Shown in pieces: positions 1-64,000 of a DNA stretch of 64,000 bases (position 1 is the first letter of the stretch; every line of letters begins with the position of its first letter). The DNA lies in NCBI GenBank assembly GCA_965233125.1, contig CBDDRQ010000030.1, positions 16,419 to 80,418 of the forward strand. Direction: 5' to 3'. The notes below the pieces were generated by a model. It saw only the letters and a program-made list of their open reading frames with translations, was not told the origin of the DNA and did not search any database. The stretch comes from an uncultured bacterium (lineage in GTDB: Bacteria; Pseudomonadota; Gammaproteobacteria; Burkholderiales; SG8-39). A program made the position numbers and the translations under genes.

Positions 1-2
1 AC

Positions 3-497
3 ATCCTCGCGCTGTGCCTCGAGGGCAAGCCGCTCGAGCTCGCCGCCGCGCTGCGCGAGCCGCTCGCGATCCCGGCGAGCGCGAGCGTGCTCTCGGCGCT
101 GGAGCACTTCAAGCGCACCCCGGCCGAGGCCGCGGTCGTCGTCGACGAGTACGGCGCCTTCCAGGGCCTGGTCACACGCACCGATCTTCTCGAAGCGATC
201 GCCGGCGACCTGCCCGATGCCGCGGACGAGCAGCCGGGAATCCGCAAGCTCGGGGAAGGCGAGTATGCGATCGAAGGCGACAGCGCGCTCGCCGACCTGC
301 AGGAGCGCCTGGGCCTGGCCGAGCTGCCCGAAGGCGACTACGCGACGGCCGCCGGCCTCGCGCTCGCGCTGCTTGGCAGCATGCCCCGGCGCGGCGACGC
401 CGCCGACTGGGCCGGCTGGCGATTCGAGGTCGCCGCGATGGATGGCCTGCGCATCGCGCGCCTCGTGGCGCGCCGCGCGGTTCGTCCCCCCGGCTAG
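3..497 (+). CDS. C-terminal part of a CBS-pair plus CorC_HlyC (transporter-associated) domain protein; 5' end lies outside the window
   Basis: Frame 3 is open from the window edge. The translation (...VVVDEYGAFQGLVTRTDLLEAIAG... then ...WRFEVAAMDGLRIARLVA...) looks like the CBS + CorC_HlyC tail of TlyC/CorC-type proteins. GC-rich third codon positions. Confidence 0.6.
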   Translation: MLALCLEGKPLELAAALREPLAIPASASVLSALEHFKRTPAEAAVVVDEYGAFQGLVTRTDLLEAIAGDLPDAADEQPGIRKLGEGEYAIEGDSALADLQERLGLAELPEGDYATAAGLALALLGSMPRRGDAADWAGWRFEVAAMDGLRIARLVARRAVRPPG

Positions 498-967
498 CGC
501 GGGCGCTTCTGGCCGCCCTGAATTTCGCCGCGCCAGCCGCCGGTCTCGGCGCCGCGCTTCTCGATGTAATCCTTGAACTGCTCCACCGAGGTCTGCACGC
601 GCCGGCTCATCACGCCCAGCGCGTCGCCGGCGTTCTCCACCGCCCCCTGCGGCTCGTACTCCATCGTCAGGCGCACGCGCGTCTTGTCGGCCCCCAGGGG
701 CTCGAAGCGCACCGAGCCGGCGTTGGGCGCGTCGCCGCCGGTGCTGCGCCAGGCGATGTGCCGGTCGGGCACCTGGTCGGTGATTTCCGCGTCCCACTCC
801 TTGTCCTTGCCCCAGATCTCGGCGTGCCAGTGCACGTGCGTATCGTCGAGCTGCTTCACTTCCTTCACGCCCGCCATGAAGCGCGGGAACTCCTCGAACT
901 GGGTCCACTGGTTGTAGACCGTGTGAACCGGGCAATCCACTTCGATGGCTTTCTCGATGCGTTCCAT
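494..967 (-). CDS. SRPBCC (polyketide cyclase/dehydrase-like) family protein
   Basis: ATG at 967 is preceded by GGAGGG. The 157-aa translation MERIEKAIEVDCPVHTVYNQWTQFEEFPRFM...RVRLTMEYEP is typical of the SRPBCC/cyclase-dehydrase fold family. The upstream part of the long ORF is Arg-rich and looks like an off-frame artefact. Confidence 0.7.
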   Translation of the reverse strand: MERIEKAIEVDCPVHTVYNQWTQFEEFPRFMAGVKEVKQLDDTHVHWHAEIWGKDKEWDAEITDQVPDRHIAWRSTGGDAPNAGSVRFEPLGADKTRVRLTMEYEPQGAVENAGDALGVMSRRVQTSVEQFKDYIEKRGAETGGWRGEIQGGQKRPR

Positions 968-1023
968 TGGGTCCCTCCAGGTTGCGATACCGCCATCCGC
1001 AGGCAAGAAGCGTTCCGCGCCCC

Positions 1024-1911
1024 TCAGGCCGCGCAGGCGAGCGCGCGCGCGATGTCGCGCAGTGCGTCCTGCAGGGCGCCGCCGCGCGCGACCAGCACGG
1101 CGGGCGTGCGCGTCGCCGCGGCGAGCACGCCGATGCCCGGGTGCGCGCTCACCACGACCCGCGCGCGCGCGACCAGCGCGCCCAGGCCGCCGAGCGTGGT
1201 GCGCCCGGCGAGGTCGGCCGCAGGCTCGCGCATCGCGTCCTTGATCGCGCCGGTGAGCGTGCCGCTGCGCGCGGCGCCGGTGAGCGCGACGCGCAGGCCC
1301 TCGCCGGCGAGGGCGTCGCCGAGCTCGGCGAAGCGCTCCGCGCGCCAGGGCGCCTCGCCCGCGCCGCCGTCGGGATGCAGGAGCGCGCAGCCTTCGAGCC
1401 CGAAGCGGCCGGCCTCGGCGAAATCCGCCTCCTGCAGCGGGAACTCGAGGTGGCTGCCCCTGGGCGGCACGCCCAGGTGCTCGAGCAGCCGCAGCCAGCG
1501 CGCCGGCTCCGCCTCGTCGTCGCGCCATTGCAGGTAGCGCCCCGGGTCGGGCGTGAAGCGGCCGAAGCGGTAGAAACCGGCGGTGCGCACCGCGCCCATC
1601 AGCATCACCAGCGGGTTGGCGATCTCGCCGCTACCGTGCATCTGCAGGGCGAGGTCGAATTGCGCCGCGCGCGCCCGGTCGAAGAACTCCGGCAGCGCGG
1701 CGATCCTGGCCGGGCCGGGGATGCCGGGAAACCCCGGGAACTCGAGGTAGCCGTCCAGGTAGCGGCGCAGCCGCGCCGCGAGGGGGCGGGCGCTCGCCGC
1801 GCCGACCAGCGTGATGTGCGCCGCCGGCCAGGCCGCGTCGAGCGCCCGTAGCGCGGGCACCGCGCAGAGCACCTCGCCAAGGCCGAGCGGGCAGAAAACG
1901 GCGATTCTCAT
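1024..1911 (-). CDS. glycosyltransferase family 9 (heptosyltransferase-like) protein
   Basis: Start MRIAVFCPLGLGEVLCAVPALRAL... resembles the GT9 N-terminus. C-terminal ...LGGLGALVARARVVVSAHPGIGVLAAA... resembles the GT9 nucleotide-sugar binding half. Confidence 0.6.
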   Translation of the reverse strand: MRIAVFCPLGLGEVLCAVPALRALDAAWPAAHITLVGAASARPLAARLRRYLDGYLEFPGFPGIPGPARIAALPEFFDRARAAQFDLALQMHGSGEIANPLVMLMGAVRTAGFYRFGRFTPDPGRYLQWRDDEAEPARWLRLLEHLGVPPRGSHLEFPLQEADFAEAGRFGLEGCALLHPDGGAGEAPWRAERFAELGDALAGEGLRVALTGAARSGTLTGAIKDAMREPAADLAGRTTLGGLGALVARARVVVSAHPGIGVLAAATRTPAVLVARGGALQDALRDIARALACAA

Positions 1912-1978
1912 GGCCCGGAGGCAGCAAGCGTCATTCCGGCTTGTATGCTTGGACCTCGCCGTTAGGAGCGTCACCGCG

Positions 1979-2467
1979 ATGAGACACCAGCGCCTTGCGC
2001 TTTGCGGGGAGCAGCACGCCGGGGAAGTCCTGGAGATCATCAACGATGCCGCGCGCGCCTACCGGGGCGTCATTCCCGCCGACCGCTGGCACGATCCGTA
2101 CATGCCCGCGCAGGAGCTGCGCGCGGAGATGGCTGCCGGGGTCGTCTTCTGGGGTTGCGAGGAAGAGGGAAAGCTGCTCGGCGTGATGGGCCTGCAGTAC
2201 GTCCAGGACGTCGCGCTCATCCGCCATGCGTACACGCGCACCGCCGCGCGCGGCCGCGGCATCGGCGGCGCGCTGCTCGAGCACCTGAAGCGCGAGGCGA
2301 AGGCGCCGCTGCTGGTGGGCACCTGGAAGGCGGCGACCTGGGCGGTGCGGTTCTACGAGAAGCGCGGTTTCGTCCTCGCCGCCGAAGCCGAGAAACGCAG
2401 GCTGCTGGAGCGCTACTGGAGCATCCCCGAGCGCCAGGTCGAGGAGTCGGTGGTGCTGCGGCACTGA
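1979..2467 (+). CDS. GNAT family N-acetyltransferase
   Basis: Translation contains an acetyl-CoA binding motif-A-like stretch, IRHAYTRTAARGRGIGGALLEHL, followed by ...AVRFYEKRGF. Confidence 0.75.
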   Translation: MRHQRLALCGEQHAGEVLEIINDAARAYRGVIPADRWHDPYMPAQELRAEMAAGVVFWGCEEEGKLLGVMGLQYVQDVALIRHAYTRTAARGRGIGGALLEHLKREAKAPLLVGTWKAATWAVRFYEKRGFVLAAEAEKRRLLERYWSIPERQVEESVVLRH

Positions 2468-2487
2468 AATTGCATCCGCGGCGGGGC

Positions 2488-3003
2488 ATGCTCCGCTCCA
2501 AGCGCATTCGCACCGCCGGCATCCTGCTCGGCATCGGCCTGGGAGGGTTCCTGGACGGCATCGTCCTGCACCAGATCGCGCAGTGGCACAACATGCTTTC
2601 CGCAGTGCTGCCGCCCCACGACATGGCGGCGATGAAGCAGGGCATGGCCGCCGACGGCTGGTTCCACGTCGCGACCTGGATGGTCACTTTTGCCGGTGTG
2701 ATGGCGCTGTGGAGCGCGCTGCGCGGGCCCGGGCCGCTGCCCTCGACGCGCGCGTTCGCCGGCAACATGCTGATCGGCTGGGGCGCCTTCAACCTGGTCG
2801 AGGGCATCATCGACCATCACCTGCTCGAGCTGCACCACGTGCGCGACCTGCCGCAGCACGTGCCGTTCTACGACTGGGCGTTCCTGCTCGTGGGCGGCGT
2901 CGGCCTGCTCGTCATCGGCATCGTCCTGCGCGACCGGCGCGGCGCGCCAGGCGCGCAGGAGCGTCGCTCCGGGGTCGAGCGGCGCTCGGGCTCAATGGTC
3001 TGA
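2488..3003 (+). CDS. DUF2243-like integral membrane protein
   Basis: ATG at 2488. The 171-aa product has several hydrophobic helices and the motif GGFLDGIVLHQIAQWHNM...IIDHHLLELHHV, which I recall from the DUF2243 family. Confidence 0.55.
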   Translation: MLRSKRIRTAGILLGIGLGGFLDGIVLHQIAQWHNMLSAVLPPHDMAAMKQGMAADGWFHVATWMVTFAGVMALWSALRGPGPLPSTRAFAGNMLIGWGAFNLVEGIIDHHLLELHHVRDLPQHVPFYDWAFLLVGGVGLLVIGIVLRDRRGAPGAQERRSGVERRSGSMV

Positions 3004-3741
3004 GAGCAGCGACCCCCAGCCCGCGAGCCTGTCCCGGATGCCGTACTGGCGCAGCGCGTACCAGTAGGTCGCGGTATTGATGGCGATCACGGGCTTGCCG
3101 AGCCGGCGCTCGGCGGCTGCAGCGAGCTGCGCCAACGCCAGGTTGGTGCCGACCTGCACGACGGCGTCGACCTTTCCCCGGTTCACCCGGGCGATCGCCT
3201 GGCGCAGGCGCGCCGGGCCGACGTGCGCGATCAGCACCGGGCTCGCGCACTTCAGGCCGACGAGGTTCACCACCTCGTAGCCGCAGTCGGCGAAGAAGCG
3301 CAGCACCTGGCGGTCGCCCACCGGCATGTAGGGCGTGATGATGCCCAGGCGCCGCACCGAGCGGCCGTGCGCCGCGAGCGCCGCGCGGCAGGCGTCGGAG
3401 CCCATGGCCACGCCGACCCTGGCTTTTCTTTCCAGTTTCTTTCTCAACCGGGAAGACCCCGAAAGCCCGTCCCAGAAAGTCTCCGACGACATGCCGAGCA
3501 CGACGTAATCCGGATGGCAGGTCATCACCGCGTCGAGCGCGGGCAGGAGCGCGCCGCGGATGTTGTCCATCATGCGCAGGAAGCTCGCGTCGCCGGTGAC
3601 GCGCGTGTCGGGGATCGCGAGGCGCGAGTGATGGTTGGTGACCCCGCGCGGGCGCATGGCGTCGAACTCGGGCTGCACCGTGGTGTTCGTCGAGGGCGCG
3701 AGCACGCCGAACTTCGCGCGGAAGCCGAGCGCGTCGGTCAT
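2992..3741 (-). CDS. Asp/Glu racemase superfamily protein (maleate isomerase / arylmalonate decarboxylase-like)
   Basis: The 249-aa translation MTDALGFRAKFGVLAPSTNTTVQPEF...ITPYMP...GKPVIAINTATYWYALR matches the maleate cis-trans isomerase-type pattern. Divergent from the MaoC/CoA-transferase operon. Confidence 0.6.
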   Translation of the reverse strand: MTDALGFRAKFGVLAPSTNTTVQPEFDAMRPRGVTNHHSRLAIPDTRVTGDASFLRMMDNIRGALLPALDAVMTCHPDYVVLGMSSETFWDGLSGSSRLRKKLERKARVGVAMGSDACRAALAAHGRSVRRLGIITPYMPVGDRQVLRFFADCGYEVVNLVGLKCASPVLIAHVGPARLRQAIARVNRGKVDAVVQVGTNLALAQLAAAAERRLGKPVIAINTATYWYALRQYGIRDRLAGWGSLLSDH

Positions 3742-3750
3742 CGGGCTAGA

Positions 3751-4203
3751 ATGCCACAGATGAGCGAGGCGCTGCCCGTCGTCGGCCGGGGATTCTGCTT
3801 CGAGGACCTGCGCCTCGGCTTTCGCTTCCGCACGCACCGGCGCACCATCGCCGAGTCCGACCTCGCCGCTTTCGCCAACCTCACCTGGCTCACGGAAGAG
3901 CTTTTCACCGTGGAGGGGGAAAGCAGGCCGCGCCTGGTCCCCGGCGCGCTCGTCTATGCCTTCGCCGAGGGGCTGCTCCTGCCCACCATGCAGGACACCG
4001 GGCTCGCCTTCCTCGGCGCGACGCTGGACGTGAAGGGGCCCACGCGCGTGGGCGACACCATCCACGTCGAGTGCGAGGTGGTCGAGCACCGCCTGACCTC
4101 GAAGGGCGACCGCGGCCTGGCGCGCTTCGCCAACAAGGTGCTCAACCAGCGCGGCGAAGTGGTCCTCGAGTACAACCCGCTCCGGCTGCTGAAGAAAAAA
4201 TGA
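3751..4203 (+). CDS. MaoC-like (hotdog fold) dehydratase
   Basis: Translation ...FRTHRRTIAESDLAAFANLTW...GDTIHVECEVVEHRLTSKGDRGLARF is hotdog/MaoC-like. Its stop overlaps the next start (ATGA at 4200-4203). Confidence 0.7.
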   Translation: MPQMSEALPVVGRGFCFEDLRLGFRFRTHRRTIAESDLAAFANLTWLTEELFTVEGESRPRLVPGALVYAFAEGLLLPTMQDTGLAFLGATLDVKGPTRVGDTIHVECEVVEHRLTSKGDRGLARFANKVLNQRGEVVLEYNPLRLLKKK

Positions 4204-5390
4204 GCTCCGGTCCCCTGACCGGGATCCGCGTCCTCGAGCTGGGCAGCCTCATCGCGGGGCCGTTCTGCGCCAAGACGCTCGGCGACTTCGGCGCCGAGGT
4301 GATCAAGATCGAGCCGCCCGGCGAGGGCGACCCGCTGCGCACCTGGCGGCGCATGCGCAACGGCACCTCGCTGTGGTGGCAGGTGCAGTCGCGGAACAAG
4401 AAGTCGGTCACCTGCGACCTGCGCAGCCCCGAGGGGCAGGAGATCGTGCGCCGCCTCGCGCGCGGCGCGCACATCGCGATCGAGAACTTCCGCCCCGGCG
4501 CGCTCGAGAAGTGGAACCTCGGCTGGGAGGCGCTCTCGCGCGAGAACCCGCAGCTCGTCCTCGTGCGCATCTCGGGCTACGGGCAGAGCGGCCCCTACCG
4601 AGAGCGTCCCGGGTTCGCCGCGATCGCGGAGGCGCTCGGCGGCTTTCGCTACGTCAACGGCTTCCCCGACCGGCCGCCGGCGCGTCCCAACCTTTCGCTC
4701 GGCGACACGCTCGCTTCGCTGCACGGGGTCATCGGGGCCTTGCTGGCCCTTCATCACATCAAGAACGGCGGCAAAGGCCAGGTCATCGACGTCGCCTTGT
4801 ACGAGGCGGTGTTCAACTGCATGGAGAGCCTGCTGCCCGAGTATGCCGCCGGCGGCTACGTGCGCGAGAGGAGCGGCTCGGCGCTGCCGGGCATCGCCCC
4901 CTCCAACCTCTACCCGTGCAGGGGCGGCGCGTACGTCCTCATCGCCGGCAACGCCGACAGCCTGTTCCGGCGCCTGATGGGCGCCATCGGCCGCGCGGAC
5001 CTGCGCGACGACCCGGCGCTCGCGCGCAACGACGGCCGCGCCGCGCAGATGGAGCGCATCGACGCGGCGATCGCGGAATGGACCTCCCGCTTCTCCCAAG
5101 AAGAAGTTCTTCAGGCGATGGAAAAGGCCGAGGTGCCCGCCGGGCGCATCTACAGCGCCGCCGACATCGCCGCCGACCCGCACTTCGCCGCGCGCGGCAT
5201 GATCCGCGACATCGTCGCGGGCGACGGCGAGCCGCTCAAGGTGCCCGGCGTGGTGCCGGTGCTCTCGGGCACGCCCGGCGCGATCCGCACCCCCGCGCCC
5301 GGGCTCGGCGAGCATACGGAGGGGGTTCTTGCCGAGATCGGATACTCGAAGGAAGACATTGCAGGGCTGCGACAGAAAGGCATCGTGTGA
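4200..5390 (+). CDS. CoA transferase, family III (CaiB/BaiF type)
   Basis: N-terminus GPLTGIRVLELGSLIAGPFCAKTLGDFGAEVIKIE and the overall 396-aa layout are characteristic of family III CoA-transferases. Confidence 0.85.
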   Translation: MSSGPLTGIRVLELGSLIAGPFCAKTLGDFGAEVIKIEPPGEGDPLRTWRRMRNGTSLWWQVQSRNKKSVTCDLRSPEGQEIVRRLARGAHIAIENFRPGALEKWNLGWEALSRENPQLVLVRISGYGQSGPYRERPGFAAIAEALGGFRYVNGFPDRPPARPNLSLGDTLASLHGVIGALLALHHIKNGGKGQVIDVALYEAVFNCMESLLPEYAAGGYVRERSGSALPGIAPSNLYPCRGGAYVLIAGNADSLFRRLMGAIGRADLRDDPALARNDGRAAQMERIDAAIAEWTSRFSQEEVLQAMEKAEVPAGRIYSAADIAADPHFAARGMIRDIVAGDGEPLKVPGVVPVLSGTPGAIRTPAPGLGEHTEGVLAEIGYSKEDIAGLRQKGIV

Positions 5391-5776
5391 TCGACCATAT
5401 TGACCACATCGTTCTCACCACCCGCGACAAGGAAGGCTGCATCCGCTTCTATACCGAAGTGCTCGGGATGAAGCTCACGCGGTTCAGGACGCCGACGGAG
5501 GAGCGGATCGCCTTCTCGTTCGGGTCGCAGAAGATCAACCTCCACGAGTGGGGCCGGGAGTTCACGCCGCGGGCGCACGTGGCGGCGCCGGGGTCGCTCG
5601 ACCTGTGCTTCATCGCGTCGGTCGCGCTGGAGGAGGTGATGGAAAGGCTCAGGAAGGAGAAAGTCCAGATCATCGAAGGGCCGGTGGCGAAGACCGGCGC
5701 ACGCGGGCCGATCCGCTCGGTGTACGTGCGCGACCCGGACCTCAACCTGGTCGAGATCTCCGAGCCGGCCAAATGA
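5387..5776 (+). CDS. VOC (glyoxalase/bleomycin-resistance/dioxygenase) family protein
   Basis: GTG start overlaps the upstream stop (GTGA). Translation IDHIVLTTRDKEGCIRFYTEVLGMKL...VYVRDPDLNLVEI is a typical VOC fold signature. Confidence 0.7.
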   Translation: MIDHIDHIVLTTRDKEGCIRFYTEVLGMKLTRFRTPTEERIAFSFGSQKINLHEWGREFTPRAHVAAPGSLDLCFIASVALEEVMERLRKEKVQIIEGPVAKTGARGPIRSVYVRDPDLNLVEISEPAK

Positions 5777-5779
5777 GAA

Positions 5780-5800
5780 AAATGGGGTCTGTCCCCATTT
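5780..5800 (+). terminator. hairpin after the VOC gene (AAATGGGG-tctgt-CCCCATTT); possible terminator, and its 3' arm is part of the island att core
   Basis: Perfect 8-bp stem with a 5-nt loop, 4 nt after the TGA at 5774-5776. Only a short T run follows, so its function as an intrinsic terminator is uncertain. Confidence 0.35.
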
Positions 5801-5805
5801 AGGGC
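5791..5805. repeat. attL-like direct repeat GTCCCCATTTAGGGC
   Basis: The identical 15-mer recurs at 52787-52801, next to the integrase gene. The composition change begins nearby. Confidence 0.75.
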
Positions 5806-6182
5806 CGAAAATTCATGACCTAAATGCCTGATTTGGTTCGAGGCGGGGATCAGAAGGAATAAACAGTACCAAGATAGGCGCGCGAGGGTGAGCCTAGCAC
5901 TTGAGGGCGCCGCGTGGCAGGACCGCGCGCCCCCGGCACCGGGACCGCCGGCGGACATCGTGAGGATCGCCTGTGAGGCCGCAGGAGCGACGCTGCGCCG
6001 GAACGTCCACGTACACGTCTTCGTGGCGGGCGCGCGGGAGGCCGCCACACGCGAGGCTCGCGCCTACGCTGGCGGACGGGCGCGGTTCCGCTTCTCTTCT
6101 CTGCGTAGGCGCCCGGCGATGCGAAGCGCCTCGGCCACGGTGCGTGCGGGAGGTAAGGGTGGCACCCGGCCGGGCCGCAGAC

Positions 6183-6614
6183 TCATCGGCGGAATGTTTT
6201 TGGATTGGGCGTCCACGCACCAAGTAGTGCGACCGACCCTGCCAAGAACCACCAAGGAGAATCAGTGACCGCGAAGGCCAGGATGATCAGGACGACCATT
6301 ATGACCAACGGCCCGAAGAGGAGGGCACGTCGCGTCACTGGGTTGCGAAAAATCATTGGGTGGTTGTAGGGTTGCTGGGCAATGAATACGCGTCCGACCC
6401 AGCGATAGACGATCAGGTTCAGAACTTGAACAACTACGAGCGCCCAGAATGTCGCATCCGTTGGAACCCGTGTGTCGCCTTGCATTCGCCAAATCGTCAC
6501 GACGACGATAACGACCCAAGCCCACGCCAAGGTCCGGCGATGTTTGTGAAACAGCGCCGTTGCCAATAACAGACCGAATATGCCGTACCACAGCGGACTG
6601 AAGTATTCGCTCAA
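6183..6614 (-). CDS. hypothetical membrane protein
   Basis: 143-aa ORF with about four hydrophobic helices. TTG start overlaps the upstream stop (TTGA). Last gene of the coupled RadC operon. Confidence 0.45.
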   Translation of the reverse strand: MSEYFSPLWYGIFGLLLATALFHKHRRTLAWAWVVIVVVTIWRMQGDTRVPTDATFWALVVVQVLNLIVYRWVGRVFIAQQPYNHPMIFRNPVTRRALLFGPLVIMVVLIILAFAVTDSPWWFLAGSVALLGAWTPNPKTFRR

Positions 6615-6808
6615 GACTTCGGCTCGCGCTCGGGCAGCACCAGCAGCCTGCGCTGATTGTGCAGGTCAGACTCGTAGGTGTAAGTCAGTTTGCACGGCGC
6701 CTTCGCGCCGCCGCAGGTAAAGGTGTAGAGCACGGGTACCGGCCGCGCGTCGGTCTCGGGGACCGGTACCGCGGACGGCAGATCGTCGTGCATGGCTTTC
6801 GTCTCCAT
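6611..6808 (-). CDS. hypothetical small protein (65 aa)
   Basis: The ATG at 6808 shares 1 nt with the upstream stop, and the ORF's own stop overlaps the downstream start. No recognisable motif. Confidence 0.4.
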   Translation of the reverse strand: METKAMHDDLPSAVPVPETDARPVPVLYTFTCGGAKAPCKLTYTYESDLHNQRRLLVLPEREPKS

Positions 6809-6990
6809 CAGTGCCGCGTAGCGGTTAAGTCATGCTCGAACTGTTCGATCTCCTCGGGCGTGAGCGGGTACAAAACGCGCTCCGTACCGTCGGTCAATCG
6901 CACGACGACGGACTTAACTTTGCCCGTCGCGCGGTCGGAAACGATTCGCACCTCGCCGGTGGGTGCCGCTGGTTTTTCGCTCTTGCTCAC
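6808..6990 (-). CDS. hypothetical small protein (60 aa)
   Basis: GTG at 6990 overlaps the radC stop (GTGA). The translation [55 protein letters not shown] looks protein-like. The longer 158-aa ORF in the track is Arg-rich upstream of this point. Confidence 0.4.
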
Positions 6991-7466
6991 AGCAGCCCCC
7001 TTTCGGCGAAGCTGACGATCTGCTCGCCGGCCACGATGAAGTGGTCGAGCACCTTGACGTCGACCAGCGCGAGCGACTCTTTCAGGCTGCGCGTGAGTAG
7101 CTCGTCGGCCTGCGAAGGCTGCGCGGCGCCAGACGGATGGTTGTGGGCAAAGATCACCGCCGCGGCGTTGCGCGCCAGCGCGGCCTTCACGATCTCTCGC
7201 GGGTACACCGAGGTCTGGCTTAAGGTCCCACGAAATAGCTCCTCCAACACCAGTGCGCGGTGCCGCGCATCGAGCCAGATGCACACGAACACCTCGTGCT
7301 CGCGGTCGGAGAGCGAAAGGCGCAGGTAGTCGCGCACGGCGCTCGGCGCGGTCAGCGCCGCCCCGTGGTGAGCCCGGGCTTCGAGGATGCGCAGCGCGCC
7401 GGCAACGATGGTGTTCGCGTCGGCGCTGTCGAGGGCTACGCGCACGGTGTTCACGCGGCGGCTCAC
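6987..7466 (-). CDS. radC: RadC-like JAB/MPN domain protein
   Basis: JAMM motif [14 protein letters not shown], plus the upstream E (REHEVF) and the typical C-terminus DHFIV...SFAERGLL. Confidence 0.85.
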
Positions 7467-7708
7467 GACATCACCTCACGGTCGAATGCGCGCAGAAGGT
7501 CGCGGATTGCCTCGGCCTCCTCGGGGTCGCGCGTGGCGTCTAGCTCAAGCTGCAGCGTCGCGATGAGCAGCGCCTGCAGCAGCGGGTTGCCGTGCGCCCG
7601 ACGGATTCTTTCTTCGACACTCAGACCTTCATCGCGGTGAAGATCGCGGTCGCGTTGGGCATCTTCGAGGGACTTGGGGTTAGAGCGGACGACGACGAAC
7701 TTGGGCAT
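7463..7708 (-). CDS. hypothetical small protein (81 aa)
   Basis: ATG at 7708 is preceded by GGAG. The stop overlaps the radC GTG start. Acidic, helical sequence with no recognised family. Confidence 0.45.
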
Positions 7709-8054
7709 CTCGATCTCCAATTCGGAGCCTCGTTTAGCGGGCTGTTTAAGGTCGTCGCAAGTGAGGCTAAATCCCGACCGGCGCCTAGCTACAGCGCCGA
7801 GGCGATGTTACGCCTAGCTAGAGAGATTCACACGACTATTTTCTGGGCATGTAAAACAATGGTTGGCCGAGCGGGAGATTGCAGGCTGTTGACCGGGGTT
7901 CGAATCCCCACGGGGATTCCCCTCCACGCGGTGGAGATCCCTTGGTCGAGCCGGGTAGCGGCGTCCGCGCGCGTCCCCACGTTCAGCGGTAGAGTATTGC
8001 TCCGATTCCTACCCGGGACGAATAAAGTGGGAAACAGTGACAGGGGGTCTGAGC

Positions 8055-8345
8055 ATGGAAACGAGATCAAAGCTCGTAGCCTTAGAGTTGGTCGGGGGCA
8101 TTCTCGGTTGGGTGTGGATCGTCGCCTCGATCGCCTCGCTTTACTTTCTCGCCGTCGCGGCGTTCTCAGACAGTCCGTGGTCGCGATTCTTCTGGGCGGT
8201 TGGCGTTTCGATAATCGCAAAGTGGCTTGCTCGCGGCTTTCGGGATAATCAACTGCGCATCGGGTTTGAGGCGAAGCTCGTATCTGAAGGCCGCACGCTG
8301 GAGGACGCTCGGAAGGAATGGGCCGAGCGGTACATGAGGGGCTAG
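8055..8345 (+). CDS. hypothetical membrane protein
   Basis: Has two clear hydrophobic helices (LVGGILGWVWIVASIASLYFLAV, FFWAVGVSIIAKWL). An alternative GTG start lies at 8037. Confidence 0.45.
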   Translation: METRSKLVALELVGGILGWVWIVASIASLYFLAVAAFSDSPWSRFFWAVGVSIIAKWLARGFRDNQLRIGFEAKLVSEGRTLEDARKEWAERYMRG

Positions 8346-8426
8346 GGCTTGCCCAACGAGGCGGGTGGGTGACCGGCGCACGACCTATTCGTCTTCAAGA
8401 TCTTGTCGGCTCTTTGCGGCATGCAG

Positions 8427-8858
8427 TCAGGCTTCCCTGTTCTTCGACCGATAGAGGTCCTGGAAGCGGCCGTTATCAACGGCCTCTTTTGCTGGCCTCG
8501 TGAGCTGGCCGTACTCCCCCAGGAATTCAGGATAACGGTCTATCAGGTCGGGCCTTTCGCGGGCGATCACGTATAAACCCAACGCTCGAACCGACTTCGG
8601 ATAGCCCAGGATCGAGAACATGGCCGTCTCTTTGGCGGCTTCTTCCATAAGGGCTTCGTCGCTCGGCGTCGGCCCGCGACTGAACATGGCGTGATGCTTC
8701 ATTCGTCTCGCCAGGACGTATGCCAGGAGCTGGTGCTCATTCGCTGCCCTATTCATCTGTCGCTCGCCCTCGTACATGACCTCGATCGTGCGGATGACTT
8801 CCTCTGCGAGCACCTTGCCGTTAAGGATGCCCCGTAGATTGTTCCAAAGCGCGCCCAT
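8427..8858 (-). CDS. hypothetical protein (143 aa)
   Basis: ATG at 8858 is preceded by a strong AAGGAGGA. Divergent from the 8983 cassette. No motif recognised. Confidence 0.55.
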   Translation of the reverse strand: MGALWNNLRGILNGKVLAEEVIRTIEVMYEGERQMNRAANEHQLLAYVLARRMKHHAMFSRGPTPSDEALMEEAAKETAMFSILGYPKSVRALGLYVIARERPDLIDRYPEFLGEYGQLTRPAKEAVDNGRFQDLYRSKNREA

Positions 8859-8982
8859 TGGGTCCTCCTTCCTGGGTCGTGCAAGGACCATGCCCACGCT
8901 GCTGAGCGTCAGGGCCTTAACTGAAGGCCCGTACGCCGAGCAGGTAAAGTAACGGGTGGATCTATAAGACAAGAAGACAAGG

Positions 8983-10125
8983 GTGGGGGCTCGCAGCGAA
9001 CTCTTCTGGAATGCCCCGTATCGACTTGAGTCGACAAGAGCCATTGATCCGCTTGGGTTCGATGCGCTCAGGGAAGCAATGTCCAACGTACTTGCGCCAT
9101 TTCTCACCGGCGCCACGCAGCACGCCGAGCATTACATCGCGGTAATCGTAGGTCTCCGTTGGGCAAAGCAGCAGGCCGCCTTGCCCGTTGACAAAGAAAT
9201 CTGGACACGCTTTGCGCGGTTCGAGAGAGGACTAAAGCAGTTCTGGCATCTCGTGCCGAGCGCGCGGCCGGCACGCAGCCGGTACTTGGGGAAGCGGGAA
9301 ATCGCGAAGATATGCGCCGGCGACAGGCCGAACATCCATGCGCAAATCCTGGTGGACCAACGCGGTGTCGGTTTGCTCGGCAACTACATCGAATCGCTTC
9401 GCGCTATTGGTCTGGTCGGCGCGGGACAGATCGTGGTCGATGACGCTGCCGTTACCCACCTGCTGGGTGATCCGCGCTTCGAGTGGAATGGAGTCAACCC
9501 GGCGAGCTGGGAAGCCTTGCGGAAGGTCTTCGCCGCAGTCGATCAGCGCTCGGCGTGGCCTCGGCTGGGCCGCCGGCTTTTCGATGCAAACGGCCTCACC
9601 GCGCTGAATGACGAGCGCCTGCGCATGAACAGCGCTGCCCGCACGCTCGTGGCTCACCTCGGCTTGAGCTGGCATCAGCTTGCAGCCAGCCGATTCCTGC
9701 TCGAGCCTCAAAGACGAATCGCAAAGGCAACTCGCCCAACGGCAGACCTCGAGGACGGCCTCCGCGAGCTATTCACTCGGTTGCTCAATGGCGAGACCCC
9801 GAAGCCGTCGAGGGCCATGGTTCGTCGGCTCTCGGGCTGGGCACAGCAGATCATTGACCTTGACGTCCTCGGTACCGTCTGGGCTGCCGAGCCCGCGCTC
9901 GCGAAGGCCCTTCGCCGTCAGATTGACGCGGTTGGGAATGGCCGCGTATCCGCGCATAGCGTGCTCAATTGGCATTTCGAGGTAATGAGTGCCCGCGGGA
10001 CTGAGCGATGGATACGGGACGTGGGAGAACGATCGTCACTGAAATTGACGTCGCAACGCAACGACCCCAACTACCGGCTCACGAACTTCCGGACGCTCCT
10101 CCAGGAGACGAAATGGCGCGGGTGA
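8983..10125 (+). CDS. hypothetical protein (380 aa), first gene of the unknown/PLD/helicase cassette
   Basis: Long ORF with sensible composition. GTG start. Its stop overlaps the PLD gene start region by 13 nt. I recognise no catalytic motif. Confidence 0.6.
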   Translation: MGARSELFWNAPYRLESTRAIDPLGFDALREAMSNVLAPFLTGATQHAEHYIAVIVGLRWAKQQAALPVDKEIWTRFARFERGLKQFWHLVPSARPARSRYLGKREIAKICAGDRPNIHAQILVDQRGVGLLGNYIESLRAIGLVGAGQIVVDDAAVTHLLGDPRFEWNGVNPASWEALRKVFAAVDQRSAWPRLGRRLFDANGLTALNDERLRMNSAARTLVAHLGLSWHQLAASRFLLEPQRRIAKATRPTADLEDGLRELFTRLLNGETPKPSRAMVRRLSGWAQQIIDLDVLGTVWAAEPALAKALRRQIDAVGNGRVSAHSVLNWHFEVMSARGTERWIRDVGERSSLKLTSQRNDPNYRLTNFRTLLQETKWRG

Positions 10126-11912
10126 AGTTGCACTTTGAGCGCATAGCGACGGTCGAGCGACTGCTAAATGCTGTCAAGCAGATAGGGCTGGATCAACTGG
10201 AGGCGATCCTCGCCTGCACCTTCACCTTTAACCAGAACTATTTTGCGCAGTTGCTCGATGCAATAGCGGACTGCCATCCGGAAGGCGCGGACCTATTGCG
10301 CTCGATACCTGTGGACGTTGTGTGCGACCACCGACATTACTCTGGCCACTCGGGTAACTACAACGTGACCCTATGGCCCGGGAACGGTTTGTTTCATCCT
10401 AAGCTCTTTATGCTGATGTTTTCGCAATCCGTTGTCTGGATCGAGGGTTCGCTCAACCTGACCAGGGCCGGATACGCGGTAAACCAGGAGCTGGTTACTT
10501 TCCACGAGAGCGATGGCGGCCTTCCGGGAGGTGTCCGAGACCTGATTCGACAGATCGCCAAGGTGCCCGTCCAAGCCGCAAAGGCCATCGAGAGCGGCAC
10601 GTGGAATAGCAGAACGAGCGCGCATAACCGCAGCGTCAATAGCCTGAATACCCGCCTCCTCGAAGGCTTCCTTGAACGAACGAGAAAAGCACAGAGCATC
10701 TACCTTGTCTCACCCTACTTCGATCGACGCGAGCAAGCCGGGCCCTCAATCGAGGCGAGCGCCCTTCGCGCCCTGGTTGGCAAATACCCGAGAGCGCGGT
10801 TCCACATCTACCTCCCGGAGATCCTTCGCAAGGATGGCAGTCTCGCCCTGCAGGGTAATAGAGGACTGTTCGCGAGCATCTTTGGCAAGAACGCACCGCT
10901 TGATACCGTATCGTTCTGCGGCGTGCCGTCGGCCGAGAGACCCTTGCATGCAAAATTGATTGCAGCCCGATACGGGAAGGGCGGTGCCCGCGCATCGATA
11001 CTGGCCGGCTCACCCAACTTGACGGAAAGCGCATTATTGAAAAAAGGAGCGCGCGCGAACGTCGAGCTCGCGAGGGAACTGGTATTACGCTGGAAAGATG
11101 TGGAGCGGCTGCTACGTCCTCTCGGACGTGGATTCAAGAAGCTTTCGCAGTGCAGGTTCGAGGCTCCGGAAAGCACGATTGCTGATGGCTGGCATGCCGT
11201 AAGTTCGGCGACTTTTCATCCCCTAAGCGGCACGCTTGTTCTCCAATGGAGACGCCCAGATTACGCACGACGGACACGTGTGCTGTACGTCGGCAAGCAG
11301 CTCCAAGTCTCCGAAACAGGCACCGTCCGACGATTTGGCATCAGAGACGAAGAACTCAGGCTGAGGTGCGTATCGGCCGGAGATGCTACTCGCTGGAGCT
11401 GGTGCCCGATAATGATCCCCTACAAGTCCCGCCTTGCGCTTGCCGAGATGCCAGATCAGGGTGAGCCGGCACCGGAGTGGTGGCTGGCCCAGCTTGGGGC
11501 GCTCTCGTTCTCGAATGCGGGTGATCGTCGCAGTCGATATGAGTCGATTCGCGAGACGGCTGATACTTCTACGTTTGCGCTTGGGCAAAAGGTCCGCGAA
11601 CTCGCGTCGCGGATGCGGTACGCGGCGGGAATGCTCCAGGCGGATTCAATTTCCGAGCATCGACTTAGGGCCCACTTAGGCCTGCTGAAGAAGATCTTCG
11701 ACTCGCATGACCCTTCGACGGCTGGGAGCCCAGAAGAGCAAGCCTGGAGGACCTGGGTTCGCCTAGAGGTGGCGCAGGCTGTGGCGACCGCCGCGCGCGG
11801 AACTCGGCTGGGCGAGATCCGACGACTCAAGGCTGAGCTCAAGAAGCGGCTGTCATCTGCCCCTGTGTCAGCGGCCCTGGGCCACTGGAACACTCTAACG
11901 GAGTCTCTCTGA
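10113..11912 (+). CDS. phospholipase D-like (tandem HKD) nuclease-family protein
   Basis: Two HxK(x)4D(x)6GSxN motifs: HPKLFMLMFSQSVVWIEGSLNLT and HAKLIAARYGKGGARASILAGSPNLT. ATG at 10113 is preceded by AGGAGA. Confidence 0.8.
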   Translation: MARVKLHFERIATVERLLNAVKQIGLDQLEAILACTFTFNQNYFAQLLDAIADCHPEGADLLRSIPVDVVCDHRHYSGHSGNYNVTLWPGNGLFHPKLFMLMFSQSVVWIEGSLNLTRAGYAVNQELVTFHESDGGLPGGVRDLIRQIAKVPVQAAKAIESGTWNSRTSAHNRSVNSLNTRLLEGFLERTRKAQSIYLVSPYFDRREQAGPSIEASALRALVGKYPRARFHIYLPEILRKDGSLALQGNRGLFASIFGKNAPLDTVSFCGVPSAERPLHAKLIAARYGKGGARASILAGSPNLTESALLKKGARANVELARELVLRWKDVERLLRPLGRGFKKLSQCRFEAPESTIADGWHAVSSATFHPLSGTLVLQWRRPDYARRTRVLYVGKQLQVSETGTVRRFGIRDEELRLRCVSAGDATRWSWCPIMIPYKSRLALAEMPDQGEPAPEWWLAQLGALSFSNAGDRRSRYESIRETADTSTFALGQKVRELASRMRYAAGMLQADSISEHRLRAHLGLLKKIFDSHDPSTAGSPEEQAWRTWVRLEVAQAVATAARGTRLGEIRRLKAELKKRLSSAPVSAALGHWNTLTESL

Positions 11913-11956
11913 CTCAGAATCCTCTGCGCGAAATAGATCTCGCACGTCTATCGGCT

Positions 11957-14053
11957 TTGTACCCTGCCGAACAGCGGCATGAGCTGCGCGATCAGAACGC
12001 ACGTGCGCGTGGGCTTTGGGTCCGCCTGCAACGCCATGATGTTCCGGGTGTCATCCTGGGTGACGAAGTCGGCAAAGGGAAGACCTACATTGCGCTCGCC
12101 TTGGCTTTTGCCACGTTAGCGACAAGCCCCGCTGGCCGTGTCGTCGTTCTCACGCACAGCCGTTCGATGGCGAAGACGTGGGCGTCGCGCTGGAACCAGC
12201 AAGTACGGACGATGGTCCACGGGCGGTGGCGCGAACGCTTTGACAATGAGTGGAAAGCCCGCGTTATCAGCCAATACGACGACTTCTTCCACGCTCTCGA
12301 AGAAACCAAGCGCAGTCCAGCCATTTTCTTTGCCTCGTACGACACGCTGAAGCGGTTTCACAGCCCGGAAGGGCGACGTCGCCACTTGCTCGGGGCCCTG
12401 CGCTTCGCATACCGGGCTCTTGGAATGCGGTTGACCCGAGATGATCGGCTTCGCCTAGTCAAGTCCGTGATTTCCGAGGGCGGCACGATGCCAAGGCGCG
12501 CATTGGACGTCCCGGCGCCCGCGGCCATTCGTATGCTGAAGACGGCCCTAGACCCCGAGCAGCGGGACTGGCGGCCGCGCTCCTACCAGCTCATCGAAGA
12601 CTTTCTCCAAAGTCAGGCAGCGCTCGAACTGCAGATCCGCCCTAAGCTCGATCTGCTGATCGTCGACGAAGCGCACAAGCTGGAAGGAGATCGCCGCGGA
12701 AGTGTCATTACCCACCTTCTAAGCGGCAAGTTCCGAAAAGGTGTATGGGTTACAGCCACCCCCTTTGCTCTCACCCTGGCAGAGCTTCGCCGCCGCTTGC
12801 GTCAATTCGAGCACGCCGCATCGGCTGCCAGCGGCTATCGCACGCTCATAGAAGAGCTTCCGCTGAAAGAGTACGAGGCGGCGGTCTCGGAGCGGACCGA
12901 GTTTCCGCAGATCAGGCTGCTTGAACGCGAGCTAAGGCGGTGCATGGTGCGATCGACCTGGAACAATCGTAACGAGCGTCGAATTATCGCTTGGACCGCT
13001 CAGGCGACTGGAGCCGCCTTGCTGCCTAGCATGGCGCTCGAACGGGTCATCTCCAATGTGCTCACCTCCGGCGACCGAACCCATGTGGCCAGCGTACGGG
13101 AGACTCTGTGCTCCAGTTGGGCGGCGACGCTCGAATCACTACGCAACGGAGCATTGGCCAGCTTCAAGCGGGAACCGTGGATAGCACGGCTGGAAAGGGC
13201 GCTTACGGGGACCACCGGCGTCGACCCCAAGCTGCGGGCGGCGGTCGATAGGCTGGCACACCTCGCTCTTTCCGGGGAAAAAACCGTCGTATTCACCCAT
13301 CGGACCGAAACTTCAGCGATGCTGGTAAAAGCACTTCATGAGCATTCAGCGCTGCGGGACCTCGCCATTCGGCTTCAAAGATCCGGCAAACGCTGGCGGG
13401 AAAGAGCCGAGCACGTTCGCCGGGTGCTATCGATACCTTCTCTTCGGCATGCACAGACGGTCGCGAAGATTATGGCTTCATCGCTCGACGCTCCGGATGC
13501 GATGCCTGCAGCTATGCGCAGGTGGTGGCACAGACACGAACGGATACTTGAGAGTCAGCGTCAATCCACTGAGCACGCGACGGTCTTTGACTTTCTGGAA
13601 TCGATTGCTGGAAAGTCGCGACGGCTGCCGCTAGTGGCTCGCTACGACGGGCAGGTCTCCGGCGGTGATGAGACTCAAGCCGACACCGTAAGCAACGATC
13701 AGAAATTCAACCTGCCGAGCGTGCCCCTTATTCTGGTGGCATCCCGCAAGGGGCAAGAAGGTATCGATCTTCACCATTATTGCCGGCGCGTCGTGCTCTA
13801 CGATCTGCCGTGGAATCCCGCGCTCATCGAGCAGCGCATCGGGCGTGTTCACCGGCTTGGCGGGATGCGCAGCCGTAAGCGCCCGGTCGAGGTCGTCTAC
13901 TGCTATCAGCAGGGCAGTTACGAGCACAGCATAGCTCAGCGAGTAAAACGTCGTTGCGAGATGATGCACGCGCTGTTGGGCGCGGGCACGTGGCTCGATC
14001 AGGACCGGGAAGTTGAGAATCTCCAACGTTATCGCATGACGTTCCCGCCATGA
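11957..14053 (+). CDS. SNF2/DEAH-type superfamily 2 helicase
   Basis: Motif I GDEVGKGKTYIAL, motif II LLIVDEAHKL, C-terminal lobe QEGIDLHHYCRRVVLYDLPWNPALIEQRIGRVHRLGG. The start is TTG in the ORF track and is uncertain. Confidence 0.8.
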   Translation: MYPAEQRHELRDQNARARGLWVRLQRHDVPGVILGDEVGKGKTYIALALAFATLATSPAGRVVVLTHSRSMAKTWASRWNQQVRTMVHGRWRERFDNEWKARVISQYDDFFHALEETKRSPAIFFASYDTLKRFHSPEGRRRHLLGALRFAYRALGMRLTRDDRLRLVKSVISEGGTMPRRALDVPAPAAIRMLKTALDPEQRDWRPRSYQLIEDFLQSQAALELQIRPKLDLLIVDEAHKLEGDRRGSVITHLLSGKFRKGVWVTATPFALTLAELRRRLRQFEHAASAASGYRTLIEELPLKEYEAAVSERTEFPQIRLLERELRRCMVRSTWNNRNERRIIAWTAQATGAALLPSMALERVISNVLTSGDRTHVASVRETLCSSWAATLESLRNGALASFKREPWIARLERALTGTTGVDPKLRAAVDRLAHLALSGEKTVVFTHRTETSAMLVKALHEHSALRDLAIRLQRSGKRWRERAEHVRRVLSIPSLRHAQTVAKIMASSLDAPDAMPAAMRRWWHRHERILESQRQSTEHATVFDFLESIAGKSRRLPLVARYDGQVSGGDETQADTVSNDQKFNLPSVPLILVASRKGQEGIDLHHYCRRVVLYDLPWNPALIEQRIGRVHRLGGMRSRKRPVEVVYCYQQGSYEHSIAQRVKRRCEMMHALLGAGTWLDQDREVENLQRYRMTFPP

Positions 14054-14263
14054 CGCCAAGAACGGTGGGTGCTCGACCAGCCAGCTTCAGGGTGCTCGCT
14101 TGACGTGAAGCACTAGGTCATACGGCCAACGGCTGGATCGCCAAGGATTCCAGGCATGCTGGAAATCCACTTCCGAATGGAACGCCCGCCTACGCAGGGC
14201 AAGGCGCTCCATGATCTGGATGGGATTGAGCCCGGGATCTCCCACTGATGTTCCCAGTTCTCT

Positions 14264-15046
14264 TTACTCCTTCGGTAAAGCGTGTAGCAGGCCGCGCTCG
14301 ATTAGGCCGCGAAAATGCGCGACGATACTGCCGGCGAGTGCGCGGTCGCGAACGAGCAATCCCAGCTCTATGTTCCGCTCGAGCGCAGCCTCAGTGAGGT
14401 TCGCGGAAGTAACGAAAACGGCTTCCTCGTCAGCAACGACAGCCTTGGCGTGCAATACGCCAGCGGGAGCATCGGGCTCGAGTGCACGGGGATCGTAGAA
14501 GACTCGCGGCCGAGCCCCCCCCGGCCACTCTGTGCTCCAAAGACGGTCGGCGAACCGACGGATAAGCTGCTCAGCGGTGGTTGTGTCACCCCGTTTGCGC
14601 TGAATATTGAGCAGCAGCGTCACTTGTAGTGCGTTTGTCGCCTCCATTCGTCGAGCAAGGACCTCAAACGCCCTTGGGCCGTCGAAGAATACATAGGTGC
14701 TTACCCACAGAGACCGCTCGGCCGAACCTAGTAGCTCCTCATAAACCCGTCGCGTGCCGCGCGCATGCAGGCCGGGCACTTCGGGTCCTGACCACACCAG
14801 ATCGGTCCGCGGCGCGTTGGCGTGAACCTTGTTCAAGCTGCGGAGCCAAGCCGCGGCAGCGGGTCCGGCCAGCCCCAGGCGGTCACAGTGCGCGAGCGCA
14901 TTGGCGATCGGCTCCATCTCGCCCGCGCCACCCAGCACCGAGCGCAGTGCGACCACAGATGGAGATCCTTGCAGTAGCCCCGACTCAAGCGCGCAGGCGA
15001 GTCGCTCGCGCAGATGCGGCGATACGCTTGCGAGGGCTTCCATCAT
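14264..15046 (-). CDS. drmC: DISARM DrmC (PLD-domain protein)
   Basis: Single HKD motif HAKAVVADEEAVFVTSANLTEAA. There is a 4-nt overlap with drmB. It is the last gene of the drmD-MI-A-B-C array. Confidence 0.8.
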   Translation of the reverse strand: MMEALASVSPHLRERLACALESGLLQGSPSVVALRSVLGGAGEMEPIANALAHCDRLGLAGPAAAAWLRSLNKVHANAPRTDLVWSGPEVPGLHARGTRRVYEELLGSAERSLWVSTYVFFDGPRAFEVLARRMEATNALQVTLLLNIQRKRGDTTTAEQLIRRFADRLWSTEWPGGARPRVFYDPRALEPDAPAGVLHAKAVVADEEAVFVTSANLTEAALERNIELGLLVRDRALAGSIVAHFRGLIERGLLHALPKE

Positions 15047-16836
15047 GCCAGGCCCTCGAAGAATGCCGCGCCGCGTTCGCCGAGTACGGGAACGACGAGC
15101 GCGCGGTCGAGGTAGTCGTTACGCATCTCACAGCTCGTTTCTGCAACCAAGGCGCAGCCGTGGCACGCCGCGCCGTGCAGCCATCGGTGCTCCATGCTCT
15201 TGCCGGGTGTGTGTCGCGCGCAGATGGGGTCGTTGGAGCAAAGTGTGGCTTGCCGCAGCGCCTCCGCCAGGTGGTCCTCGAAGTGACGCGCTTGCTGGAC
15301 GAGGCCTCCAAGCGTTCCTTCGGCGTCAGGACTCCCGGTGTACAGCAGGATCCCGAAATGGTCGGCCTGCGTATCGGCATAAATACGCTCCCGGATCGAG
15401 CTCGCCGGATAGCCGCAGCGCATCGCGAGCGACTGGAGCAAGAGGTGCGAGAGCGTGTGGAGCAGAACGTATGGTCCGCCAGGAAACGCGCGATTGCTCT
15501 TTCGCTCCGTCGCCCAGCGGGCGTGTCCCGTCGCGAGGCCATTGAGTCGTTGCACGACTTCCGGGCGGTCGAGCCAGCTTCGCACAGCGCCGGCGCGCAG
15601 CTGCACGAACACGCCCTCACCCCGATTCTCAACTGCGGGAAACCAGGCTGGCTCAATCGCGAGCGACGCGCGCTCCACGTCGCTCTCATATTCGCCATGG
15701 ATGTCGGGCATTACGGCCTCGAGCCGCGTGAAACCCACTAGCGCGAGCACCTCGCGCAGTCGATGCAGCTGAATAACCGCTTCGACGCCGGCAGTGCGGT
15801 TCGAGCGGCGCCAGGCAGCATCGGGTAAACGTCGAGCGTGAAAATTCGGATCGATGGGTACGTCGTCGCCAAAGCCCTCGGCGGCGGCGATAAGTGCGTC
15901 GAGTTCGACCTGCTTTACCGGTCGGTCCTGCGCGCCACCGCGTTTGCGGTCGCGGACGGCCTGGAGGACTTCGTCGTCGGGAAACGGGGCGAGACGATCC
16001 GCAATTTTTGGTTTCTTTTTGAGAAAAGCCAGCCCTGCGGCGTCATCCACGATCTGGAGGTCGTCCCACAATTCGGCGACCACAGTCCCAACGGCGCTCC
16101 CCCGATCCGGGAGGGAGAGCACGCTTACGACCTGCGGAAAGTAGGCGTTCGACGCCGTGCGGATAAGAAGGCGGCTCGGCTGGATGCAGTCCTCGGAGGT
16201 ATTTCGGCCGAGCCACGGGCGAGCGCCGCGGCAGGTGCCAAGCAAGTTCATCTCAAGCTGAGTTGCCTCGTAGAGACTGCGCTGCTTTCCGCACTCGCAG
16301 CGCACCACGAGATCGGCGAGGTCGCCGCTCGTGCCACGCTCGTCGAGCCAGAGCTGTCTCCGGCAGCCGTCCTCAATCCCGTGAACGTAGCGCTGCCAAT
16401 CGAGGTCGTCCACGTGCCCTCTCGTACACGCGCGGACGAAGCGGGTCGCGACGACGGCGCGGCCATCAAAGCGCCCCCTATCATCCAGCGCCTTACGATG
16501 AACCAGGCGGCGGGAACGCCGGCGATCCTCGGCTCCCGACTCGTCCTGCACTACGAACCACTCGGGGAAGCGCCATGCACCGATGCCCCGCGCCGGCGCG
16601 CGGGGGTCGTTCGACTCCGGAGGAGGCGCATAGAGCCGCGGATTCGGTACTGCCGTCATGATTCCGAGCTTCTGCGACAGCCGCGGCTCCACGATTTCCT
16701 CGAGGTCCGCTGGCTTGGGCCAGGTGTCAAGACCGCCGACAATGGCGGAGTGACGGGGGAGGTCAATCAAAGCACCGGGGCCGTACGTAGTGATGACCTG
16801 GCCGCGCCGGACTTGCCCATGGGCCTTGCGGCTCAT
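15043..16836 (-). CDS. drmB: DISARM DrmB (DUF1998 protein)
   Basis: C-terminal Cys cluster CSNDPICARH...HGAACHGCALVAETSCEMRNDYLDR is typical of DUF1998. Translationally coupled to drmA and drmC (ATGA overlaps). Confidence 0.85.
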   Translation of the reverse strand: MSRKAHGQVRRGQVITTYGPGALIDLPRHSAIVGGLDTWPKPADLEEIVEPRLSQKLGIMTAVPNPRLYAPPPESNDPRAPARGIGAWRFPEWFVVQDESGAEDRRRSRRLVHRKALDDRGRFDGRAVVATRFVRACTRGHVDDLDWQRYVHGIEDGCRRQLWLDERGTSGDLADLVVRCECGKQRSLYEATQLEMNLLGTCRGARPWLGRNTSEDCIQPSRLLIRTASNAYFPQVVSVLSLPDRGSAVGTVVAELWDDLQIVDDAAGLAFLKKKPKIADRLAPFPDDEVLQAVRDRKRGGAQDRPVKQVELDALIAAAEGFGDDVPIDPNFHARRLPDAAWRRSNRTAGVEAVIQLHRLREVLALVGFTRLEAVMPDIHGEYESDVERASLAIEPAWFPAVENRGEGVFVQLRAGAVRSWLDRPEVVQRLNGLATGHARWATERKSNRAFPGGPYVLLHTLSHLLLQSLAMRCGYPASSIRERIYADTQADHFGILLYTGSPDAEGTLGGLVQQARHFEDHLAEALRQATLCSNDPICARHTPGKSMEHRWLHGAACHGCALVAETSCEMRNDYLDRALVVPVLGERGAAFFEGLA

Positions 16837-19800
16837 GCTCGATCCTCTACATCCACTCCGCTTAGATCCTTGAGAAAGAGATTCACCTCCGGCTCGACGT
16901 CACGCAGCGAACGATTCGCCCGGAATTTGCGGTGGTGTTCCGACTCAAACTCCCTGTCGAGCATCTCGCGCAGTAGCGGGCGGGGCTGGTCGAGCTCGTA
17001 CTTCTGGTATTGCACGGCGACTCCCGCGCGTCGATAGTCTTCGAAGACTGTGCGCCATGCATCGAGCAGATCGACGACGCGATTCTGTACGCTGCGTACG
17101 CGCTCCTCGCGCTCCTCGTCGCTTGCGAAGGGCTGCTGTCGCACGCGCTCAAGGAGTGCTTGCAAGACCCGCCGTTCGAGCTCCGTCCGGACGGCGGCGA
17201 TTTGCTCTACACCTCGGGGCGGCGCCAGCTCGGATCGCAGATGCCGCGACAGTCCGACCAGCGCGCCGGCGAAGCCCCGGTCGAGCGCCCGAGCAGAGAA
17301 CGGCGTGACACTCCCGATTTCCACGGAACGATAGAAGGTCTCGTGATAGTGACGGAAGCGCTCGTAATGCGAGCGGTCGCGAGGCTTGTGAATGTTGAAG
17401 AGGGTCACCACCAGCCCAGGGCGTGCGTCGTCGCGGCCCACGCGGCTCGTAGCCTGGATGTACTCCGCATGCGTCTTAGGCTGGCCGAAGACGACCATAA
17501 GCCCGAGCCTCGGAATGTCCAGGCCTACGGAGATCATGTTCGTCGCGATGGCGCAGTCCACCCGCTGATCGATCCTGTGAAATGGTGTCTCCAGCCGCCG
17601 CCTCGCCTCGGCCACTTTGTCGGTCGAGACCCGCGAGGTCAGCTCCACCACCTCGGAGAACGTCCGGCGATCCTGAAAAAGGCCGGGCTTCTCGTCGATG
17701 CGGCGGCGGCTGCCGTAGGCCTTGAGCGTGTTCTGGACCTCTTCTTCCAGGATCCGCCGCGCACCGCCGAGCTCGCGCAGCGCGTTGAAATAGCCGAGCA
17801 CGGTCATGTAAGGGTCCGCGGGATTGGCTTCGTTCTTGTGCCCTCCAAGGTCGCGATAGGCGCGTTCCGCGGCGCCCATCAGTGCGAGCCAGGCCCGCCG
17901 CATTACGACCTTCGGATTGCGCCCCTGCGCAGCGACGCCCAGGTAGAGCCGGGCCGGTATTTCGCCCGGGGGCACCGTATGGGCGAAGAACGAGTCGCGC
18001 CGGTCAGGACCGGGCGGAGGAAAAACCTGCGTGATCCCCCGCGCGAAGAGCGCCTGGATCTGATCCTGCGCGCGCCGCACGGTGGCGGTGGACGCGACGA
18101 TCTTCGGCTTGACCGGGCGCCCATCCAGCTCGCGCACGCACAGCGCCTCGACTGCTGCCTCGTAGAGGCCGACCATCGTGCCCAGCGGGCCGGAGATGAG
18201 GTGCAGTTCGTCCTGGATCACGAGGTCGGGGGGCGGCAGTGGCGCCGTGAGGCGCGTGCCGCGTCCCGGCTCAGCGGCGCCGTAGAACCCGGCGGCGTCG
18301 TAGCGGTCCGCTCCTCCTAGCAGCGCTCCCGACTGTCCAATCCAAGGCAACGACGCAAACTTGTCCACGGTTGCGATGAGGAAGGCCGGCAAGCGCCGAT
18401 AAAGGGGCTCATCGACAGCGACGATCGGTAGCGCCCGGTCACGCGTAAAGTCGCACTCGAAGTTCGCGCATACGATGCGCAGCTCTCGAGGGGTATCGTC
18501 ATTCGGGACGAGCGCGAAGGAATCGCCGCCGAAACGCGTGCCGCACCACGGGCAGTTCTCCAGCGGAATAGGCGACGGCTTGCCTCTCGAGTCCGCCTTG
18601 AACTGTCGCACCTTGGTACGCGCGGAATCGGAACGTCCATCGCCCTTGCGACCCAGGATGTTGGGTGTGGCTGCCTTGCCAACCCACAGACCGATCTCGA
18701 ACGGCCATGTCCCATAGCGCTCGGGATTCCTTTCGCGCTCCAGCTCGAGTGCGCAGACGAGGCCGGCAGCACGTGCGAGCTGATCGAGGGTTAGGAGGCG
18801 CAGCGTGTAGCGCATGATCACGCTCACGCCCGCCGCTGCGCGTCCTTCATCGCCCGGATGACGGAGCCGCCGTAGCACCATCGCAAACGCCGCCAACCCC
18901 AAATACGCCTCGGTCTTGCCGCCGCCCGTCGGGAAGAAGAGGAGATCCACGGTGTCCCGGTCCGGCGCCTGAGGATCGGCGAGGCCGGGCAGGTTCAACA
19001 GCAGGAAGGCCAGCTGGAAAGCGCGCCAGCGCGGCGCGTTAATTCCGAGGCGTTTCTTCAAGGCCCGCGCGACAGCGCGATTCGCGACGCGGAAGGCGTC
19101 GAGCGCGTCAGCGTCCGCGGAGAGCTTGGCGATCCCGCGCTCGATCCGCCCTGCCGCCACGCCGGCCAGGCGCAGCAGTTCTCCCGCCGTATCGCGCCGC
19201 GCCCCCGTGAGGGATGCCAACCCGACCCGCTGCGTCTCCACCCATCTGCGGTAGGCCACGACGAGAGGCTGGAGCCGTGCCGTTACCGCTGCGCCGTCGG
19301 CAAGCGCCCCGAGCGCGTCCATGGACAGCTCAACGTCAGGCACGTCGACCGTGGCCGTCTTCTCTACGTCGGCCTGCGGAACCCAGGCGGTGCGCAGTAG
19401 CCGGCAGGCACCGTCCACAATTTCCCAGTCGGCCGAAACCGCGTGCCCCGTCGCGAATTCCGGGGTGTCCGCATAATGAAGGTCGGCGACCTGCTCGTCC
19501 CATTCGGCTGCCAGTGCCCCGCGCAGATCAGGTCGCGGCACGAATGGATCCTCTCCGCGCACCTCGATCTCCGCCTGGAACACGTATGAGAGGTCCGGGT
19601 TGTCCTCGTTGGGCGTACGGTGGTTGACGAGAAAGATCGAGACCGAGCGCGTGCCAGTAGGGATGCGGTCGGCGAGCTCTTCCGCGACGACCTCGCGCTC
19701 GACCAAGTGAAGCTCGAGCCCATGCGAGTCCGGGACAGTGCACACCGCATCCTCTTGCGATCCGGTGAGCTTAAGCCTTACGGTCGTCTCTCGTGGCGTG

Positions 19801-20240
19801 CGCTGCCAGATCGAGAGCGGCTTACCGTCCTCGCCTGTGATCTCAGTAGGCGCGTAGTCGCCCCAGCGGACGGTCACCATCAGCTCGCGCGCCGCCTTCG
19901 CGACCAAGAAGCTTAGGCCCATCGACGATGGGAAATAGCCCTTCTTCGCTGACTTGCGCTCCTCGCTCGACTCCTCAGCAAGCCCAGCTGTTTCCGGAAC
20001 AACCTCGAAGTCGTCGTCCTCGTCAGCGTCGGCGCTCTTCTCAGCTGGCATGTCCGAGGGAATCAGGAAACCAGTCAGGTACCAGTTCGATGGACGCACC
20101 CAGCCTGGCAACCGCTCCGCCACAAAGGCGTGCCCCGCCCACGGACCGACAAGGTCGAGCCGAAGCGCTTCAATCAATCGCTCGCGGACCTCCAGGGAGG
20201 TGCCGGTTTTCTCGGGATCACCTCGGTTCATGGTCGTCAT
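16833..20240 (-). CDS. drmA: DISARM DrmA (large SF2 helicase)
   Basis: Walker A [14 protein letters not shown], DExH box [14 protein letters not shown], C-terminal lobe [31 protein letters not shown]. 1135 aa. Sits between the methylase and the DUF1998 gene. Confidence 0.85.
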   Translation of the reverse strand: [1135 protein letters not shown]

Positions 20241-23200
20241 AAGAAGAGATCATCTTTGTTGTCGATATCGCGCCTCGCGGATTGCACCGCCTTCTTGCGC
20301 CCTTTCTTTCCCACCGCGGCGCCGGCGCGCGCCTCTGCGCGCGCGCGCTCGGCGTTGAGCTCGAGCAACCGTGCGAGCACCTCAGCCTGCACGTCGTCCG
20401 ACCAACGGTAGCGATACGACACGCCCGGCTCATCTTGTGCGGCGCTACTGGACTCCTCTGCGTAGAAGTCGCTGCGTACCTGCACATCGGCCCAACCGTA
20501 CGCATTGAGCGCGGCTTGGTCGATTGCCGCGTGAAGCCCACGAAGCGCCTGCATCCTGGAGTCTCGCTCATTCGGATCATGGAATCGATTGTATGTTTTG
20601 GTGATTCCCTGGTTCGTGTCGTTCATCAGCTGTGTACGGTACTGGTCGTATGCCTCGCCTGCCGCCATGAGTGCTTCATTCGTTGACCACTCCAGGGGAA
20701 ATGGAAGTGTTTCAAAGCAATCTGACGCTGAATATCGCAGCGTGTCTCCCAGCGACGAAGTCAAGAGACGTGCCCATTCCTCATGCAGGCGGCTCTGTAG
20801 CAGGGCAAAGGCAGCGTAAGAATCGTAGAGAAAAACACAAAGTTCTTTGCTAAAGGTTCGATGCGATGGCTGAAAAGAAACAGCGATGTGCTTCGTTACC
20901 TGAGCCGTCACTAACACTCTGTCCATTCTCTTACGAGCCTCGAGAATTCCATGAGCCTGCCCAGCGAAGAGCCACCACCGCGCCTTTCGAGAACGGGCCG
21001 CTGCGCTATCGTCTCTAAGCCGCATCCTTTCGGGCCGCACTCTCTCTTCTACGATCTTGAGAAGGTCCGGCCACCTTTGCGCTTCCTCTAATGTCATGTC
21101 ACGGAAATTAATGACGTATCTCGACGAGGACTGATGGGGATGCGTATTCACATCGCTACCCCCGATATATGACTCCAGCGCCATGGCGTTCGATGCATCT
21201 GATCGCACAAGCTCGGCGTACTCTTCCTCGTTCACGACGAAACCTGCGCCGTGAGTCGTGACTCCAAATAGTGCAAGGCCAACATTGCTTGCAAGCCGTT
21301 GCGGGTCCACCTCGTCAGTTGCGGGCAAAAGCCTAGAGCTAATACCAGGAACGAGCTTCCCATCCAGTTTGCTGACAGTGGGGATCGCGTGAGCCAGAAG
21401 GTGGATGACGCAGAACGCTACACTTGCGGCCCCGGGCCATCTGGTACTTGTTGTGGCGCTGTAGATCGTGAAATCGCGCTGCAAAAGCCAACGTAGGCCG
21501 GTGGTGCGTGTATCCCCTTGGGCGATAGTTTTAGTGGCCACCAGTCCGAGGGTTCCCCGACCTCTAAGGATGGAGGCCGACCTTCTAAAGAAGTACGCAG
21601 ACAGGTCAGCGTTGCCGTTGGCCCCCTCGTACTGATTCAATAGCCAGTCGCGGTATTGCTCGCCTAATGCAGCCGAGATGCCAATTCCGCCGAGGAATGG
21701 TGGATTGCCCACAATGCAATCGAACCCTCCATTGTCCCGCTGGAACGCCTCGGTGAATTCAATCTCCCAGTGGAACGACGTGAGCGGTGGAGAAGCGTGT
21801 CGGCGATTTTCCAGCCAACTGCGAAAACCCTCGGCATCGCCGCTCATTACGGCGTTCGCGAACTCCAGGCGCTTCGCGTCCCGCTCCTTTAGGTTATCCG
21901 CTTGGAACCAGGCCGCCAACACCAAATCGCCGAGCAGGCGAACCTTGCTCAGCTCGGCTTGGGCCTCGTCCCAAAGGTCTCGCAGCTCCTGATCCGTGAC
22001 GGCCTCGCCCGCCTCCTGAATCCGCTGCCGAAGCGCCGTAACCTTGGCCAAGTGCTCGCGCGCCTTCATTGCCTCTAGGCCTGCCTGAAAGCGCGGAGCG
22101 TCGGCCTCCCAGTGGAACGCTTCGATTTGCCGCCGGGAGAGCCCCACCAACGAGTCGCCGTGACGGAGCGCATGGTCCACGAACGTAAGGGCGTGGTCCC
22201 TGGCCAGCGTCGCTAGCCAGAGCGACATCTTGGCGAGGTCTACGGCCACCGGATTGCGGTCCACGCCGTACAGGCAGCGCTGGACGACAAGCCGCCGGGC
22301 AAAGACGACTTCGTCCTCGTCGAGCGGGATTGCGGGCCGTGCATCGTGCGCTCGCCATGCCTCGACGAGGGCATCAGCCAAGTATCGGCATGCCTCGACG
22401 AGGAACGCGCCCGACCCCATCGCCGGATCGCAGACCTTGAGATCGAGGATTGCCTCCGGTCGCGGCGGCCTGCCGTCATCCTCGCGCAGGCGAGCCAAGA
22501 CCGGATCGAGGGTCGTACGAACGATTGGCTCGGTTAGCTCCCGCGGAGTGTAGTGAGAGCCTGAACGGCGGCGCTCCTCGCTCGGCTGCAGCACCATCGC
22601 GCCTCGAGGCACGAGGTCCGGCGTGGCCGCTTGGTCGATCACGGGCACCAGGGCTGCATGCAGATCCTCGAGCGTGGCCGCCGCCTCGACTGCCTTCTTA
22701 ACGGTGTCGGTGAGCTTGCGGTCGGCGTGGGTCTGTATCCACTTCGCGCGGTTCGCACCGGCTTCGGCGAGCAGCGCCTCGAGGTTCAGCACCGTCGGAG
22801 CGCCCTGCTTCTTTTGCGCTTTGACGGCCACCGAAGGACCTTTGGCGGTCTCCAGGCGGAAGCCCATCATCGTCTCGTAGACCGAGCCGATCTGCTCGAC
22901 ATCTAAAGCGCGGTATGAAATGCGCTCGCCGTCGAGCACAAGCAGCTTCTCGAGGGCGCGGTAGATCGTGCCGTCGGGCACGAGAGGTGGCTCGATCCCA
23001 TCGTGGACGTGGCGCGCGTTGCCAGTCGTGCGCCCTTCGAGGAAGGGAAAGCGATCAGGATCGAACAGTACTCCGTGGCGCGGCGGCAGGTGCATGCCCG
23101 TTGCATCGGCTCCGTCGTGGACCATGCGGAAGAGCGCCACGAGTTGCGCCCAGGCACCGAAGCGCTGATCCATCGTATCGGGGTACAGCGCGGCGTCCTC

Positions 23201-24220
23201 GCGTAGACGCTCATGAAGGCCGGCGAGGGAGTAATAGCGCAGAAAAGTCTCCTGCTCCGGAAGCATGTCTCGCTCCTCGGCGTAGAGCAGGAACACAAGA
23301 CGCAGGATCACGGTGAGTAGCGCGCGATACACCTCGTCGGGGTGCTCGGCGAGGACCTGCCGCAGCAGCTCTCCCTTCGATGCATCATGTGCCATCTGAA
23401 AACCGCGTAGCAGTTCGTAGAGCGCGTGCAGCACCTGCTCGGCGAGTTTTTCCGAGACCTCGTTCTGGAACTTGCGGCTGTCTGCAAGCAGCGCGGCGAG
23501 CCGCTGGTGGCGTGGCCGCGTAAGCAGGCTCTGCTCCGAGAGAAGGAGCCGCAGCGCACTTACGATTGGCCGCCCCGCGGTCTGAACCATGTCGGCCATG
23601 CGGAAGTCGAGCCAGCCCGAGGACTCGCCGCGCGGCGCCGATACGAGGCGGAGCGCACGGCCGTTTACGAGCAACCCGGCAGGCACACCCGTATGGCGCA
23701 GCAGGCGCTCCATGCTGGAGTGCGGCGAGAGGTAGAGTCGTCCGCCGCCACGACTCTCCTCGTCGAACCCCTCACCGGGGACCACGCGCACGAGGAGCTG
23801 CCAGGATGACGCTCCATTCGGGGGCTCGAGCTCTCGCACGGCGTAGTCGGGCCGCAGTGTCCCCCCCGCATCAGGGAGCGGCAGCTCGAGTTCCGAAGGA
23901 ATCGGGCATTCGGGCGTTCCGGCGTAGCCCTTCGGCGAGAAGCGCCAGCCAAGCACCGTGCTGGCGAAGGCACGGAAATCGGTGATGTGCGCATCGGCAT
24001 GCAGGTCGCTGCCGTAACGTGGCGATGGTTCGCGCACACGATTGGCGATGCCTTCGGCGTCGCCGGCGCATGCGAGCAGGCGCCGCTGCCCTTCGGCGTC
24101 GCGCTGGTCGAGGATGGCTCCTGCGCGCACCAGAGCAGGAGCCGAGACTACGAGGCCTGTGGGTCGGACGAAGCCGAGCCACTCGAGGTGAGAAAGGATC
24201 TGTGGGTCGAGCTTCGCCAC
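20237..24220 (-). CDS. drmMI: DISARM DrmMI (N6-adenine DNA methyltransferase, Eco57I/type IIG-like)
   Basis: SAM motif I VCDPAMGSGAFLVEA and catalytic motif IV IVGNPPFLGG. 1327 aa. GTG start 3 nt after the drmD stop. Confidence 0.85.
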   Translation of the reverse strand: MAKLDPQILSHLEWLGFVRPTGLVVSAPALVRAGAILDQRDAEGQRRLLACAGDAEGIANRVREPSPRYGSDLHADAHITDFRAFASTVLGWRFSPKGYAGTPECPIPSELELPLPDAGGTLRPDYAVRELEPPNGASSWQLLVRVVPGEGFDEESRGGGRLYLSPHSSMERLLRHTGVPAGLLVNGRALRLVSAPRGESSGWLDFRMADMVQTAGRPIVSALRLLLSEQSLLTRPRHQRLAALLADSRKFQNEVSEKLAEQVLHALYELLRGFQMAHDASKGELLRQVLAEHPDEVYRALLTVILRLVFLLYAEERDMLPEQETFLRYYSLAGLHERLREDAALYPDTMDQRFGAWAQLVALFRMVHDGADATGMHLPPRHGVLFDPDRFPFLEGRTTGNARHVHDGIEPPLVPDGTIYRALEKLLVLDGERISYRALDVEQIGSVYETMMGFRLETAKGPSVAVKAQKKQGAPTVLNLEALLAEAGANRAKWIQTHADRKLTDTVKKAVEAAATLEDLHAALVPVIDQAATPDLVPRGAMVLQPSEERRRSGSHYTPRELTEPIVRTTLDPVLARLREDDGRPPRPEAILDLKVCDPAMGSGAFLVEACRYLADALVEAWRAHDARPAIPLDEDEVVFARRLVVQRCLYGVDRNPVAVDLAKMSLWLATLARDHALTFVDHALRHGDSLVGLSRRQIEAFHWEADAPRFQAGLEAMKAREHLAKVTALRQRIQEAGEAVTDQELRDLWDEAQAELSKVRLLGDLVLAAWFQADNLKERDAKRLEFANAVMSGDAEGFRSWLENRRHASPPLTSFHWEIEFTEAFQRDNGGFDCIVGNPPFLGGIGISAALGEQYRDWLLNQYEGANGNADLSAYFFRRSASILRGRGTLGLVATKTIAQGDTRTTGLRWLLQRDFTIYSATTSTRWPGAASVAFCVIHLLAHAIPTVSKLDGKLVPGISSRLLPATDEVDPQRLASNVGLALFGVTTHGAGFVVNEEEYAELVRSDASNAMALESYIGGSDVNTHPHQSSSRYVINFRDMTLEEAQRWPDLLKIVEERVRPERMRLRDDSAAARSRKARWWLFAGQAHGILEARKRMDRVLVTAQVTKHIAVSFQPSHRTFSKELCVFLYDSYAAFALLQSRLHEEWARLLTSSLGDTLRYSASDCFETLPFPLEWSTNEALMAAGEAYDQYRTQLMNDTNQGITKTYNRFHDPNERDSRMQALRGLHAAIDQAALNAYGWADVQVRSDFYAEESSSAAQDEPGVSYRYRWSDDVQAEVLARLLELNAERARAEARAGAAVGKKGRKKAVQSARRDIDNKDDLFL

Positions 24221-24223
24221 GGC

Positions 24224-27200
24224 TCAGTTGCTCTCCGGCCAGAGGTAGACGAGGCCTACCGGCTCGATGCGCCGCGCCTTCACCTCGTAGAAGCTGCGAA
24301 GGCGGGCGGGCTCGTCAGCGAGGTCGCGGTCGAACTGCGCGAGGCGGCCCCTCCACGATCGCACGTCAGCTTCGAGCTGGCGCTTCTCTTCCTCGTCAAA
24401 GCCGAGGGTCAGCTGACGAAAGTCCTGCTTCTCGTACTTTTCCAGCTGCTCGCGGACTCGCTCTCGTTGACGCTCGAGCGTCTCGCGCAGCTCACGCGCT
24501 TCCCGTTCGCCGCGTTCCCCTAGCTTCTGCACTGCCGCGTCCGCCCATTCGGCGGCGCGCGGCTCGAGACTCGGCAGCAGGTCCGCGATATCGCGTGCAG
24601 CCGTTGCCAGTAGTTTCCGCTGAACGACTTCACTAGGAGCGCGGCCACCCGTCTCACTCAGCGAGCGCTCCAGCATTTCAAGCGTCTTCGCTTCAGCCTC
24701 GCGCGCGTACGCCTCGAGCGCTCCCTTGCGCTGGCCAGGCTCGATCCAGCGGGCCGTGACCGGGACGAGTTCCTCGTGCAGCCGCTCCGCGCCGCGGCCA
24801 TACAGCGAGAGTCGTCCGAGCAGGATCACGCGCGGAATCGCGTCCCGAGTCTGCGCGAGACAGGCGCGCGATAGATCCAGGTGGACGAAGCCTTGGGCTC
24901 TGAAGCGCGCGAGCAGGCGCTGGGCAACGCGCTGCTCCAGATGGAGGTGCACGGTATCCTCGGTGAGGATTCCCGCGTCCTCGAAAACGACGGGCCGAAT
25001 CGGCGCCTCTCGACGCCATTCGGCGAGCTTCTGATTGCTCGCGCGTGGTGTACGTAGGGTATCCAGCGTGGCTGCCCAGCTCGGATCGGCGCCGGCGCGT
25101 CGGTCGAGCGACGGAAAGGCATACGCAGGACGCCCGTACACATCTGTCGTCTCAGCGAGCGGCGGGGCGCCGAGAAGCTCGAGCGAGCACGAGAGTGCGT
25201 CGCGGAATGACGCCGGGTCGAAGCCGGTCGCGGAGCGCGATTTGTCGAGTAGGTTACGGCAGCGCTCGATCTGGGCCTCAAGTTCGGCTCGACGTTCACT
25301 GTTTGCCTCGAGTTCCTCCTCGACAACGCGCTTACGCGCAGCGTCGAGGTCGGCGGCTTCGATCTCGTTAGCGAGGCGCTCCGCGTCCCGGTGGCGGATG
25401 CCCTGACCGAGCCGGCGCTCGATGTCGTCGTCGATCACCTTCGAGAGACTGCCCAGCTCTCTCTTAATCGTTTCGGTCTTGCGGATGAGCACTTCGAGAA
25501 CCCGGTCCTCGGTGCGCTGAGGCAACACGAAGTAGTGGCAGCGCACTTCGGGCGCTGGCTGGAGTTTTCGGTCGATGCGGCCGTTGCGCTGCTCGATGCG
25601 CCCTGGGTTCCAGGGAAGATCGAAGTGGAAGAGGTCCGCGCAGTGCGCCTGGAAGTTGAGTCCCTCGCGCGCGGCGTCCGTCGCGAGCAGGATGCGCAAT
25701 GGGTCTTTGCTTGGGTCAGTGTTGAAGCGGCGCTGAATCTCCTTGCGGCGCGTACTGCTGGTCAGGCCATCTATCACCTCTATGCGCTCCTCCGCGCGTT
25801 CAGTGCCCTCGATCGCCTGCTCGAGGATCTGCTTGAGGTGGCGCTTGGTGCCCTCACGATTCTCCGTGAATATGAGGACCCGGCGGTGCAGCCATGCCGG
25901 GGGCTTGCCTTGCGGGCGCTGCCCAAACGGCGGCAGGCCGGGACACAGATGCTCGCGTATCCAGTCGAGGAGGTACCGCGTCTTAGCGTCTGGCAGATGC
26001 CGATTCCGCTCGGCGATTTCCTGCATCCGGTCGAGCAGCACTTTCTCGCGATGCCACAGAGCCTCTGACGTGGAATCGCGCGCCGACCCGGACTCGGCCG
26101 CGCTGGTGATCGCCTCGATTTCCGTCGTCTCCTCGGCCTCGACTTCTTCTAATGACCACGAGGCGCGCTCGTCATCCGCGTCTGGCGCATGTGTGAAGAG
26201 CGCCGCCGATTCAGCACCGGCCTCGGTCGCCGCGGCCGGTCCGCCCTTCTCCCAATGCCGCTCGACCGTCGCGCGGTGGACCTTCAGGCTGCGCGCGAAG
26301 GCTTCAATGGAGGAGAGAAGCCGCTGCTGGAGTCCGACCACGAGCAGACCCGCTGTCGCCTGCGCGCGCTTCGACGTCTTGGCAAAGCGCTCTTCACGTG
26401 CACTGCGGTACTCGTCGAGGAGGCGGGAGAGGGCAAGCTCCGGGGCGTCGGCGGCGAGGCCGTCGATCGGAATGCGGACGATGTGCCGCCGCGGGAAGCC
26501 GCCTTGAACGGCGCGGATGTCTTCCTTGAGGCGCCGCACCATGATTTCCTCGAGGGCCTTCGGCCGTAGTTTCACCCCGCGCGTGAATCGATAGGGATCT
26601 AGGATCTCCATCAGCGTCGAGAAGCTGTTCGAGTGTCCGTTGTGGGGCGTTGCGGACAGGAACAAACGGTGCTCGAAGCGGCCGGCCAGGTCGTGGATCG
26701 CGCGGGTAAATTTGGTCTCGATGCCATAGCGACCGCCGCTGGCCGGCGCCGCATGATGCGCTTCGTCCAGGATGAGCAGACTCCCTGGCAGCAGCGTGCC
26801 CAGCCACTCGCGCAACGGATCGGCGTACGCAGGGTCGATCAGCAGGTTGTGCGAGACCAGGAACCGGCTGTGCGTGCGCCAGGGGTTTATGCCGAACCCG
26901 CGCTCCCGCCGCATCCGCGCGACATACGCGCGATCCAAGATTTCGAACACGAGACCGAAGCGCTCTTCGAGCTCGGCTTTCCACTGCTCAAGCACCGACG
27001 CCGGAGTGGCGACGACTATCGTCTTCGCCTTGCGCCGCAGCAGTAATTCCCGCGCGATGAGACCCGCCTCGATCGTCTTGCCGAGGCCTGTATCGTCGGC
27101 GATAAATAACGCGACGCGCGGCAACCGCAGCGCTTTCCGCAATGGCTCCATCTGATAAGCGTCGATCTTGATTCCCGCACGGAACGGCGACTGGAAGAGG

Positions 27201-27526
27201 TTGGGGTCGGTCGCCGTAACGCAGTTCCAGCGGAGCGTGTGCAGGAAAGCCGCGAACCGACGAGGCGGGTCGAATCCCTTCGTGGCTAGGTCCTTCCAGC
27301 CTTCTTCCTCCACGATGCGACGATCAAGCTCGTACTCCCAGAACACGTCGAGGGCCCGGCCCTGGGCGTCGTCGTCCGCGCAAGCAAGTCGAACGAGCGA
27401 AGATTGGCCCGGCGCGCTCGGCTCCACAACCTCCTCCACAAGCCATCGGCGGGAGCGCAAATGAACCAGCTCCCCGATGCGCGGTGGACGGCTAGGCAAT
27501 GGACCTCTTGCGGGTACCGCGCTCAT
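24224..27526 (-). CDS. drmD: DISARM DrmD (SNF2-family helicase)
   Basis: IADDTGLGKTIEAG, LILDEAHHAAP, DLPWNPGRIEQRNGRIDR. 1100 aa. First gene of the class 1 order. Confidence 0.85.
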   Translation of the reverse strand: MSAVPARGPLPSRPPRIGELVHLRSRRWLVEEVVEPSAPGQSSLVRLACADDDAQGRALDVFWEYELDRRIVEEEGWKDLATKGFDPPRRFAAFLHTLRWNCVTATDPNLFQSPFRAGIKIDAYQMEPLRKALRLPRVALFIADDTGLGKTIEAGLIARELLLRRKAKTIVVATPASVLEQWKAELEERFGLVFEILDRAYVARMRRERGFGINPWRTHSRFLVSHNLLIDPAYADPLREWLGTLLPGSLLILDEAHHAAPASGGRYGIETKFTRAIHDLAGRFEHRLFLSATPHNGHSNSFSTLMEILDPYRFTRGVKLRPKALEEIMVRRLKEDIRAVQGGFPRRHIVRIPIDGLAADAPELALSRLLDEYRSAREERFAKTSKRAQATAGLLVVGLQQRLLSSIEAFARSLKVHRATVERHWEKGGPAAATEAGAESAALFTHAPDADDERASWSLEEVEAEETTEIEAITSAAESGSARDSTSEALWHREKVLLDRMQEIAERNRHLPDAKTRYLLDWIREHLCPGLPPFGQRPQGKPPAWLHRRVLIFTENREGTKRHLKQILEQAIEGTERAEERIEVIDGLTSSTRRKEIQRRFNTDPSKDPLRILLATDAAREGLNFQAHCADLFHFDLPWNPGRIEQRNGRIDRKLQPAPEVRCHYFVLPQRTEDRVLEVLIRKTETIKRELGSLSKVIDDDIERRLGQGIRHRDAERLANEIEAADLDAARKRVVEEELEANSERRAELEAQIERCRNLLDKSRSATGFDPASFRDALSCSLELLGAPPLAETTDVYGRPAYAFPSLDRRAGADPSWAATLDTLRTPRASNQKLAEWRREAPIRPVVFEDAGILTEDTVHLHLEQRVAQRLLARFRAQGFVHLDLSRACLAQTRDAIPRVILLGRLSLYGRGAERLHEELVPVTARWIEPGQRKGALEAYAREAEAKTLEMLERSLSETGGRAPSEVVQRKLLATAARDIADLLPSLEPRAAEWADAAVQKLGERGEREARELRETLERQRERVREQLEKYEKQDFRQLTLGFDEEEKRQLEADVRSWRGRLAQFDRDLADEPARLRSFYEVKARRIEPVGLVYLWPESN

Positions 27527-27590
27527 AGTCGGTAGCCGAATTGGCGCTCCATCTCATCCTTCCCCATAGTTAGAATTTCCGCCCTTAACC

Positions 27591-29459
27591 TCAAAGCTGA
27601 GGCCGGATGCTGTTCAGGTATTCGTGCTTCGTCAGCCCGAAATGATGCAGCAAGGACCTGAAGACGCCAACGCTAACAGGATCTCGCCGCGGAAGCGGAA
27701 AGCCGCGTCCATCTGTCCCTTGCCAGAATTCATGGCTACCCTTACCGCGTGCTGGAATGTGTTGATAACCGAAATGTCGTAGTACACGCTGAGCTTCAGC
27801 GCGCGATGGCGCTGAAAAAAACGCATCGGCCAATAGGCTCCTTCCGACCACCCACGTTGGGATGTATCGGTCCAACAGCTCGAAAGGGAGCGGTCCCTGG
27901 AGGCTACCCTCCAATGGAAGCGGCCGTCCCTTTACCTCTCCAGCCGGATTTCCAGTCGCGATTTGCCGTGCCAAGGTCCTCCACGTAAGCAAATCGCGGC
28001 CTTGTCTCCAGGCGGCGTAACCCTTAGGCGAAAAGTCGAGCCAACTCGCGACGATCTCCAGTACCTGCTGAAAACCTTGGTCGTCCTTAAGTAGACCGTG
28101 TACACCGCCGAAGTGCTCTCCTTGGCCTCTCAACCACTCGAAGGCAACGTAGTTAGCAAGAGCCTCCTCGAGGCACGCGTCACTGAGTTGAAAGGTCTTG
28201 TAAACCCCCTCGTGGTAGTTGCGGTAGCGGCCCCGAAGCACCTGAAGCTCGACATAAGTCGAGCATGCCTCTGCGCGGGCATGAAAGAGTTCATGACGCA
28301 GAACTAGCCCGAGCGAGACATGTACTCCCAGATGCAGCGGCCTGTAACTAAGGTGGCCCAAGTCTGAGGCGAATCCGCATGCCAGATCCAAAAGCCGATC
28401 AGCATGCAGGTATATCCCCCAGCTCGAGTCGTCGTAGCTGTGGAACGACTGATACCAGCCCACCGCCTCGAAGCCATCGGCCTTGACCACGCTTTTAGCG
28501 CGTCTGCCTCGTTCTTCCAGCTCATCGCGCGGCAACTCGATTTGCAGGTCTTCGAGTTGATTTCGCAGGGAGTCATGATCAAGAGCGCCGGTTTCCGGTG
28601 CAGTTGGCTGCAATGTGCCGGAACGATCCGGCGGCGTAACGCCAGCCAATCGTGGCCGGGCGAAAGCGCGCGGCACGGCGCGCTCTGCTGCAGCCTTGAG
28701 CTCTGACACAGTAGGTAAAGGACCGCGAGGTGTCCACGTGACAAGAGCGACCGACTTGTCCTGATCGCTCCGGAGGCGAAAGAGGTTATAGTTGCCGTCG
28801 CCGGCGGGTTGTATGGCGCTTGCTTCGAGCGCCTTTCTCAACGCCGTCTCGGGCGCTCGCTTCCTGGATTCCACCCATAAAGCGGGCGGAAAGCAGCCCT
28901 TGAGTTCTCGAGCGACAGGCGTGTTCGGAGCACGCTTGCCGTAGATAGGCTGCGTTTTCCCCATGATCTCCCGGACCGATTGCGGCGACGATTCGATCTG
29001 CCGCTTTTCAGCCGCGCGCTCCTCTTCCCATGATTTGTAGCGCTCCTCATACGCCTGCCAGATCTCGGCAGCCTTCTTGAGGGCACTAAGACAATCAGAA
29101 CCCAATATCCCCCTGCGTTGCTGCTCGCTGATAAGCAAGCACAACTTCTGCGAGTCCGGCAGCTCGTAGGCGCCATGCAGGAATATGTACGAAGCATTGC
29201 CCGGAATGCCGCCTAAGAGGCCCGAGGCGAGAGCGCGATAGATGGCAGCATCGAGCTCCCCTCCCAAGGCCGTAATCATCTTTGCATGCTCTTTGAGAGC
29301 GGGCGCCGTATGCCGGAGGCCCTGCGGCATGACCTGGATGTGTTGGTGAGTCGCGAGGAATTGAACTACGTGCAAGGCATCGAAAGAGACTCGGCAGGCC
29401 ACCATGCCGCCAAGGTCTGCCTCGCTGAACGCAGGCGTTATCCAGGACCGCTTTTCCAT
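27591..29459 (-). CDS. 622-aa protein with an HExxH (putative metallopeptidase-like) motif and a C-terminal HicA-like domain
   Basis: VLRHELFHARAE, followed about 45 residues later by CLEEALANYV. The last ~70 aa, AEAQRVLRHFGYQHIPARGKGSHEFWQGTDGRGFPLPRRDPVSVGVFRSLLHHFGLTKHEY, match the HicA toxin pattern including GSH. Confidence 0.65.
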   Translation of the reverse strand: MEKRSWITPAFSEADLGGMVACRVSFDALHVVQFLATHQHIQVMPQGLRHTAPALKEHAKMITALGGELDAAIYRALASGLLGGIPGNASYIFLHGAYELPDSQKLCLLISEQQRRGILGSDCLSALKKAAEIWQAYEERYKSWEEERAAEKRQIESSPQSVREIMGKTQPIYGKRAPNTPVARELKGCFPPALWVESRKRAPETALRKALEASAIQPAGDGNYNLFRLRSDQDKSVALVTWTPRGPLPTVSELKAAAERAVPRAFARPRLAGVTPPDRSGTLQPTAPETGALDHDSLRNQLEDLQIELPRDELEERGRRAKSVVKADGFEAVGWYQSFHSYDDSSWGIYLHADRLLDLACGFASDLGHLSYRPLHLGVHVSLGLVLRHELFHARAEACSTYVELQVLRGRYRNYHEGVYKTFQLSDACLEEALANYVAFEWLRGQGEHFGGVHGLLKDDQGFQQVLEIVASWLDFSPKGYAAWRQGRDLLTWRTLARQIATGNPAGEVKGRPLPLEGSLQGPLPFELLDRYIPTWVVGRSLLADAFFSAPSRAEAQRVLRHFGYQHIPARGKGSHEFWQGTDGRGFPLPRRDPVSVGVFRSLLHHFGLTKHEYLNSIRPQL

Positions 29460-29475
29460 TCCCTTCCCCGCCTAT

Positions 29476-29748
29476 CTAGTTCTTCCGGATCCGACCGTAG
29501 GCGTGCCCTACGGTTACGACCGTGCCGTCCTGCGCCACCACAGCATAGGAATCGAACAACTCGTGGAAGCGGCGCAGCAGGATGTCCCCTTTTTCGCGCC
29601 GGATACGCTTTCGGCTCTCTTTGTCGAAGAACCTGATGCGTGCTCCATGGTGGTCATGGACGGTAGCCCCGTACTGTAGCAACAGCTCGACGATGAGCGG
29701 GGGAACGCCGCGCTGCTGCATACGGACTCGAGCGTGATCGGAATACAT
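29476..29748 (-). CDS. DUF4258-like small protein (90 aa)
   Basis: MYSDHARVRMQQRGVPPLIVELLL... matches the HA..R..eRgI opening of DUF4258 proteins. Only 10 nt downstream of the preceding gene. Confidence 0.55.
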   Translation of the reverse strand: MYSDHARVRMQQRGVPPLIVELLLQYGATVHDHHGARIRFFDKESRKRIRREKGDILLRRFHELFDSYAVVAQDGTVVTVGHAYGRIRKN

Positions 29749-29758
29749 GGCGACCCGT

Positions 29759-30784
29759 CTATTCGTAGGGGCGCGGGCTGACTCGCCGACCGAAAGGCCT
29801 GCGAACGTGCCGCTGCGCCATGCTTTCGATGCCGGCGTTCGGGAAACCCATGCCGATGTCGACTTCGAGATCAAATCCACAGAAGTGGACAACCCGCCCC
29901 TCGAGGACCAGCGCGGCGCCAACACAGGTCTCGTCCTCCAGGCGCACGTCCTCGCCGAGCCCGAGAGCCGCAAACCGCGCCTGACGTACGGTGGCGAGTC
30001 GAGCCAAGAACCGCTCGGCGTCATTGGCGGTGGGCACCGCATAGACAGGCGTGAAGTAGTCGATGGCGTCGAGCGCGAAGCCGGAAGCGATCTTTTCCAG
30101 ATATGTTGCGCAAGTGCTGTCGGCATCGAACAGCTCGGCACCAACGAAACGGCCGTTGATAGCGAAGAGAGCGCCGACCTGCCCTGGCCGCCACTGCGCG
30201 GCCCTCGCGTACTCGCGGAGGTCACGCTCGCGGCGTTCATAGATGCCAGACATTGCGCCGGTGGTTGAGCGCGAACCGAGCCGGTCGGCCTTTCCGGCGA
30301 GGTCGGCCCAGATCTCCATTTGCTCGGCAGCCGCGACGCCTTGGCAGGCCAGGTTGCGGCTCACCTGAACCGCCTTTTTGGCGCGAAGCCCTGCGTACAA
30401 CGTCTGGCCGGCATCGCGGAATTGAGCAGAGTCGTACCGCCAGCGTCCTTGCTCTACGCAAGAGACGGGAATCGCGATCTCGCTATGCGCGGGCGCAAGG
30501 ATCGTGAGGTTGATTATCCGGTTCTGCTTGCAGCCGATGAGCTGCTCCCCATCGACGAGAAGGAGAGGCTGGTCGACCTTGTTGATCAGCGAGAGCTTTG
30601 GAACGCTTCCGCCCTCCGAGACCTCCTTCACCAGCGCAATGCCAGTCCGGATAGCCTCGGTCAGGACCATGTACCTTGCCGCCCCCGTCGGCTGGCGTGA
30701 GAGGAGCGGAAAAACGGTGAAATTGCGGGCCTTGGACGGCTCGCCGAGCACTACTTGACTTAACGCTTCTTTGATTTCGTTCAT
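29759..30784 (-). CDS. ARPP-1-like (DUF6569-type) protein, function unknown
   Basis: NFTVFPLL near the N-terminus, then LLLVDGEQLIGCKQNRIINLT and PVSCVEQGRW. I recall these as hallmarks of the ARPP-1 family. The family name is from memory only. Confidence 0.5.
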   Translation of the reverse strand: MNEIKEALSQVVLGEPSKARNFTVFPLLSRQPTGAARYMVLTEAIRTGIALVKEVSEGGSVPKLSLINKVDQPLLLVDGEQLIGCKQNRIINLTILAPAHSEIAIPVSCVEQGRWRYDSAQFRDAGQTLYAGLRAKKAVQVSRNLACQGVAAAEQMEIWADLAGKADRLGSRSTTGAMSGIYERRERDLREYARAAQWRPGQVGALFAINGRFVGAELFDADSTCATYLEKIASGFALDAIDYFTPVYAVPTANDAERFLARLATVRQARFAALGLGEDVRLEDETCVGAALVLEGRVVHFCGFDLEVDIGMGFPNAGIESMAQRHVRRPFGRRVSPRPYE

Positions 30785-30868
30785 GGCCTCACCCAGTTCG
30801 TTGGCAACTGACGCTTCCGTCGCTTCCGGGTAAGACGAGTCGGGCCTTGGCGTTTATTACAACCCGAC

Positions 30869-32206
30869 CTACTTATTGTTCTGCCCCCTATCAGCAAGGT
30901 ATGCGTCCAGGGACGCGCGGGCGCTCACCAAGGGACCGCGTCGTACTGGCGCAAGGCGGGTACGGAGGTCTTGAAGCACATCGAGACCGAGCCGGTCGAG
31001 CAGTGTGTTGTCCAGGGTCGGAAAGTCCTGCTGATAAAAGAATATCGGCCGCGTCTTGTCCCGCGCTGCCGCCTTTAATTGCTCCTCGGGACTGAGAGTC
31101 CTGAACTGCGCCAACACTTCTTCCCTGTTTTTTTCGTTCGCAGCGCGGTGGACCTTACGCTCCTCAGTTTCCCTGCTCCGCTTTTCCTTCAATGCTGCGT
31201 CTTCCGCGGTCCTAATGCGTGCGCGCCTTGCTCGGGGTGATTCCTCCCTGATGTCCAAGCGTATTTCCCAAGGCTCCGATTCACCAATCCTTATCGTAAG
31301 CCGCTCGCACGCCGGCGCCACCTCGAGCGAAATATTGCCGTGCGCGTCGGTTCTTCCGCTATGGAGCACCGATCCTGTCTCATCGAGCTCCTGAAGTTCG
31401 ACATCGCTGGCCGGACGGGCGTGAATCATGTCGACAGCGCTAAGGTCGAGGTGGAGCCGACCCTGACTAAGCCTGGAAGAAGCTCTCAAAAGGACATCTC
31501 CGGCACGTATGTTTCCAGGATCGACCGATAGTCGCGCAAGGGAACGCTTCGCGGCCGCGGGCACGGACAACGCGGCAAACAGAGATTTCGCGTCACGTGC
31601 AGGCGCCGACTCCGAAGCTGAACCTAAGGGGCGAAGATCGGCGTAAAAGGCAAGGTCTTTCGATGGCGATTCGTATGCAGGTCCACTTGATTCAGCCACT
31701 GTCCCCATGCGCAATAGGTCCCTCAATGTTTCGCCCTGTTGTTCCAAATCGCCCTTGCGCGGGCGGAATGCCGCCGTTACCGAATCGAACGCCTTCTGCA
31801 GAACAAGCGCACCGAGGCTGCGCTTCGGCAGCATACGTGGACCTGTCTTCGCGATGCGTTCGAGCAAGACCTTCGAGGGTGACAGTTGCTCGTGCACATG
31901 AAGGAACTTTGCGAAGCATTGATCGCATCGTTGCAGATGTTCGTGCGCAGCGAAGAAGGCATTGGGGTCCGCATCAGCACCTTCGTAAGCAGATGCGTGG
32001 TAGCGGTCAATGGCGCTATCGGGAAGGTGCGGCCGTTGCGCCACCCCTCCTTTTTGCATCAACTGGCTTAGGATCAACGAATCGGCGAGCTGCAGTTTGC
32101 ATTGAGAGCACTCCGCAACGTGAACCATCAGAGAAAAGTGCGCCCTCCGTCCACGCCGGATCGACGCGAGCTCGGCCGGGCTGATGTGTTCGGCGCGAAA
32201 GCCCAT
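30869..32206 (-). CDS. putative cytoplasmic zinc-binding anti-sigma factor-like protein
   Basis: Two H-x3-C-x2-C (ZAS) motifs, HVAECSQC and HLQRCDQC, lie in the first ~110 aa. No obvious transmembrane helix. Sits 57 nt downstream of the ECF sigma gene. Confidence 0.5.
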   Translation of the reverse strand: MGFRAEHISPAELASIRRGRRAHFSLMVHVAECSQCKLQLADSLILSQLMQKGGVAQRPHLPDSAIDRYHASAYEGADADPNAFFAAHEHLQRCDQCFAKFLHVHEQLSPSKVLLERIAKTGPRMLPKRSLGALVLQKAFDSVTAAFRPRKGDLEQQGETLRDLLRMGTVAESSGPAYESPSKDLAFYADLRPLGSASESAPARDAKSLFAALSVPAAAKRSLARLSVDPGNIRAGDVLLRASSRLSQGRLHLDLSAVDMIHARPASDVELQELDETGSVLHSGRTDAHGNISLEVAPACERLTIRIGESEPWEIRLDIREESPRARRARIRTAEDAALKEKRSRETEERKVHRAANEKNREEVLAQFRTLSPEEQLKAAARDKTRPIFFYQQDFPTLDNTLLDRLGLDVLQDLRTRLAPVRRGPLVSARASLDAYLADRGQNNK

Positions 32207-32263
32207 GTTCTAGGACCTAAACGTAGGTAGACGGGTCATGGGCGGGCTTTATTACAGGGGGTT

Positions 32264-32848
32264 TCACAGATACTCCATTAAGGCCGGATAAGCCTGGCGG
32301 ATGACCACCGCCAGTCGTTGGCGTGCCCGCAGGACCCGCACGCCGACGTTATTTACCGTGATGTCCAGGCGCCCTGCCGCCTCGGCATAGGTCAATCCGT
32401 CAAGGTCCACAAGTCGGAGTATGTCTTGGTCGGCGGGGGCCAGGCGACTCATCGCCTCGCTCATCATTCGCCGCTGCTCGGCCAGCAACGCTGCGGCGTC
32501 CGGTCCCGGATTGGGGTCGGGGACAAAAACCTCCTCGTCCTCACCTTCGCCATCGATGGTGACGTGGTCCTCGGGCCGGCGGGCGCGCAGGGCGTCGATT
32601 GCGGCATGCCTGGTCATTCGCCTCAGGTAGGCGGCCAAGCTGCCACCCTGCCAGGCTCGAAGCGCACGCTGGTTGTTCTCTAGGAGGCGTTGAAAGACGA
32701 CCTGGGCCAGGTCGTCGGCATCCTCCCTGGAAAGCTGCCTGAACCGCCTGAGCGCGGCGTAAATGACGGTGCCGTAACGGTGGACAAATTCGTTGAACGC
32801 CGCCTCGTCTCCATCGAGGATCCGCTCAACGAGTTCCCCTTCCCCCAT
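32264..32848 (-). CDS. ECF-type RNA polymerase sigma-70 family factor
   Basis: Region 2 (FNEFVHRYGTVIYAALRRF...DADDLAQVVFQRLLEN) and region 4 HTH (LDGLTYAEAAGRLDITVNNVGVRVLRARQRL). 194 aa. Confidence 0.85.
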   Translation of the reverse strand: MGEGELVERILDGDEAAFNEFVHRYGTVIYAALRRFRQLSREDADDLAQVVFQRLLENNQRALRAWQGGSLAAYLRRMTRHAAIDALRARRPEDHVTIDGEGEDEEVFVPDPNPGPDAAALLAEQRRMMSEAMSRLAPADQDILRLVDLDGLTYAEAAGRLDITVNNVGVRVLRARQRLAVVIRQAYPALMEYL

Positions 32849-33422
32849 GCGCCAAAGCTTCGCCTAATCCCGGTTTCCGGGCAAGACAACCCGCGAGCAA
32901 TAGATCACCTCACATGCTCGTCTTCGGGAAAGGCGGGCGTAGAAAAGAACCATATGATCCTCAAGCGGTTGCCGAGAAAATCCACCGGGTGTACGCGGGC
33001 GCGCTGCAGAAAGGACATAGACCTCCGGCGGCTCCCACCGAATAGCTCTGCCTCGGATCAGGCGCTCAGTTGCCGAGATGTGGGGCAGACCAACGAACTC
33101 CTTGAGGATGAGAGCCAGCGGCGCGCCTTCCCGGGAGGGACACGGTTCCGCATCGTCACCTACCGCGCCGTGGCAGAACGGCGGCCCGTCCCAGTCTAAT
33201 CGCCACGCAATGCGTCAGGCGACTTTTCGACCCCCTATGGGCCGCTCCGTGCGCACGAGGGAACCTATCGTTGGGGCTCGATGGGACCCACAAGCCTCAC
33301 AGGGGTAGGCCCCCATCCGGCATACCACCGTTCGCCTTACATACCCACAAGCAGCTCATTGAACTTTCTTCCGTTCAGGAGTGTCTCTGGAGCACAAGTC
33401 AGACCAATGAAATGGAGGGGCA

Positions 33423-33746
33423 ATGGAAATCATCATCGAGACATTCCGCGCCCGAGGGGAACCTTCGAGCAGCGAGATCCGCGCACGGCCGGCCCCAGGT
33501 CAGGGGCTATCCAGAGACCTGCGAGTCGAGTGCTCGAAAAACATGCGCCAAAGCCATCCTGTCGGGACCTTTTTTAAGGTGTGGGCGCAGCTAACCGACA
33601 GACAAGGGACACGCTTTCTTTACTCCAACTGGCGAGATCCCTACAAGGTCCTAACAGCAGCGGAAGCCAAGGCGTTCATAAGGCGTCAATACGCGACCAG
33701 GAGGAAATACCCGAAGGACATGCGCGCTGAAGCGCCACGAGCGTGA
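33423..33746 (+). CDS. hypothetical protein (107 aa)
   Basis: ATG is preceded by GGAGGGG. Composition is plausible. No motif recognised. Confidence 0.45.
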   Translation: MEIIIETFRARGEPSSSEIRARPAPGQGLSRDLRVECSKNMRQSHPVGTFFKVWAQLTDRQGTRFLYSNWRDPYKVLTAAEAKAFIRRQYATRRKYPKDMRAEAPRA

Positions 33747-33752
33747 CCGCAA

Positions 33753-33923
33753 ATGGCGAAGCTTCGTCATACTGCTCCTCCGGTAGATCTAACGCACATC
33801 CAAGCCCCGTACTTGGGACGCCGAGAGAAGGATGTCGTCACCAAGCGCTTGGATAAGTGGGAAGCCGACAAGCTCCGCGAGTTGTACCGGGACCTGTTGC
33901 GGCGCCGAAGCAACCAATCATAG
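33753..33923 (+). CDS. possible small ORF (56 aa), below the ORF-track cut-off
   Basis: Read directly from the DNA: MAKLRHTAPPVDLTHIQAPYLGRREKDVVTKRLDKWEADKLRELYRDLLRRRSNQS. Starts 7 nt after the previous stop. Confidence 0.3.
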   Translation: MAKLRHTAPPVDLTHIQAPYLGRREKDVVTKRLDKWEADKLRELYRDLLRRRSNQS

Positions 33924-34198
33924 GCGTGGCCGACAACGGACCCAGTTGTACGAACGCAACACCGAGTAACTCTGTTGTTACCAACACCATCCCAGCGACC
34001 GCATACAGGCGAGCATCCCCGATGGCTGTATTGTTGGGTATCGGACCTGATATCAGCGTTCCGCCTGCTTTTTCGCTGGTTTCTCGGATCGAGGAAGAAG
34101 TCGGGCAGCCGCGTGCAAAAGCAGGTGAGTTGCTAGACGCACCGATGCCGGATGCGTGGTTGGGAACGAATAACCGGTCTGATTGAGACCCGCCGAAC

Positions 34199-34864
34199 TT
34201 GAGTCGCGCAAACGCTCCGCAAATTGACGGGTCTTATGCGCTCTCCTCGATGGGGGAGCGGGAGCGCCGGCGAGCCGATCTGTACCTGCCACATATGGGG
34301 CCGCTCACCGCGTTCGTGGAAGCGATCAGGGTGGAAAGCGGCTTCGGTACCAAAGTACCACTCTTCGATCCGCGCGACGGCGGCACTGACGCGCAGGCCC
34401 TGTTCTTGTTGGAGGCTCCAGGACCGAAGGCAGTGAAAAGTGGCTTCATATCCCGCGACAACCCTGACCCGTCCGCACAGAACTTTCGTGCTCTTCTAGC
34501 GGACGCTGGAATCCCACGCGAGGCAACGGTGCTGTGGAACATCGTGCCCTGGTACATCGGTACAGGAGTGAAAATTCGGGCCGCGACGAGTCGAGACATC
34601 GAAGCTGGCATCACTTACCTACCGCGTCTGCTGGCGCTGTTACCCGCGATGCGCGCGGTCGTGCTCGTTGGCCGCAAGGCGCAGAAGGCGCACGATGCCG
34701 TTTCCCGCCTTACCGGAGCACGCTTGTTCCGCACGCTGCACCCGAGCAATCAGGTCGTGAGCTGCTGGCCGGAGAGGCTGAAGGAACTCCAGGCAGACCT
34801 ATTGGCTTTGAGTAGCTATCTCGCTTCGCTGCCTGCGTTGCCCTCGGCGGTGGTCCGAGCGTAG
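34199..34864 (+). CDS. uracil-DNA glycosylase superfamily protein
   Basis: Motif-A-like LFLLEAPGP and motif-B-like LHPSNQ at the expected spacing. The track start is TTG, and an ATG alternative lies at 34250. Confidence 0.55.
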   Translation: MSRANAPQIDGSYALSSMGERERRRADLYLPHMGPLTAFVEAIRVESGFGTKVPLFDPRDGGTDAQALFLLEAPGPKAVKSGFISRDNPDPSAQNFRALLADAGIPREATVLWNIVPWYIGTGVKIRAATSRDIEAGITYLPRLLALLPAMRAVVLVGRKAQKAHDAVSRLTGARLFRTLHPSNQVVSCWPERLKELQADLLALSSYLASLPALPSAVVRA

Positions 34865-34912
34865 CGCACGCATAGCTATCTTAAGTGCCTCTACCCTTCG
34901 GTTGGAGGATCA

Positions 34913-36025
34913 ATGGCGCAGCAATTCACACGAACTGCCCTTTACGAACTGGTTTGGTCTCAGCCATTGCGTACGCTAGCAAAAAGCATTGGCGTTTCCG
35001 ATGTGGCAATCGCTAAGAGGTGCCGGGAGGCGAATATTCCACTACCGGGCATCGGCTACTGGGCGAAGAAAGAGGCCGGCAAGAAGGTGTTGCAGGTGAA
35101 TTTGCCGCCGCGCGCACTAGGTCAATCTGACACAGTTAAGTTCGGCAGACGGCACTATTACGAGCGCGGTCCAGCGGACGCAGAGCTGATTGACATGGTG
35201 CTACCCCCGCCGCCGTCGTTCGAGGAAAGCATGGAGGAGGTAAGGGCTCGAGCTCAGGCAATCGCGGTCAAGGTGCGGGCTTCGTCACTTGGCCGGCTGC
35301 ATCCAGCAGCCGCAAAGCTCCTCGAGCAGGATGAAGTTAGGCGAAAGAAGTATGCAGAGTACAAGTCATCCTGGTACGCGCCGATCTTTGACCAGCCACA
35401 CGAGAAGCGTCGGCTCCGGGTTCTGAACAGCATTCTCAACGCGCTCGCTTCAATAGGATGTACGTGTTCGGCGAACGCTAAGGATGGCTACGAGCTTCAC
35501 GTGGTCGTCGGCGACCAACGGCTGAGCTCGTCGCTGGCGCCCAAAGGATTCGACCGCCAAAGGCATTCCCCGGGGAACCTTGCACCAAACAACGGCAAGC
35601 TAATACTGCAGATCCAGTGGTACTGGCCGGCGGAGACAACGACATCGTGGTCGGACGTAGACAGGCCCTTGGAGAAACGCCTTCCCGAGATAGTTACGGG
35701 CCTGTTGGTGGCTGCGGAGTGGGGTTACAGGGAAGGCCTAATGCGAGCGCACAGCTACCTGGTGGAGCGCAAGGCTGAGGCTATTGAGAAGCGGAATCGG
35801 CAGATTGAGGAGGCCGCGCGCCAGGAACGCGAGCGGATAGAACGTGAAGCTAAGAAGCGGTTTGAAGCTCTGCTGTCGGACGTAAGGGCGTGGCGTACTG
35901 CCACAGAGATCCGGGCGTATGTTGAAGTCAGGATGGCTAGCACGCCGCGGGACCAGGGGCTAAACGAGTGGGCTGCTTGGGCGCTAGCGGAGGCTCAACG
36001 GATAGATCCGCTGCAGCGGGCCTGA
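34913..36025 (+). CDS. hypothetical protein (370 aa) with an N-terminal HTH-like segment and a C-terminal coiled coil
   Basis: TALYELVWSQPLRTLAKSIGVSDVAIAKRCREANIPLPGIGYWAKK is a recurrent conserved N-terminus of uncharacterised proteobacterial proteins. The C-terminus is E/R-rich and helical. Confidence 0.55.
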   Translation: MAQQFTRTALYELVWSQPLRTLAKSIGVSDVAIAKRCREANIPLPGIGYWAKKEAGKKVLQVNLPPRALGQSDTVKFGRRHYYERGPADAELIDMVLPPPPSFEESMEEVRARAQAIAVKVRASSLGRLHPAAAKLLEQDEVRRKKYAEYKSSWYAPIFDQPHEKRRLRVLNSILNALASIGCTCSANAKDGYELHVVVGDQRLSSSLAPKGFDRQRHSPGNLAPNNGKLILQIQWYWPAETTTSWSDVDRPLEKRLPEIVTGLLVAAEWGYREGLMRAHSYLVERKAEAIEKRNRQIEEAARQERERIEREAKKRFEALLSDVRAWRTATEIRAYVEVRMASTPRDQGLNEWAAWALAEAQRIDPLQRA

Positions 36026-36238
36026 GTTCTCTCAGTTTCCGCTTGAGGTACGGCCTGCAGCTAAGAGAGGTGTTGCGCTACTGCTTTTCAGTTGGTCCGC
36101 TTACGGCCAGTAGCGGGCGTTGCGCCGACGTACCGTTGAGCGATCGGCGCTGTCGCTTAGTCGTCACTGGCGATCTGCAAGACCGTCCGTGTGCGGGACT
36201 GGCCAGGAGCCTCTCGCTTCCTCGTGACCTTGCGGCTC

Positions 36239-36745
36239 TCAAGCTGCCCGCAGCGCGATCGCCAGCTGCGGCTGTCGCCGCCGCTTGGGACTCCCGGCAA
36301 GCAGCTCGCGGCGGACTTCCATCAGCAGCTTTCCAAGCATGTTCTTGCCGACGCCGTTGACCTCGCCCCAAAGGCGGTTCACGGGACTATCTGTAGTTGC
36401 GGACTCCACTAGGCGGGCGTCGCCTGTGGCAAGGAGGATTTCTCGAAGATCGGAGTGTTGGGAAAACTTGGCTACTAGCACGCCTCGCATCCGCGCAAAT
36501 TTTCTGGTTGACCAACCAGGAGTTACGTCCCAGTAATAAAGGCCGTGCGCCGCCATAGCAAGGAGTGAAGGCGAGGGTGCGGCCATGAGCCAATCGCGCA
36601 CCGCATCCTTCCGTGCCTTTCCGGCTTGGTATGCGTGCTCCGCTGTGGGGTATGCAACCGATTCGAAAAGGATCTCTCGGCGGTAGAGGTTGCTGAACAC
36701 TCCGTAGGGCTTTTCGCTTGCACGGTAGAAGCGGATTTCGTCCAT
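36239..36745 (-). CDS. NADAR (YbiA/DUF1768) family protein
   Basis: FSNLY...FESVAYPTAEHAYQAGK and NRLWGEVNGVGKNMLGKLLMEVR match NADAR signatures. ATG at 36745 is preceded by GGAG. Confidence 0.75.
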   Translation of the reverse strand: MDEIRFYRASEKPYGVFSNLYRREILFESVAYPTAEHAYQAGKARKDAVRDWLMAAPSPSLLAMAAHGLYYWDVTPGWSTRKFARMRGVLVAKFSQHSDLREILLATGDARLVESATTDSPVNRLWGEVNGVGKNMLGKLLMEVRRELLAGSPKRRRQPQLAIALRAA

Positions 36746-36804
36746 GGCGACCGGGGCTCCATATTGCATTGCAGTTAGTATATACTGCGTTGCACATAAT
36801 GCAA
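36746..36804. promoter_or_regulatory. divergent promoter/operator region between the NADAR and HTH genes
   Basis: The minus strand reads TTGCAT-N16-TATACT, a near-consensus sigma-70 promoter upstream of the NADAR gene. A 10-bp palindrome AGTATATACT lies at 36777-36786. There are four TTGCA/TGCAA half-sites at 36764, 36769, 36790 and 36800; the last pair forms an inverted repeat over the HTH gene ATG. Confidence 0.4.
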
Positions 36805-37200
36805 CCACAAGTCACTAAACGGCGCGGGCGCCCCAAGGCAGAGACCAAGGGGGCGAAGGAGGCTATTGCAGCGATCGAGCGCAGGATGGAAGAGAAGAAG
36901 CTCTCGCGCGCAGGGCTAGCGCTGGTCCTGCAGATGAATCCGTCGAGCGTGACACGAGCCCTTAGTCAAGGGGACTCACCAGGGTGGACGCCGTCGCTTA
37001 AGCGCATTTATGGCGTTGCAATAAAGGGGAAAGGCGCGGTCGCAAAGGCGCCGCGGGGCCGAGAAGAGGCAACCCTGCAACGCCTACTGGAGACGCCGCC
37101 TGCGGCTGCAGGCGCCGTGAGGGCGATCCTGAACGATGTCCAGAGGCTGGTAGAGGCGCTCTCCGTCCCGCAGCGAGCAGTGAAACAGAAGCGCCGCTAA
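36799..37200 (+). CDS. putative HTH DNA-binding regulator (133 aa)
   Basis: Segment LSRAGLALVLQMNPSSVTRALSQ resembles an XRE/Cro-type HTH. Basic N-terminus. Divergent from the NADAR gene. Confidence 0.45.
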   Translation: MQPQVTKRRGRPKAETKGAKEAIAAIERRMEEKKLSRAGLALVLQMNPSSVTRALSQGDSPGWTPSLKRIYGVAIKGKGAVAKAPRGREEATLQRLLETPPAAAGAVRAILNDVQRLVEALSVPQRAVKQKRR

Positions 37201-38252
37201 CGACCCGAGCCTCGTCGCACAGGGCGACAGTCCGGACGGCCGCAGAGTCCCTCTTCTGGCAGAGGCAGCGGCGCGGGTTGATGGGGCAGCGCGCTATGGG
37301 CTTGCAGCGAAAACTCGTGCTCGTACATGCCTCCGCGGGCACCCACGAACCCGCAAGCCCAAGAGGCGAGAGTTTGACCGGCTCGCAACGCGTTGGCTAT
37401 CTGGTCATCGGTGACCAATCGAGTGCTCTGATCTTCCTCAACAAGCGCGGAAAGAAAACCAGCGGTACACCAGTCACCGGCGCCACACGTGTCCACCAAC
37501 CGCGCGGCTGGAACTGCGTCCATCTGTCGCCAAGAAGAACTCGCATGGTGGCCTCGAAAGCGCAGTCCCTTCTCGCCTGCCGTCTGTACCTCGATAAAGG
37601 ATAGGCGGCTTCGCAAGGTGTGCTCGAAATCTCCCGGCGAAAAACGATCGACCGAATACTTAAGAACGTCGACCATGGGCAGTGCCTCTGACCAGTATTG
37701 TGAGTCCGATGGAGTCGACGGCTCGTACATGACCAGGACGTCTAAGCCTCGAGCCAACTGCATCAGCTTCAAGGTGCTGGACGATAAGCGATCGACGAAG
37801 AGGACGTCAGGCGTCACGGCACCGAAGCTCTCCTTAGGTAGCCCTTCGTGTCGCTCGCGAAAAAGAAGCTCACCGCAAGCCGGGCACTCGGCAGGGAAGG
37901 AGTGGGTCAGGCGATTTCCGTTCGCGCCTACCACCTGTTGCAGAAAAATGGGAGTTCTAGCCTGCTCAATCGCAAGAAGGTACTCACAATTCACCCCAAT
38001 GCGCTCCAAATCGGCCAACACGCGAGCCCCTGCGACGTCGCGGCCAACAAATCCAATGGCGCTCGAATTCCAGCCCAGGTAGCACAGGATCGCCAGCACG
38101 TTCCCGCAGGTGCCACCGGCATAGACCGCGGCCTCTATGCGTGCGAGGTCACCGGTGACGACATCGAGCGCAATGAGGCCGGCGCCGACTACGGTGGGCT
38201 TCTTCTTGGTGGAAGTTTCCCCTGGGTTGGCGGACTCTTGCTTCGCGACCAT
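37197..38252 (-). CDS. PfkB (ribokinase-like) family sugar/nucleoside kinase
   Basis: N-terminal GAGLIALDVV...YAGGTCGNVLA and the C-terminal catalytic motif VDTCGAGDWCTAGF (DTxGAGD). The ATG at 38252 shares 1 nt with the upstream TAA. Confidence 0.8.
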   Translation of the reverse strand: MVAKQESANPGETSTKKKPTVVGAGLIALDVVTGDLARIEAAVYAGGTCGNVLAILCYLGWNSSAIGFVGRDVAGARVLADLERIGVNCEYLLAIEQARTPIFLQQVVGANGNRLTHSFPAECPACGELLFRERHEGLPKESFGAVTPDVLFVDRLSSSTLKLMQLARGLDVLVMYEPSTPSDSQYWSEALPMVDVLKYSVDRFSPGDFEHTLRSRLSFIEVQTAGEKGLRFRGHHASSSWRQMDAVPAARLVDTCGAGDWCTAGFLSALVEEDQSTRLVTDDQIANALRAGQTLASWACGFVGARGGMYEHEFSLQAHSALPHQPAPLPLPEEGLCGRPDCRPVRRGSGR

Positions 38253-39322
38253 TATCTGTAGGGATCCCCAGTGAGCCACAGATGCATGGGATAGGCACCC
38301 TTACTATAGCTGGCTGCTAGGCTTTCCGCGTTCGCGATGTATCGAAGCGTCTCCAGATAAACAACCGGGAAGTCGCGCTCCATCGCAGCCATAAGAGCCC
38401 CGATCGCGGCACACTTGCTACCGATAGGTGAGAGGACAATAAGCGAGCCACCATGCGCTGCATAGACCCTATCGCGGGCGTCCGCAAGGCGAAGGAGCGT
38501 TCGATATAGGTCGAGCGGCTCTTCCTCCGCTGTATAGATATAGTTGCGGGGATCGACCTCCCACGTGCTCGCCAGCTCAGTCATGAACTCCTCAATAAGG
38601 ACATCTCCGCGGCGTGGACCCTTCGACGGAAAGGGCAGGACGGGACATGTCTCGGGGCCCTCGAGGAAGTCGAAGATCCGTCGCAGCGCCTCTTTCTTAC
38701 CTGTGACCAGTTGAGGCACCCAGAGCTTCGCGGCATCGGCCGAATCGGAAAGTGAGGCCCTACCGCCGAAGCCGGGCACATAGATGGCGTGATCGGCGTG
38801 CTCGGAGACGATTCGCTCGTCGAGGACCGGATCGGACATCACGAAAAGGTGGATGTTCCAGGGTGTATCGGCGTTATCAGCGCTGTGGACTAGTGAGCGA
38901 ACCAGCGGAAAGCTCATCCCGATCGAAAGCGCGCTCATGTCAACGGCGATATCTGTGAAATCGCTCAGGTTCTTGAACACTTCGGCGACGAGTTTGCGCC
39001 CGCCCACGACCGCTCCGTCTTCGGGATCGAAGACGTCGATCGTGAGCACGATGCTGTCTGGAAAGTTGTCTTTCAACACATCTTCATTGTCTTCTGCGCT
39101 CTGTTTGAGCGTTTCGGCTGGGTTTGCACGCTCTTCTCTAATAAAGATCGCGCGCCTCGGCACACCTGTAGCAGCCAGCCGTTGTGCCACGACGCTCGAG
39201 CGTGGGTCGAAGCCGGCGGCCGCAATTAGCAGCACCTTTCGGGCAGCGCCGAAGTAGGCCTGCATGAACTGAGCCGTAATGTCTTCCGGATGGAAGATGC
39301 ACCGTTCCCAGCGCGCCTTCAT
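38252..39322 (-). CDS. hypothetical protein (356 aa), alpha/beta-looking, no motif recognised
   Basis: ATG at 39322 overlaps the ATPase stop (ATGA). Rossmann-like opening KVLLIAAAGFDPRS. Fourth gene of the five-gene operon. Confidence 0.6.
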   Translation of the reverse strand: MKARWERCIFHPEDITAQFMQAYFGAARKVLLIAAAGFDPRSSVVAQRLAATGVPRRAIFIREERANPAETLKQSAEDNEDVLKDNFPDSIVLTIDVFDPEDGAVVGGRKLVAEVFKNLSDFTDIAVDMSALSIGMSFPLVRSLVHSADNADTPWNIHLFVMSDPVLDERIVSEHADHAIYVPGFGGRASLSDSADAAKLWVPQLVTGKKEALRRIFDFLEGPETCPVLPFPSKGPRRGDVLIEEFMTELASTWEVDPRNYIYTAEEEPLDLYRTLLRLADARDRVYAAHGGSLIVLSPIGSKCAAIGALMAAMERDFPVVYLETLRYIANAESLAASYSKGAYPMHLWLTGDPYR

Positions 39323-41250
39323 GTCTTCGACGGCTCGATGGCAGACAGCAGATCGGAAAGGCGACGTTCGAGGAAGCCGCCACGGCCCAATGTGAGCCCC
39401 CGCGCCAGCGAATAGGTTCCTGTGAGTTCGATAAGCGTCCAGACCTTCTTCTTCGTCCCGTAGTCGCGAATGATCCCGAAGATGTTGTAGGCCGTCCCGT
39501 ACTGGAGAATTCGGGCGAGGTCCCGGTTCGAATTCGGAATCTGATCGAACTCGTCCTGTGGGATCCCCCAGGCATTGGCGCCATGGCCCAAGGAGGCGTT
39601 CGGCTCCATGCTCTTTTCCAGGCATTGGGCAGCGACATGGTCAGCAAGCTTCAGCACTCGCGTGCGCTCAGGAAAGTCCTCTTCTTTGAGGATGCGATTT
39701 GCCCGCTCTTTTAGGAGCTTGCCTTGGATCGACGCCGACACGCGTGTCGTCCCGTCGCGGATTAACTGCGCTTCCAATTGCGTGACGAGTGGACTTGCCA
39801 GATGCAAGAAGCGCTCGGCGTTTTCGGAAGCCGCGTCGCAAAGGGCCTCGAACCCGTAGAACATCGGTCGGTCGTGCTGGTGGTACAGCTGAAGGCGTGC
39901 GCCGAGTTCGACATCCCGGCTCGCGCTGAGCGGGTTGTTGGGCTCTGGATCGCGCTCCTCGCCGAACAGGGCGCCCTGGGGTACGCGCCTCAGATAGCGT
40001 TCTAGCAGGATTCGCTCCATGGCGGCCCGCAGGTCGGGCGTATCGACGCGCTTGATCCTAGCGCTTTCACTAGCGAAGTATTGGTCCACGGCCCCGCTGA
40101 TTTCGCGCCGGCGTTCTTGGCCGATCTGCAGCCGCTGTGTCGTTGCAATGGAATCTGTCAGAGCGCGCAGCTTGCCGCTAGGAAGCTGGGGCGGATCGGT
40201 TTCCAGGAGCTGTTCGAGATTGGTAAAATGCCTTCGCGCGAACACGGGCATCTGGGCCAAATATCGACGAGCCATGTCCGAGGCGATGCGCCGGAAGTCT
40301 AGACGTGCACGCTTACGGTCGGTATCGGTGTGGCCTTGCATCCAGATCACGGCCGTTTCGCGCCGGATATCAAGCCCCGGGGAATCGCTCATGACGCCAT
40401 TGTCAGGTCTGAGGACTTCGTGCGGCCGCAAGGCGTCGAGCCGCATAAGGATCCAGCGGCCGATGCGTAGCTCACGACGCGCAAGCCAGCGCACCAGTGC
40501 CTCCAGCTGCCGCGGATGCAGGATATTGGCGTCATCGCAGATGAGCAGGGGCCTTAACCGGATCTTGTCCTCCACACCCGGGATTTCAAAGGCCTCAATT
40601 ACATCGAAGGGGTTGTAGGCGGCCGTCGCTGCCTGCGGCAAGCGATCGGCGGGCGGCGGGGAGAGGCTTGCCGTCACGGCATAGGTTTCGCGCTCGACTC
40701 CCTTTGCGACCTCCCGCACCTTTTCAAGCTCTGTCCCGCCGATGGCCTCCAGTGCAGCCGCGGCATCCACACGTGGAACCAGCGTTATCCGGTGGAGTGC
40801 GAATCCCGCCTGCTCGAATCCACGGAGCCAAGCCAGTACAGTGCGTGATTGGATGAGTGAAAAGAGCAGTTTGTTCTTCACATCGTCGCTGTACGGCAAG
40901 TCCCAACACCCGCGGTACCCCGACTCCATCGGTATTCGGCAACCGGCGACCGCTGGTTTTGAACCATCGACCAAAGCGCCACATTTCGTAAGAGCATCGG
41001 TGAGCGAAGCGTGCTGATCCAGCGATTCCGTCTTGACGAGTGTCGTGAGCGTAGGAAACGTAAAAAGCCGAGCAAGGGTGGTCTTGCCGCTTCCTGGAGC
41101 GCCAATAAGCAGTACGAGACGCTCCAACAGGCTCTTGGTCTTGGCGTAACTCTCGAGGAACGTGAGAAGCGGCTCCGGCGTCACGTACGGAAGGAACGCC
41201 AAGTCGTCGCGGATGTATTCGGAGGCGCGCTTTTCGAACGGATTCATCAC
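39319..41250 (-). CDS. P-loop NTPase (643 aa)
   Basis: Walker A LLIGAPGSGKTTLA and Walker B-like LLICDDANIL. Large C-terminal helical region. Confidence 0.75.
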   Translation of the reverse strand: MMNPFEKRASEYIRDDLAFLPYVTPEPLLTFLESYAKTKSLLERLVLLIGAPGSGKTTLARLFTFPTLTTLVKTESLDQHASLTDALTKCGALVDGSKPAVAGCRIPMESGYRGCWDLPYSDDVKNKLLFSLIQSRTVLAWLRGFEQAGFALHRITLVPRVDAAAALEAIGGTELEKVREVAKGVERETYAVTASLSPPPADRLPQAATAAYNPFDVIEAFEIPGVEDKIRLRPLLICDDANILHPRQLEALVRWLARRELRIGRWILMRLDALRPHEVLRPDNGVMSDSPGLDIRRETAVIWMQGHTDTDRKRARLDFRRIASDMARRYLAQMPVFARRHFTNLEQLLETDPPQLPSGKLRALTDSIATTQRLQIGQERRREISGAVDQYFASESARIKRVDTPDLRAAMERILLERYLRRVPQGALFGEERDPEPNNPLSASRDVELGARLQLYHQHDRPMFYGFEALCDAASENAERFLHLASPLVTQLEAQLIRDGTTRVSASIQGKLLKERANRILKEEDFPERTRVLKLADHVAAQCLEKSMEPNASLGHGANAWGIPQDEFDQIPNSNRDLARILQYGTAYNIFGIIRDYGTKKKVWTLIELTGTYSLARGLTLGRGGFLERRLSDLLSAIEPSKT

Positions 41251-41256
41251 ACGAGG

Positions 41257-42378
41257 TTAGCTGTGCCGCTGCCGTCGACGAAAGAGCGGTCGCATTTCGG
41301 GATGCAGAACACCCTCCACGAGTTTGGCCTCGGCCTCCGCCCAGAGGATAGCAAGCGAGTTATTGGGCGTGTTGTGATCGAGCACGAGCGGAAGGGCGCA
41401 GCCCGCATAGCCCAACCCCAAGTGCTTCACACCCCCCTTGTCGGTGTGGGGAGTCTGGATTGAGGCATTGTAATAACGCTGAGTAAGCGCCACGATAGCC
41501 GCATCGGCCGGGCGATTAGGATCGATCCCATCGCTCGCCGGGATGATCGCGCCGAAGCTTATCTCGGGAGACTCGAGTTTCAATTTCGATCGCGCTTTCT
41601 CGATCGTACTCGGAGCTGAAAAGCTTGCGTTCTCCGTTGCGAGGTAGTGGTGCACACAAAGCTTCCAGTCGGCGCCGACAACGTCCACTCCGTCTTCCTT
41701 GGCCGCTGCGAGTGAAACGAGAAATCGGCAGAGCTTGCCGGTCCAACGATCCTTGTCTGCATCCCAACGCAGGAACGAACTGCCGGAACCCATGAAGTCG
41801 TCGACGAGATAGATCACATCAAAAGTTGCCGTAGGGCCGGCTACCTTTTGAAGGTCGGAGAGCAGATCTGCCCACTTGTAGGAATCAACCTGCGTCTGGA
41901 CCACGAACTGCTCGTTCGTGAGGATGCCCACGGTCGAATGTCGCAAGATGTCGATTCGTGCGCCATCGCTAAGCCCCATGATAAGGGTTCGGCGGCGGAG
42001 GGCGTCGAGCTTCTCGCGCAACTCCGGAACGGCTTGAACCTTGTAGTGAGGCACGCCTTCCCGTGCCGCGACTAATCCGATCAAATAGCGCTCCATGCGC
42101 GTCGGGAAGAAGAGCTCCACGAGTCGCATCATTTCTGCAGGGCCCACGTAGATGAGCCTCTCGCGCAGCAGCGCATACGCTGTTTCCCGATGGACCGGAT
42201 CAAACTGCTGCAACCACGCCGCGAGGCTTTCGAGAAAACGCATCCCTGCCAGAAAGTCCCGATATCCGTCGTACTTGACGCTCGCCATCATCCGAAGCCA
42301 TGCGAACTCGTGGGAAGCCCGCTCGGCTTCCCACGACATGACTTGGCTCAAGATTCGGAGTGCGCGCGTATATTCCAC
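41257..42378 (-). CDS. phosphoribosyltransferase (PRTase)-like protein
   Basis: PRPP-loop-like motif FDVIYLVDDFMGSGSSF (hydrophobic strand, DD, then a small-residue loop). N-terminal helical extension. Confidence 0.6.
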   Translation of the reverse strand: MEYTRALRILSQVMSWEAERASHEFAWLRMMASVKYDGYRDFLAGMRFLESLAAWLQQFDPVHRETAYALLRERLIYVGPAEMMRLVELFFPTRMERYLIGLVAAREGVPHYKVQAVPELREKLDALRRRTLIMGLSDGARIDILRHSTVGILTNEQFVVQTQVDSYKWADLLSDLQKVAGPTATFDVIYLVDDFMGSGSSFLRWDADKDRWTGKLCRFLVSLAAAKEDGVDVVGADWKLCVHHYLATENASFSAPSTIEKARSKLKLESPEISFGAIIPASDGIDPNRPADAAIVALTQRYYNASIQTPHTDKGGVKHLGLGYAGCALPLVLDHNTPNNSLAILWAEAEAKLVEGVLHPEMRPLFRRRQRHS

Positions 42379-42381
42379 GGC

Positions 42382-44307
42382 TTAGCCGAGCGGCAACTGG
42401 ACCCGTCCCTCGCGCACGGCCTTCAGATACCACACCGTGCCGGCGGCGCCGACAAGACCCGCGGGCAGCAGATTCCAGCAGGTGCGGAGGTCGGGCGAGA
42501 CGTCATCAACGCTCAAGGAACTCGGCAGTGCAAGCAGTTCGGAATCGTTGCCAGGCCAACGTCCCCGGTCGCCGATCTTGATGCAATCGCCAGCGGCGCG
42601 CTCCTGGAGATTCGAGACGACGGCTACTTTCGTCACATCGAGCGGCAGGATGTCAAGCGAATGGCTCGAATGCACTGCCTTGACGTCGTGATGCCCCGCA
42701 CGTGCCAAGATCTCAGCCACCCTGAACCACAAGTCCCGCTCGCGCAAGTCCACATGGCGAGCTTCTACCGTGATTTGAGTCGGCCGCAGCTCCCGTCTCC
42801 AGTGCCCGACTTCTGGGTCGGCCTTCAATGTGGCCTCGACCCGCTCGAGCGCTGGCCGCAATGGCCCCTCGCTCATGCCGTCGGGGGATTCTGCAAGCGT
42901 TCGTATCACCCCAGCGTTGTAATAGCCAATTAGCACTCTAGATCGAAGTGCTTCGGGGATGCAGCCGACTAGGGACTTGTGCACAGATTTCCCACGGCCG
43001 GTTGCGATTCCCACGTCGATTCCTTCTTCGAGGAGGCGCACGAGCTCCTTAGCCACTGCTTCCGATACCGGGCCGAAGCGATCACGAGTATTGACTAACG
43101 TGCCATCAAAATCGAGAACGATCGAACGAACATTCAGGCGGCCGAGTTCGGCGAGGAAACCTTCCAAAGCGCTCTCGTAGGAGGTCAGCCGACCTTCCCG
43201 TTTCAAGCGGCTCCGCGATCGGCTGGACTTGATTTCCACAGCACGGCGACGCCGTTCTCGCCCGACAGTGAGTCCTTTAGGTCCTAGCCCATAGAGGTGC
43301 GATCCCCAGTCAGGGACGCCGGGACGGCCGGGATTGCGGCCAATCACTTCCGCAGCCGCGGACGCTAGCTCCATCGAGGCGATGACGCCGTCCATGACGG
43401 CGGCACATGGCTCCGTATCAAAGCCCCAATGATGTACAGCCACGTCGGCCGGCAGGAGCGCCATGGTGGTCTCAGCCAACTCGCGGCTTTCGTTTGTGGA
43501 TAGCACTAGCACAACGGATCGTGCGGCGCGCTTGGCAAGCCAGACATGGCGGCCATGCGCAAAATTGCGAAGGTCACTCACCTGGACATTACCCAGCGCC
43601 GATTCTGAAAATCGCGATTCGATGTCGATGGCAACCGGCTTCTGTGCAGCATCGTGGATCACGATCAATGTCTTCGAATCGAGCGAGGCGGCGAAGCTCA
43701 AGTCCATGCGCCCAGTGGCCTGGGCGGCTTCCATTGGTTCGCCGAAGAGGCGTCCGAGTAACACCATGAAGGCGACCAAGGAATTGGTGGCGAGGAAGCC
43801 ATCCTTGCCACTAGGCACCGAGAACTCCATCAATGTCGCACTCGCATGATCGCGGGCTCGGGACGCAAGAGGGGAATCTCGCTGCGCGCACATCACGAAC
43901 ACGTGGGTCGCATGCCGATCGAGGGCTGCCTCCCAAGCAGCGAGAATATCCGGATTGGAGCCTCCGGCGCTGAGAAGCCAGACATCCGAGTCTTTGAGCG
44001 TTTCTAGTGCCAGGAATTCCAATGGCGTGCGGACGGCAGCCGGGCGTCCATGGCGACGCTGGTATAGCTCCGTCGCGAAATGCGCGGCCGCAAGTGATCC
44101 TCCCGAGGCAACGACGATTGCGGGGGCGGAGCTGGAGCGCTTCGTTGCCTCAATCCAGCGGGCGATATCCAGCGAGGCAGCCCAAGCTCGCGTCGCGCTC
44201 AAGTGCGCGAGCTCATCCCGGTAGTCACGCCCCATGCGAGAGGACTCTACATGCGGGCGGAAGGCCAAGTCCAACGGAGTCCCCTGCCACGGAGCGAGTC
44301 TGGGCAA
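42382..44307 (-). CDS. fusion protein: N-terminal SIS (sugar isomerase/sugar-phosphate binding) domains plus a C-terminal HAD-IIB (Cof-like) phosphatase
   Basis: SIS-like IVVASGGSLAAAHFA ... DVWLLSAGGSNPDIL. HAD motif I IVLDFDGTLV, motif II GIATGRG, motif IV GDRGRWPGNDSELL. The track start is TTG, and an ATG alternative lies at 44235. Confidence 0.65.
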   Translation of the reverse strand: MPRLAPWQGTPLDLAFRPHVESSRMGRDYRDELAHLSATRAWAASLDIARWIEATKRSSSAPAIVVASGGSLAAAHFATELYQRRHGRPAAVRTPLEFLALETLKDSDVWLLSAGGSNPDILAAWEAALDRHATHVFVMCAQRDSPLASRARDHASATLMEFSVPSGKDGFLATNSLVAFMVLLGRLFGEPMEAAQATGRMDLSFAASLDSKTLIVIHDAAQKPVAIDIESRFSESALGNVQVSDLRNFAHGRHVWLAKRAARSVVLVLSTNESRELAETTMALLPADVAVHHWGFDTEPCAAVMDGVIASMELASAAAEVIGRNPGRPGVPDWGSHLYGLGPKGLTVGRERRRRAVEIKSSRSRSRLKREGRLTSYESALEGFLAELGRLNVRSIVLDFDGTLVNTRDRFGPVSEAVAKELVRLLEEGIDVGIATGRGKSVHKSLVGCIPEALRSRVLIGYYNAGVIRTLAESPDGMSEGPLRPALERVEATLKADPEVGHWRRELRPTQITVEARHVDLRERDLWFRVAEILARAGHHDVKAVHSSHSLDILPLDVTKVAVVSNLQERAAGDCIKIGDRGRWPGNDSELLALPSSLSVDDVSPDLRTCWNLLPAGLVGAAGTVWYLKAVREGRVQLPLG

Positions 44308-45135
44308 GGGTGCTCATCGTCCGAAAGGCGAAAACGAAGACATTGCAGCTCATTGGCAGATATTAGACTGGAGGGCGCTCACCAGATGAGCCAGCAGGCT
44401 CATCGGCAGAGCATTCGCGACACTGACAAAGAGCAAAGTTGGCATTCTAGAGCAGCGACTCCTAAGTCCGCTTTGGGTCGAAAGCGGACAGTAGCCTGTC
44501 GTGCAACAGTGGCGCGCCTGGCATGCCTCCGGAGGAAGCTTGCGGATCAGACTCAGAAAGTCGAACGGGTGTACGGCTTCGCAAGGTATGCGGTAGCCCC
44601 GGGCAGCTTTCGCTCGTCGAGCGCGATATAACTCATATCCTTTCCAGCTCGCGAATCGCGACAATCAACCGCTCGCGCGCGGCGGTCAGGTCCTTCATGC
44701 GGCGCTCACGAGCGCGCCGGCGGCGCGGCGCTCGTAGGCGTTCAGCACGCCATCCAGTGCCATCGCCTCTTCGAAATAGTCGGCGTCGGTGGCGCTCATG
44801 CACGGGCCCTGTGAGGGGGCGTTACGAGGGTAGAGGCCAGCAAATCCGGGCATCTAGCGCAGCGCATCGGTGCCGCCTAGCGGCCTGGTTTCGCACTGTG
44901 TTTCATACTAGGCTCTCCGGATCGACCTCGACCTCGTCCTCGGCCGGGGGCGGCAGCAGGCGCTGGCGCAGCTCGGCGTCGAGGGCGGGCTCGACCAGCG
45001 CGCCGCGGAGCTGCGCGAGCAGACGTGCAGCGGCGAGTGGGTCGGCCTGGGCGGCAGGGGCTCCTTAGGGTCGCCGTCGGCATGGTTAGATTCCTGGGAG
45101 GTGTATCGCCCCGGCTTATCGGCGATCTTGAGCAT

Positions 45136-45609
45136 CTATGGTTTTCGCACGAGCTCTTGGTATGCGCTAAGGAGCACGGCGTTGACCTTGCGATCTATTG
45201 CGTCAAGTTCATCCCGAAGGCGCGAGAAAGTCCGCCAGTGCATGCCAGCGGGTTTCGAGCGGTCCGCACCCAAGCGCGCCGCCAGCTTGCGCCTACGCCG
45301 CATCCAGGCGAGCGCATCCGGTTCGCATTCGACGGCGTACGCGAGATCCAAGCACGTTCGGCAGGCGAAGTGCCAGTCATCCGCCGGCCGATACAGATGT
45401 ACACAACGGCGGCCGCAGTCAGGGCACAGGAAGTACTGGCGCTCCCCGCCGAAGTGGCAGGGGACCTGCTCGAGAGCGACAACGTCATCCCCAATATCCA
45501 CCGTCAGTGAGTTCGACCACGTCGGCTGCACGCCAGCGCGCTCGCAGGATTCGATCTTCCGCCGCCAACCCGGGCGGCCTGCCCCACAACGTTGACCGCC
45601 CCGGCTCAT
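45136..45609 (-). CDS. hypothetical zinc-ribbon protein (157 aa)
   Basis: CPDCGRRC...CRTC four-Cys arrangement. Its position upstream of the primase is typical of small accessory genes of integrative elements. Confidence 0.5.
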   Translation of the reverse strand: MSRGGQRCGAGRPGWRRKIESCERAGVQPTWSNSLTVDIGDDVVALEQVPCHFGGERQYFLCPDCGRRCVHLYRPADDWHFACRTCLDLAYAVECEPDALAWMRRRRKLAARLGADRSKPAGMHWRTFSRLRDELDAIDRKVNAVLLSAYQELVRKP

Positions 45610-45832
45610 CGATAACGGAATCCCAAATGGTTAGCAGAGTTGCATGGCTCGCGCGGAGATGAAGTTCCGACCGCCGGGTCCAGGACATTACAGCCGGCTG
45701 GAGGATGGAAGGTTATGGAGGATTCTCCTAAGATCATTTACACAGCCCCCAAAAACGCCCTATACAGAACTATCCTAGGAAAACCCTCCACGATCCTCCA
45801 TCCTCCAGCCGTTGGTGGTGGGGCGCAGCGCA

Positions 45833-48800
45833 TCAGACGAGCCTCTGTCTCAGCGGGTACAGGTTGCCTTTTTGCGCCTCTTTGACCCGGTACCCACGCC
45901 GCTGCAGCGCTTGTGAGAACGCCTTCTGCGTGTCCGGCGACTCATCCTCTTCGCGCTCGCGACACCACGCCCGGAACGCGTCGAACAGCACCCCCGCAGG
46001 CGTGCCTTGCCGCTCCTCGCAGCGCTCGTAGTCTTCGAGCCACTGCCCGAGCAAGTCCTGCTCGCGGAAGTAATCACGCGTGCGAGCCACGATCTCGGGC
46101 GGCGGCTGCAGCCCTTCCTTCGCGTACAGGACCGCACCCTCCACGCTCCAGACGAGGATGCCTTCCTCCTCGGCCTTCAGCTTCTCCGCCAGTTCCTTAT
46201 CGCCGTCGGGGAGCGCGGGGTTGTACTCGGTGGTGGCGGGCCGGTTCCACTGGCGGTCGAACGGCATCAGGTGCAGGCGCCCGCGAATGGCGTCATCTAA
46301 GTGCTCGATCCGGGGCTGGGAGTTCGTTGGCAGCAGCAGCTTGTGCGTGATATCGAAGGTGATGTTGTTCTCGCGCATCAACCGGCCCGTCAGCTTGTTG
46401 TCCCCGGTGTGGCGCTTCACAATCTCCGGGTCCAGACGCTGGCCGGGCTTTGACTCGCTCGAAATTGCCAATCTCGCGCCGGCCAACGAGGCCGTCGTGG
46501 GCGTCGGGCGCTCGGCATCGACGTCGAAGCGCGTCACCATCAGCGCAGCGGGCGGTATGTTGACGACGTAGTCACCACCAATCGACTGGAACCGGTCGAT
46601 TGCAGCATTCTTGCCATTGGACCCGTAGCCGATGGCGAAGAACATAAGGTGCTCGCGCGTCACGCCGGTGAGGCAGTACCCAAACATGCGCTGCACGTAC
46701 ACGGCTAGCTGCGGGCGCTTCCTGTATCGGCCGACGCTCGCCGGGTCGAGTTTGCCATTGCGGTCGTACTCTACTGGGGTCGGGGAGCCCGTCACCTCGT
46801 CGATGAACAGCACCCAGCGCGGACACTTCGCCGTTGGTCTGTAGGCCACCGAGCAGCGCTTCGTCACGAAGTCATCGCGCCCCTCGGGCCGCAACGTGCC
46901 GGTGCGCAAGTCCACCACGCCGTTCTGGACGCCGAGCAGCCAAGGATCGCGGTCCAGTTCCGTGGCCGAGATGGCGATGCCCTTGGCCTTGCTCAGAAAG
47001 TCGAGCATCGCCGACACTGCCTTGCGGCTGCGGCAGTTGTGCGCCCACGCCATCAGCTCTTTGGCGCTCTTCTTGATTTTCTTGTTGGTGCCCTCGTCGT
47101 TGGCGTTCTGCGCGCTGATCTTCCGCGCTTTGTCCTTGTAGTACCGCGACACGCGCAGCGCCTGCCGATGAGCGTGTGCGCTCCCGACGTCGACGAGCCA
47201 CTTCTCACCATTCCAGAAAATCCACTCCTTGCGTTCGAGCACGTAACGGAGGTTTCCTTTGGTGATCGAGCGCAGCAGGTTGGCGTTGCCGGCGTCGGTC
47301 CAGTCTGTAGTTGTGTCGTCGAAGTCGGTGTCCGGCACAGGCTCTGGCTTGGGCGCCGGCATCGGCATCTCGATGCCGAGCTTCCTGACGCGCTCGACCA
47401 GCGCCGCGGTTTCCTTTTCGGCGAGCCCGGCGGCGGCGATCTTCTCCCGCGCCGCTTGTGGTCCGCTGACCAGCGCCTCGTCCGCGATCTCGGCTTCGAT
47501 CTCCGCGTCGAGGTCCGCGAACTCGTCCAGCACCGACTTCCGCGCGAGCTCGTAGCGCAGGCCGCCGTGGGCGTGCGAGTAGATGTATGGGCGCCCGCCC
47601 TGCAGGTTCGCGTACGCGATGCGCCCGTCGCCGCGGTACCCGGGCTCGATGGGGTCAGCGAAGTGCTTGCCGTGCCATGTGCCAGGATCGTCGAGGACTT
47701 CCCCGACCGTGACCACCACGCCGTCTTTCGACACAAGCTGGAACTCGGCGGTCAGCTCCTGCCCCTCGGTCGCCGCGCGCGCGATCTCTCTTGCACGCTC
47801 GGGGGCGACGCCGCGCTTCGCCAGCCGGGCAACATGCTGCTCCACCCAGGCCTGGCTCACGCGCTCAGCTTCCTCGCCGCGAAGCGCGCGGGCGGTGCGG
47901 CGTAGGTCTTCGACGTCTTTGTGCTCTTGCGGCGTGAGGTCCGCAATCCGGCGCGTGTCGAACAGCACATTGGGATCGCCCCAGATGCGCGGCTCGGGGC
48001 GGCGCTGCTCCAGCGGCGGGACGCACATCGCGCCCGCGGCGAAGTCCAAGCGCTCGGGCTGCCCGACGCTCGCGTCGATGATGTTGCGATCCAGCAGTCG
48101 GCCGCTGCCGGACACGATGAAGCATCCGAACCCGGCGAGCCACAAGCGCTCGTAGATCACCGCCAGCACGCGCGGGATGTCGCGGCCGTCGACCACCGGG
48201 ATGTAGATGCGCTGGCCGCGCAGCGGGATCACCACCTCATCCTCGTCGGCGTTCACGATGTAACTGGAGGAACTGGCGGTCCACATCATGGGTGCGTGCG
48301 CGAGCTCGGGCTCCGCCTTGAGCAGCACGGCGCGCAGCGTCTCGGGGGTGTAGATACCTTCGACGTGCTCGGCATCGTGGTCCAGCATCAGGATGGCGGG
48401 CCCGGCGGGCCACGAGAAGTTCTCGTTCGTGCGGGCCAGCGACCCGGGGTACGCGGCCTGCTCGTCCTTGGTGACCAGCGACACCGACTTTTTGGTCGTG
48501 ATGCCGTACGCGAGTGCCTGCTTGTGCGTCAGGCTCGCCAGGAGCTCCGTGAGCCCTTCGAGCCCGTCGACCTTGATGCGATCCGCGCGGCCGCGCTTAA
48601 GGAAGGCCCGCGTCGACTTGGTGAGCTTGCCGTCCTTCAGCCAGAACTTTTTAGCGAGCAAGCCACTATCGTTCGTGATGCGCGTGACGGTGAAGGGCTG
48701 CGACTCGTCCACGGGCTCGGCCGGCTTGCGCTCGGTCGGCTTGGGCCCTGTGGCTAGTCCTGCGGGCGTCTGGGCGACGGGCGACGACGGGCCGACCGGC

Positions 48801-48985
48801 AGCGAGGCCGCCAGCGCGCGCATCTCAGGCGTCTCGACAACGGGGTAGGTGGCCCTCCCCCAGACAAAGCTTCCCGTGACGTGCGCCGCACCGTTGCCGG
48901 TGGACTTCTTAGGGGCAGGTGGTACAGGAGCGGTGAGCTTCTTGAGCTTTTCCTGCCGCCGCCGGTTGATGCCGTCGAAGCTCAT
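45833..48985 (-). CDS. primase-helicase (AEP-like N-terminal region plus P4/D5-family SF3 helicase)
   Basis: ILMLDHD (DxD-like) in the N-terminal half. P4-family C-terminal Walker A FFAIGYGSNGKNA and the downstream ...LMPFDRQW... region. 1050 aa. Confidence 0.75.
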   Translation of the reverse strand: MSFDGINRRRQEKLKKLTAPVPPAPKKSTGNGAAHVTGSFVWGRATYPVVETPEMRALAASLPVGPSSPVAQTPAGLATGPKPTERKPAEPVDESQPFTVTRITNDSGLLAKKFWLKDGKLTKSTRAFLKRGRADRIKVDGLEGLTELLASLTHKQALAYGITTKKSVSLVTKDEQAAYPGSLARTNENFSWPAGPAILMLDHDAEHVEGIYTPETLRAVLLKAEPELAHAPMMWTASSSSYIVNADEDEVVIPLRGQRIYIPVVDGRDIPRVLAVIYERLWLAGFGCFIVSGSGRLLDRNIIDASVGQPERLDFAAGAMCVPPLEQRRPEPRIWGDPNVLFDTRRIADLTPQEHKDVEDLRRTARALRGEEAERVSQAWVEQHVARLAKRGVAPERAREIARAATEGQELTAEFQLVSKDGVVVTVGEVLDDPGTWHGKHFADPIEPGYRGDGRIAYANLQGGRPYIYSHAHGGLRYELARKSVLDEFADLDAEIEAEIADEALVSGPQAAREKIAAAGLAEKETAALVERVRKLGIEMPMPAPKPEPVPDTDFDDTTTDWTDAGNANLLRSITKGNLRYVLERKEWIFWNGEKWLVDVGSAHAHRQALRVSRYYKDKARKISAQNANDEGTNKKIKKSAKELMAWAHNCRSRKAVSAMLDFLSKAKGIAISATELDRDPWLLGVQNGVVDLRTGTLRPEGRDDFVTKRCSVAYRPTAKCPRWVLFIDEVTGSPTPVEYDRNGKLDPASVGRYRKRPQLAVYVQRMFGYCLTGVTREHLMFFAIGYGSNGKNAAIDRFQSIGGDYVVNIPPAALMVTRFDVDAERPTPTTASLAGARLAISSESKPGQRLDPEIVKRHTGDNKLTGRLMRENNITFDITHKLLLPTNSQPRIEHLDDAIRGRLHLMPFDRQWNRPATTEYNPALPDGDKELAEKLKAEEEGILVWSVEGAVLYAKEGLQPPPEIVARTRDYFREQDLLGQWLEDYERCEERQGTPAGVLFDAFRAWCREREEDESPDTQKAFSQALQRRGYRVKEAQKGNLYPLRQRLV

Positions 48986-49001
48986 GACAGCGCTCTCCTG
49001 G

Positions 49002-49376
49002 TTACGCTAAATCTTCAACTGCGTTCAGCGGCTTCTCCTGCGCGGCCTTCCACCGCACGTGTTCCGCCTCGATCCTCATGCTTTCCATGCTCGCGTCTTT
49101 CAGGGACTCGTAGATCGCGATGCCGGGCTGGATGACGGTGCCGTCGGGCGCGCACACGCCCCAGCACTCGTCGCCCGCGGCCATACCGTCACCCTCGATG
49201 GCGCGCGTCTTGATGTACGGCGCATCGTGGCCTCGCTCGAAACAAAGGGTGATGTGCCACGCGATGATCGCAGCGCCAATGAAGAGCTCGCCGTCGTCGT
49301 GTCTTCCGTACACGGTGCTCCAACCCGGCTGCGTCGGGATGACGCTGTGCTGCTCTCTGTCTTCGGTAATTTTCAT
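49002..49376 (-). CDS. hypothetical protein (124 aa)
   Basis: ATG is preceded by AGGAGA. No motif recognised. Confidence 0.5.
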   Translation of the reverse strand: MKITEDREQHSVIPTQPGWSTVYGRHDDGELFIGAAIIAWHITLCFERGHDAPYIKTRAIEGDGMAAGDECWGVCAPDGTVIQPGIAIYESLKDASMESMRIEAEHVRWKAAQEKPLNAVEDLA

Positions 49377-49645
49377 AATGCTCTCCTATGGTTAAGCCTA
49401 AGTCTTCAGCTGAACGCGGCTTCTCCGCCGCGTATCTAGCGGTCTGGTAGTGCTTTGCGTATTCGATTTGTTCAACGATCTGCTCGCACATCGCGGCGAC
49501 GGCCTCTGCCTTGGACGCCCACCACTCGTCCTCACCTGGGTACGACGAGTACTCTCCCGCGCGGCGATCGCCCAGCGCGTATGCCACCGCAATGGCGACG
49601 GTGTTGAACTTCTTCTCTCCTCGGGAGCGACTTCGTGGAATCCGA

Positions 49646-50200
49646 TCATCGCGGGCTCGGAATCCAGGTGAGGGCAGCCAGAACAGCCTCTCCCTCGTTT
49701 GGGGCAACGACGAAGTGCCCGTTAACCGTGTCGAGCCGCTGCTCCTCACCCGCCGCTGCGGCGCGAACGAGGGCGTCTATTACATCGGCGTGCCGGAACT
49801 CCTCGGCCACCAGTTCCTCGACCTTCACGCTGCGCCGCCGCTCCATCAGACGGGCGATGGCGTGTGGCGTGATGTGGAGCAGGACCGCCCCACCCAAGGC
49901 GTCGCTGCGCGTGTTCTTCCGCAGCACCGCGATGCCCGCGCTTCCGGGCTCATCCAAGGGTGCCGCTACGAAGTACGTAAGCGTGCGGCCGTCGACGCGC
50001 CAGCCCAACAGCAGCTGGCCCCAGCGCGCGCGCAGGAGCATCATCAGCTGACGCAGCCTGGCCTTGGAACTCCGGCTCGGATGGATGTTAGGCACCGCGG
50101 CTCCTTCCTCCAGCTGATCGCTAACCATCTTCAGGCGGCCGATAGCGATCTTCCGCGCGGTGCGCTCGTCCAGGCGGTCCTCCACCCGGCCGCTGCTCAT
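49646..50200 (-). CDS. hypothetical protein (184 aa)
   Basis: ATG at 50200 overlaps the upstream stop (ATGA). Translation MSSGRVEDRLDERTARKIAIGRLKM... is protein-like. The upstream part of the 285-aa ORF is Arg/Pro-rich. Confidence 0.5.
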   Translation of the reverse strand: MSSGRVEDRLDERTARKIAIGRLKMVSDQLEEGAAVPNIHPSRSSKARLRQLMMLLRARWGQLLLGWRVDGRTLTYFVAAPLDEPGSAGIAVLRKNTRSDALGGAVLLHITPHAIARLMERRRSVKVEELVAEEFRHADVIDALVRAAAAGEEQRLDTVNGHFVVAPNEGEAVLAALTWIPSPR

Positions 50201-50430
50201 GACGTGGCCTCCTGCAGGCGCTCGTGGGCTTGCAGAACGCCAAGCTCGCGACCCAGTTCTTCGAGGTCGACGTGCTTCGCGGCGATGCCATAGATGCGCC
50301 AGTCGAGGATGTAGTAGTCGCCGACGTCTAGGCGCAGGCGCTCGCCGCGCGTGACCTTGAGCACCTCGTCGTTGTGCACGAGCTTGCGGTTGATGCGGCT
50401 GATCAAAGCTGATTTGGTGATGTTCGTCAT
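50197..50430 (-). CDS. hypothetical small protein (77 aa)
   Basis: ATG at 50430 overlaps the AlpA-like gene stop (ATGA) and is preceded by GGGAGA. Confidence 0.45.
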   Translation of the reverse strand: MTNITKSALISRINRKLVHNDEVLKVTRGERLRLDVGDYYILDWRIYGIAAKHVDLEELGRELGVLQAHERLQEATS

Positions 50431-50750
50431 GGTTGATCTCCCGTTGGCTGCTGCTCCGGCTCGGCCCACGGCTCGCCGCGCGCGAGGGAGGCGCGATAGG
50501 CAATGATTTGCGCGCCGGTCAGGAGCCTCACCTTGCCGACCTTCTGCGGCCGAGGGAACCGGCCCTCTCGGATCATCTTGTCGACCGTCGACTCGCCGTG
50601 GTGCAGGAAGTTGAGCGCTTCCTTCAGGGTGAAGTTCTCGTCCGGCGTGAGCGGCGGGAGCGGGCGGCGCACCTTCTGGCCGCGCTTCCGCGCATTGCGC
50701 GTGCCCTTCGGCCTGCCGCGCCCGCGTGGTGCTGTGGTGGTGGTAATCAC
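50427..50750 (-). CDS. AlpA/excisionase-type HTH DNA-binding protein
   Basis: FTLKEALNFLHHGESTVDKMIREGRFPRPQKVGKVRLLTGAQIIAY matches the AlpA/Xis-like MerR-type HTH. GTG at 50750 is preceded by GAGGAA. A longer alternative start lies at 50873. Confidence 0.6.
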   Translation of the reverse strand: MITTTTAPRGRGRPKGTRNARKRGQKVRRPLPPLTPDENFTLKEALNFLHHGESTVDKMIREGRFPRPQKVGKVRLLTGAQIIAYRASLARGEPWAEPEQQPTGDQP

Positions 50751-50963
50751 TGTTCGTTCCTCGTATGAAAAGCTAAGCGAGGCGCGATTAAGACACGCAA
50801 TTTGGTGCAGCAAATCGGACGCTACTTTTTTCACCAGATGCGAGCTACGCACTGGCGACTTCAAGTCGTTCAACGTGCTGAAGATTTACTGCAGAAAAAT
50901 AATTCAAAGAAAAGGGCCACTCGATGGTGGCCCTCGGTGCTGCGGCAGGAAAGCGGGGGTGTC

Positions 50964-51335
50964 CTACACTTCGAGGTTGTCGACCACCCTGTTGGCCTTG
51001 AGCACGCGCGGTGACTTCTTCGCGTAATTGTATTGGCGCAGGAGCGCCTCATACCTAGTGCGCCTGTAGAGCGGCGTCGCGCGGACCACCGCGACCGCCG
51101 TGCGCTCGTTGCAGTGCTTGCGCTCGATCACGACGCGCACGTCCAGCCAGAGCCACATCAACTCCACGTGGGTCCAGCGCTTACGCCGACCGAGGGGCTT
51201 CTTCGGTCGGCGCTGCTTGAGCAGCAGCGCCGTGTTGGCTTCCAGCAGCGCCGTGATCCGCGCCGTGTTGGCTTCCAGCAGCGCCGTGACGGCTTCGATG
51301 GCCTTGATCGCCGCAGCTTCCCTCGCGGTTCTCAC
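50964..51335 (-). CDS. hypothetical protein (123 aa) with an internal 11-aa duplication
   Basis: GTG start overlaps the integrase stop (GTGA). Contains TALLEANTARI/TALLEANTALL, encoded by a 33-bp tandem repeat. Confidence 0.45.
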   Translation of the reverse strand: MRTAREAAAIKAIEAVTALLEANTARITALLEANTALLLKQRRPKKPLGRRKRWTHVELMWLWLDVRVVIERKHCNERTAVAVVRATPLYRRTRYEALLRQYNYAKKSPRVLKANRVVDNLEV

Positions 51336-52582
51336 GCTGCCACCGTGAGAGGGATCACGTTCTTCGGCGCGGCGAACGCCAGCCGCTCAAGGTGATCGCG
51401 CGCGTGCTCGGCAACGAGGTGGCCGTAGCTGGCCTGAATCATCTGCAGGCTCGTCCCGGCCACCTTGCTGACCGTCATCAGGTCGCATCCGCCGACGATA
51501 AGGCTGGTGATGAGCGAATGGCGCAGCGTGTAGAGGCAAGCCGCCGTCGGCAGCCCAGCCGCCTTGACCGCGCGTCTGATCGGCCGCCCCCACCCGTTGG
51601 CGTCCCACTGCGTGCCGTCGGCGCGCGAGAACAACCAGTCGTCCGGCTGCTTGCCTGCCGCCTGCTGCTGGAAGAATGCCAGCATCGAACTGCCGAGCGG
51701 GATGATGCGCGGCTCGGTCTTCGCCTGCGGAATCTCCAGCACGCGCTCGCGCACGTTCAGCATGTTCACCCGCAGCGCCGCCATCTCGCCGGGGCGCATC
51801 GGCAGCATCGCTAGCGCGGCGACCATGGGCCGGACATCTTCGCTGCAGGCATCGACGAGTTGCTGGCGCTCGTCCCGGTCGAGGGTCAGCGTGCGGCGCT
51901 TGCCGGCGCTGTGCCGATTCTCCAGTTGCTTGAGCGCCCTGAGCCACGGCCGGGTCGTGACCTTGCGATCCTCGTGCGCCAAGTTCAGCGCGGCGCGCGG
52001 CGCGACCAGCGACCTATTGAAGCTGCTCGTGTGCTCCACGCCGCCGGCACGTTCGAGCAGCCTCGCACGCCACGCCATGCACTGCGACTCGGTCAGCTTG
52101 GGAAGCAGGACGCCGGCAATCTGGTCTTCGTAGATCGCGCGGCGGATGTGGGCCTCGGCGTAGCCTGCAGCCTTGGCGCCCTCTTCGGTGCGCTTGCGCT
52201 CGACGTAGGCTTCGCCGGCCTGCCGCACGGTGATCGCCTCGGTGGAGCCACCAGCGGCGTGGTGCGCGAAGAAGGGCGCGGCCTTCGCGACGGCGGCGTC
52301 GTAGCGCTCGCCTTCAGGCTTGTCGGCGAAGTCGCCCAGCGAGCACTGCGCGTACTTCCTCTCGCTGTCGAGCCACGTTCGGGCCAACCAGCTGCCGGGC
52401 CGGCCTCTGGTCATGAACCGATAGCCGATGAAGGAGCCGCTCTTGACCATCTTCCAGTGAGGCTGGCGGCGGGGGGCTAGCTCTGCGCGACGGTCGGCGC
52501 GCTCGATGGAGGTTATGCTTCGTTGCTTGCGCTTCGGGGTGTTTTGAAGGGGTGCTGCGGCGACTGCGGCGTTGCTGGTCAT
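51332..52582 (-). CDS. int: tyrosine site-specific recombinase (phage integrase family)
   Basis: C-terminal catalytic region LYTLRHSLITSLIVGGCDLMTVSKVAGTSLQMIQASYGHL (HxxR ... Y). N-terminal SGSFIGYRF...WLARTW arm-binding-like segment. About 200 bp from the right direct repeat. Confidence 0.9.
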   Translation of the reverse strand: MTSNAAVAAAPLQNTPKRKQRSITSIERADRRAELAPRRQPHWKMVKSGSFIGYRFMTRGRPGSWLARTWLDSERKYAQCSLGDFADKPEGERYDAAVAKAAPFFAHHAAGGSTEAITVRQAGEAYVERKRTEEGAKAAGYAEAHIRRAIYEDQIAGVLLPKLTESQCMAWRARLLERAGGVEHTSSFNRSLVAPRAALNLAHEDRKVTTRPWLRALKQLENRHSAGKRRTLTLDRDERQQLVDACSEDVRPMVAALAMLPMRPGEMAALRVNMLNVRERVLEIPQAKTEPRIIPLGSSMLAFFQQQAAGKQPDDWLFSRADGTQWDANGWGRPIRRAVKAAGLPTAACLYTLRHSLITSLIVGGCDLMTVSKVAGTSLQMIQASYGHLVAEHARDHLERLAFAAPKNVIPLTVAA

Positions 52583-52786
52583 TCTCGGCCTCCGAGGCCG
52601 CCGACCGTTTAGCTGGTTGTGGTACCGCCACTCGCCGCAAGTTGGTCGGCATAAATCGCGAGTGCAAAGCGAGTATGCAGATATGTCATGCGAGAAGCAA
52701 TAGCTACCGCTTAACTTGATTTATGCTGTTCTTAGTTGGATCAACACACTTAGATGAATTCTCTTAAACCAACTTATATTCTTAAC

Positions 52787-52801
52787 GTCCCCATTTAGGG
52801 C
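52787..52801. repeat. attR-like direct repeat GTCCCCATTTAGGGC
   Basis: Identical to 5791-5805. Preceded by an AT-rich stretch. Ends 1 nt before the ATG at 52802. Confidence 0.75.
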
Positions 52802-53791
52802 ATGGCCGAGCTCGTCGCCGCTTTCGGCTCGTCGCACAGCCCGGCGCTGAACAGCCCGGCCGAGGACATGGCCGGGCACGCGCGGCGCGACGAGCTCTAC
52901 GCGCACCACCTCGACCGCGAGGGCCGGCGGGTCAGCTACCAGGAGTTGCTGCGCACCGCGCCGCCGGGCCTGGAAAGCCGGATTGCTCCGGATGAGCTGC
53001 AAACGCGCGTCGCCGCTTGCGAGGCGGCGGTGCGGCGGCTGCGCGAGTCGATCGCCGCGGCGCGCCTGGACGCGCTCATCGTGGTCGGCGACGACCAGCA
53101 CGAGCAGTACTTCGAGGAGAACATGCCGGCCTTCCTCGTCTACTGCGGCGCGCGCATCGCCAACGGCCCCCTCGATCTCCCCGAAGGCGCGCCGGCGTAC
53201 TGGCGCCGCGCGCGCGCGCAGTACCACGAGCCCGAGGGCACGCGCGAGTACCCCGTGGCGGCGGAGCTGGGGAGGCACCTCACGGATTTTCTCCTCGACC
53301 ATCATTTCGATATCTCCCATGGCACGAGCCTGCCGAAAGCGAGGGGCGAGGGCCACGCCTTCGGCTTCGTGCACCGGCGCCTGCTCGCCGAGCCGCCGCT
53401 GCCCATCCTGCCGCTCGTGGTCAACACCTACTACCCGCCCAACCAGCCGCGGCCGGGCCGGTGCTTTGCCCTCGGGCAGGCTGTCCGGGCCGCCGTACAG
53501 ACCTTTGCTTCCCCACAACGCATCGGAATTTTGGCTTCGGGGGGCCTGAGCCACTTCACCGTAGACGAGGATCTCGACCGGCGCGTGCTCGAGGCGTGCC
53601 GCAGCGCGGACGCAGCGGCCTTCGCCGCGCTGCCGCTCGCCAGGCTCGAGTCCGGCAGCTCGGAGATCCGCAACTGGATCGTTGCCGCCGGCGCGGCCGA
53701 GAAGCTGGCCACCGCGTGGCAGGAATACGTGCCGCTCTACCGCACCGCGGCAGGCACCGGCTGCGGCATGGCGTTCGCCGCCTGGGGCTGA
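52802..53791 (+). CDS. class III (LigB-type) extradiol ring-cleavage dioxygenase family protein
   Basis: N-terminal FGSSHSP, plus DALIVVGDDQHE and ASGGLSHF, are typical of LigB/protocatechuate 4,5-dioxygenase-like enzymes. Confidence 0.7.
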   Translation: MAELVAAFGSSHSPALNSPAEDMAGHARRDELYAHHLDREGRRVSYQELLRTAPPGLESRIAPDELQTRVAACEAAVRRLRESIAAARLDALIVVGDDQHEQYFEENMPAFLVYCGARIANGPLDLPEGAPAYWRRARAQYHEPEGTREYPVAAELGRHLTDFLLDHHFDISHGTSLPKARGEGHAFGFVHRRLLAEPPLPILPLVVNTYYPPNQPRPGRCFALGQAVRAAVQTFASPQRIGILASGGLSHFTVDEDLDRRVLEACRSADAAAFAALPLARLESGSSEIRNWIVAAGAAEKLATAWQEYVPLYRTAAGTGCGMAFAAWG

Positions 53792-53834
53792 CCCCGTGCT
53801 AACCTTCGCGCGCACCCATCCAGGAGGAGGGCTC

Positions 53835-54797
53835 ATGCTGAAATCCATCGCTAGAATCTCTGCCGCGGCCGCCGCCGCCGTGGCGCTCGGCGCCTCGGCG
53901 CAGCAGGTTTCGCTCGGCACCTCGGCCGCGGGCTCGATCTACCACCAGACCGGCTCGGTGATCGCGAAGCTCCTGAACGAGAAGGGCGGCGTGCAGACCA
54001 CGATACAGCCCTTCGCCAGCCCCAACGTCTTCATCCCGGCGATCAACGCCGGCGAGATGCAGCTGGGCATGGCCAACATCGCCGAGGTGAGCTACGCGCT
54101 CGAGGGCACCGAGCACTTCCAGGGGCGTGCGCACAAGGACCTGCGCGTGGTGGCGATTGCCTTCCCGCTGCGCTCGACGGTGTTCGTGCGCAAGGACTCG
54201 CCCATCCGGAGCTTCGCGGACCTCAAGGGCCGCCCGGCCCTGGACGGCTTTACCAGCCAGCGCATCATCCTGCCGCTGCTCGACGCGATGTACGCCACCG
54301 CCGGGATGACGCGCAAGGACGTGAAGCCGGTGCAGGTGCCCACCGTCGTCGTGGGCGCCGACCTCTTCGCCTCCGGCAAGGTCGACATGTTCTTCTTCGC
54401 CATCGGCGCGCCCAAGCCCCGCGAGGTGGACGCCGCGGTGGGGGGCATCCGCATGCTCTCGCTGCCGAACACGCCCGAGGCGCTGGCGGCCGTGCGCAAG
54501 CACTATCCTCACGGCTACCTGCGCCTGGAGCAGCCCAACCCCGGCAACGTGGGCGTGCTCGAGCCGGGCTACTCGCTCGCCTACGACGCGCTGGTCTTCG
54601 CGGGCGCGAAGACGCCGGACAACGTCGCCTACCAGGTCGCGAAGGTGATGCACGGGAACGCGAAGGAGATGGGCGAGGGCGCGCCGCCGCTGCGCCTGTT
54701 CGACCCGAAGCAGATGGCGAAGGACGCCGCGCCGCTCGCTTACCACCCCGGGGCGGTGAAGTTCTACAAAGAAGCGGGGATCTGGCAGGGCAAGTGA
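53835..54797 (+). CDS. TRAP transporter solute receptor, TAXI family
   Basis: Signal peptide MLKSIARISAAAAAAVALGASA, then LGTSAAGSIYHQTGSVIAKLL, and the C-terminal YHPGAVKFYKEAGIW typical of TAXI receptors. GGAGGAGG RBS. Confidence 0.85.
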   Translation: MLKSIARISAAAAAAVALGASAQQVSLGTSAAGSIYHQTGSVIAKLLNEKGGVQTTIQPFASPNVFIPAINAGEMQLGMANIAEVSYALEGTEHFQGRAHKDLRVVAIAFPLRSTVFVRKDSPIRSFADLKGRPALDGFTSQRIILPLLDAMYATAGMTRKDVKPVQVPTVVVGADLFASGKVDMFFFAIGAPKPREVDAAVGGIRMLSLPNTPEALAAVRKHYPHGYLRLEQPNPGNVGVLEPGYSLAYDALVFAGAKTPDNVAYQVAKVMHGNAKEMGEGAPPLRLFDPKQMAKDAAPLAYHPGAVKFYKEAGIWQGK

Positions 54798-56689
54798 CGC
54801 GCTGGATCACCGGGGGGCTCGCGGTCGCGATCACCCTGGGCGCGGTGCTGTGGTCGATGGGGATCTACCAGATCCTCGCCCTCGAGCTGTACGCGGAGCA
54901 GTTCTCCGCCGCGATGCTCGCCGTCGGGCTCGCGCTCGCGTTCCTGCACCTGCCGGCGCGGCGGCACGCGCCGAAGCCTTTCATCCCCTGGTACGACTGG
55001 GCGCTCGCCCTGGCCGGCGCCGCCGCGGCGATGTACATCGCGGTGCGCTTCCCGCACCTCGTCGACATCATCCTGCTGCGCCCGACCGACGCGGTCGTCG
55101 CCGGCAGCGTGCTGGTCGTGCTGCTTCTGGAGGCGCTGCGCCGCGGCACCGGGCTCACGCTGCCGATCATCGTCGCCGCCTTCATCGTCTACGCGCTCTT
55201 CGCCGACCTGGTGCCGGGGCGGCTCGAGGGCCGCGCCACCGACTGGGGCAAGCTCGTCGCCTACCTCACCATCGACCTGAACGGCATGCTCGGGCTGCCG
55301 CTGCGCATCGGCACCACCATCGTGGTGACCTTCATCCTGTTCGGCGGCCTGCTCGGCGCCACCGGCGGCTCGCGCTTCTTCACCGAGCTCGCGCTCGCCG
55401 CGATGGGGCGCTTCCGCGGCGGCTCGGCGAAGATCGCGGTGCTCGCCTCGGCGCTGTTCGGCTCGATCTCGGGCAGCGCCGTGGCCAACGTCGTCGCCAC
55501 CGGCGTGGTCACCATCCCGATGATCAAGAAAAGCGGCTACGCGCCGCACCAGGCGGGCGCCATCGAGGCGGTGGCCTCCACCGGCGGCCAGCTGATGCCG
55601 CCGGTGATGGGCGCCGCGGCGTTCATCATGGCCGAGTTCCTGCAGGTGCCCTACAGCGCGGTGGTGCTGGCGGCGCTGGTGCCGGCGGCTCTCTACTACA
55701 TCGCGCTCTTCATCCAGGCCGACCTCGAGGCGGCGCGGCTGGGCATCTCGCGCGTGCCCGCCGCGGAGATCCCGCGCTGGCGCGACGTGCTGCCGGGGCT
55801 GCATTTCTTCCTGCCCTTCGTGGTGCTGATCGTGGCGCTGTTCCACTTCAACGAGCAGCCCGAGACCGCGGTGCTGGGCTCGGCGGCGGTGCTGATCGTC
55901 TCCTCGCTCGCCTTCGGCTACCGCGGGCAGCGGCCGCGCCTCGCGCCCATGCTCGATGCGGTGCGCAGCACCGGCATCGCGGTGATCGAGATCATCCTCA
56001 TCACCGCCGCCGCCGGCTTCGTGATCGGCGTGCTGTCGATCTCGGGGCTGGGCTTCAACCTGACGCTCGCGCTGGTGCAGATCGGCGGCGGCAACCTCGT
56101 GCTGCTGCTGCTGCTCTCGGCGGCGGTGTGCATCCTGCTCGGCATGGGCCTGCCCACCGTGGGCGTGTACGTGCTGCTCGCGGCGCTGGTGGCGCCGGCC
56201 ATGGTGAAGGTGGGCATCGAGCCGGTGGCGGCGCACCTCTACGTCATGTACTTCGGCATGATGTCGATGATCACCCCGCCGGTGGCGGTCGCCGCCTTCG
56301 CCGCGGCAAGCATCGCCGGCGCCGACGCGATGCGCACCGGCTGGGCCGCGTGCCGCTTCGGCTGGTCGGCCTTCATCGTGCCGTTCCTGTTCGTGCTCTC
56401 GCCGACGCTGCTGCTCATCGGGCCGGCGGACGCGGTCGCGCTCGCGATCGTCACCGCGGTGCTGGGCATCTGGCTCGTCTCGATCGCCATGGTCGGCTAC
56501 TTCCTGCGCCAGCTCCCGACGGGGCTTCGCTTCGGCTTCGGCGCGGCGGGGCTGCTCTCGCTCATCCCGGCCGGCGCCTTCCCGGGCGCCGCGATCACCG
56601 ACGCCGTGGGCGCCGCGCTCGGCGCGGCGCTCATCGTGCGGGAGTTCTGGCTTCAGCGCGCCGCGGCGCGCATGCCCTCGAGCGCGTAG
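54794..56689 (+). CDS. TRAP transporter fused permease (TAXI-associated)
   Basis: 631-aa polytopic membrane protein. GTGA overlap with the receptor gene. Many hydrophobic helices. Confidence 0.85.
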   Translation: MTRWITGGLAVAITLGAVLWSMGIYQILALELYAEQFSAAMLAVGLALAFLHLPARRHAPKPFIPWYDWALALAGAAAAMYIAVRFPHLVDIILLRPTDAVVAGSVLVVLLLEALRRGTGLTLPIIVAAFIVYALFADLVPGRLEGRATDWGKLVAYLTIDLNGMLGLPLRIGTTIVVTFILFGGLLGATGGSRFFTELALAAMGRFRGGSAKIAVLASALFGSISGSAVANVVATGVVTIPMIKKSGYAPHQAGAIEAVASTGGQLMPPVMGAAAFIMAEFLQVPYSAVVLAALVPAALYYIALFIQADLEAARLGISRVPAAEIPRWRDVLPGLHFFLPFVVLIVALFHFNEQPETAVLGSAAVLIVSSLAFGYRGQRPRLAPMLDAVRSTGIAVIEIILITAAAGFVIGVLSISGLGFNLTLALVQIGGGNLVLLLLLSAAVCILLGMGLPTVGVYVLLAALVAPAMVKVGIEPVAAHLYVMYFGMMSMITPPVAVAAFAAASIAGADAMRTGWAACRFGWSAFIVPFLFVLSPTLLLIGPADAVALAIVTAVLGIWLVSIAMVGYFLRQLPTGLRFGFGAAGLLSLIPAGAFPGAAITDAVGAALGAALIVREFWLQRAAARMPSSA

Positions 56690-56708
56690 AGGCGCCCGCG
56701 GAGCGAGG

Positions 56709-56999
56709 CTAGGCTGCTTGTCTCGTGACCTCGAGAACGTACAGCCGCGTGCGGAACTCCTCGAGCTCCGCGAGGATGCGGCGGCGCACCCAGTTGCCGC
56801 TGCCCACGCCCGAGAACAGCGTCCCGGCGTGCGCTTCCACCGCGGCGAGCCGCGCGCGGCATTCGCCGTCGTCGGCGGCCTTGCCGGCGATGTGGCAGAG
56901 CTTGCGCAGCGTGGCGAGCGAGCTCTCGCTGGCGCGTCCGCCCGGATGGCGGATGACCAGCTCGCGCATGGCGTAGTAGCAGTCGAGGGCGGCGTCCAT
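56709..56999 (-). CDS. hypothetical small protein (96 aa)
   Basis: Strong GC3 bias in this frame. No motif recognised. Confidence 0.4.
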   Translation of the reverse strand: MDAALDCYYAMRELVIRHPGGRASESSLATLRKLCHIAGKAADDGECRARLAAVEAHAGTLFSGVGSGNWVRRRILAELEEFRTRLYVLEVTRQAA

Positions 57000-57062
57000 G
57001 CCCCGATGGTGGACCTGCCGCGCGACCGGAGCGTGACGCGGCCGCAGTCCTTCCGGACTACT

Positions 57063-58268
57063 TCAGCTCAGGACGACCCTGATCCCGTTCTTCTCGAGCA
57101 GCGCGACCAGGGCGTCGGTGTGCTCGCGCTCGCGCGTCTCCACCAGGAACTCGACCTCCGGGGAGCGCACCGAGGCGGTGCCGAAGATGCGCTGGTGCAT
57201 GATCTCGACGATGTTGCCGCCGGCCTCGGCGATGAGCGCGGCCACCTTGGCGAGGCTGCCCGAGACGTCGGGCAGGGTGACGCGCAGGCGCGCGAGGCGC
57301 CCGTCGCGCACGAGGCCGCGCATCAGCACCGAGGCGAGGACGCGGCTGTCGATGTTGCCCCCCGAGACCGGCAGGCCGACGCGCCTGCCGGCGAATCGCC
57401 CCGGGTGCTCGAGCAGCGCCGCGAGCCCGGCGGCGCCGGCGCCCTCGGCCACGGTCTTCTCGATCTCGATCAGCGCCACCACCGCGCGCTCGATGGTCTC
57501 CTCCTCGACCACGAACACCTCCTCGACCAGCCGCCGCACCACGTCGAAGGCGATGTCGCCGACGTCCTTCACGGCGATGCCCTCGGCGATGGTGTCGCCG
57601 CCGACCTTGACCGGCAGCCCGGCGAGCCGCTGGTGCATCGAAGGGTAGCTGCGGGACTCGACGCCGTAGACCGTGATCAGCGGCTTCAGCGCCTTTGCGG
57701 CGATGGCGATGCCCGAGACCAGGCCCCCGCCGCCCACCGGCACCACCAGCGCGTCGAGCTCCGGCACCGCTTCGAGCATCTCCAGGGCGACCGTGCCCTG
57801 GCCGGCGACGACGAGCGGGTCCTCGTAGGGATGGACGAAGACGAGCCCTTCGCGCGCGGCGATCTCGCTCGCGTGGCGGCCGGCCTCGGCGAGCGACTCG
57901 CCCTCGAGCACGACCTGCGCGCCGTGCACCTCGGTGTTGCGGATCTTGGAGTTGGGCGAGCCCCTGGGCATGACGATCACCGCGCGGATCCCCAGGCGCG
58001 CGGCGTGGTAGGCGACCGCCTGCGCGTGGTTGCCGGCGCTCATCGCGATCACGCCGCGCCGGCGCTCGGATTCCGGGAGCGCGAGCAGCCGGTTCAGCGC
58101 GCCGCGCTCCTTGAACGAGGCGGTGAACTGCAGGTTCTCGAGCTTGAGGAACACTTCCGCGCCGGTGAGGCGCGAGAGCGTGCGGCTGTGCACGCACGGC
58201 GTGTGCTCGATCGCGCCTTTCAGGCGGGCCGCCGCCTGACGAATCTCCTCGAGCCCGGGCGCGTCCAT
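57063..58268 (-). CDS. threonine ammonia-lyase (threonine dehydratase), PLP-dependent, with a C-terminal ACT-like domain
   Basis: LKLENLQFTASFKERGA (PLP lysine region) and SAGNHAQAVAYHA, plus a C-terminal regulatory domain. 401 aa. Confidence 0.85.
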   Translation of the reverse strand: MDAPGLEEIRQAAARLKGAIEHTPCVHSRTLSRLTGAEVFLKLENLQFTASFKERGALNRLLALPESERRRGVIAMSAGNHAQAVAYHAARLGIRAVIVMPRGSPNSKIRNTEVHGAQVVLEGESLAEAGRHASEIAAREGLVFVHPYEDPLVVAGQGTVALEMLEAVPELDALVVPVGGGGLVSGIAIAAKALKPLITVYGVESRSYPSMHQRLAGLPVKVGGDTIAEGIAVKDVGDIAFDVVRRLVEEVFVVEEETIERAVVALIEIEKTVAEGAGAAGLAALLEHPGRFAGRRVGLPVSGGNIDSRVLASVLMRGLVRDGRLARLRVTLPDVSGSLAKVAALIAEAGGNIVEIMHQRIFGTASVRSPEVEFLVETREREHTDALVALLEKNGIRVVLS

Positions 58269-58275
58269 GCCTGCG

Positions 58276-58641
58276 CTAGCCGCCGCCGAGGGCCTTCTGC
58301 ACCGACTTCAGGAGCCGGTCGACGAGCACCGGCTTGAGGATGTAGTCGGCGGCGCCGAGCGCCGTCGCGCGCGCCGCGCCGTCCTCGACGGAGGTGAGGA
58401 AGATCACCGGCATGCGCGGCAGCGCCGCGTCGGCGCGCAGGGCCTCCACCAGCTGGAAGCCGTCCATGTTGGGCATGTCGACGTCGCAGACGATGAGGTC
58501 GGGGGGCGAGCGCAGCACGGCGTAGCCCGCGCCGACGCCGTCCTCGGTGACCGCGACCTCGTAGCCCGCATGCTCCAGGTGCAGGCGCAGCAGCTCGCGC
58601 ATGCTCTCGTCGTCCTCGACCACGAGGATCCTCGAAGCCAT
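58276..58641 (-). CDS. single-domain response regulator (CheY-like receiver)
   Basis: ILVVEDDE..., DLIVCDVDMPNMDG and DYILKP are canonical receiver motifs. Confidence 0.85.
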   Translation of the reverse strand: MASRILVVEDDESMRELLRLHLEHAGYEVAVTEDGVGAGYAVLRSPPDLIVCDVDMPNMDGFQLVEALRADAALPRMPVIFLTSVEDGAARATALGAADYILKPVLVDRLLKSVQKALGGG

Positions 58642-58671
58642 GGCGCATTATAGGTTTATCATTCTTCGGCC

Positions 58672-60108
58672 ATGGAACTCGACCTCCGCGAGCAGGCGCG
58701 TTCGCCGGCCGCCGGCGAAGCCCTGCTCGAGGCCTTCACCGAGCATTCGCCCGCGGTCATGTTCGTCAAGGACCGCGAAGGGCGCTATCGCTTCGTCAAC
58801 CCGCAGTTCCTGCAGCGCTTCGCCCTGCGCCGCGAGCAGGTCATCGGCCGCACCGACGCCGAGCTCTTTCCGCAGCCGCACGCGCTCGCCCTCGCCGCCA
58901 ACGACGCGCACGTGCTGGCGAGCGGGCAGCCGCTGCAGTTCGAGGCGACCTTCCCCTCGATGGGCGCGGAAAGCATCGCCATGGTGGTCAAGTTTCCGGC
59001 GCTCGAGGGCGTCGGCGGCATGATCTTCGACATCACCGAGAGGAAGCGCGCGGAGCAGGCGCTGCGCGAGAGCCGCACGCTGCTCGAGGAGGCGCAGAAG
59101 GTGGCGGGCCTGGGCTGCTGGGAGTGGGACCCGGCGAGCGGGCGGCTGCACTGGTCCGATGAGCTCTACCGCATCTACGGCGCCGATCCGGCGAGCTTCC
59201 GCCCTTCCTTCGAAGGCTACCTCGGGCGCGTGCATCCCGATGACCGCGCCCGCGTGAGCGAGACGGTGGCCGCGGCGCTGGTCGACGGCCGCGGCTTCCG
59301 GCTGGAGGAGCGCATCGTGCGCTTCGACGGCGCGCAGCGCGTGCTGCGCAGCCAGGGCGAGGTGGTGAAGTCCGAGGCCGGCCGGGCGCTCAAGATGCTG
59401 GGCGCCTGCTTCGACGTCACCGAGCAGAAGGCCGCGGAAGAGCGCCTGCGCGCGGCGGCCGAGACGCTCTCGCGGCTCTCGCGGCGCCTGGTCGAGGCCG
59501 AGGAGGCCGAGCGCCGGCGCATCGCGCGCGAGCTGCACGACCGCGTCGGGCAGAACCTCTCTGCGCTCAACATCAACCTCGACATCGTGCTGGGCATGCT
59601 GGGCGAGCAGGCGCCGCGCGAGGTGCGCGTGCGCCTGCGCGACTCGCTCGCGCTGGTCGACGGCACCCTGCAGACCATCGAGAACGTGATGGCCGACCTG
59701 CGCCCGCCGCTGCTCGACGAGTACGGGTTGGGCGCGGCGCTCGGCTGGCACGCGGAGGAGTTCGTGCGCCGCACGCACCTGCGCGTGGACTACGAGGACC
59801 GCGCCAGGGAGCGCACGCGCAGCCTCGCGCCGGAAGCGGCGGTAACCCTCTTTCGCATCGCCCAGGAGGCGCTCAGCAACGTCGCCAAGCACGCGCGGGC
59901 GACCCAGGCGAAGATCTTCCTCGACGTGAGCGAGAACCGGTTCATCCTGACGATCACGGATGACGGCCGCGGCTTCGACCCGGCGGCGCCGACCACGCGG
60001 CTGGGCTTGCGCTCGATGCGCGAGCGCATCGACGCCGCGGGCGGGGCGCTGAGCGTCCTCAGTGCGCCCGGCAAGGGGGCGTCGGTGAGGGTGGAGGTGC
60101 CGCTGTGA
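58672..60108 (+). CDS. PAS-domain sensor histidine kinase (HisKA_3 / NarX-type)
   Basis: Two PAS-like segments, H-box ELHDRVGQNLSAL, and ATPase N/G boxes (EALSNVAKHA, DDGRGF, GLRSMRER). Confidence 0.85.
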   Translation: MELDLREQARSPAAGEALLEAFTEHSPAVMFVKDREGRYRFVNPQFLQRFALRREQVIGRTDAELFPQPHALALAANDAHVLASGQPLQFEATFPSMGAESIAMVVKFPALEGVGGMIFDITERKRAEQALRESRTLLEEAQKVAGLGCWEWDPASGRLHWSDELYRIYGADPASFRPSFEGYLGRVHPDDRARVSETVAAALVDGRGFRLEERIVRFDGAQRVLRSQGEVVKSEAGRALKMLGACFDVTEQKAAEERLRAAAETLSRLSRRLVEAEEAERRRIARELHDRVGQNLSALNINLDIVLGMLGEQAPREVRVRLRDSLALVDGTLQTIENVMADLRPPLLDEYGLGAALGWHAEEFVRRTHLRVDYEDRARERTRSLAPEAAVTLFRIAQEALSNVAKHARATQAKIFLDVSENRFILTITDDGRGFDPAAPTTRLGLRSMRERIDAAGGALSVLSAPGKGASVRVEVPL

Positions 60109-60761
60109 TTCGCATCCTCATCGCCGACGACCACGGCGTCGTGGCCGAGGGCCTCAAGCACCTGATCGAGGCGCAGGCCGACATGCAGGTGGTGGCGATC
60201 GCCGCCGACGGCCGCGAGGCGGTGCGCGTCGCGCGCGAGGCGCAGCCCGACGTGGTGCTGATGGATCTCTCCATGCCGGAGCTGAACGGCGCGGACGCGA
60301 CGCGCGCCATCCTCGAGCGCGACGCGAAGTGCCGCGTCATCGTGCTCTCCATGTACTCCGACCGCGAGTACGTGCGCCGCGCCTTGAAGGCGGGTGCTGC
60401 GGGCTATGTGGTCAAACGCTCGGCCGCCAAGGAAGTGGTGGAGGCGATCCGCGCCGTGTTCGGCGGCGGCCGCTACCTCAGCCCGCGCGTCGCCGACGTG
60501 GTGATCGACGACTACGCCGACGACAAGGCGGGCGACCTGCTCTCGCGCCTCTCGGCGCGCGAGCGCGAGGTGCTGCAGCTCCTGGCCGAGGGCCGCACCG
60601 GCGCCGAGATCGCGCAGCGCCTGTCGCTCTCGCAGAAGACCGTGGAGACCTACCGCGCGCGCCTGGTCGAGAAGCTCGGCATCCGCGACGTCGCCGGCCT
60701 GGTGCGCTTCGCCATCCAGCGCGGGCTGGTGTCCCTCGACGAGGGCGGCGGCAAGGGCTGA
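60105..60761 (+). CDS. NarL/LuxR family response regulator
   Basis: Receiver domain (ILIADDH, VVLMDLSMPELNG) plus LuxR HTH (LSAREREVLQLLAEGRTGAEIAQRLSLSQKTVETYR). 4-nt overlap with the kinase gene. Confidence 0.9.
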   Translation: MIRILIADDHGVVAEGLKHLIEAQADMQVVAIAADGREAVRVAREAQPDVVLMDLSMPELNGADATRAILERDAKCRVIVLSMYSDREYVRRALKAGAAGYVVKRSAAKEVVEAIRAVFGGGRYLSPRVADVVIDDYADDKAGDLLSRLSAREREVLQLLAEGRTGAEIAQRLSLSQKTVETYRARLVEKLGIRDVAGLVRFAIQRGLVSLDEGGGKG

Positions 60762-60835
60762 GCGTAGCGATACCGCTACAGCGCTTGCCGGGCGCCCCGA
60801 CAGACCGGGTGCGCCGGCTGCGGTAGGGTGGCGCC

Positions 60836-61039
60836 ATGAACCAAGAAGAACTGATCTCGAAGCTCGACCAGATCGAGGAGCAGGCGCGGCTCACGCTGGA
60901 GGAGTTCCCGAAGAACCTGACCCGGGAGCGCCAGCGCATGATCATCGCGCTCGCGAAGTACATCCGCTCGGAGCTTGCCGACCGGACCCAGCCGCTGGAC
61001 GTTCCCGCCCCGGGCCTGCACTCGACGCGCGGGCACTGA
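60836..61039 (+). CDS. hypothetical small protein (67 aa)
   Basis: Helical, protein-like sequence MNQEELISKLDQIEEQARLTLEEF. Weak support only. Confidence 0.35.
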   Translation: MNQEELISKLDQIEEQARLTLEEFPKNLTRERQRMIIALAKYIRSELADRTQPLDVPAPGLHSTRGH

Positions 61040-61128
61040 AGGCGCGCCGGCCGCGCCGGCGGCGCGGCCGGGCATGTCGGGCAAATTCCGACATACGCGC
61101 GCGCCCGCCCGTTCCTAGAATCGGGCCC

Positions 61129-62649
<1,521 letters not shown>

Positions 62650-62694
62650 CTTCCCGGCTTCGGCGCAACCGGGGGGCGGCTAGCATGCCTGCTC

Positions 62695-63060
62695 ATGCGG
62701 GCATCGCTGCTCCTGGTCGAGGAACACCACGAGGTCCGCTCGGCGCTGCGCGACTGGCTCCTCACCTCCTTCCCGCCCTTGAAGCTGAGCGAGGCCCGCG
62801 GCATGGAAGAAGCCCTGCAGGCGGCCGGGCGGGCGACGCTCGATTTCGCGCTCGTCAACCTGGAGCTGCCCGGGCCCAACGGCATCGAGGTGGCGCGCGC
62901 GCTGCGCCGGGCCTGCCCCGCCTGCCGCATCGTGGTGATGTCGCTTAACGACTCGGAAGTCCTGCGCATCGCGGCGCTCGAGGCCGGCGCCATCGCCTTC
63001 GTCTCCAAGCGCGAGCTGACCGCGAGCCTGCCGCCGCTCCTTTCAGTTCGAGGCGCCTGA
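62695..63060 (+). CDS. receiver-domain protein with a non-canonical acidic pocket (possible pseudo-receiver)
   Basis: Receiver-like fold, but LLLVEEHH replaces the DD pair, and VNLELPGPNG has Asn where the phospho-accepting Asp is expected. Confidence 0.65.
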   Translation: MRASLLLVEEHHEVRSALRDWLLTSFPPLKLSEARGMEEALQAAGRATLDFALVNLELPGPNGIEVARALRRACPACRIVVMSLNDSEVLRIAALEAGAIAFVSKRELTASLPPLLSVRGA

Positions 63061-63309
63061 TCTTTCCGCGTCGAGCAGCAGGATCTCCACGGCGGCGAGG
63101 AACAGCGGGTAGGGCGGCTCGGTCCGTCCCTGCAGCCAGGGCCTGAGCTCGGCGCCGGGCACGCCGAGGTGGCGAGCCAGCGCGTCGAAGCCGCCGAGGA
63201 TGACGCAGGCGCGGTGCAGCGTTCTCACGTAGACGGACTTGCGGGCGCGCCCGCGCGCCAGGTCGCATTCCGGCACGCGCACCAGCCGGATCGTGCGGCT
63301 TTCGGTCAT
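63043..63309 (-). CDS. small HTH-like protein, paralog 1 of 3
   Basis: Shares RTLHRAC.(I/V)LGG...LA..L...W..G...PP...FLAA.E.LLL.AE with 63707-63961. Confidence 0.5.
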   Translation of the reverse strand: MTESRTIRLVRVPECDLARGRARKSVYVRTLHRACVILGGFDALARHLGVPGAELRPWLQGRTEPPYPLFLAAVEILLLDAERSGASN

Positions 63310-63334
63310 TCGCTCCCTCCCGGGGCGAACTATA

Positions 63335-63598
63335 TCAATCGCGGTCCTGGGGCGACCAGGCCGAGGAGGAGCGGGGGGCCGGCGGCTCGCCGGCGTCCGC
63401 GTCGTCGCCCTCGGGCGTGAGCTCGTCGATGAGGAACTCGACCACCCGCAGGAAGACGTCCCGCGGCAGCTCGTGCTTGCCGCTCAGCCATCTGTCGATG
63501 TCGCCGGCCTTCAGGGCGAGGCGCTCGGCCAGCGCGCGGCGGCCGCCGGCGAGCTCCACCGCCTTCTGCAACGCCCGGATCTGTACGCTCGCAGCCAT
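63335..63598 (-). CDS. small HTH-like protein, paralog 2 of 3 (more divergent)
   Basis: IRALQKAVELAGGRRALAERL...DIDRWLSGKHELPRDVFLRVVEFLIDE has the same architecture as its neighbours. ATG at 63598 was chosen over the longer ORF. Confidence 0.45.
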   Translation of the reverse strand: MAASVQIRALQKAVELAGGRRALAERLALKAGDIDRWLSGKHELPRDVFLRVVEFLIDELTPEGDDADAGEPPAPRSSSAWSPQDRD

Positions 63599-63706
63599 GG
63601 GGGAATCATTGCCCAAGTCCGCGAGACGCACAATCGCGCGCGTCACCACAAATTTTTCCGGGCGCTTCTGACAGGCAGGTCCCGACAGGGACGGCCGGCG
63701 CGGTCT

Positions 63707-63961
63707 TCAGCTTGCTGTGCCGTTGCGCTCTTCGGCGTTGAGCAGGAGGACTTCGATCGCGGCGAGGAACGCGCTCTCGGGCGGCTCGTCGATGCCCTCG
63801 ATCCAGCTGCGCACCGCGGCTTCCGAGGCCCGGAGCTGCGCCGCGAGCTGCGCCACGCCGCCGAGGACGAGGCAGGCGCGGTGCAGGGTGCGCGCGTGGA
63901 CCGTGCGCCGCGCGGGGGCGGCGATCGGGCAGTCGGCGGCACGCGAGGCTCCGGTGCGCAT
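63707..63961 (-). CDS. small HTH-like protein, paralog 3 of 3
   Basis: ARTLHRACLVLGGVAQLAAQL...VRSWIEGIDEPPESAFLAAIEVLLLNAEE closely parallels 63043-63309. Confidence 0.5.
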   Translation of the reverse strand: MRTGASRAADCPIAAPARRTVHARTLHRACLVLGGVAQLAAQLRASEAAVRSWIEGIDEPPESAFLAAIEVLLLNAEERNGTAS

Positions 63962-64000
63962 TGGGCATCATGCGTCCGCCCCGCGCGCGCGCTCAAGTCG

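Follow-up and report, generated by a model that had tools for sequence, protein, structure and literature searches.

A widespread, mobile gene cassette with an effector-type phosphoribosyltransferase, an ORC/Cdc6-like ATPase and a CARF-like protein is a candidate conflict system

The window analyzed here, a stretch of 64,000 nucleotides from an uncultured bacterium of the Burkholderiales, contains five minus-strand open reading frames between positions 37197 and 44307, as read directly from the sequence, which we designate genes A to E. Gene A (42382-44235) encodes 617 amino acids counted from M25; its longest open reading frame extends to 44307, and M25 (position 44235), the start position of homologues, is probably the start. 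In this copy, A and B are separated by a 3-nt gap (TAA-GCC-GTG) and B and C by a 6-nt gap (TAA-CCTCGT-GTG), C and D overlap in ATGA, and D and E overlap in TAATG, the ATG of which, at 38252, is the start of E. The five-gene set recurs in 80 of 80 genome loci from approximately 10 phyla, with mostly the same order and junctions. Strand and order are kept; A and B overlap by 4 nt in 57 of 61 loci, the B-C gap is 7-13 nt in other loci, the C-D junction is +1, -1 or -4, and the D-E junction is -4 in 44 of about 67 loci. Such conservation of order, strand and junctions is far beyond chance. The original prediction of a single operon is thus borne out by the gaps and overlaps in the window and by the junctions kept elsewhere. 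Because the genes stood together in every locus examined, the cassette also passes the test of co-occurrence outside this genome on which that prediction had been staked.

The protein encoded by gene A combines two enzyme domains. In an AlphaFold model (pLDDT 90.8), the N-terminal half is predicted to be a double-SIS phosphosugar ketol-isomerase/deaminase domain of the GlmS-isomerase/NagB-II/FrlB type, given Foldseek matches in the PDB to NagB-II, the GlmS isomerase domain and AgaS-like proteins (E 1e-12 to 1e-10, TM(target) ~0.7). The sequence of A is too divergent for a match to Pfam SIS or to any NCBIfam equivalog. The SIS motifs SGGS (68-71) and SAGGSN (113-118) occupy invariant columns of the homologue alignment. 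In an ungapped alignment of 32 residues made by eye, GlmS K485, E488 and H504 correspond to K/R232, E235 and H251 of A, and E235 and H251 are invariant among homologues, which carry the label 'FrlB-like / HAD' at JGI. The C-terminal half is a HAD-IIB (Cof-type) phosphatase domain matching Pfam Hydrolase_3 and TIGR01484 (HAD-IIB), with HAD-IIB matches also in the PDB, where Foldseek returned trehalose-6-phosphate (T6P)-phosphatase and PMM-like structures. Its motifs DxDGT (399-403), TGRG (436-439), K560 and GD...ND (579-588) are again in invariant columns.

Gene B (41257-42378, 373 amino acids) encodes a phosphoribosyltransferase (PRTase)-like protein of the kind that serves as effector in type III-A retrons. 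It matches Pfam PF24390 (PRTase-CE) with 55.7 bits (cut-off 27) and PADLOC PRTase_III-A with E 1e-15, aligning to positions 11-258 of the 368-position retron PRTase model. Among homologues, the acidic pair of the PRPP loop (DD193-194) is invariant, as are G323 and P338 N339 N340, which correspond to Gx14PNN in the retron PRTase signature Gx14PNN(xP), as defined earlier (PMC12746101); the last P is not kept. B resembles effector PRTases rather than salvage PRTases.

The protein encoded by gene C (39319-41250, 643 amino acids) is an ORC/Cdc6-like AAA+ ATPase, matching PF24389 (ORC-CDC6-like) with 41.9 bits (cut-off 27). Its Walker A and B motifs are intact and invariant in the homologue alignment (GxPGxGKTT at 50-58 and DD at 239-240). 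Sequence searches detected no relative of C with a solved structure, and neither Pfam nor the structure-database sequence search revealed a recognizable effector domain. The original prediction had considered this NTPase as sensor or effector; because B is a PRTase of the kind found as effector in type III-A retrons, we regard B as the likelier effector.

Gene D (38252-39322) encodes a stand-alone protein of 356 amino acids that was earlier described as unrecognizable. This description does not stand, since D matches the PADLOC triple-CARF model PDLC01916 'CARF6--CARF_CARF_CARF' over its full length (E 3e-101). An AlphaFold model (pLDDT 93.6) comprises three Rossmann-like (CARF-like) domains, and at the level of single domains Foldseek returned Can2, Card1, Crn1/Sso2081 and Cam1 (probability ~1, E 1e-3 to 1e-4), with no global structural match (TM ~0.25) and with generic Rossmann proteins scoring about equally. 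The putative CARF assignment of D combines the HMM label with these weak domain-level matches. The relatives of D (822 cluster representatives at E<=1e-3) are nearly all 350-390 amino acids in length or shorter fragments. Many charged residues of D are invariant, and conservation of polar residues is unusually high; the invariant charged residues would fit an enzyme as well.

Gene E (37197-38252, 351 amino acids from the ATG in TAATG) encodes a PfkB-family kinase (Pfam PfkB, E 1e-21). It scores below every NCBIfam equivalog cut-off, the best partial matches being ribose-1-P kinase, fructokinase and fructoselysine 6-kinase. The motifs GGTCGN and DTCGAGD are present in E, and GG, EPS and DTxGAGD are conserved across homologues, which also keep extra cysteine pairs, C..C and a C-terminal C....C. 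The SIS, HAD, Walker and PfkB motifs quoted in the original prediction were all found, in columns invariant across homologues.

Next to gene E, on the same strand, a gene at 36239-36808 encodes a YbiA-like NADAR protein (Pfam NADAR, E 4.5e-27), with E. coli YbiA as its nearest match among solved structures (E 8e-20). It had been listed as a separate neighbor, and two observations speak against this. The window NADAR is 68-77% identical to NADARs adjoining or within the cassettes of five other loci (L066, L082, L085, L086 and L088), the D proteins of which are just 27-47% identical to the window D. Moreover, a NADAR-A-B-C-D arrangement is fixed in a second clade in which PfkB is absent (54 of 54 informative loci). 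The cassette has two conserved forms, type 1 (A-B-C-D-PfkB), in which NADAR is optional, and type 2 (NADAR-A-B-C-D), in which it is fixed; the catalytic motifs are all retained in both clades, and B-C-D is contiguous in every arrangement found, including rearranged plasmid versions. The window copy is of type 1 with a NADAR gene alongside. Judged from these sequence comparisons, this gene is a probable sixth, optional component, and the boundary of the unit should be extended to include it.

The window copy lies within a 47-kb integrase-bearing island and adjoins DISARM, a complete operon at 14264-27526 (DrmD, DrmMI, DrmA, DrmB and DrmC) that is separate from the cassette; none of the five cassette proteins matched the PADLOC Drm models. 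The window also contains a UDG-superfamily gene, an integrase and a D5_N primase, and family searches thus corroborate the context first described, namely a mobile island with DISARM, NADAR and UDG-like genes. Elsewhere, the cassette is flanked by integrases, transposases, resolvases, IS elements and genes for conjugation, restriction-modification, Abi and toxin-antitoxin functions; defense neighbors include AbiEi/AbiEii, AbiJ, type I and III restriction-modification, HmaC and PARIS-like AAA_15/21 proteins. The flanks are not conserved, with any one family present in 7 of 79 loci at most. The cassette is borne by 19 plasmids, of which 9 are conjugative, and was absent from phage and prophage records. 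No lipopolysaccharide (LPS) or capsule genes were found among the common neighbors. The neighbor families across loci therefore agree with the expectation of a mobile or defense setting rather than an LPS, capsule or nucleotide-sugar locus. The association with defense islands is qualitative and taken from neighbor lists. The cassette is widespread, horizontally mobile, self-contained and without a name.

The absence of a matching known defense system, as originally claimed, was supported: the cassette as a set matched no PADLOC system, and we found no match in the literature or among named defense systems. It resembles in part type III-A retrons such as Retron-Eco11, with which B shares the PRTase_III-A match, the acidic pair of the PRPP loop and the clade-specific Gx14PNN. 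In these retrons, the effector is paired with a winged-helix protein (PMC7736814), and such pairing with a nucleic-acid-binding module may be a further likeness. By contrast, the retrons have a reverse transcriptase and an msr/msd noncoding RNA, whereas the cassette genes include no reverse transcriptase and, because intergenic gaps are 3-13 nt, leave no room for the RNA. In the cassette, regulation would fall to an ORC/Cdc6-like ATPase and a triple-CARF protein; NADAR and three additional sugar-phosphate enzyme activities are conserved, and B lacks the C-terminal extension of the retron effector. ShosTA/PsyrTA is similar in that a HAD-fold hydrolase and a PRTase act together in a defense context. 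The HAD-PRTase fusion of ShosT has its counterpart in the coupling of the HAD and PRTase genes in the cassette, which supports B as the effector. However, the HAD domain of the cassette is of class IIB and fused to a double-SIS domain on a protein separate from the PRTase, there is no DprA-like antitoxin, and the cassette has 5-6 genes rather than 2; the PADLOC ShosT and ShosA models gave no match in it.

Protection against phages, mobile elements or other invaders through phosphoribosyl chemistry is the most likely role of the cassette. The specific reading that we favor, tentatively and at somewhat less than an even chance, is a conflict system in which the PRTase is an effector that consumes PRPP, the ATPase and CARF proteins form its switch, the SIS-HAD protein processes its N-ribosyl product, and PfkB or NADAR salvages or reverses that product. 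Once switched on, B would take PRPP as donor and attach its 5-phosphoribosyl group to a nitrogen acceptor, so that PRPP would be drained, a harmful N-ribosyl adduct formed, or both. For this step, fold, motifs and relatedness were observed in B, and the activity is suggested by Retron-Eco11, in which the PRTase depletes PRPP and brings about abortive infection (PMC12746101), and by ShosT, in which a HAD-fold pyrophosphatase and a PRTase are fused and toxicity requires PRPP binding (PMC11961720, PMC12961424). C and D, which in all cases come after B, with C before D, would act as the switch for B; C may detect the invader or bind nucleic acid, and D may bind a nucleotide-like ligand. A, translationally coupled to B, would act on the product of B, its HAD domain stripping phosphate or pulling the reaction forward and its double-SIS domain carrying out a ketol/Amadori-type isomerization or the deglycation of an N-linked sugar phosphate; here the folds and retained catalytic residues were observed, and the substrates are proposed. 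The PfkB kinase and the YbiA-like NADAR N-glycosidase, which replace one another between the clades, would be alternative fifth components. Either would serve as a safety valve or reset, by salvaging, reversing or detoxifying what B has ribosylated. YbiA-like NADARs are antitoxins that undo N-glycosidic ADP-ribosylation, and E. coli ybiA adjoins the PRTase-like gene ybiB (PMC11125620). As in DarT-NADAR/YarT-YbiA and ybiB-ybiA, a YbiA-like NADAR would thus stand beside an enzyme predicted to make N-ribosyl linkages; in contrast to DarT-NADAR, the ribosyl donor would be PRPP rather than NAD+, and no ADP-ribosyltransferase is among the conserved NADAR partners A-B-C-D. Because the acceptor of defense-type PRTases is not known, even for ShosT, the chemistry downstream of B is conjecture.

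Against the favored reading, none of the components is a toxin of the classical kind, for instance a nuclease, pore former or NADase. Moreover, four metabolic activities exceed the need of a simple PRPP drain, which speaks for the making of a defined small molecule. A second-messenger system, one form of the original reading, is unlikely but the best placed of the alternatives. On infection, A, B and E (or NADAR) would make a phosphoribosyl-derived small molecule, which would be sensed by the triple-CARF protein D, and ATPase C would be the effector, for example by loading on and blocking invader DNA. CARF domains sense ligands, D is stand-alone and CARF-like with neither a cyclase nor Cas10 among its common neighbors, C and D are tightly coupled, and the catalytic motifs of all four enzyme activities are intact. 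D is included in the CARF census as PADLOC CARF6, and one of its domains superposes on the CARF domains of Can2, Card1, Crn1 and Cam1, members with Csm6/Csx1 of the CARF proteins of type III CRISPR-Cas; the combination of CARF and AAA+ in RtcR is echoed in the cassette, divided between two genes. Unlike the type III proteins, D has three tandem domains, no fused effector and no oligoadenylate synthase as a common neighbor. No Cas10, other cas or CD-NTase family was among the 25 commonest of the 126 + 148 nearest neighbors, and no cas or CD-NTase family was found in the annotated part of the window. Against a second messenger, C has no recognizable effector domain, B is from a clade known as effectors, and a kinase and an N-glycosidase would hardly be interchangeable steps in one biosynthetic route; an immune signal made by a PRTase would, as far as is generally known, be without precedent.

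Distinctly less probable is the production of an antiviral nucleotide or nucleoside analog, following a viperin-like logic in which a sugar-modified nucleotide poisons phage polymerases and C and D regulate its synthesis. Kinase, ketol isomerase, phosphatase and PRTase would make a set for joining a base to a rearranged pentose phosphate, and a toxin domain is absent. However, the type 2 clade has an N-glycosidase instead of the kinase, a pyrophosphokinase for activating the modified sugar is absent, and B is closer to effector than to salvage PRTases. An equally improbable role is that of counter-defense or fitness cargo of plasmids and ICEs, which would degrade CARF-bound immune nucleotide signals of the host or repair ribosyl adducts and so help the mobile element to become established. 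The cassette is frequent on conjugative plasmids, and some copies adjoin relaxase, coupling-protein and T4SS genes; copies beside relaxase and coupling-protein genes would therefore suit anti-defense cargo equally well. Ring nucleases of the CARF fold are among the structural matches of D, and NADAR, HAD and FrlB-type deglycases are all 'reversal' enzymes. On the other hand, many copies are chromosomal and next to restriction-modification and Abi genes, as for defense systems, and a toxic-effector-type PRTase and a large AAA+ ATPase would be unexpected in a signal-degrading module.

A further analogy had been drawn between the SIS, PfkB and HAD proteins and GmhA, HldE/HldA and GmhB of the ADP-heptose pathway, with which the cassette shares only these broad classes. 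It fails for each enzyme: A has the double-SIS fold of GlmS, NagB-II and AgaS structures and no GmhA match in Pfam or NCBIfam, E has a negligible score with rfaE_dom_I (TIGR02198; 22.3 bits, cut-off 345), and the HAD domain matches class IIB models (HAD-IIIA, 16, cut-off 44.6), nor is there an LPS locus. With FrlB, GlmS, NagB-II and AgaS, A shares the double-SIS fold and the GlmS-type Glu and His, and its partner in type 1 is a PfkB kinase, as FrlD is for FrlB; A differs from FrlB in being fused to a HAD phosphatase and set among PRTase, ATPase and CARF genes. That the cassette is simply a frlBD-like operon for the breakdown of an amino-sugar or Amadori (ketosamine) compound, carried as metabolic cargo, is nevertheless very improbable despite this pairing, the weak similarity of E to fructoselysine 6-kinase and the 'FrlB-like' label of A homologues, given that E scores 36.6 bits with the FrlD model (cut-off 247), NADAR replaces the kinase in a whole clade, the PRTase, ATPase and CARF genes are invariably there, no conserved transporter or regulator accompanies the cassette among the flanking families of 79 loci, and the flanking genes are mobile or defense genes. 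As a side observation, the PRTase and the ATPase are already catalogued in Pfam, as PRTase-CE and ORC-CDC6-like, respectively.

The SIS-HAD fusion protein A (longest ORF 42382-44307, 641 aa), the PRTase-like protein B (41257-42378, 373 aa), the ORC/Cdc6-like ATPase C (39319-41250, 643 aa), the putative triple-CARF protein D (38252-39322, 356 aa) and the PfkB kinase E (longest ORF 37197-38279, 360 aa) are encoded by real ORFs of the window, all on the minus strand, as the original prediction proposed. The tight junctions that it described can be read off the sequence, with 3 nt between A and B (TAA-GCC-GTG), 6 nt between B and C (TAA-CCTCGT-GTG), an ATGA overlap of C with D and a TAATG overlap of D with E. 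Translation of E starts at the ATG within the latter overlap, at 38252. Because the homologues of A begin at the position corresponding to Met25, gene A probably spans 42382-44235 and encodes 617 aa. The public collection holds A only as a 482-aa form (protein P0122; 100% identity over 75% of ORF 42382-44307), and it thus seems that the source annotation starts A too far downstream, losing the first SIS motif. Scanning the surroundings of the operon for promoters and terminators gave results no better than shuffled sequence.

This operon recurs in distantly related bacteria. Scanning one genome per species yielded 118 relatives of D, and in the 80 loci kept none of the five genes is missing except where the contig is too short. 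Of these loci, 77 have the order A-B-C-D-E and the other three, from Bryobacterales/Solibacter, have E-A-B-C-D. The loci come from Alpha- and Gammaproteobacteria, Acidobacteriota, Planctomycetota, Chloroflexota, Actinomycetota, Spirochaetia, Binatia, Rhodothermales, Poribacteria and Entotheonella. A and B overlap by 4 nt in 57 of 61 loci, the gap between B and C is 7-13 nt, the C-D junction is +1, -1 or -4, and that of D and E is mostly -4; mean column identity is 53-68% across all five families. Since gene set, order and junctions are conserved in other loci, the concern that these genes do not co-occur outside this genome can be set aside. At four loci (L037, L062, L067 and L080), the match to B or C stops before the end of the protein, and the next cassette gene is preceded by additional DNA, amounting to ~2-3.4 kb in L062, L067 and L080 and to ~1.1 kb, about a C-terminal half's worth, in L037. 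These breaks look like insertions, perhaps of IS elements, or decayed copies.

Protein A combines a double-SIS N-terminal half with a HAD-IIB phosphatase C-terminal half. In Foldseek, its AlphaFold model (pLDDT 90.8) matches NagB-II, the GlmS isomerase domain, AgaS-like enzymes and archaeal GlcN6P deaminase, the double-SIS matches having E-values of 1e-12 to 1e-10 and a TM on target of ~0.7. Family models, a PDB profile search and Foldseek all identify the C-terminal half as a HAD-IIB phosphatase, with invariant HAD motifs I-IV. The first SIS subdomain retains its phosphate-binding motifs, in which SGGS, SAGGSN and GKDGFLATNS align with CGTS, SQSGET and VASTK of GlmS. An ungapped 32-residue alignment made by eye places K/R232, E235 and H251 of A opposite the GlmS catalytic residues K485, E488 and H504; E235 and H251 are invariant among A homologues. 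The SIS assignment is based on Foldseek and motif-level alignment: the PDB sequence-profile search with A found the HAD half only, and comparison of the A profile with E. coli GlmS by hhalign was not significant. Because fold and motifs are of the double-SIS GlmS/NagB-II type, A is not GmhA-like, and the cassette failed tests for membership in the ADP-heptose pathway (GmhA/HldE/GmhB), to which it had been likened. GlmS, NagB-II and FrlB isomerise or deglycate N-substituted sugar phosphates, and the partner of FrlB is a PfkB kinase, FrlD.

Protein B scores 55.7 bits against Pfam PRTase-CE (cut-off 27) and matches the PADLOC retron PRTase_III-A models with an E-value of 1e-15. It retains the DD of the PRPP loop and the G-x14-PNN motif, a hallmark of retron PRTase effectors according to work on Retron-Eco11 (PMC12746101). 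The ATPase C, with intact Walker A and Walker B motifs, scores 41.9 bits against Pfam ORC-CDC6-like (cut-off 27). The modest Pfam scores of both proteins suggest that these families derive from relatives of B and C and not from the same proteins. Protein D, previously considered unrecognisable, aligns from end to end with a catalogued PADLOC model, CARF6--CARF_CARF_CARF (E 3e-101). Its AlphaFold model (pLDDT 93.6) comprises three Rossmann-like units, for which Foldseek reports likeness at the level of domains only, to the CARF domains of Can2, Card1, Crn1 and Cam1, with generic Rossmann proteins alongside. D proteins form a separate family that seldom occurs in fusions, and its 822 representatives (E<=1e-3) among 1.84 billion are nearly all of 350-390 aa or shorter fragments. 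PDB sequence-profile searches with B, C and D returned no match, and an exact-sequence look-up of the window D protein for annotated context returned no record. Protein E, a PfkB kinase (E 1e-21), falls below every equivalog cut-off. Conserved Cys pairs in E and its homologues, C-x2-C at ~123-126 (numbered from the ATG at 38252) and C-x4-C near the C terminus, suggest a zinc-binding insertion, which would be unusual among PfkB kinases.

Distant D homologues on plasmids, of 26-33% identity, accompany rearranged versions of the same genes. The order is B-C-D-A-E on Paenarthrobacter pTC2, A-E-B-C-D on a Bradyrhizobium plasmid, A-E-[NADAR, HTH]-B-C-D in Sphingomonas and A-B-C-D-E plus a convergent NADAR gene in Paraburkholderia, and Burkholderia gladioli bgla_2p and Rhizobium lentis p2 carry NADAR-A-B-C-D and no kinase. 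In a metagenome scan seeded with the NADAR-A-B-C-D clade (type 2), we obtained 80 loci, 54 of them with enough upstream DNA; NADAR-A-B-C-D is present in all 54 of these informative loci, and a PfkB gene in none. The window has a NADAR gene (36239-36808) on the same strand as the operon, 388 nt downstream of E. Its product is 68-77% identical to cassette-linked NADARs, compared with only about 27-47% identity of D between those same loci. These observations make the NADAR gene a component of the cassette, not the independent neighbour for which it was initially taken. NADAR is a constant feature of type 2; in type 1 (A-B-C-D-PfkB) it is occasional, being found in the window and at one of the 80 genome loci. 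The invariant core consists of A and contiguous B-C-D, with a PfkB kinase or a YbiA-like N-glycosidase as the fifth activity. No catalytic motif of A, B, C or D is lost from the type-2 proteins. There are two conserved architectures overall, and the window cassette comprises six genes. A small HTH-like ORF (36799-37200, plus strand, ~133 aa) sits between NADAR and E, convergent with E; it was rejected as a cassette component because it has no homologue at any other locus. On a Sphingomonas plasmid, the corresponding place beside NADAR is also occupied by an annotated HTH gene, which shows no detectable homology to this ORF. Annotated nucleoside 2-deoxyribosyltransferase genes are found no more than a few kb from the cassette on an Agrobacterium plasmid (locus L081, 16950-17510) and a Sphingomonas plasmid (locus L088, 212-1087), which could be a coincidence or indicate another nucleotide-metabolism partner.

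The flanks of the cassette are not conserved. A resolvase is the most frequent flanking family (7 of 79 type-1 loci), and because no family exceeds this number we discarded the idea that type 1 has a sixth conserved gene in its flanks. The nearest neighbours of type 1 include integrases, resolvases, IS110, IS66 and Tn3 transposases, TrwC, T4CP, TrbL and TrbI, as well as AbiEi, AAA_15/21 proteins, RtcR and ResIII helicases. Of eight large neighbours tested, three were identified, as HmaC, a type I HsdR and a type III Res. Type-2 neighbours include HsdM, integrases, IS66, AbiJ, AbiEii, PIN and RadC. Nineteen plasmids carry the cassette, nine of which are conjugative, and on one plasmid it lies between the coupling-protein gene and virB11. 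A phage database search with D identified no homologue. The association with defence islands is qualitative, without a background control. No LPS, capsule or glycosyltransferase families are among the commonest neighbours, in agreement with the view that this is not an LPS or capsule locus. The original prediction is upheld in what it observed and partly in its interpretation: the operon in a mobile or defence context stands, whereas the heptose analogy, the unrecognisable D and the placing of NADAR outside the cassette do not.

As in the original prediction, we could match the gene set to no named system, PADLOC 2.0 containing none that covers it. Parts of it are already catalogued, in the PADLOC CARF6 model and in Pfam PRTase-CE and ORC-CDC6-like. 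Full-text literature searches found no published description of the cassette; an earlier computational mention is possible (CARF census, Makarova 2020; Burroughs 2015). Unlike retrons, the cassette has no reverse transcriptase or ncRNA; unlike ShosTA, it has neither a fused toxin nor a DprA-like antitoxin; and unlike DarT-NADAR, it has no ART. Membership tests also rejected the cassette as part of DISARM. We rate it as belonging with PRTase-effector conflict systems and consider it a strong, compact candidate for an uncharacterised conflict system. It is directly testable, because it is self-contained within ~7-8 kb and resides on plasmids of culturable Rhizobium, Agrobacterium, Burkholderia and Sphingomonas.

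ShosT joins a HAD-fold pyrophosphatase and a PRTase in one protein, and its toxicity requires PRPP binding (PMC11961720, PMC12961424). Retron PRTases are accompanied by winged-helix DNA-binding partners (PMC7736814). YbiA-like NADARs serve as antitoxins by removing N-linked ADP-ribose, and E. coli ybiA adjoins the PRTase-like gene ybiB (PMC11125620). YbiA is also reported to be an N-glycosidase of riboflavin biosynthesis. For the cassette we observed the protein folds, intact active sites, strict co-occurrence, a constant B-C-D order, the exchange of kinase and NADAR, and a mobile or defence context. Our leading model, which we hold tentatively and at less than even confidence, has B as the effector. 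B would transfer the phosphoribosyl group of PRPP to a nitrogen acceptor, and A, translationally coupled to B, would process the resulting N-ribosyl phosphate through its phosphatase and an Amadori-type isomerisation or deglycation. C and D would act as sensor or switch, and the kinase or NADAR would provide salvage or reversal.

The CARF assignment of D also suits a scheme in which a second messenger is synthesised and read by D, which we judge unlikely. Lower still we place a PRPP-driven counterpart of DarT-type immunity, taken as a whole. Here C would bring B to invader nucleic acid or the nucleotide pool, B would phosphoribosylate the exocyclic amine of a base, A would fix or trim the adduct by Amadori-type rearrangement and dephosphorylation, a YbiA-like NADAR or a PfkB-dependent deglycation route would reverse the adduct on self, and D would gate the system. 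If true, nucleic-acid or nucleotide modification in immunity would gain a new class, and CARF domains a new role outside CRISPR. Two readings are slightly less probable again, namely production of an antiviral nucleotide analogue and, with the plasmid-borne copies in mind, counter-defence cargo of plasmids and ICEs. A plain catabolic operon is very improbable, and membership tests rejected the frlBD type. The rest of the probability falls to explanations other than these.

If it is a defence system, the cassette would be a widespread multi-enzyme addition to the few immune systems based on PRTases. Its extra conserved enzymes (GlmS/FrlB-type isomerase/deglycase, HAD phosphatase, PfkB kinase or NADAR N-glycosidase) would then offer chemical clues to the products of such PRTases. 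It would also provide a CARF-family protein working without CRISPR or a known cyclase, and tie NADAR 'reversal' enzymes to PRPP-dependent, not NAD+-dependent, ribosylation. It would be categorically new if sugar-phosphate chemistry proves central.

In the window, the cassette lies within a low-GC3 island of ~47 kb bracketed by a 15-bp direct repeat, GTCCCCATTTAGGGC, at 5791-5805 and 52787-52801 (~0.002 matches expected by chance). The right copy is just upstream of the ATG of a high-GC3 ORF absent from the gene calls. A tyrosine integrase gene (51332-52582) and a D5_N primase-helicase gene (45833-48985) lie inside the right end of the island, and the repeats are probably attL and attR of an integrative element; a tRNA search of the window found none. 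The island includes a UDG-superfamily gene (34199-34864, plus strand), followed by a 370-aa ORF (34913-36025, plus strand) without a family match; neither has a homologue beside the cassette in other loci. On the minus strand, 27591-32848 looks like another uncharacterised conflict-type module, with an ARPP-1 domain gene (29759-30784; Pfam E 4e-88) flanked by ORFs 27591-29459 (622 aa) and 30869-32206 (445 aa), neither with a Pfam or PADLOC match, and an ECF sigma factor gene (32264-32848). Class 1 DISARM is complete at 14264-27526 on the minus strand, with PADLOC assigning DrmD (24224-27526), DrmMI (20237-24220), DrmA (16833-20240), DrmB (15043-16836) and DrmC (14264-15046) at E-values of 1e-76 to 0. 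Beside it, a PLD/SNF2 gene pair on the plus strand (10008-14053) may be another defence module; its first product (634 aa) has weak ZacB and PDC-M27B (PLD-like) matches, and its second is a 698-aa SNF2/ResIII helicase with ZacC, PDC-M27C and DrmD-like matches.
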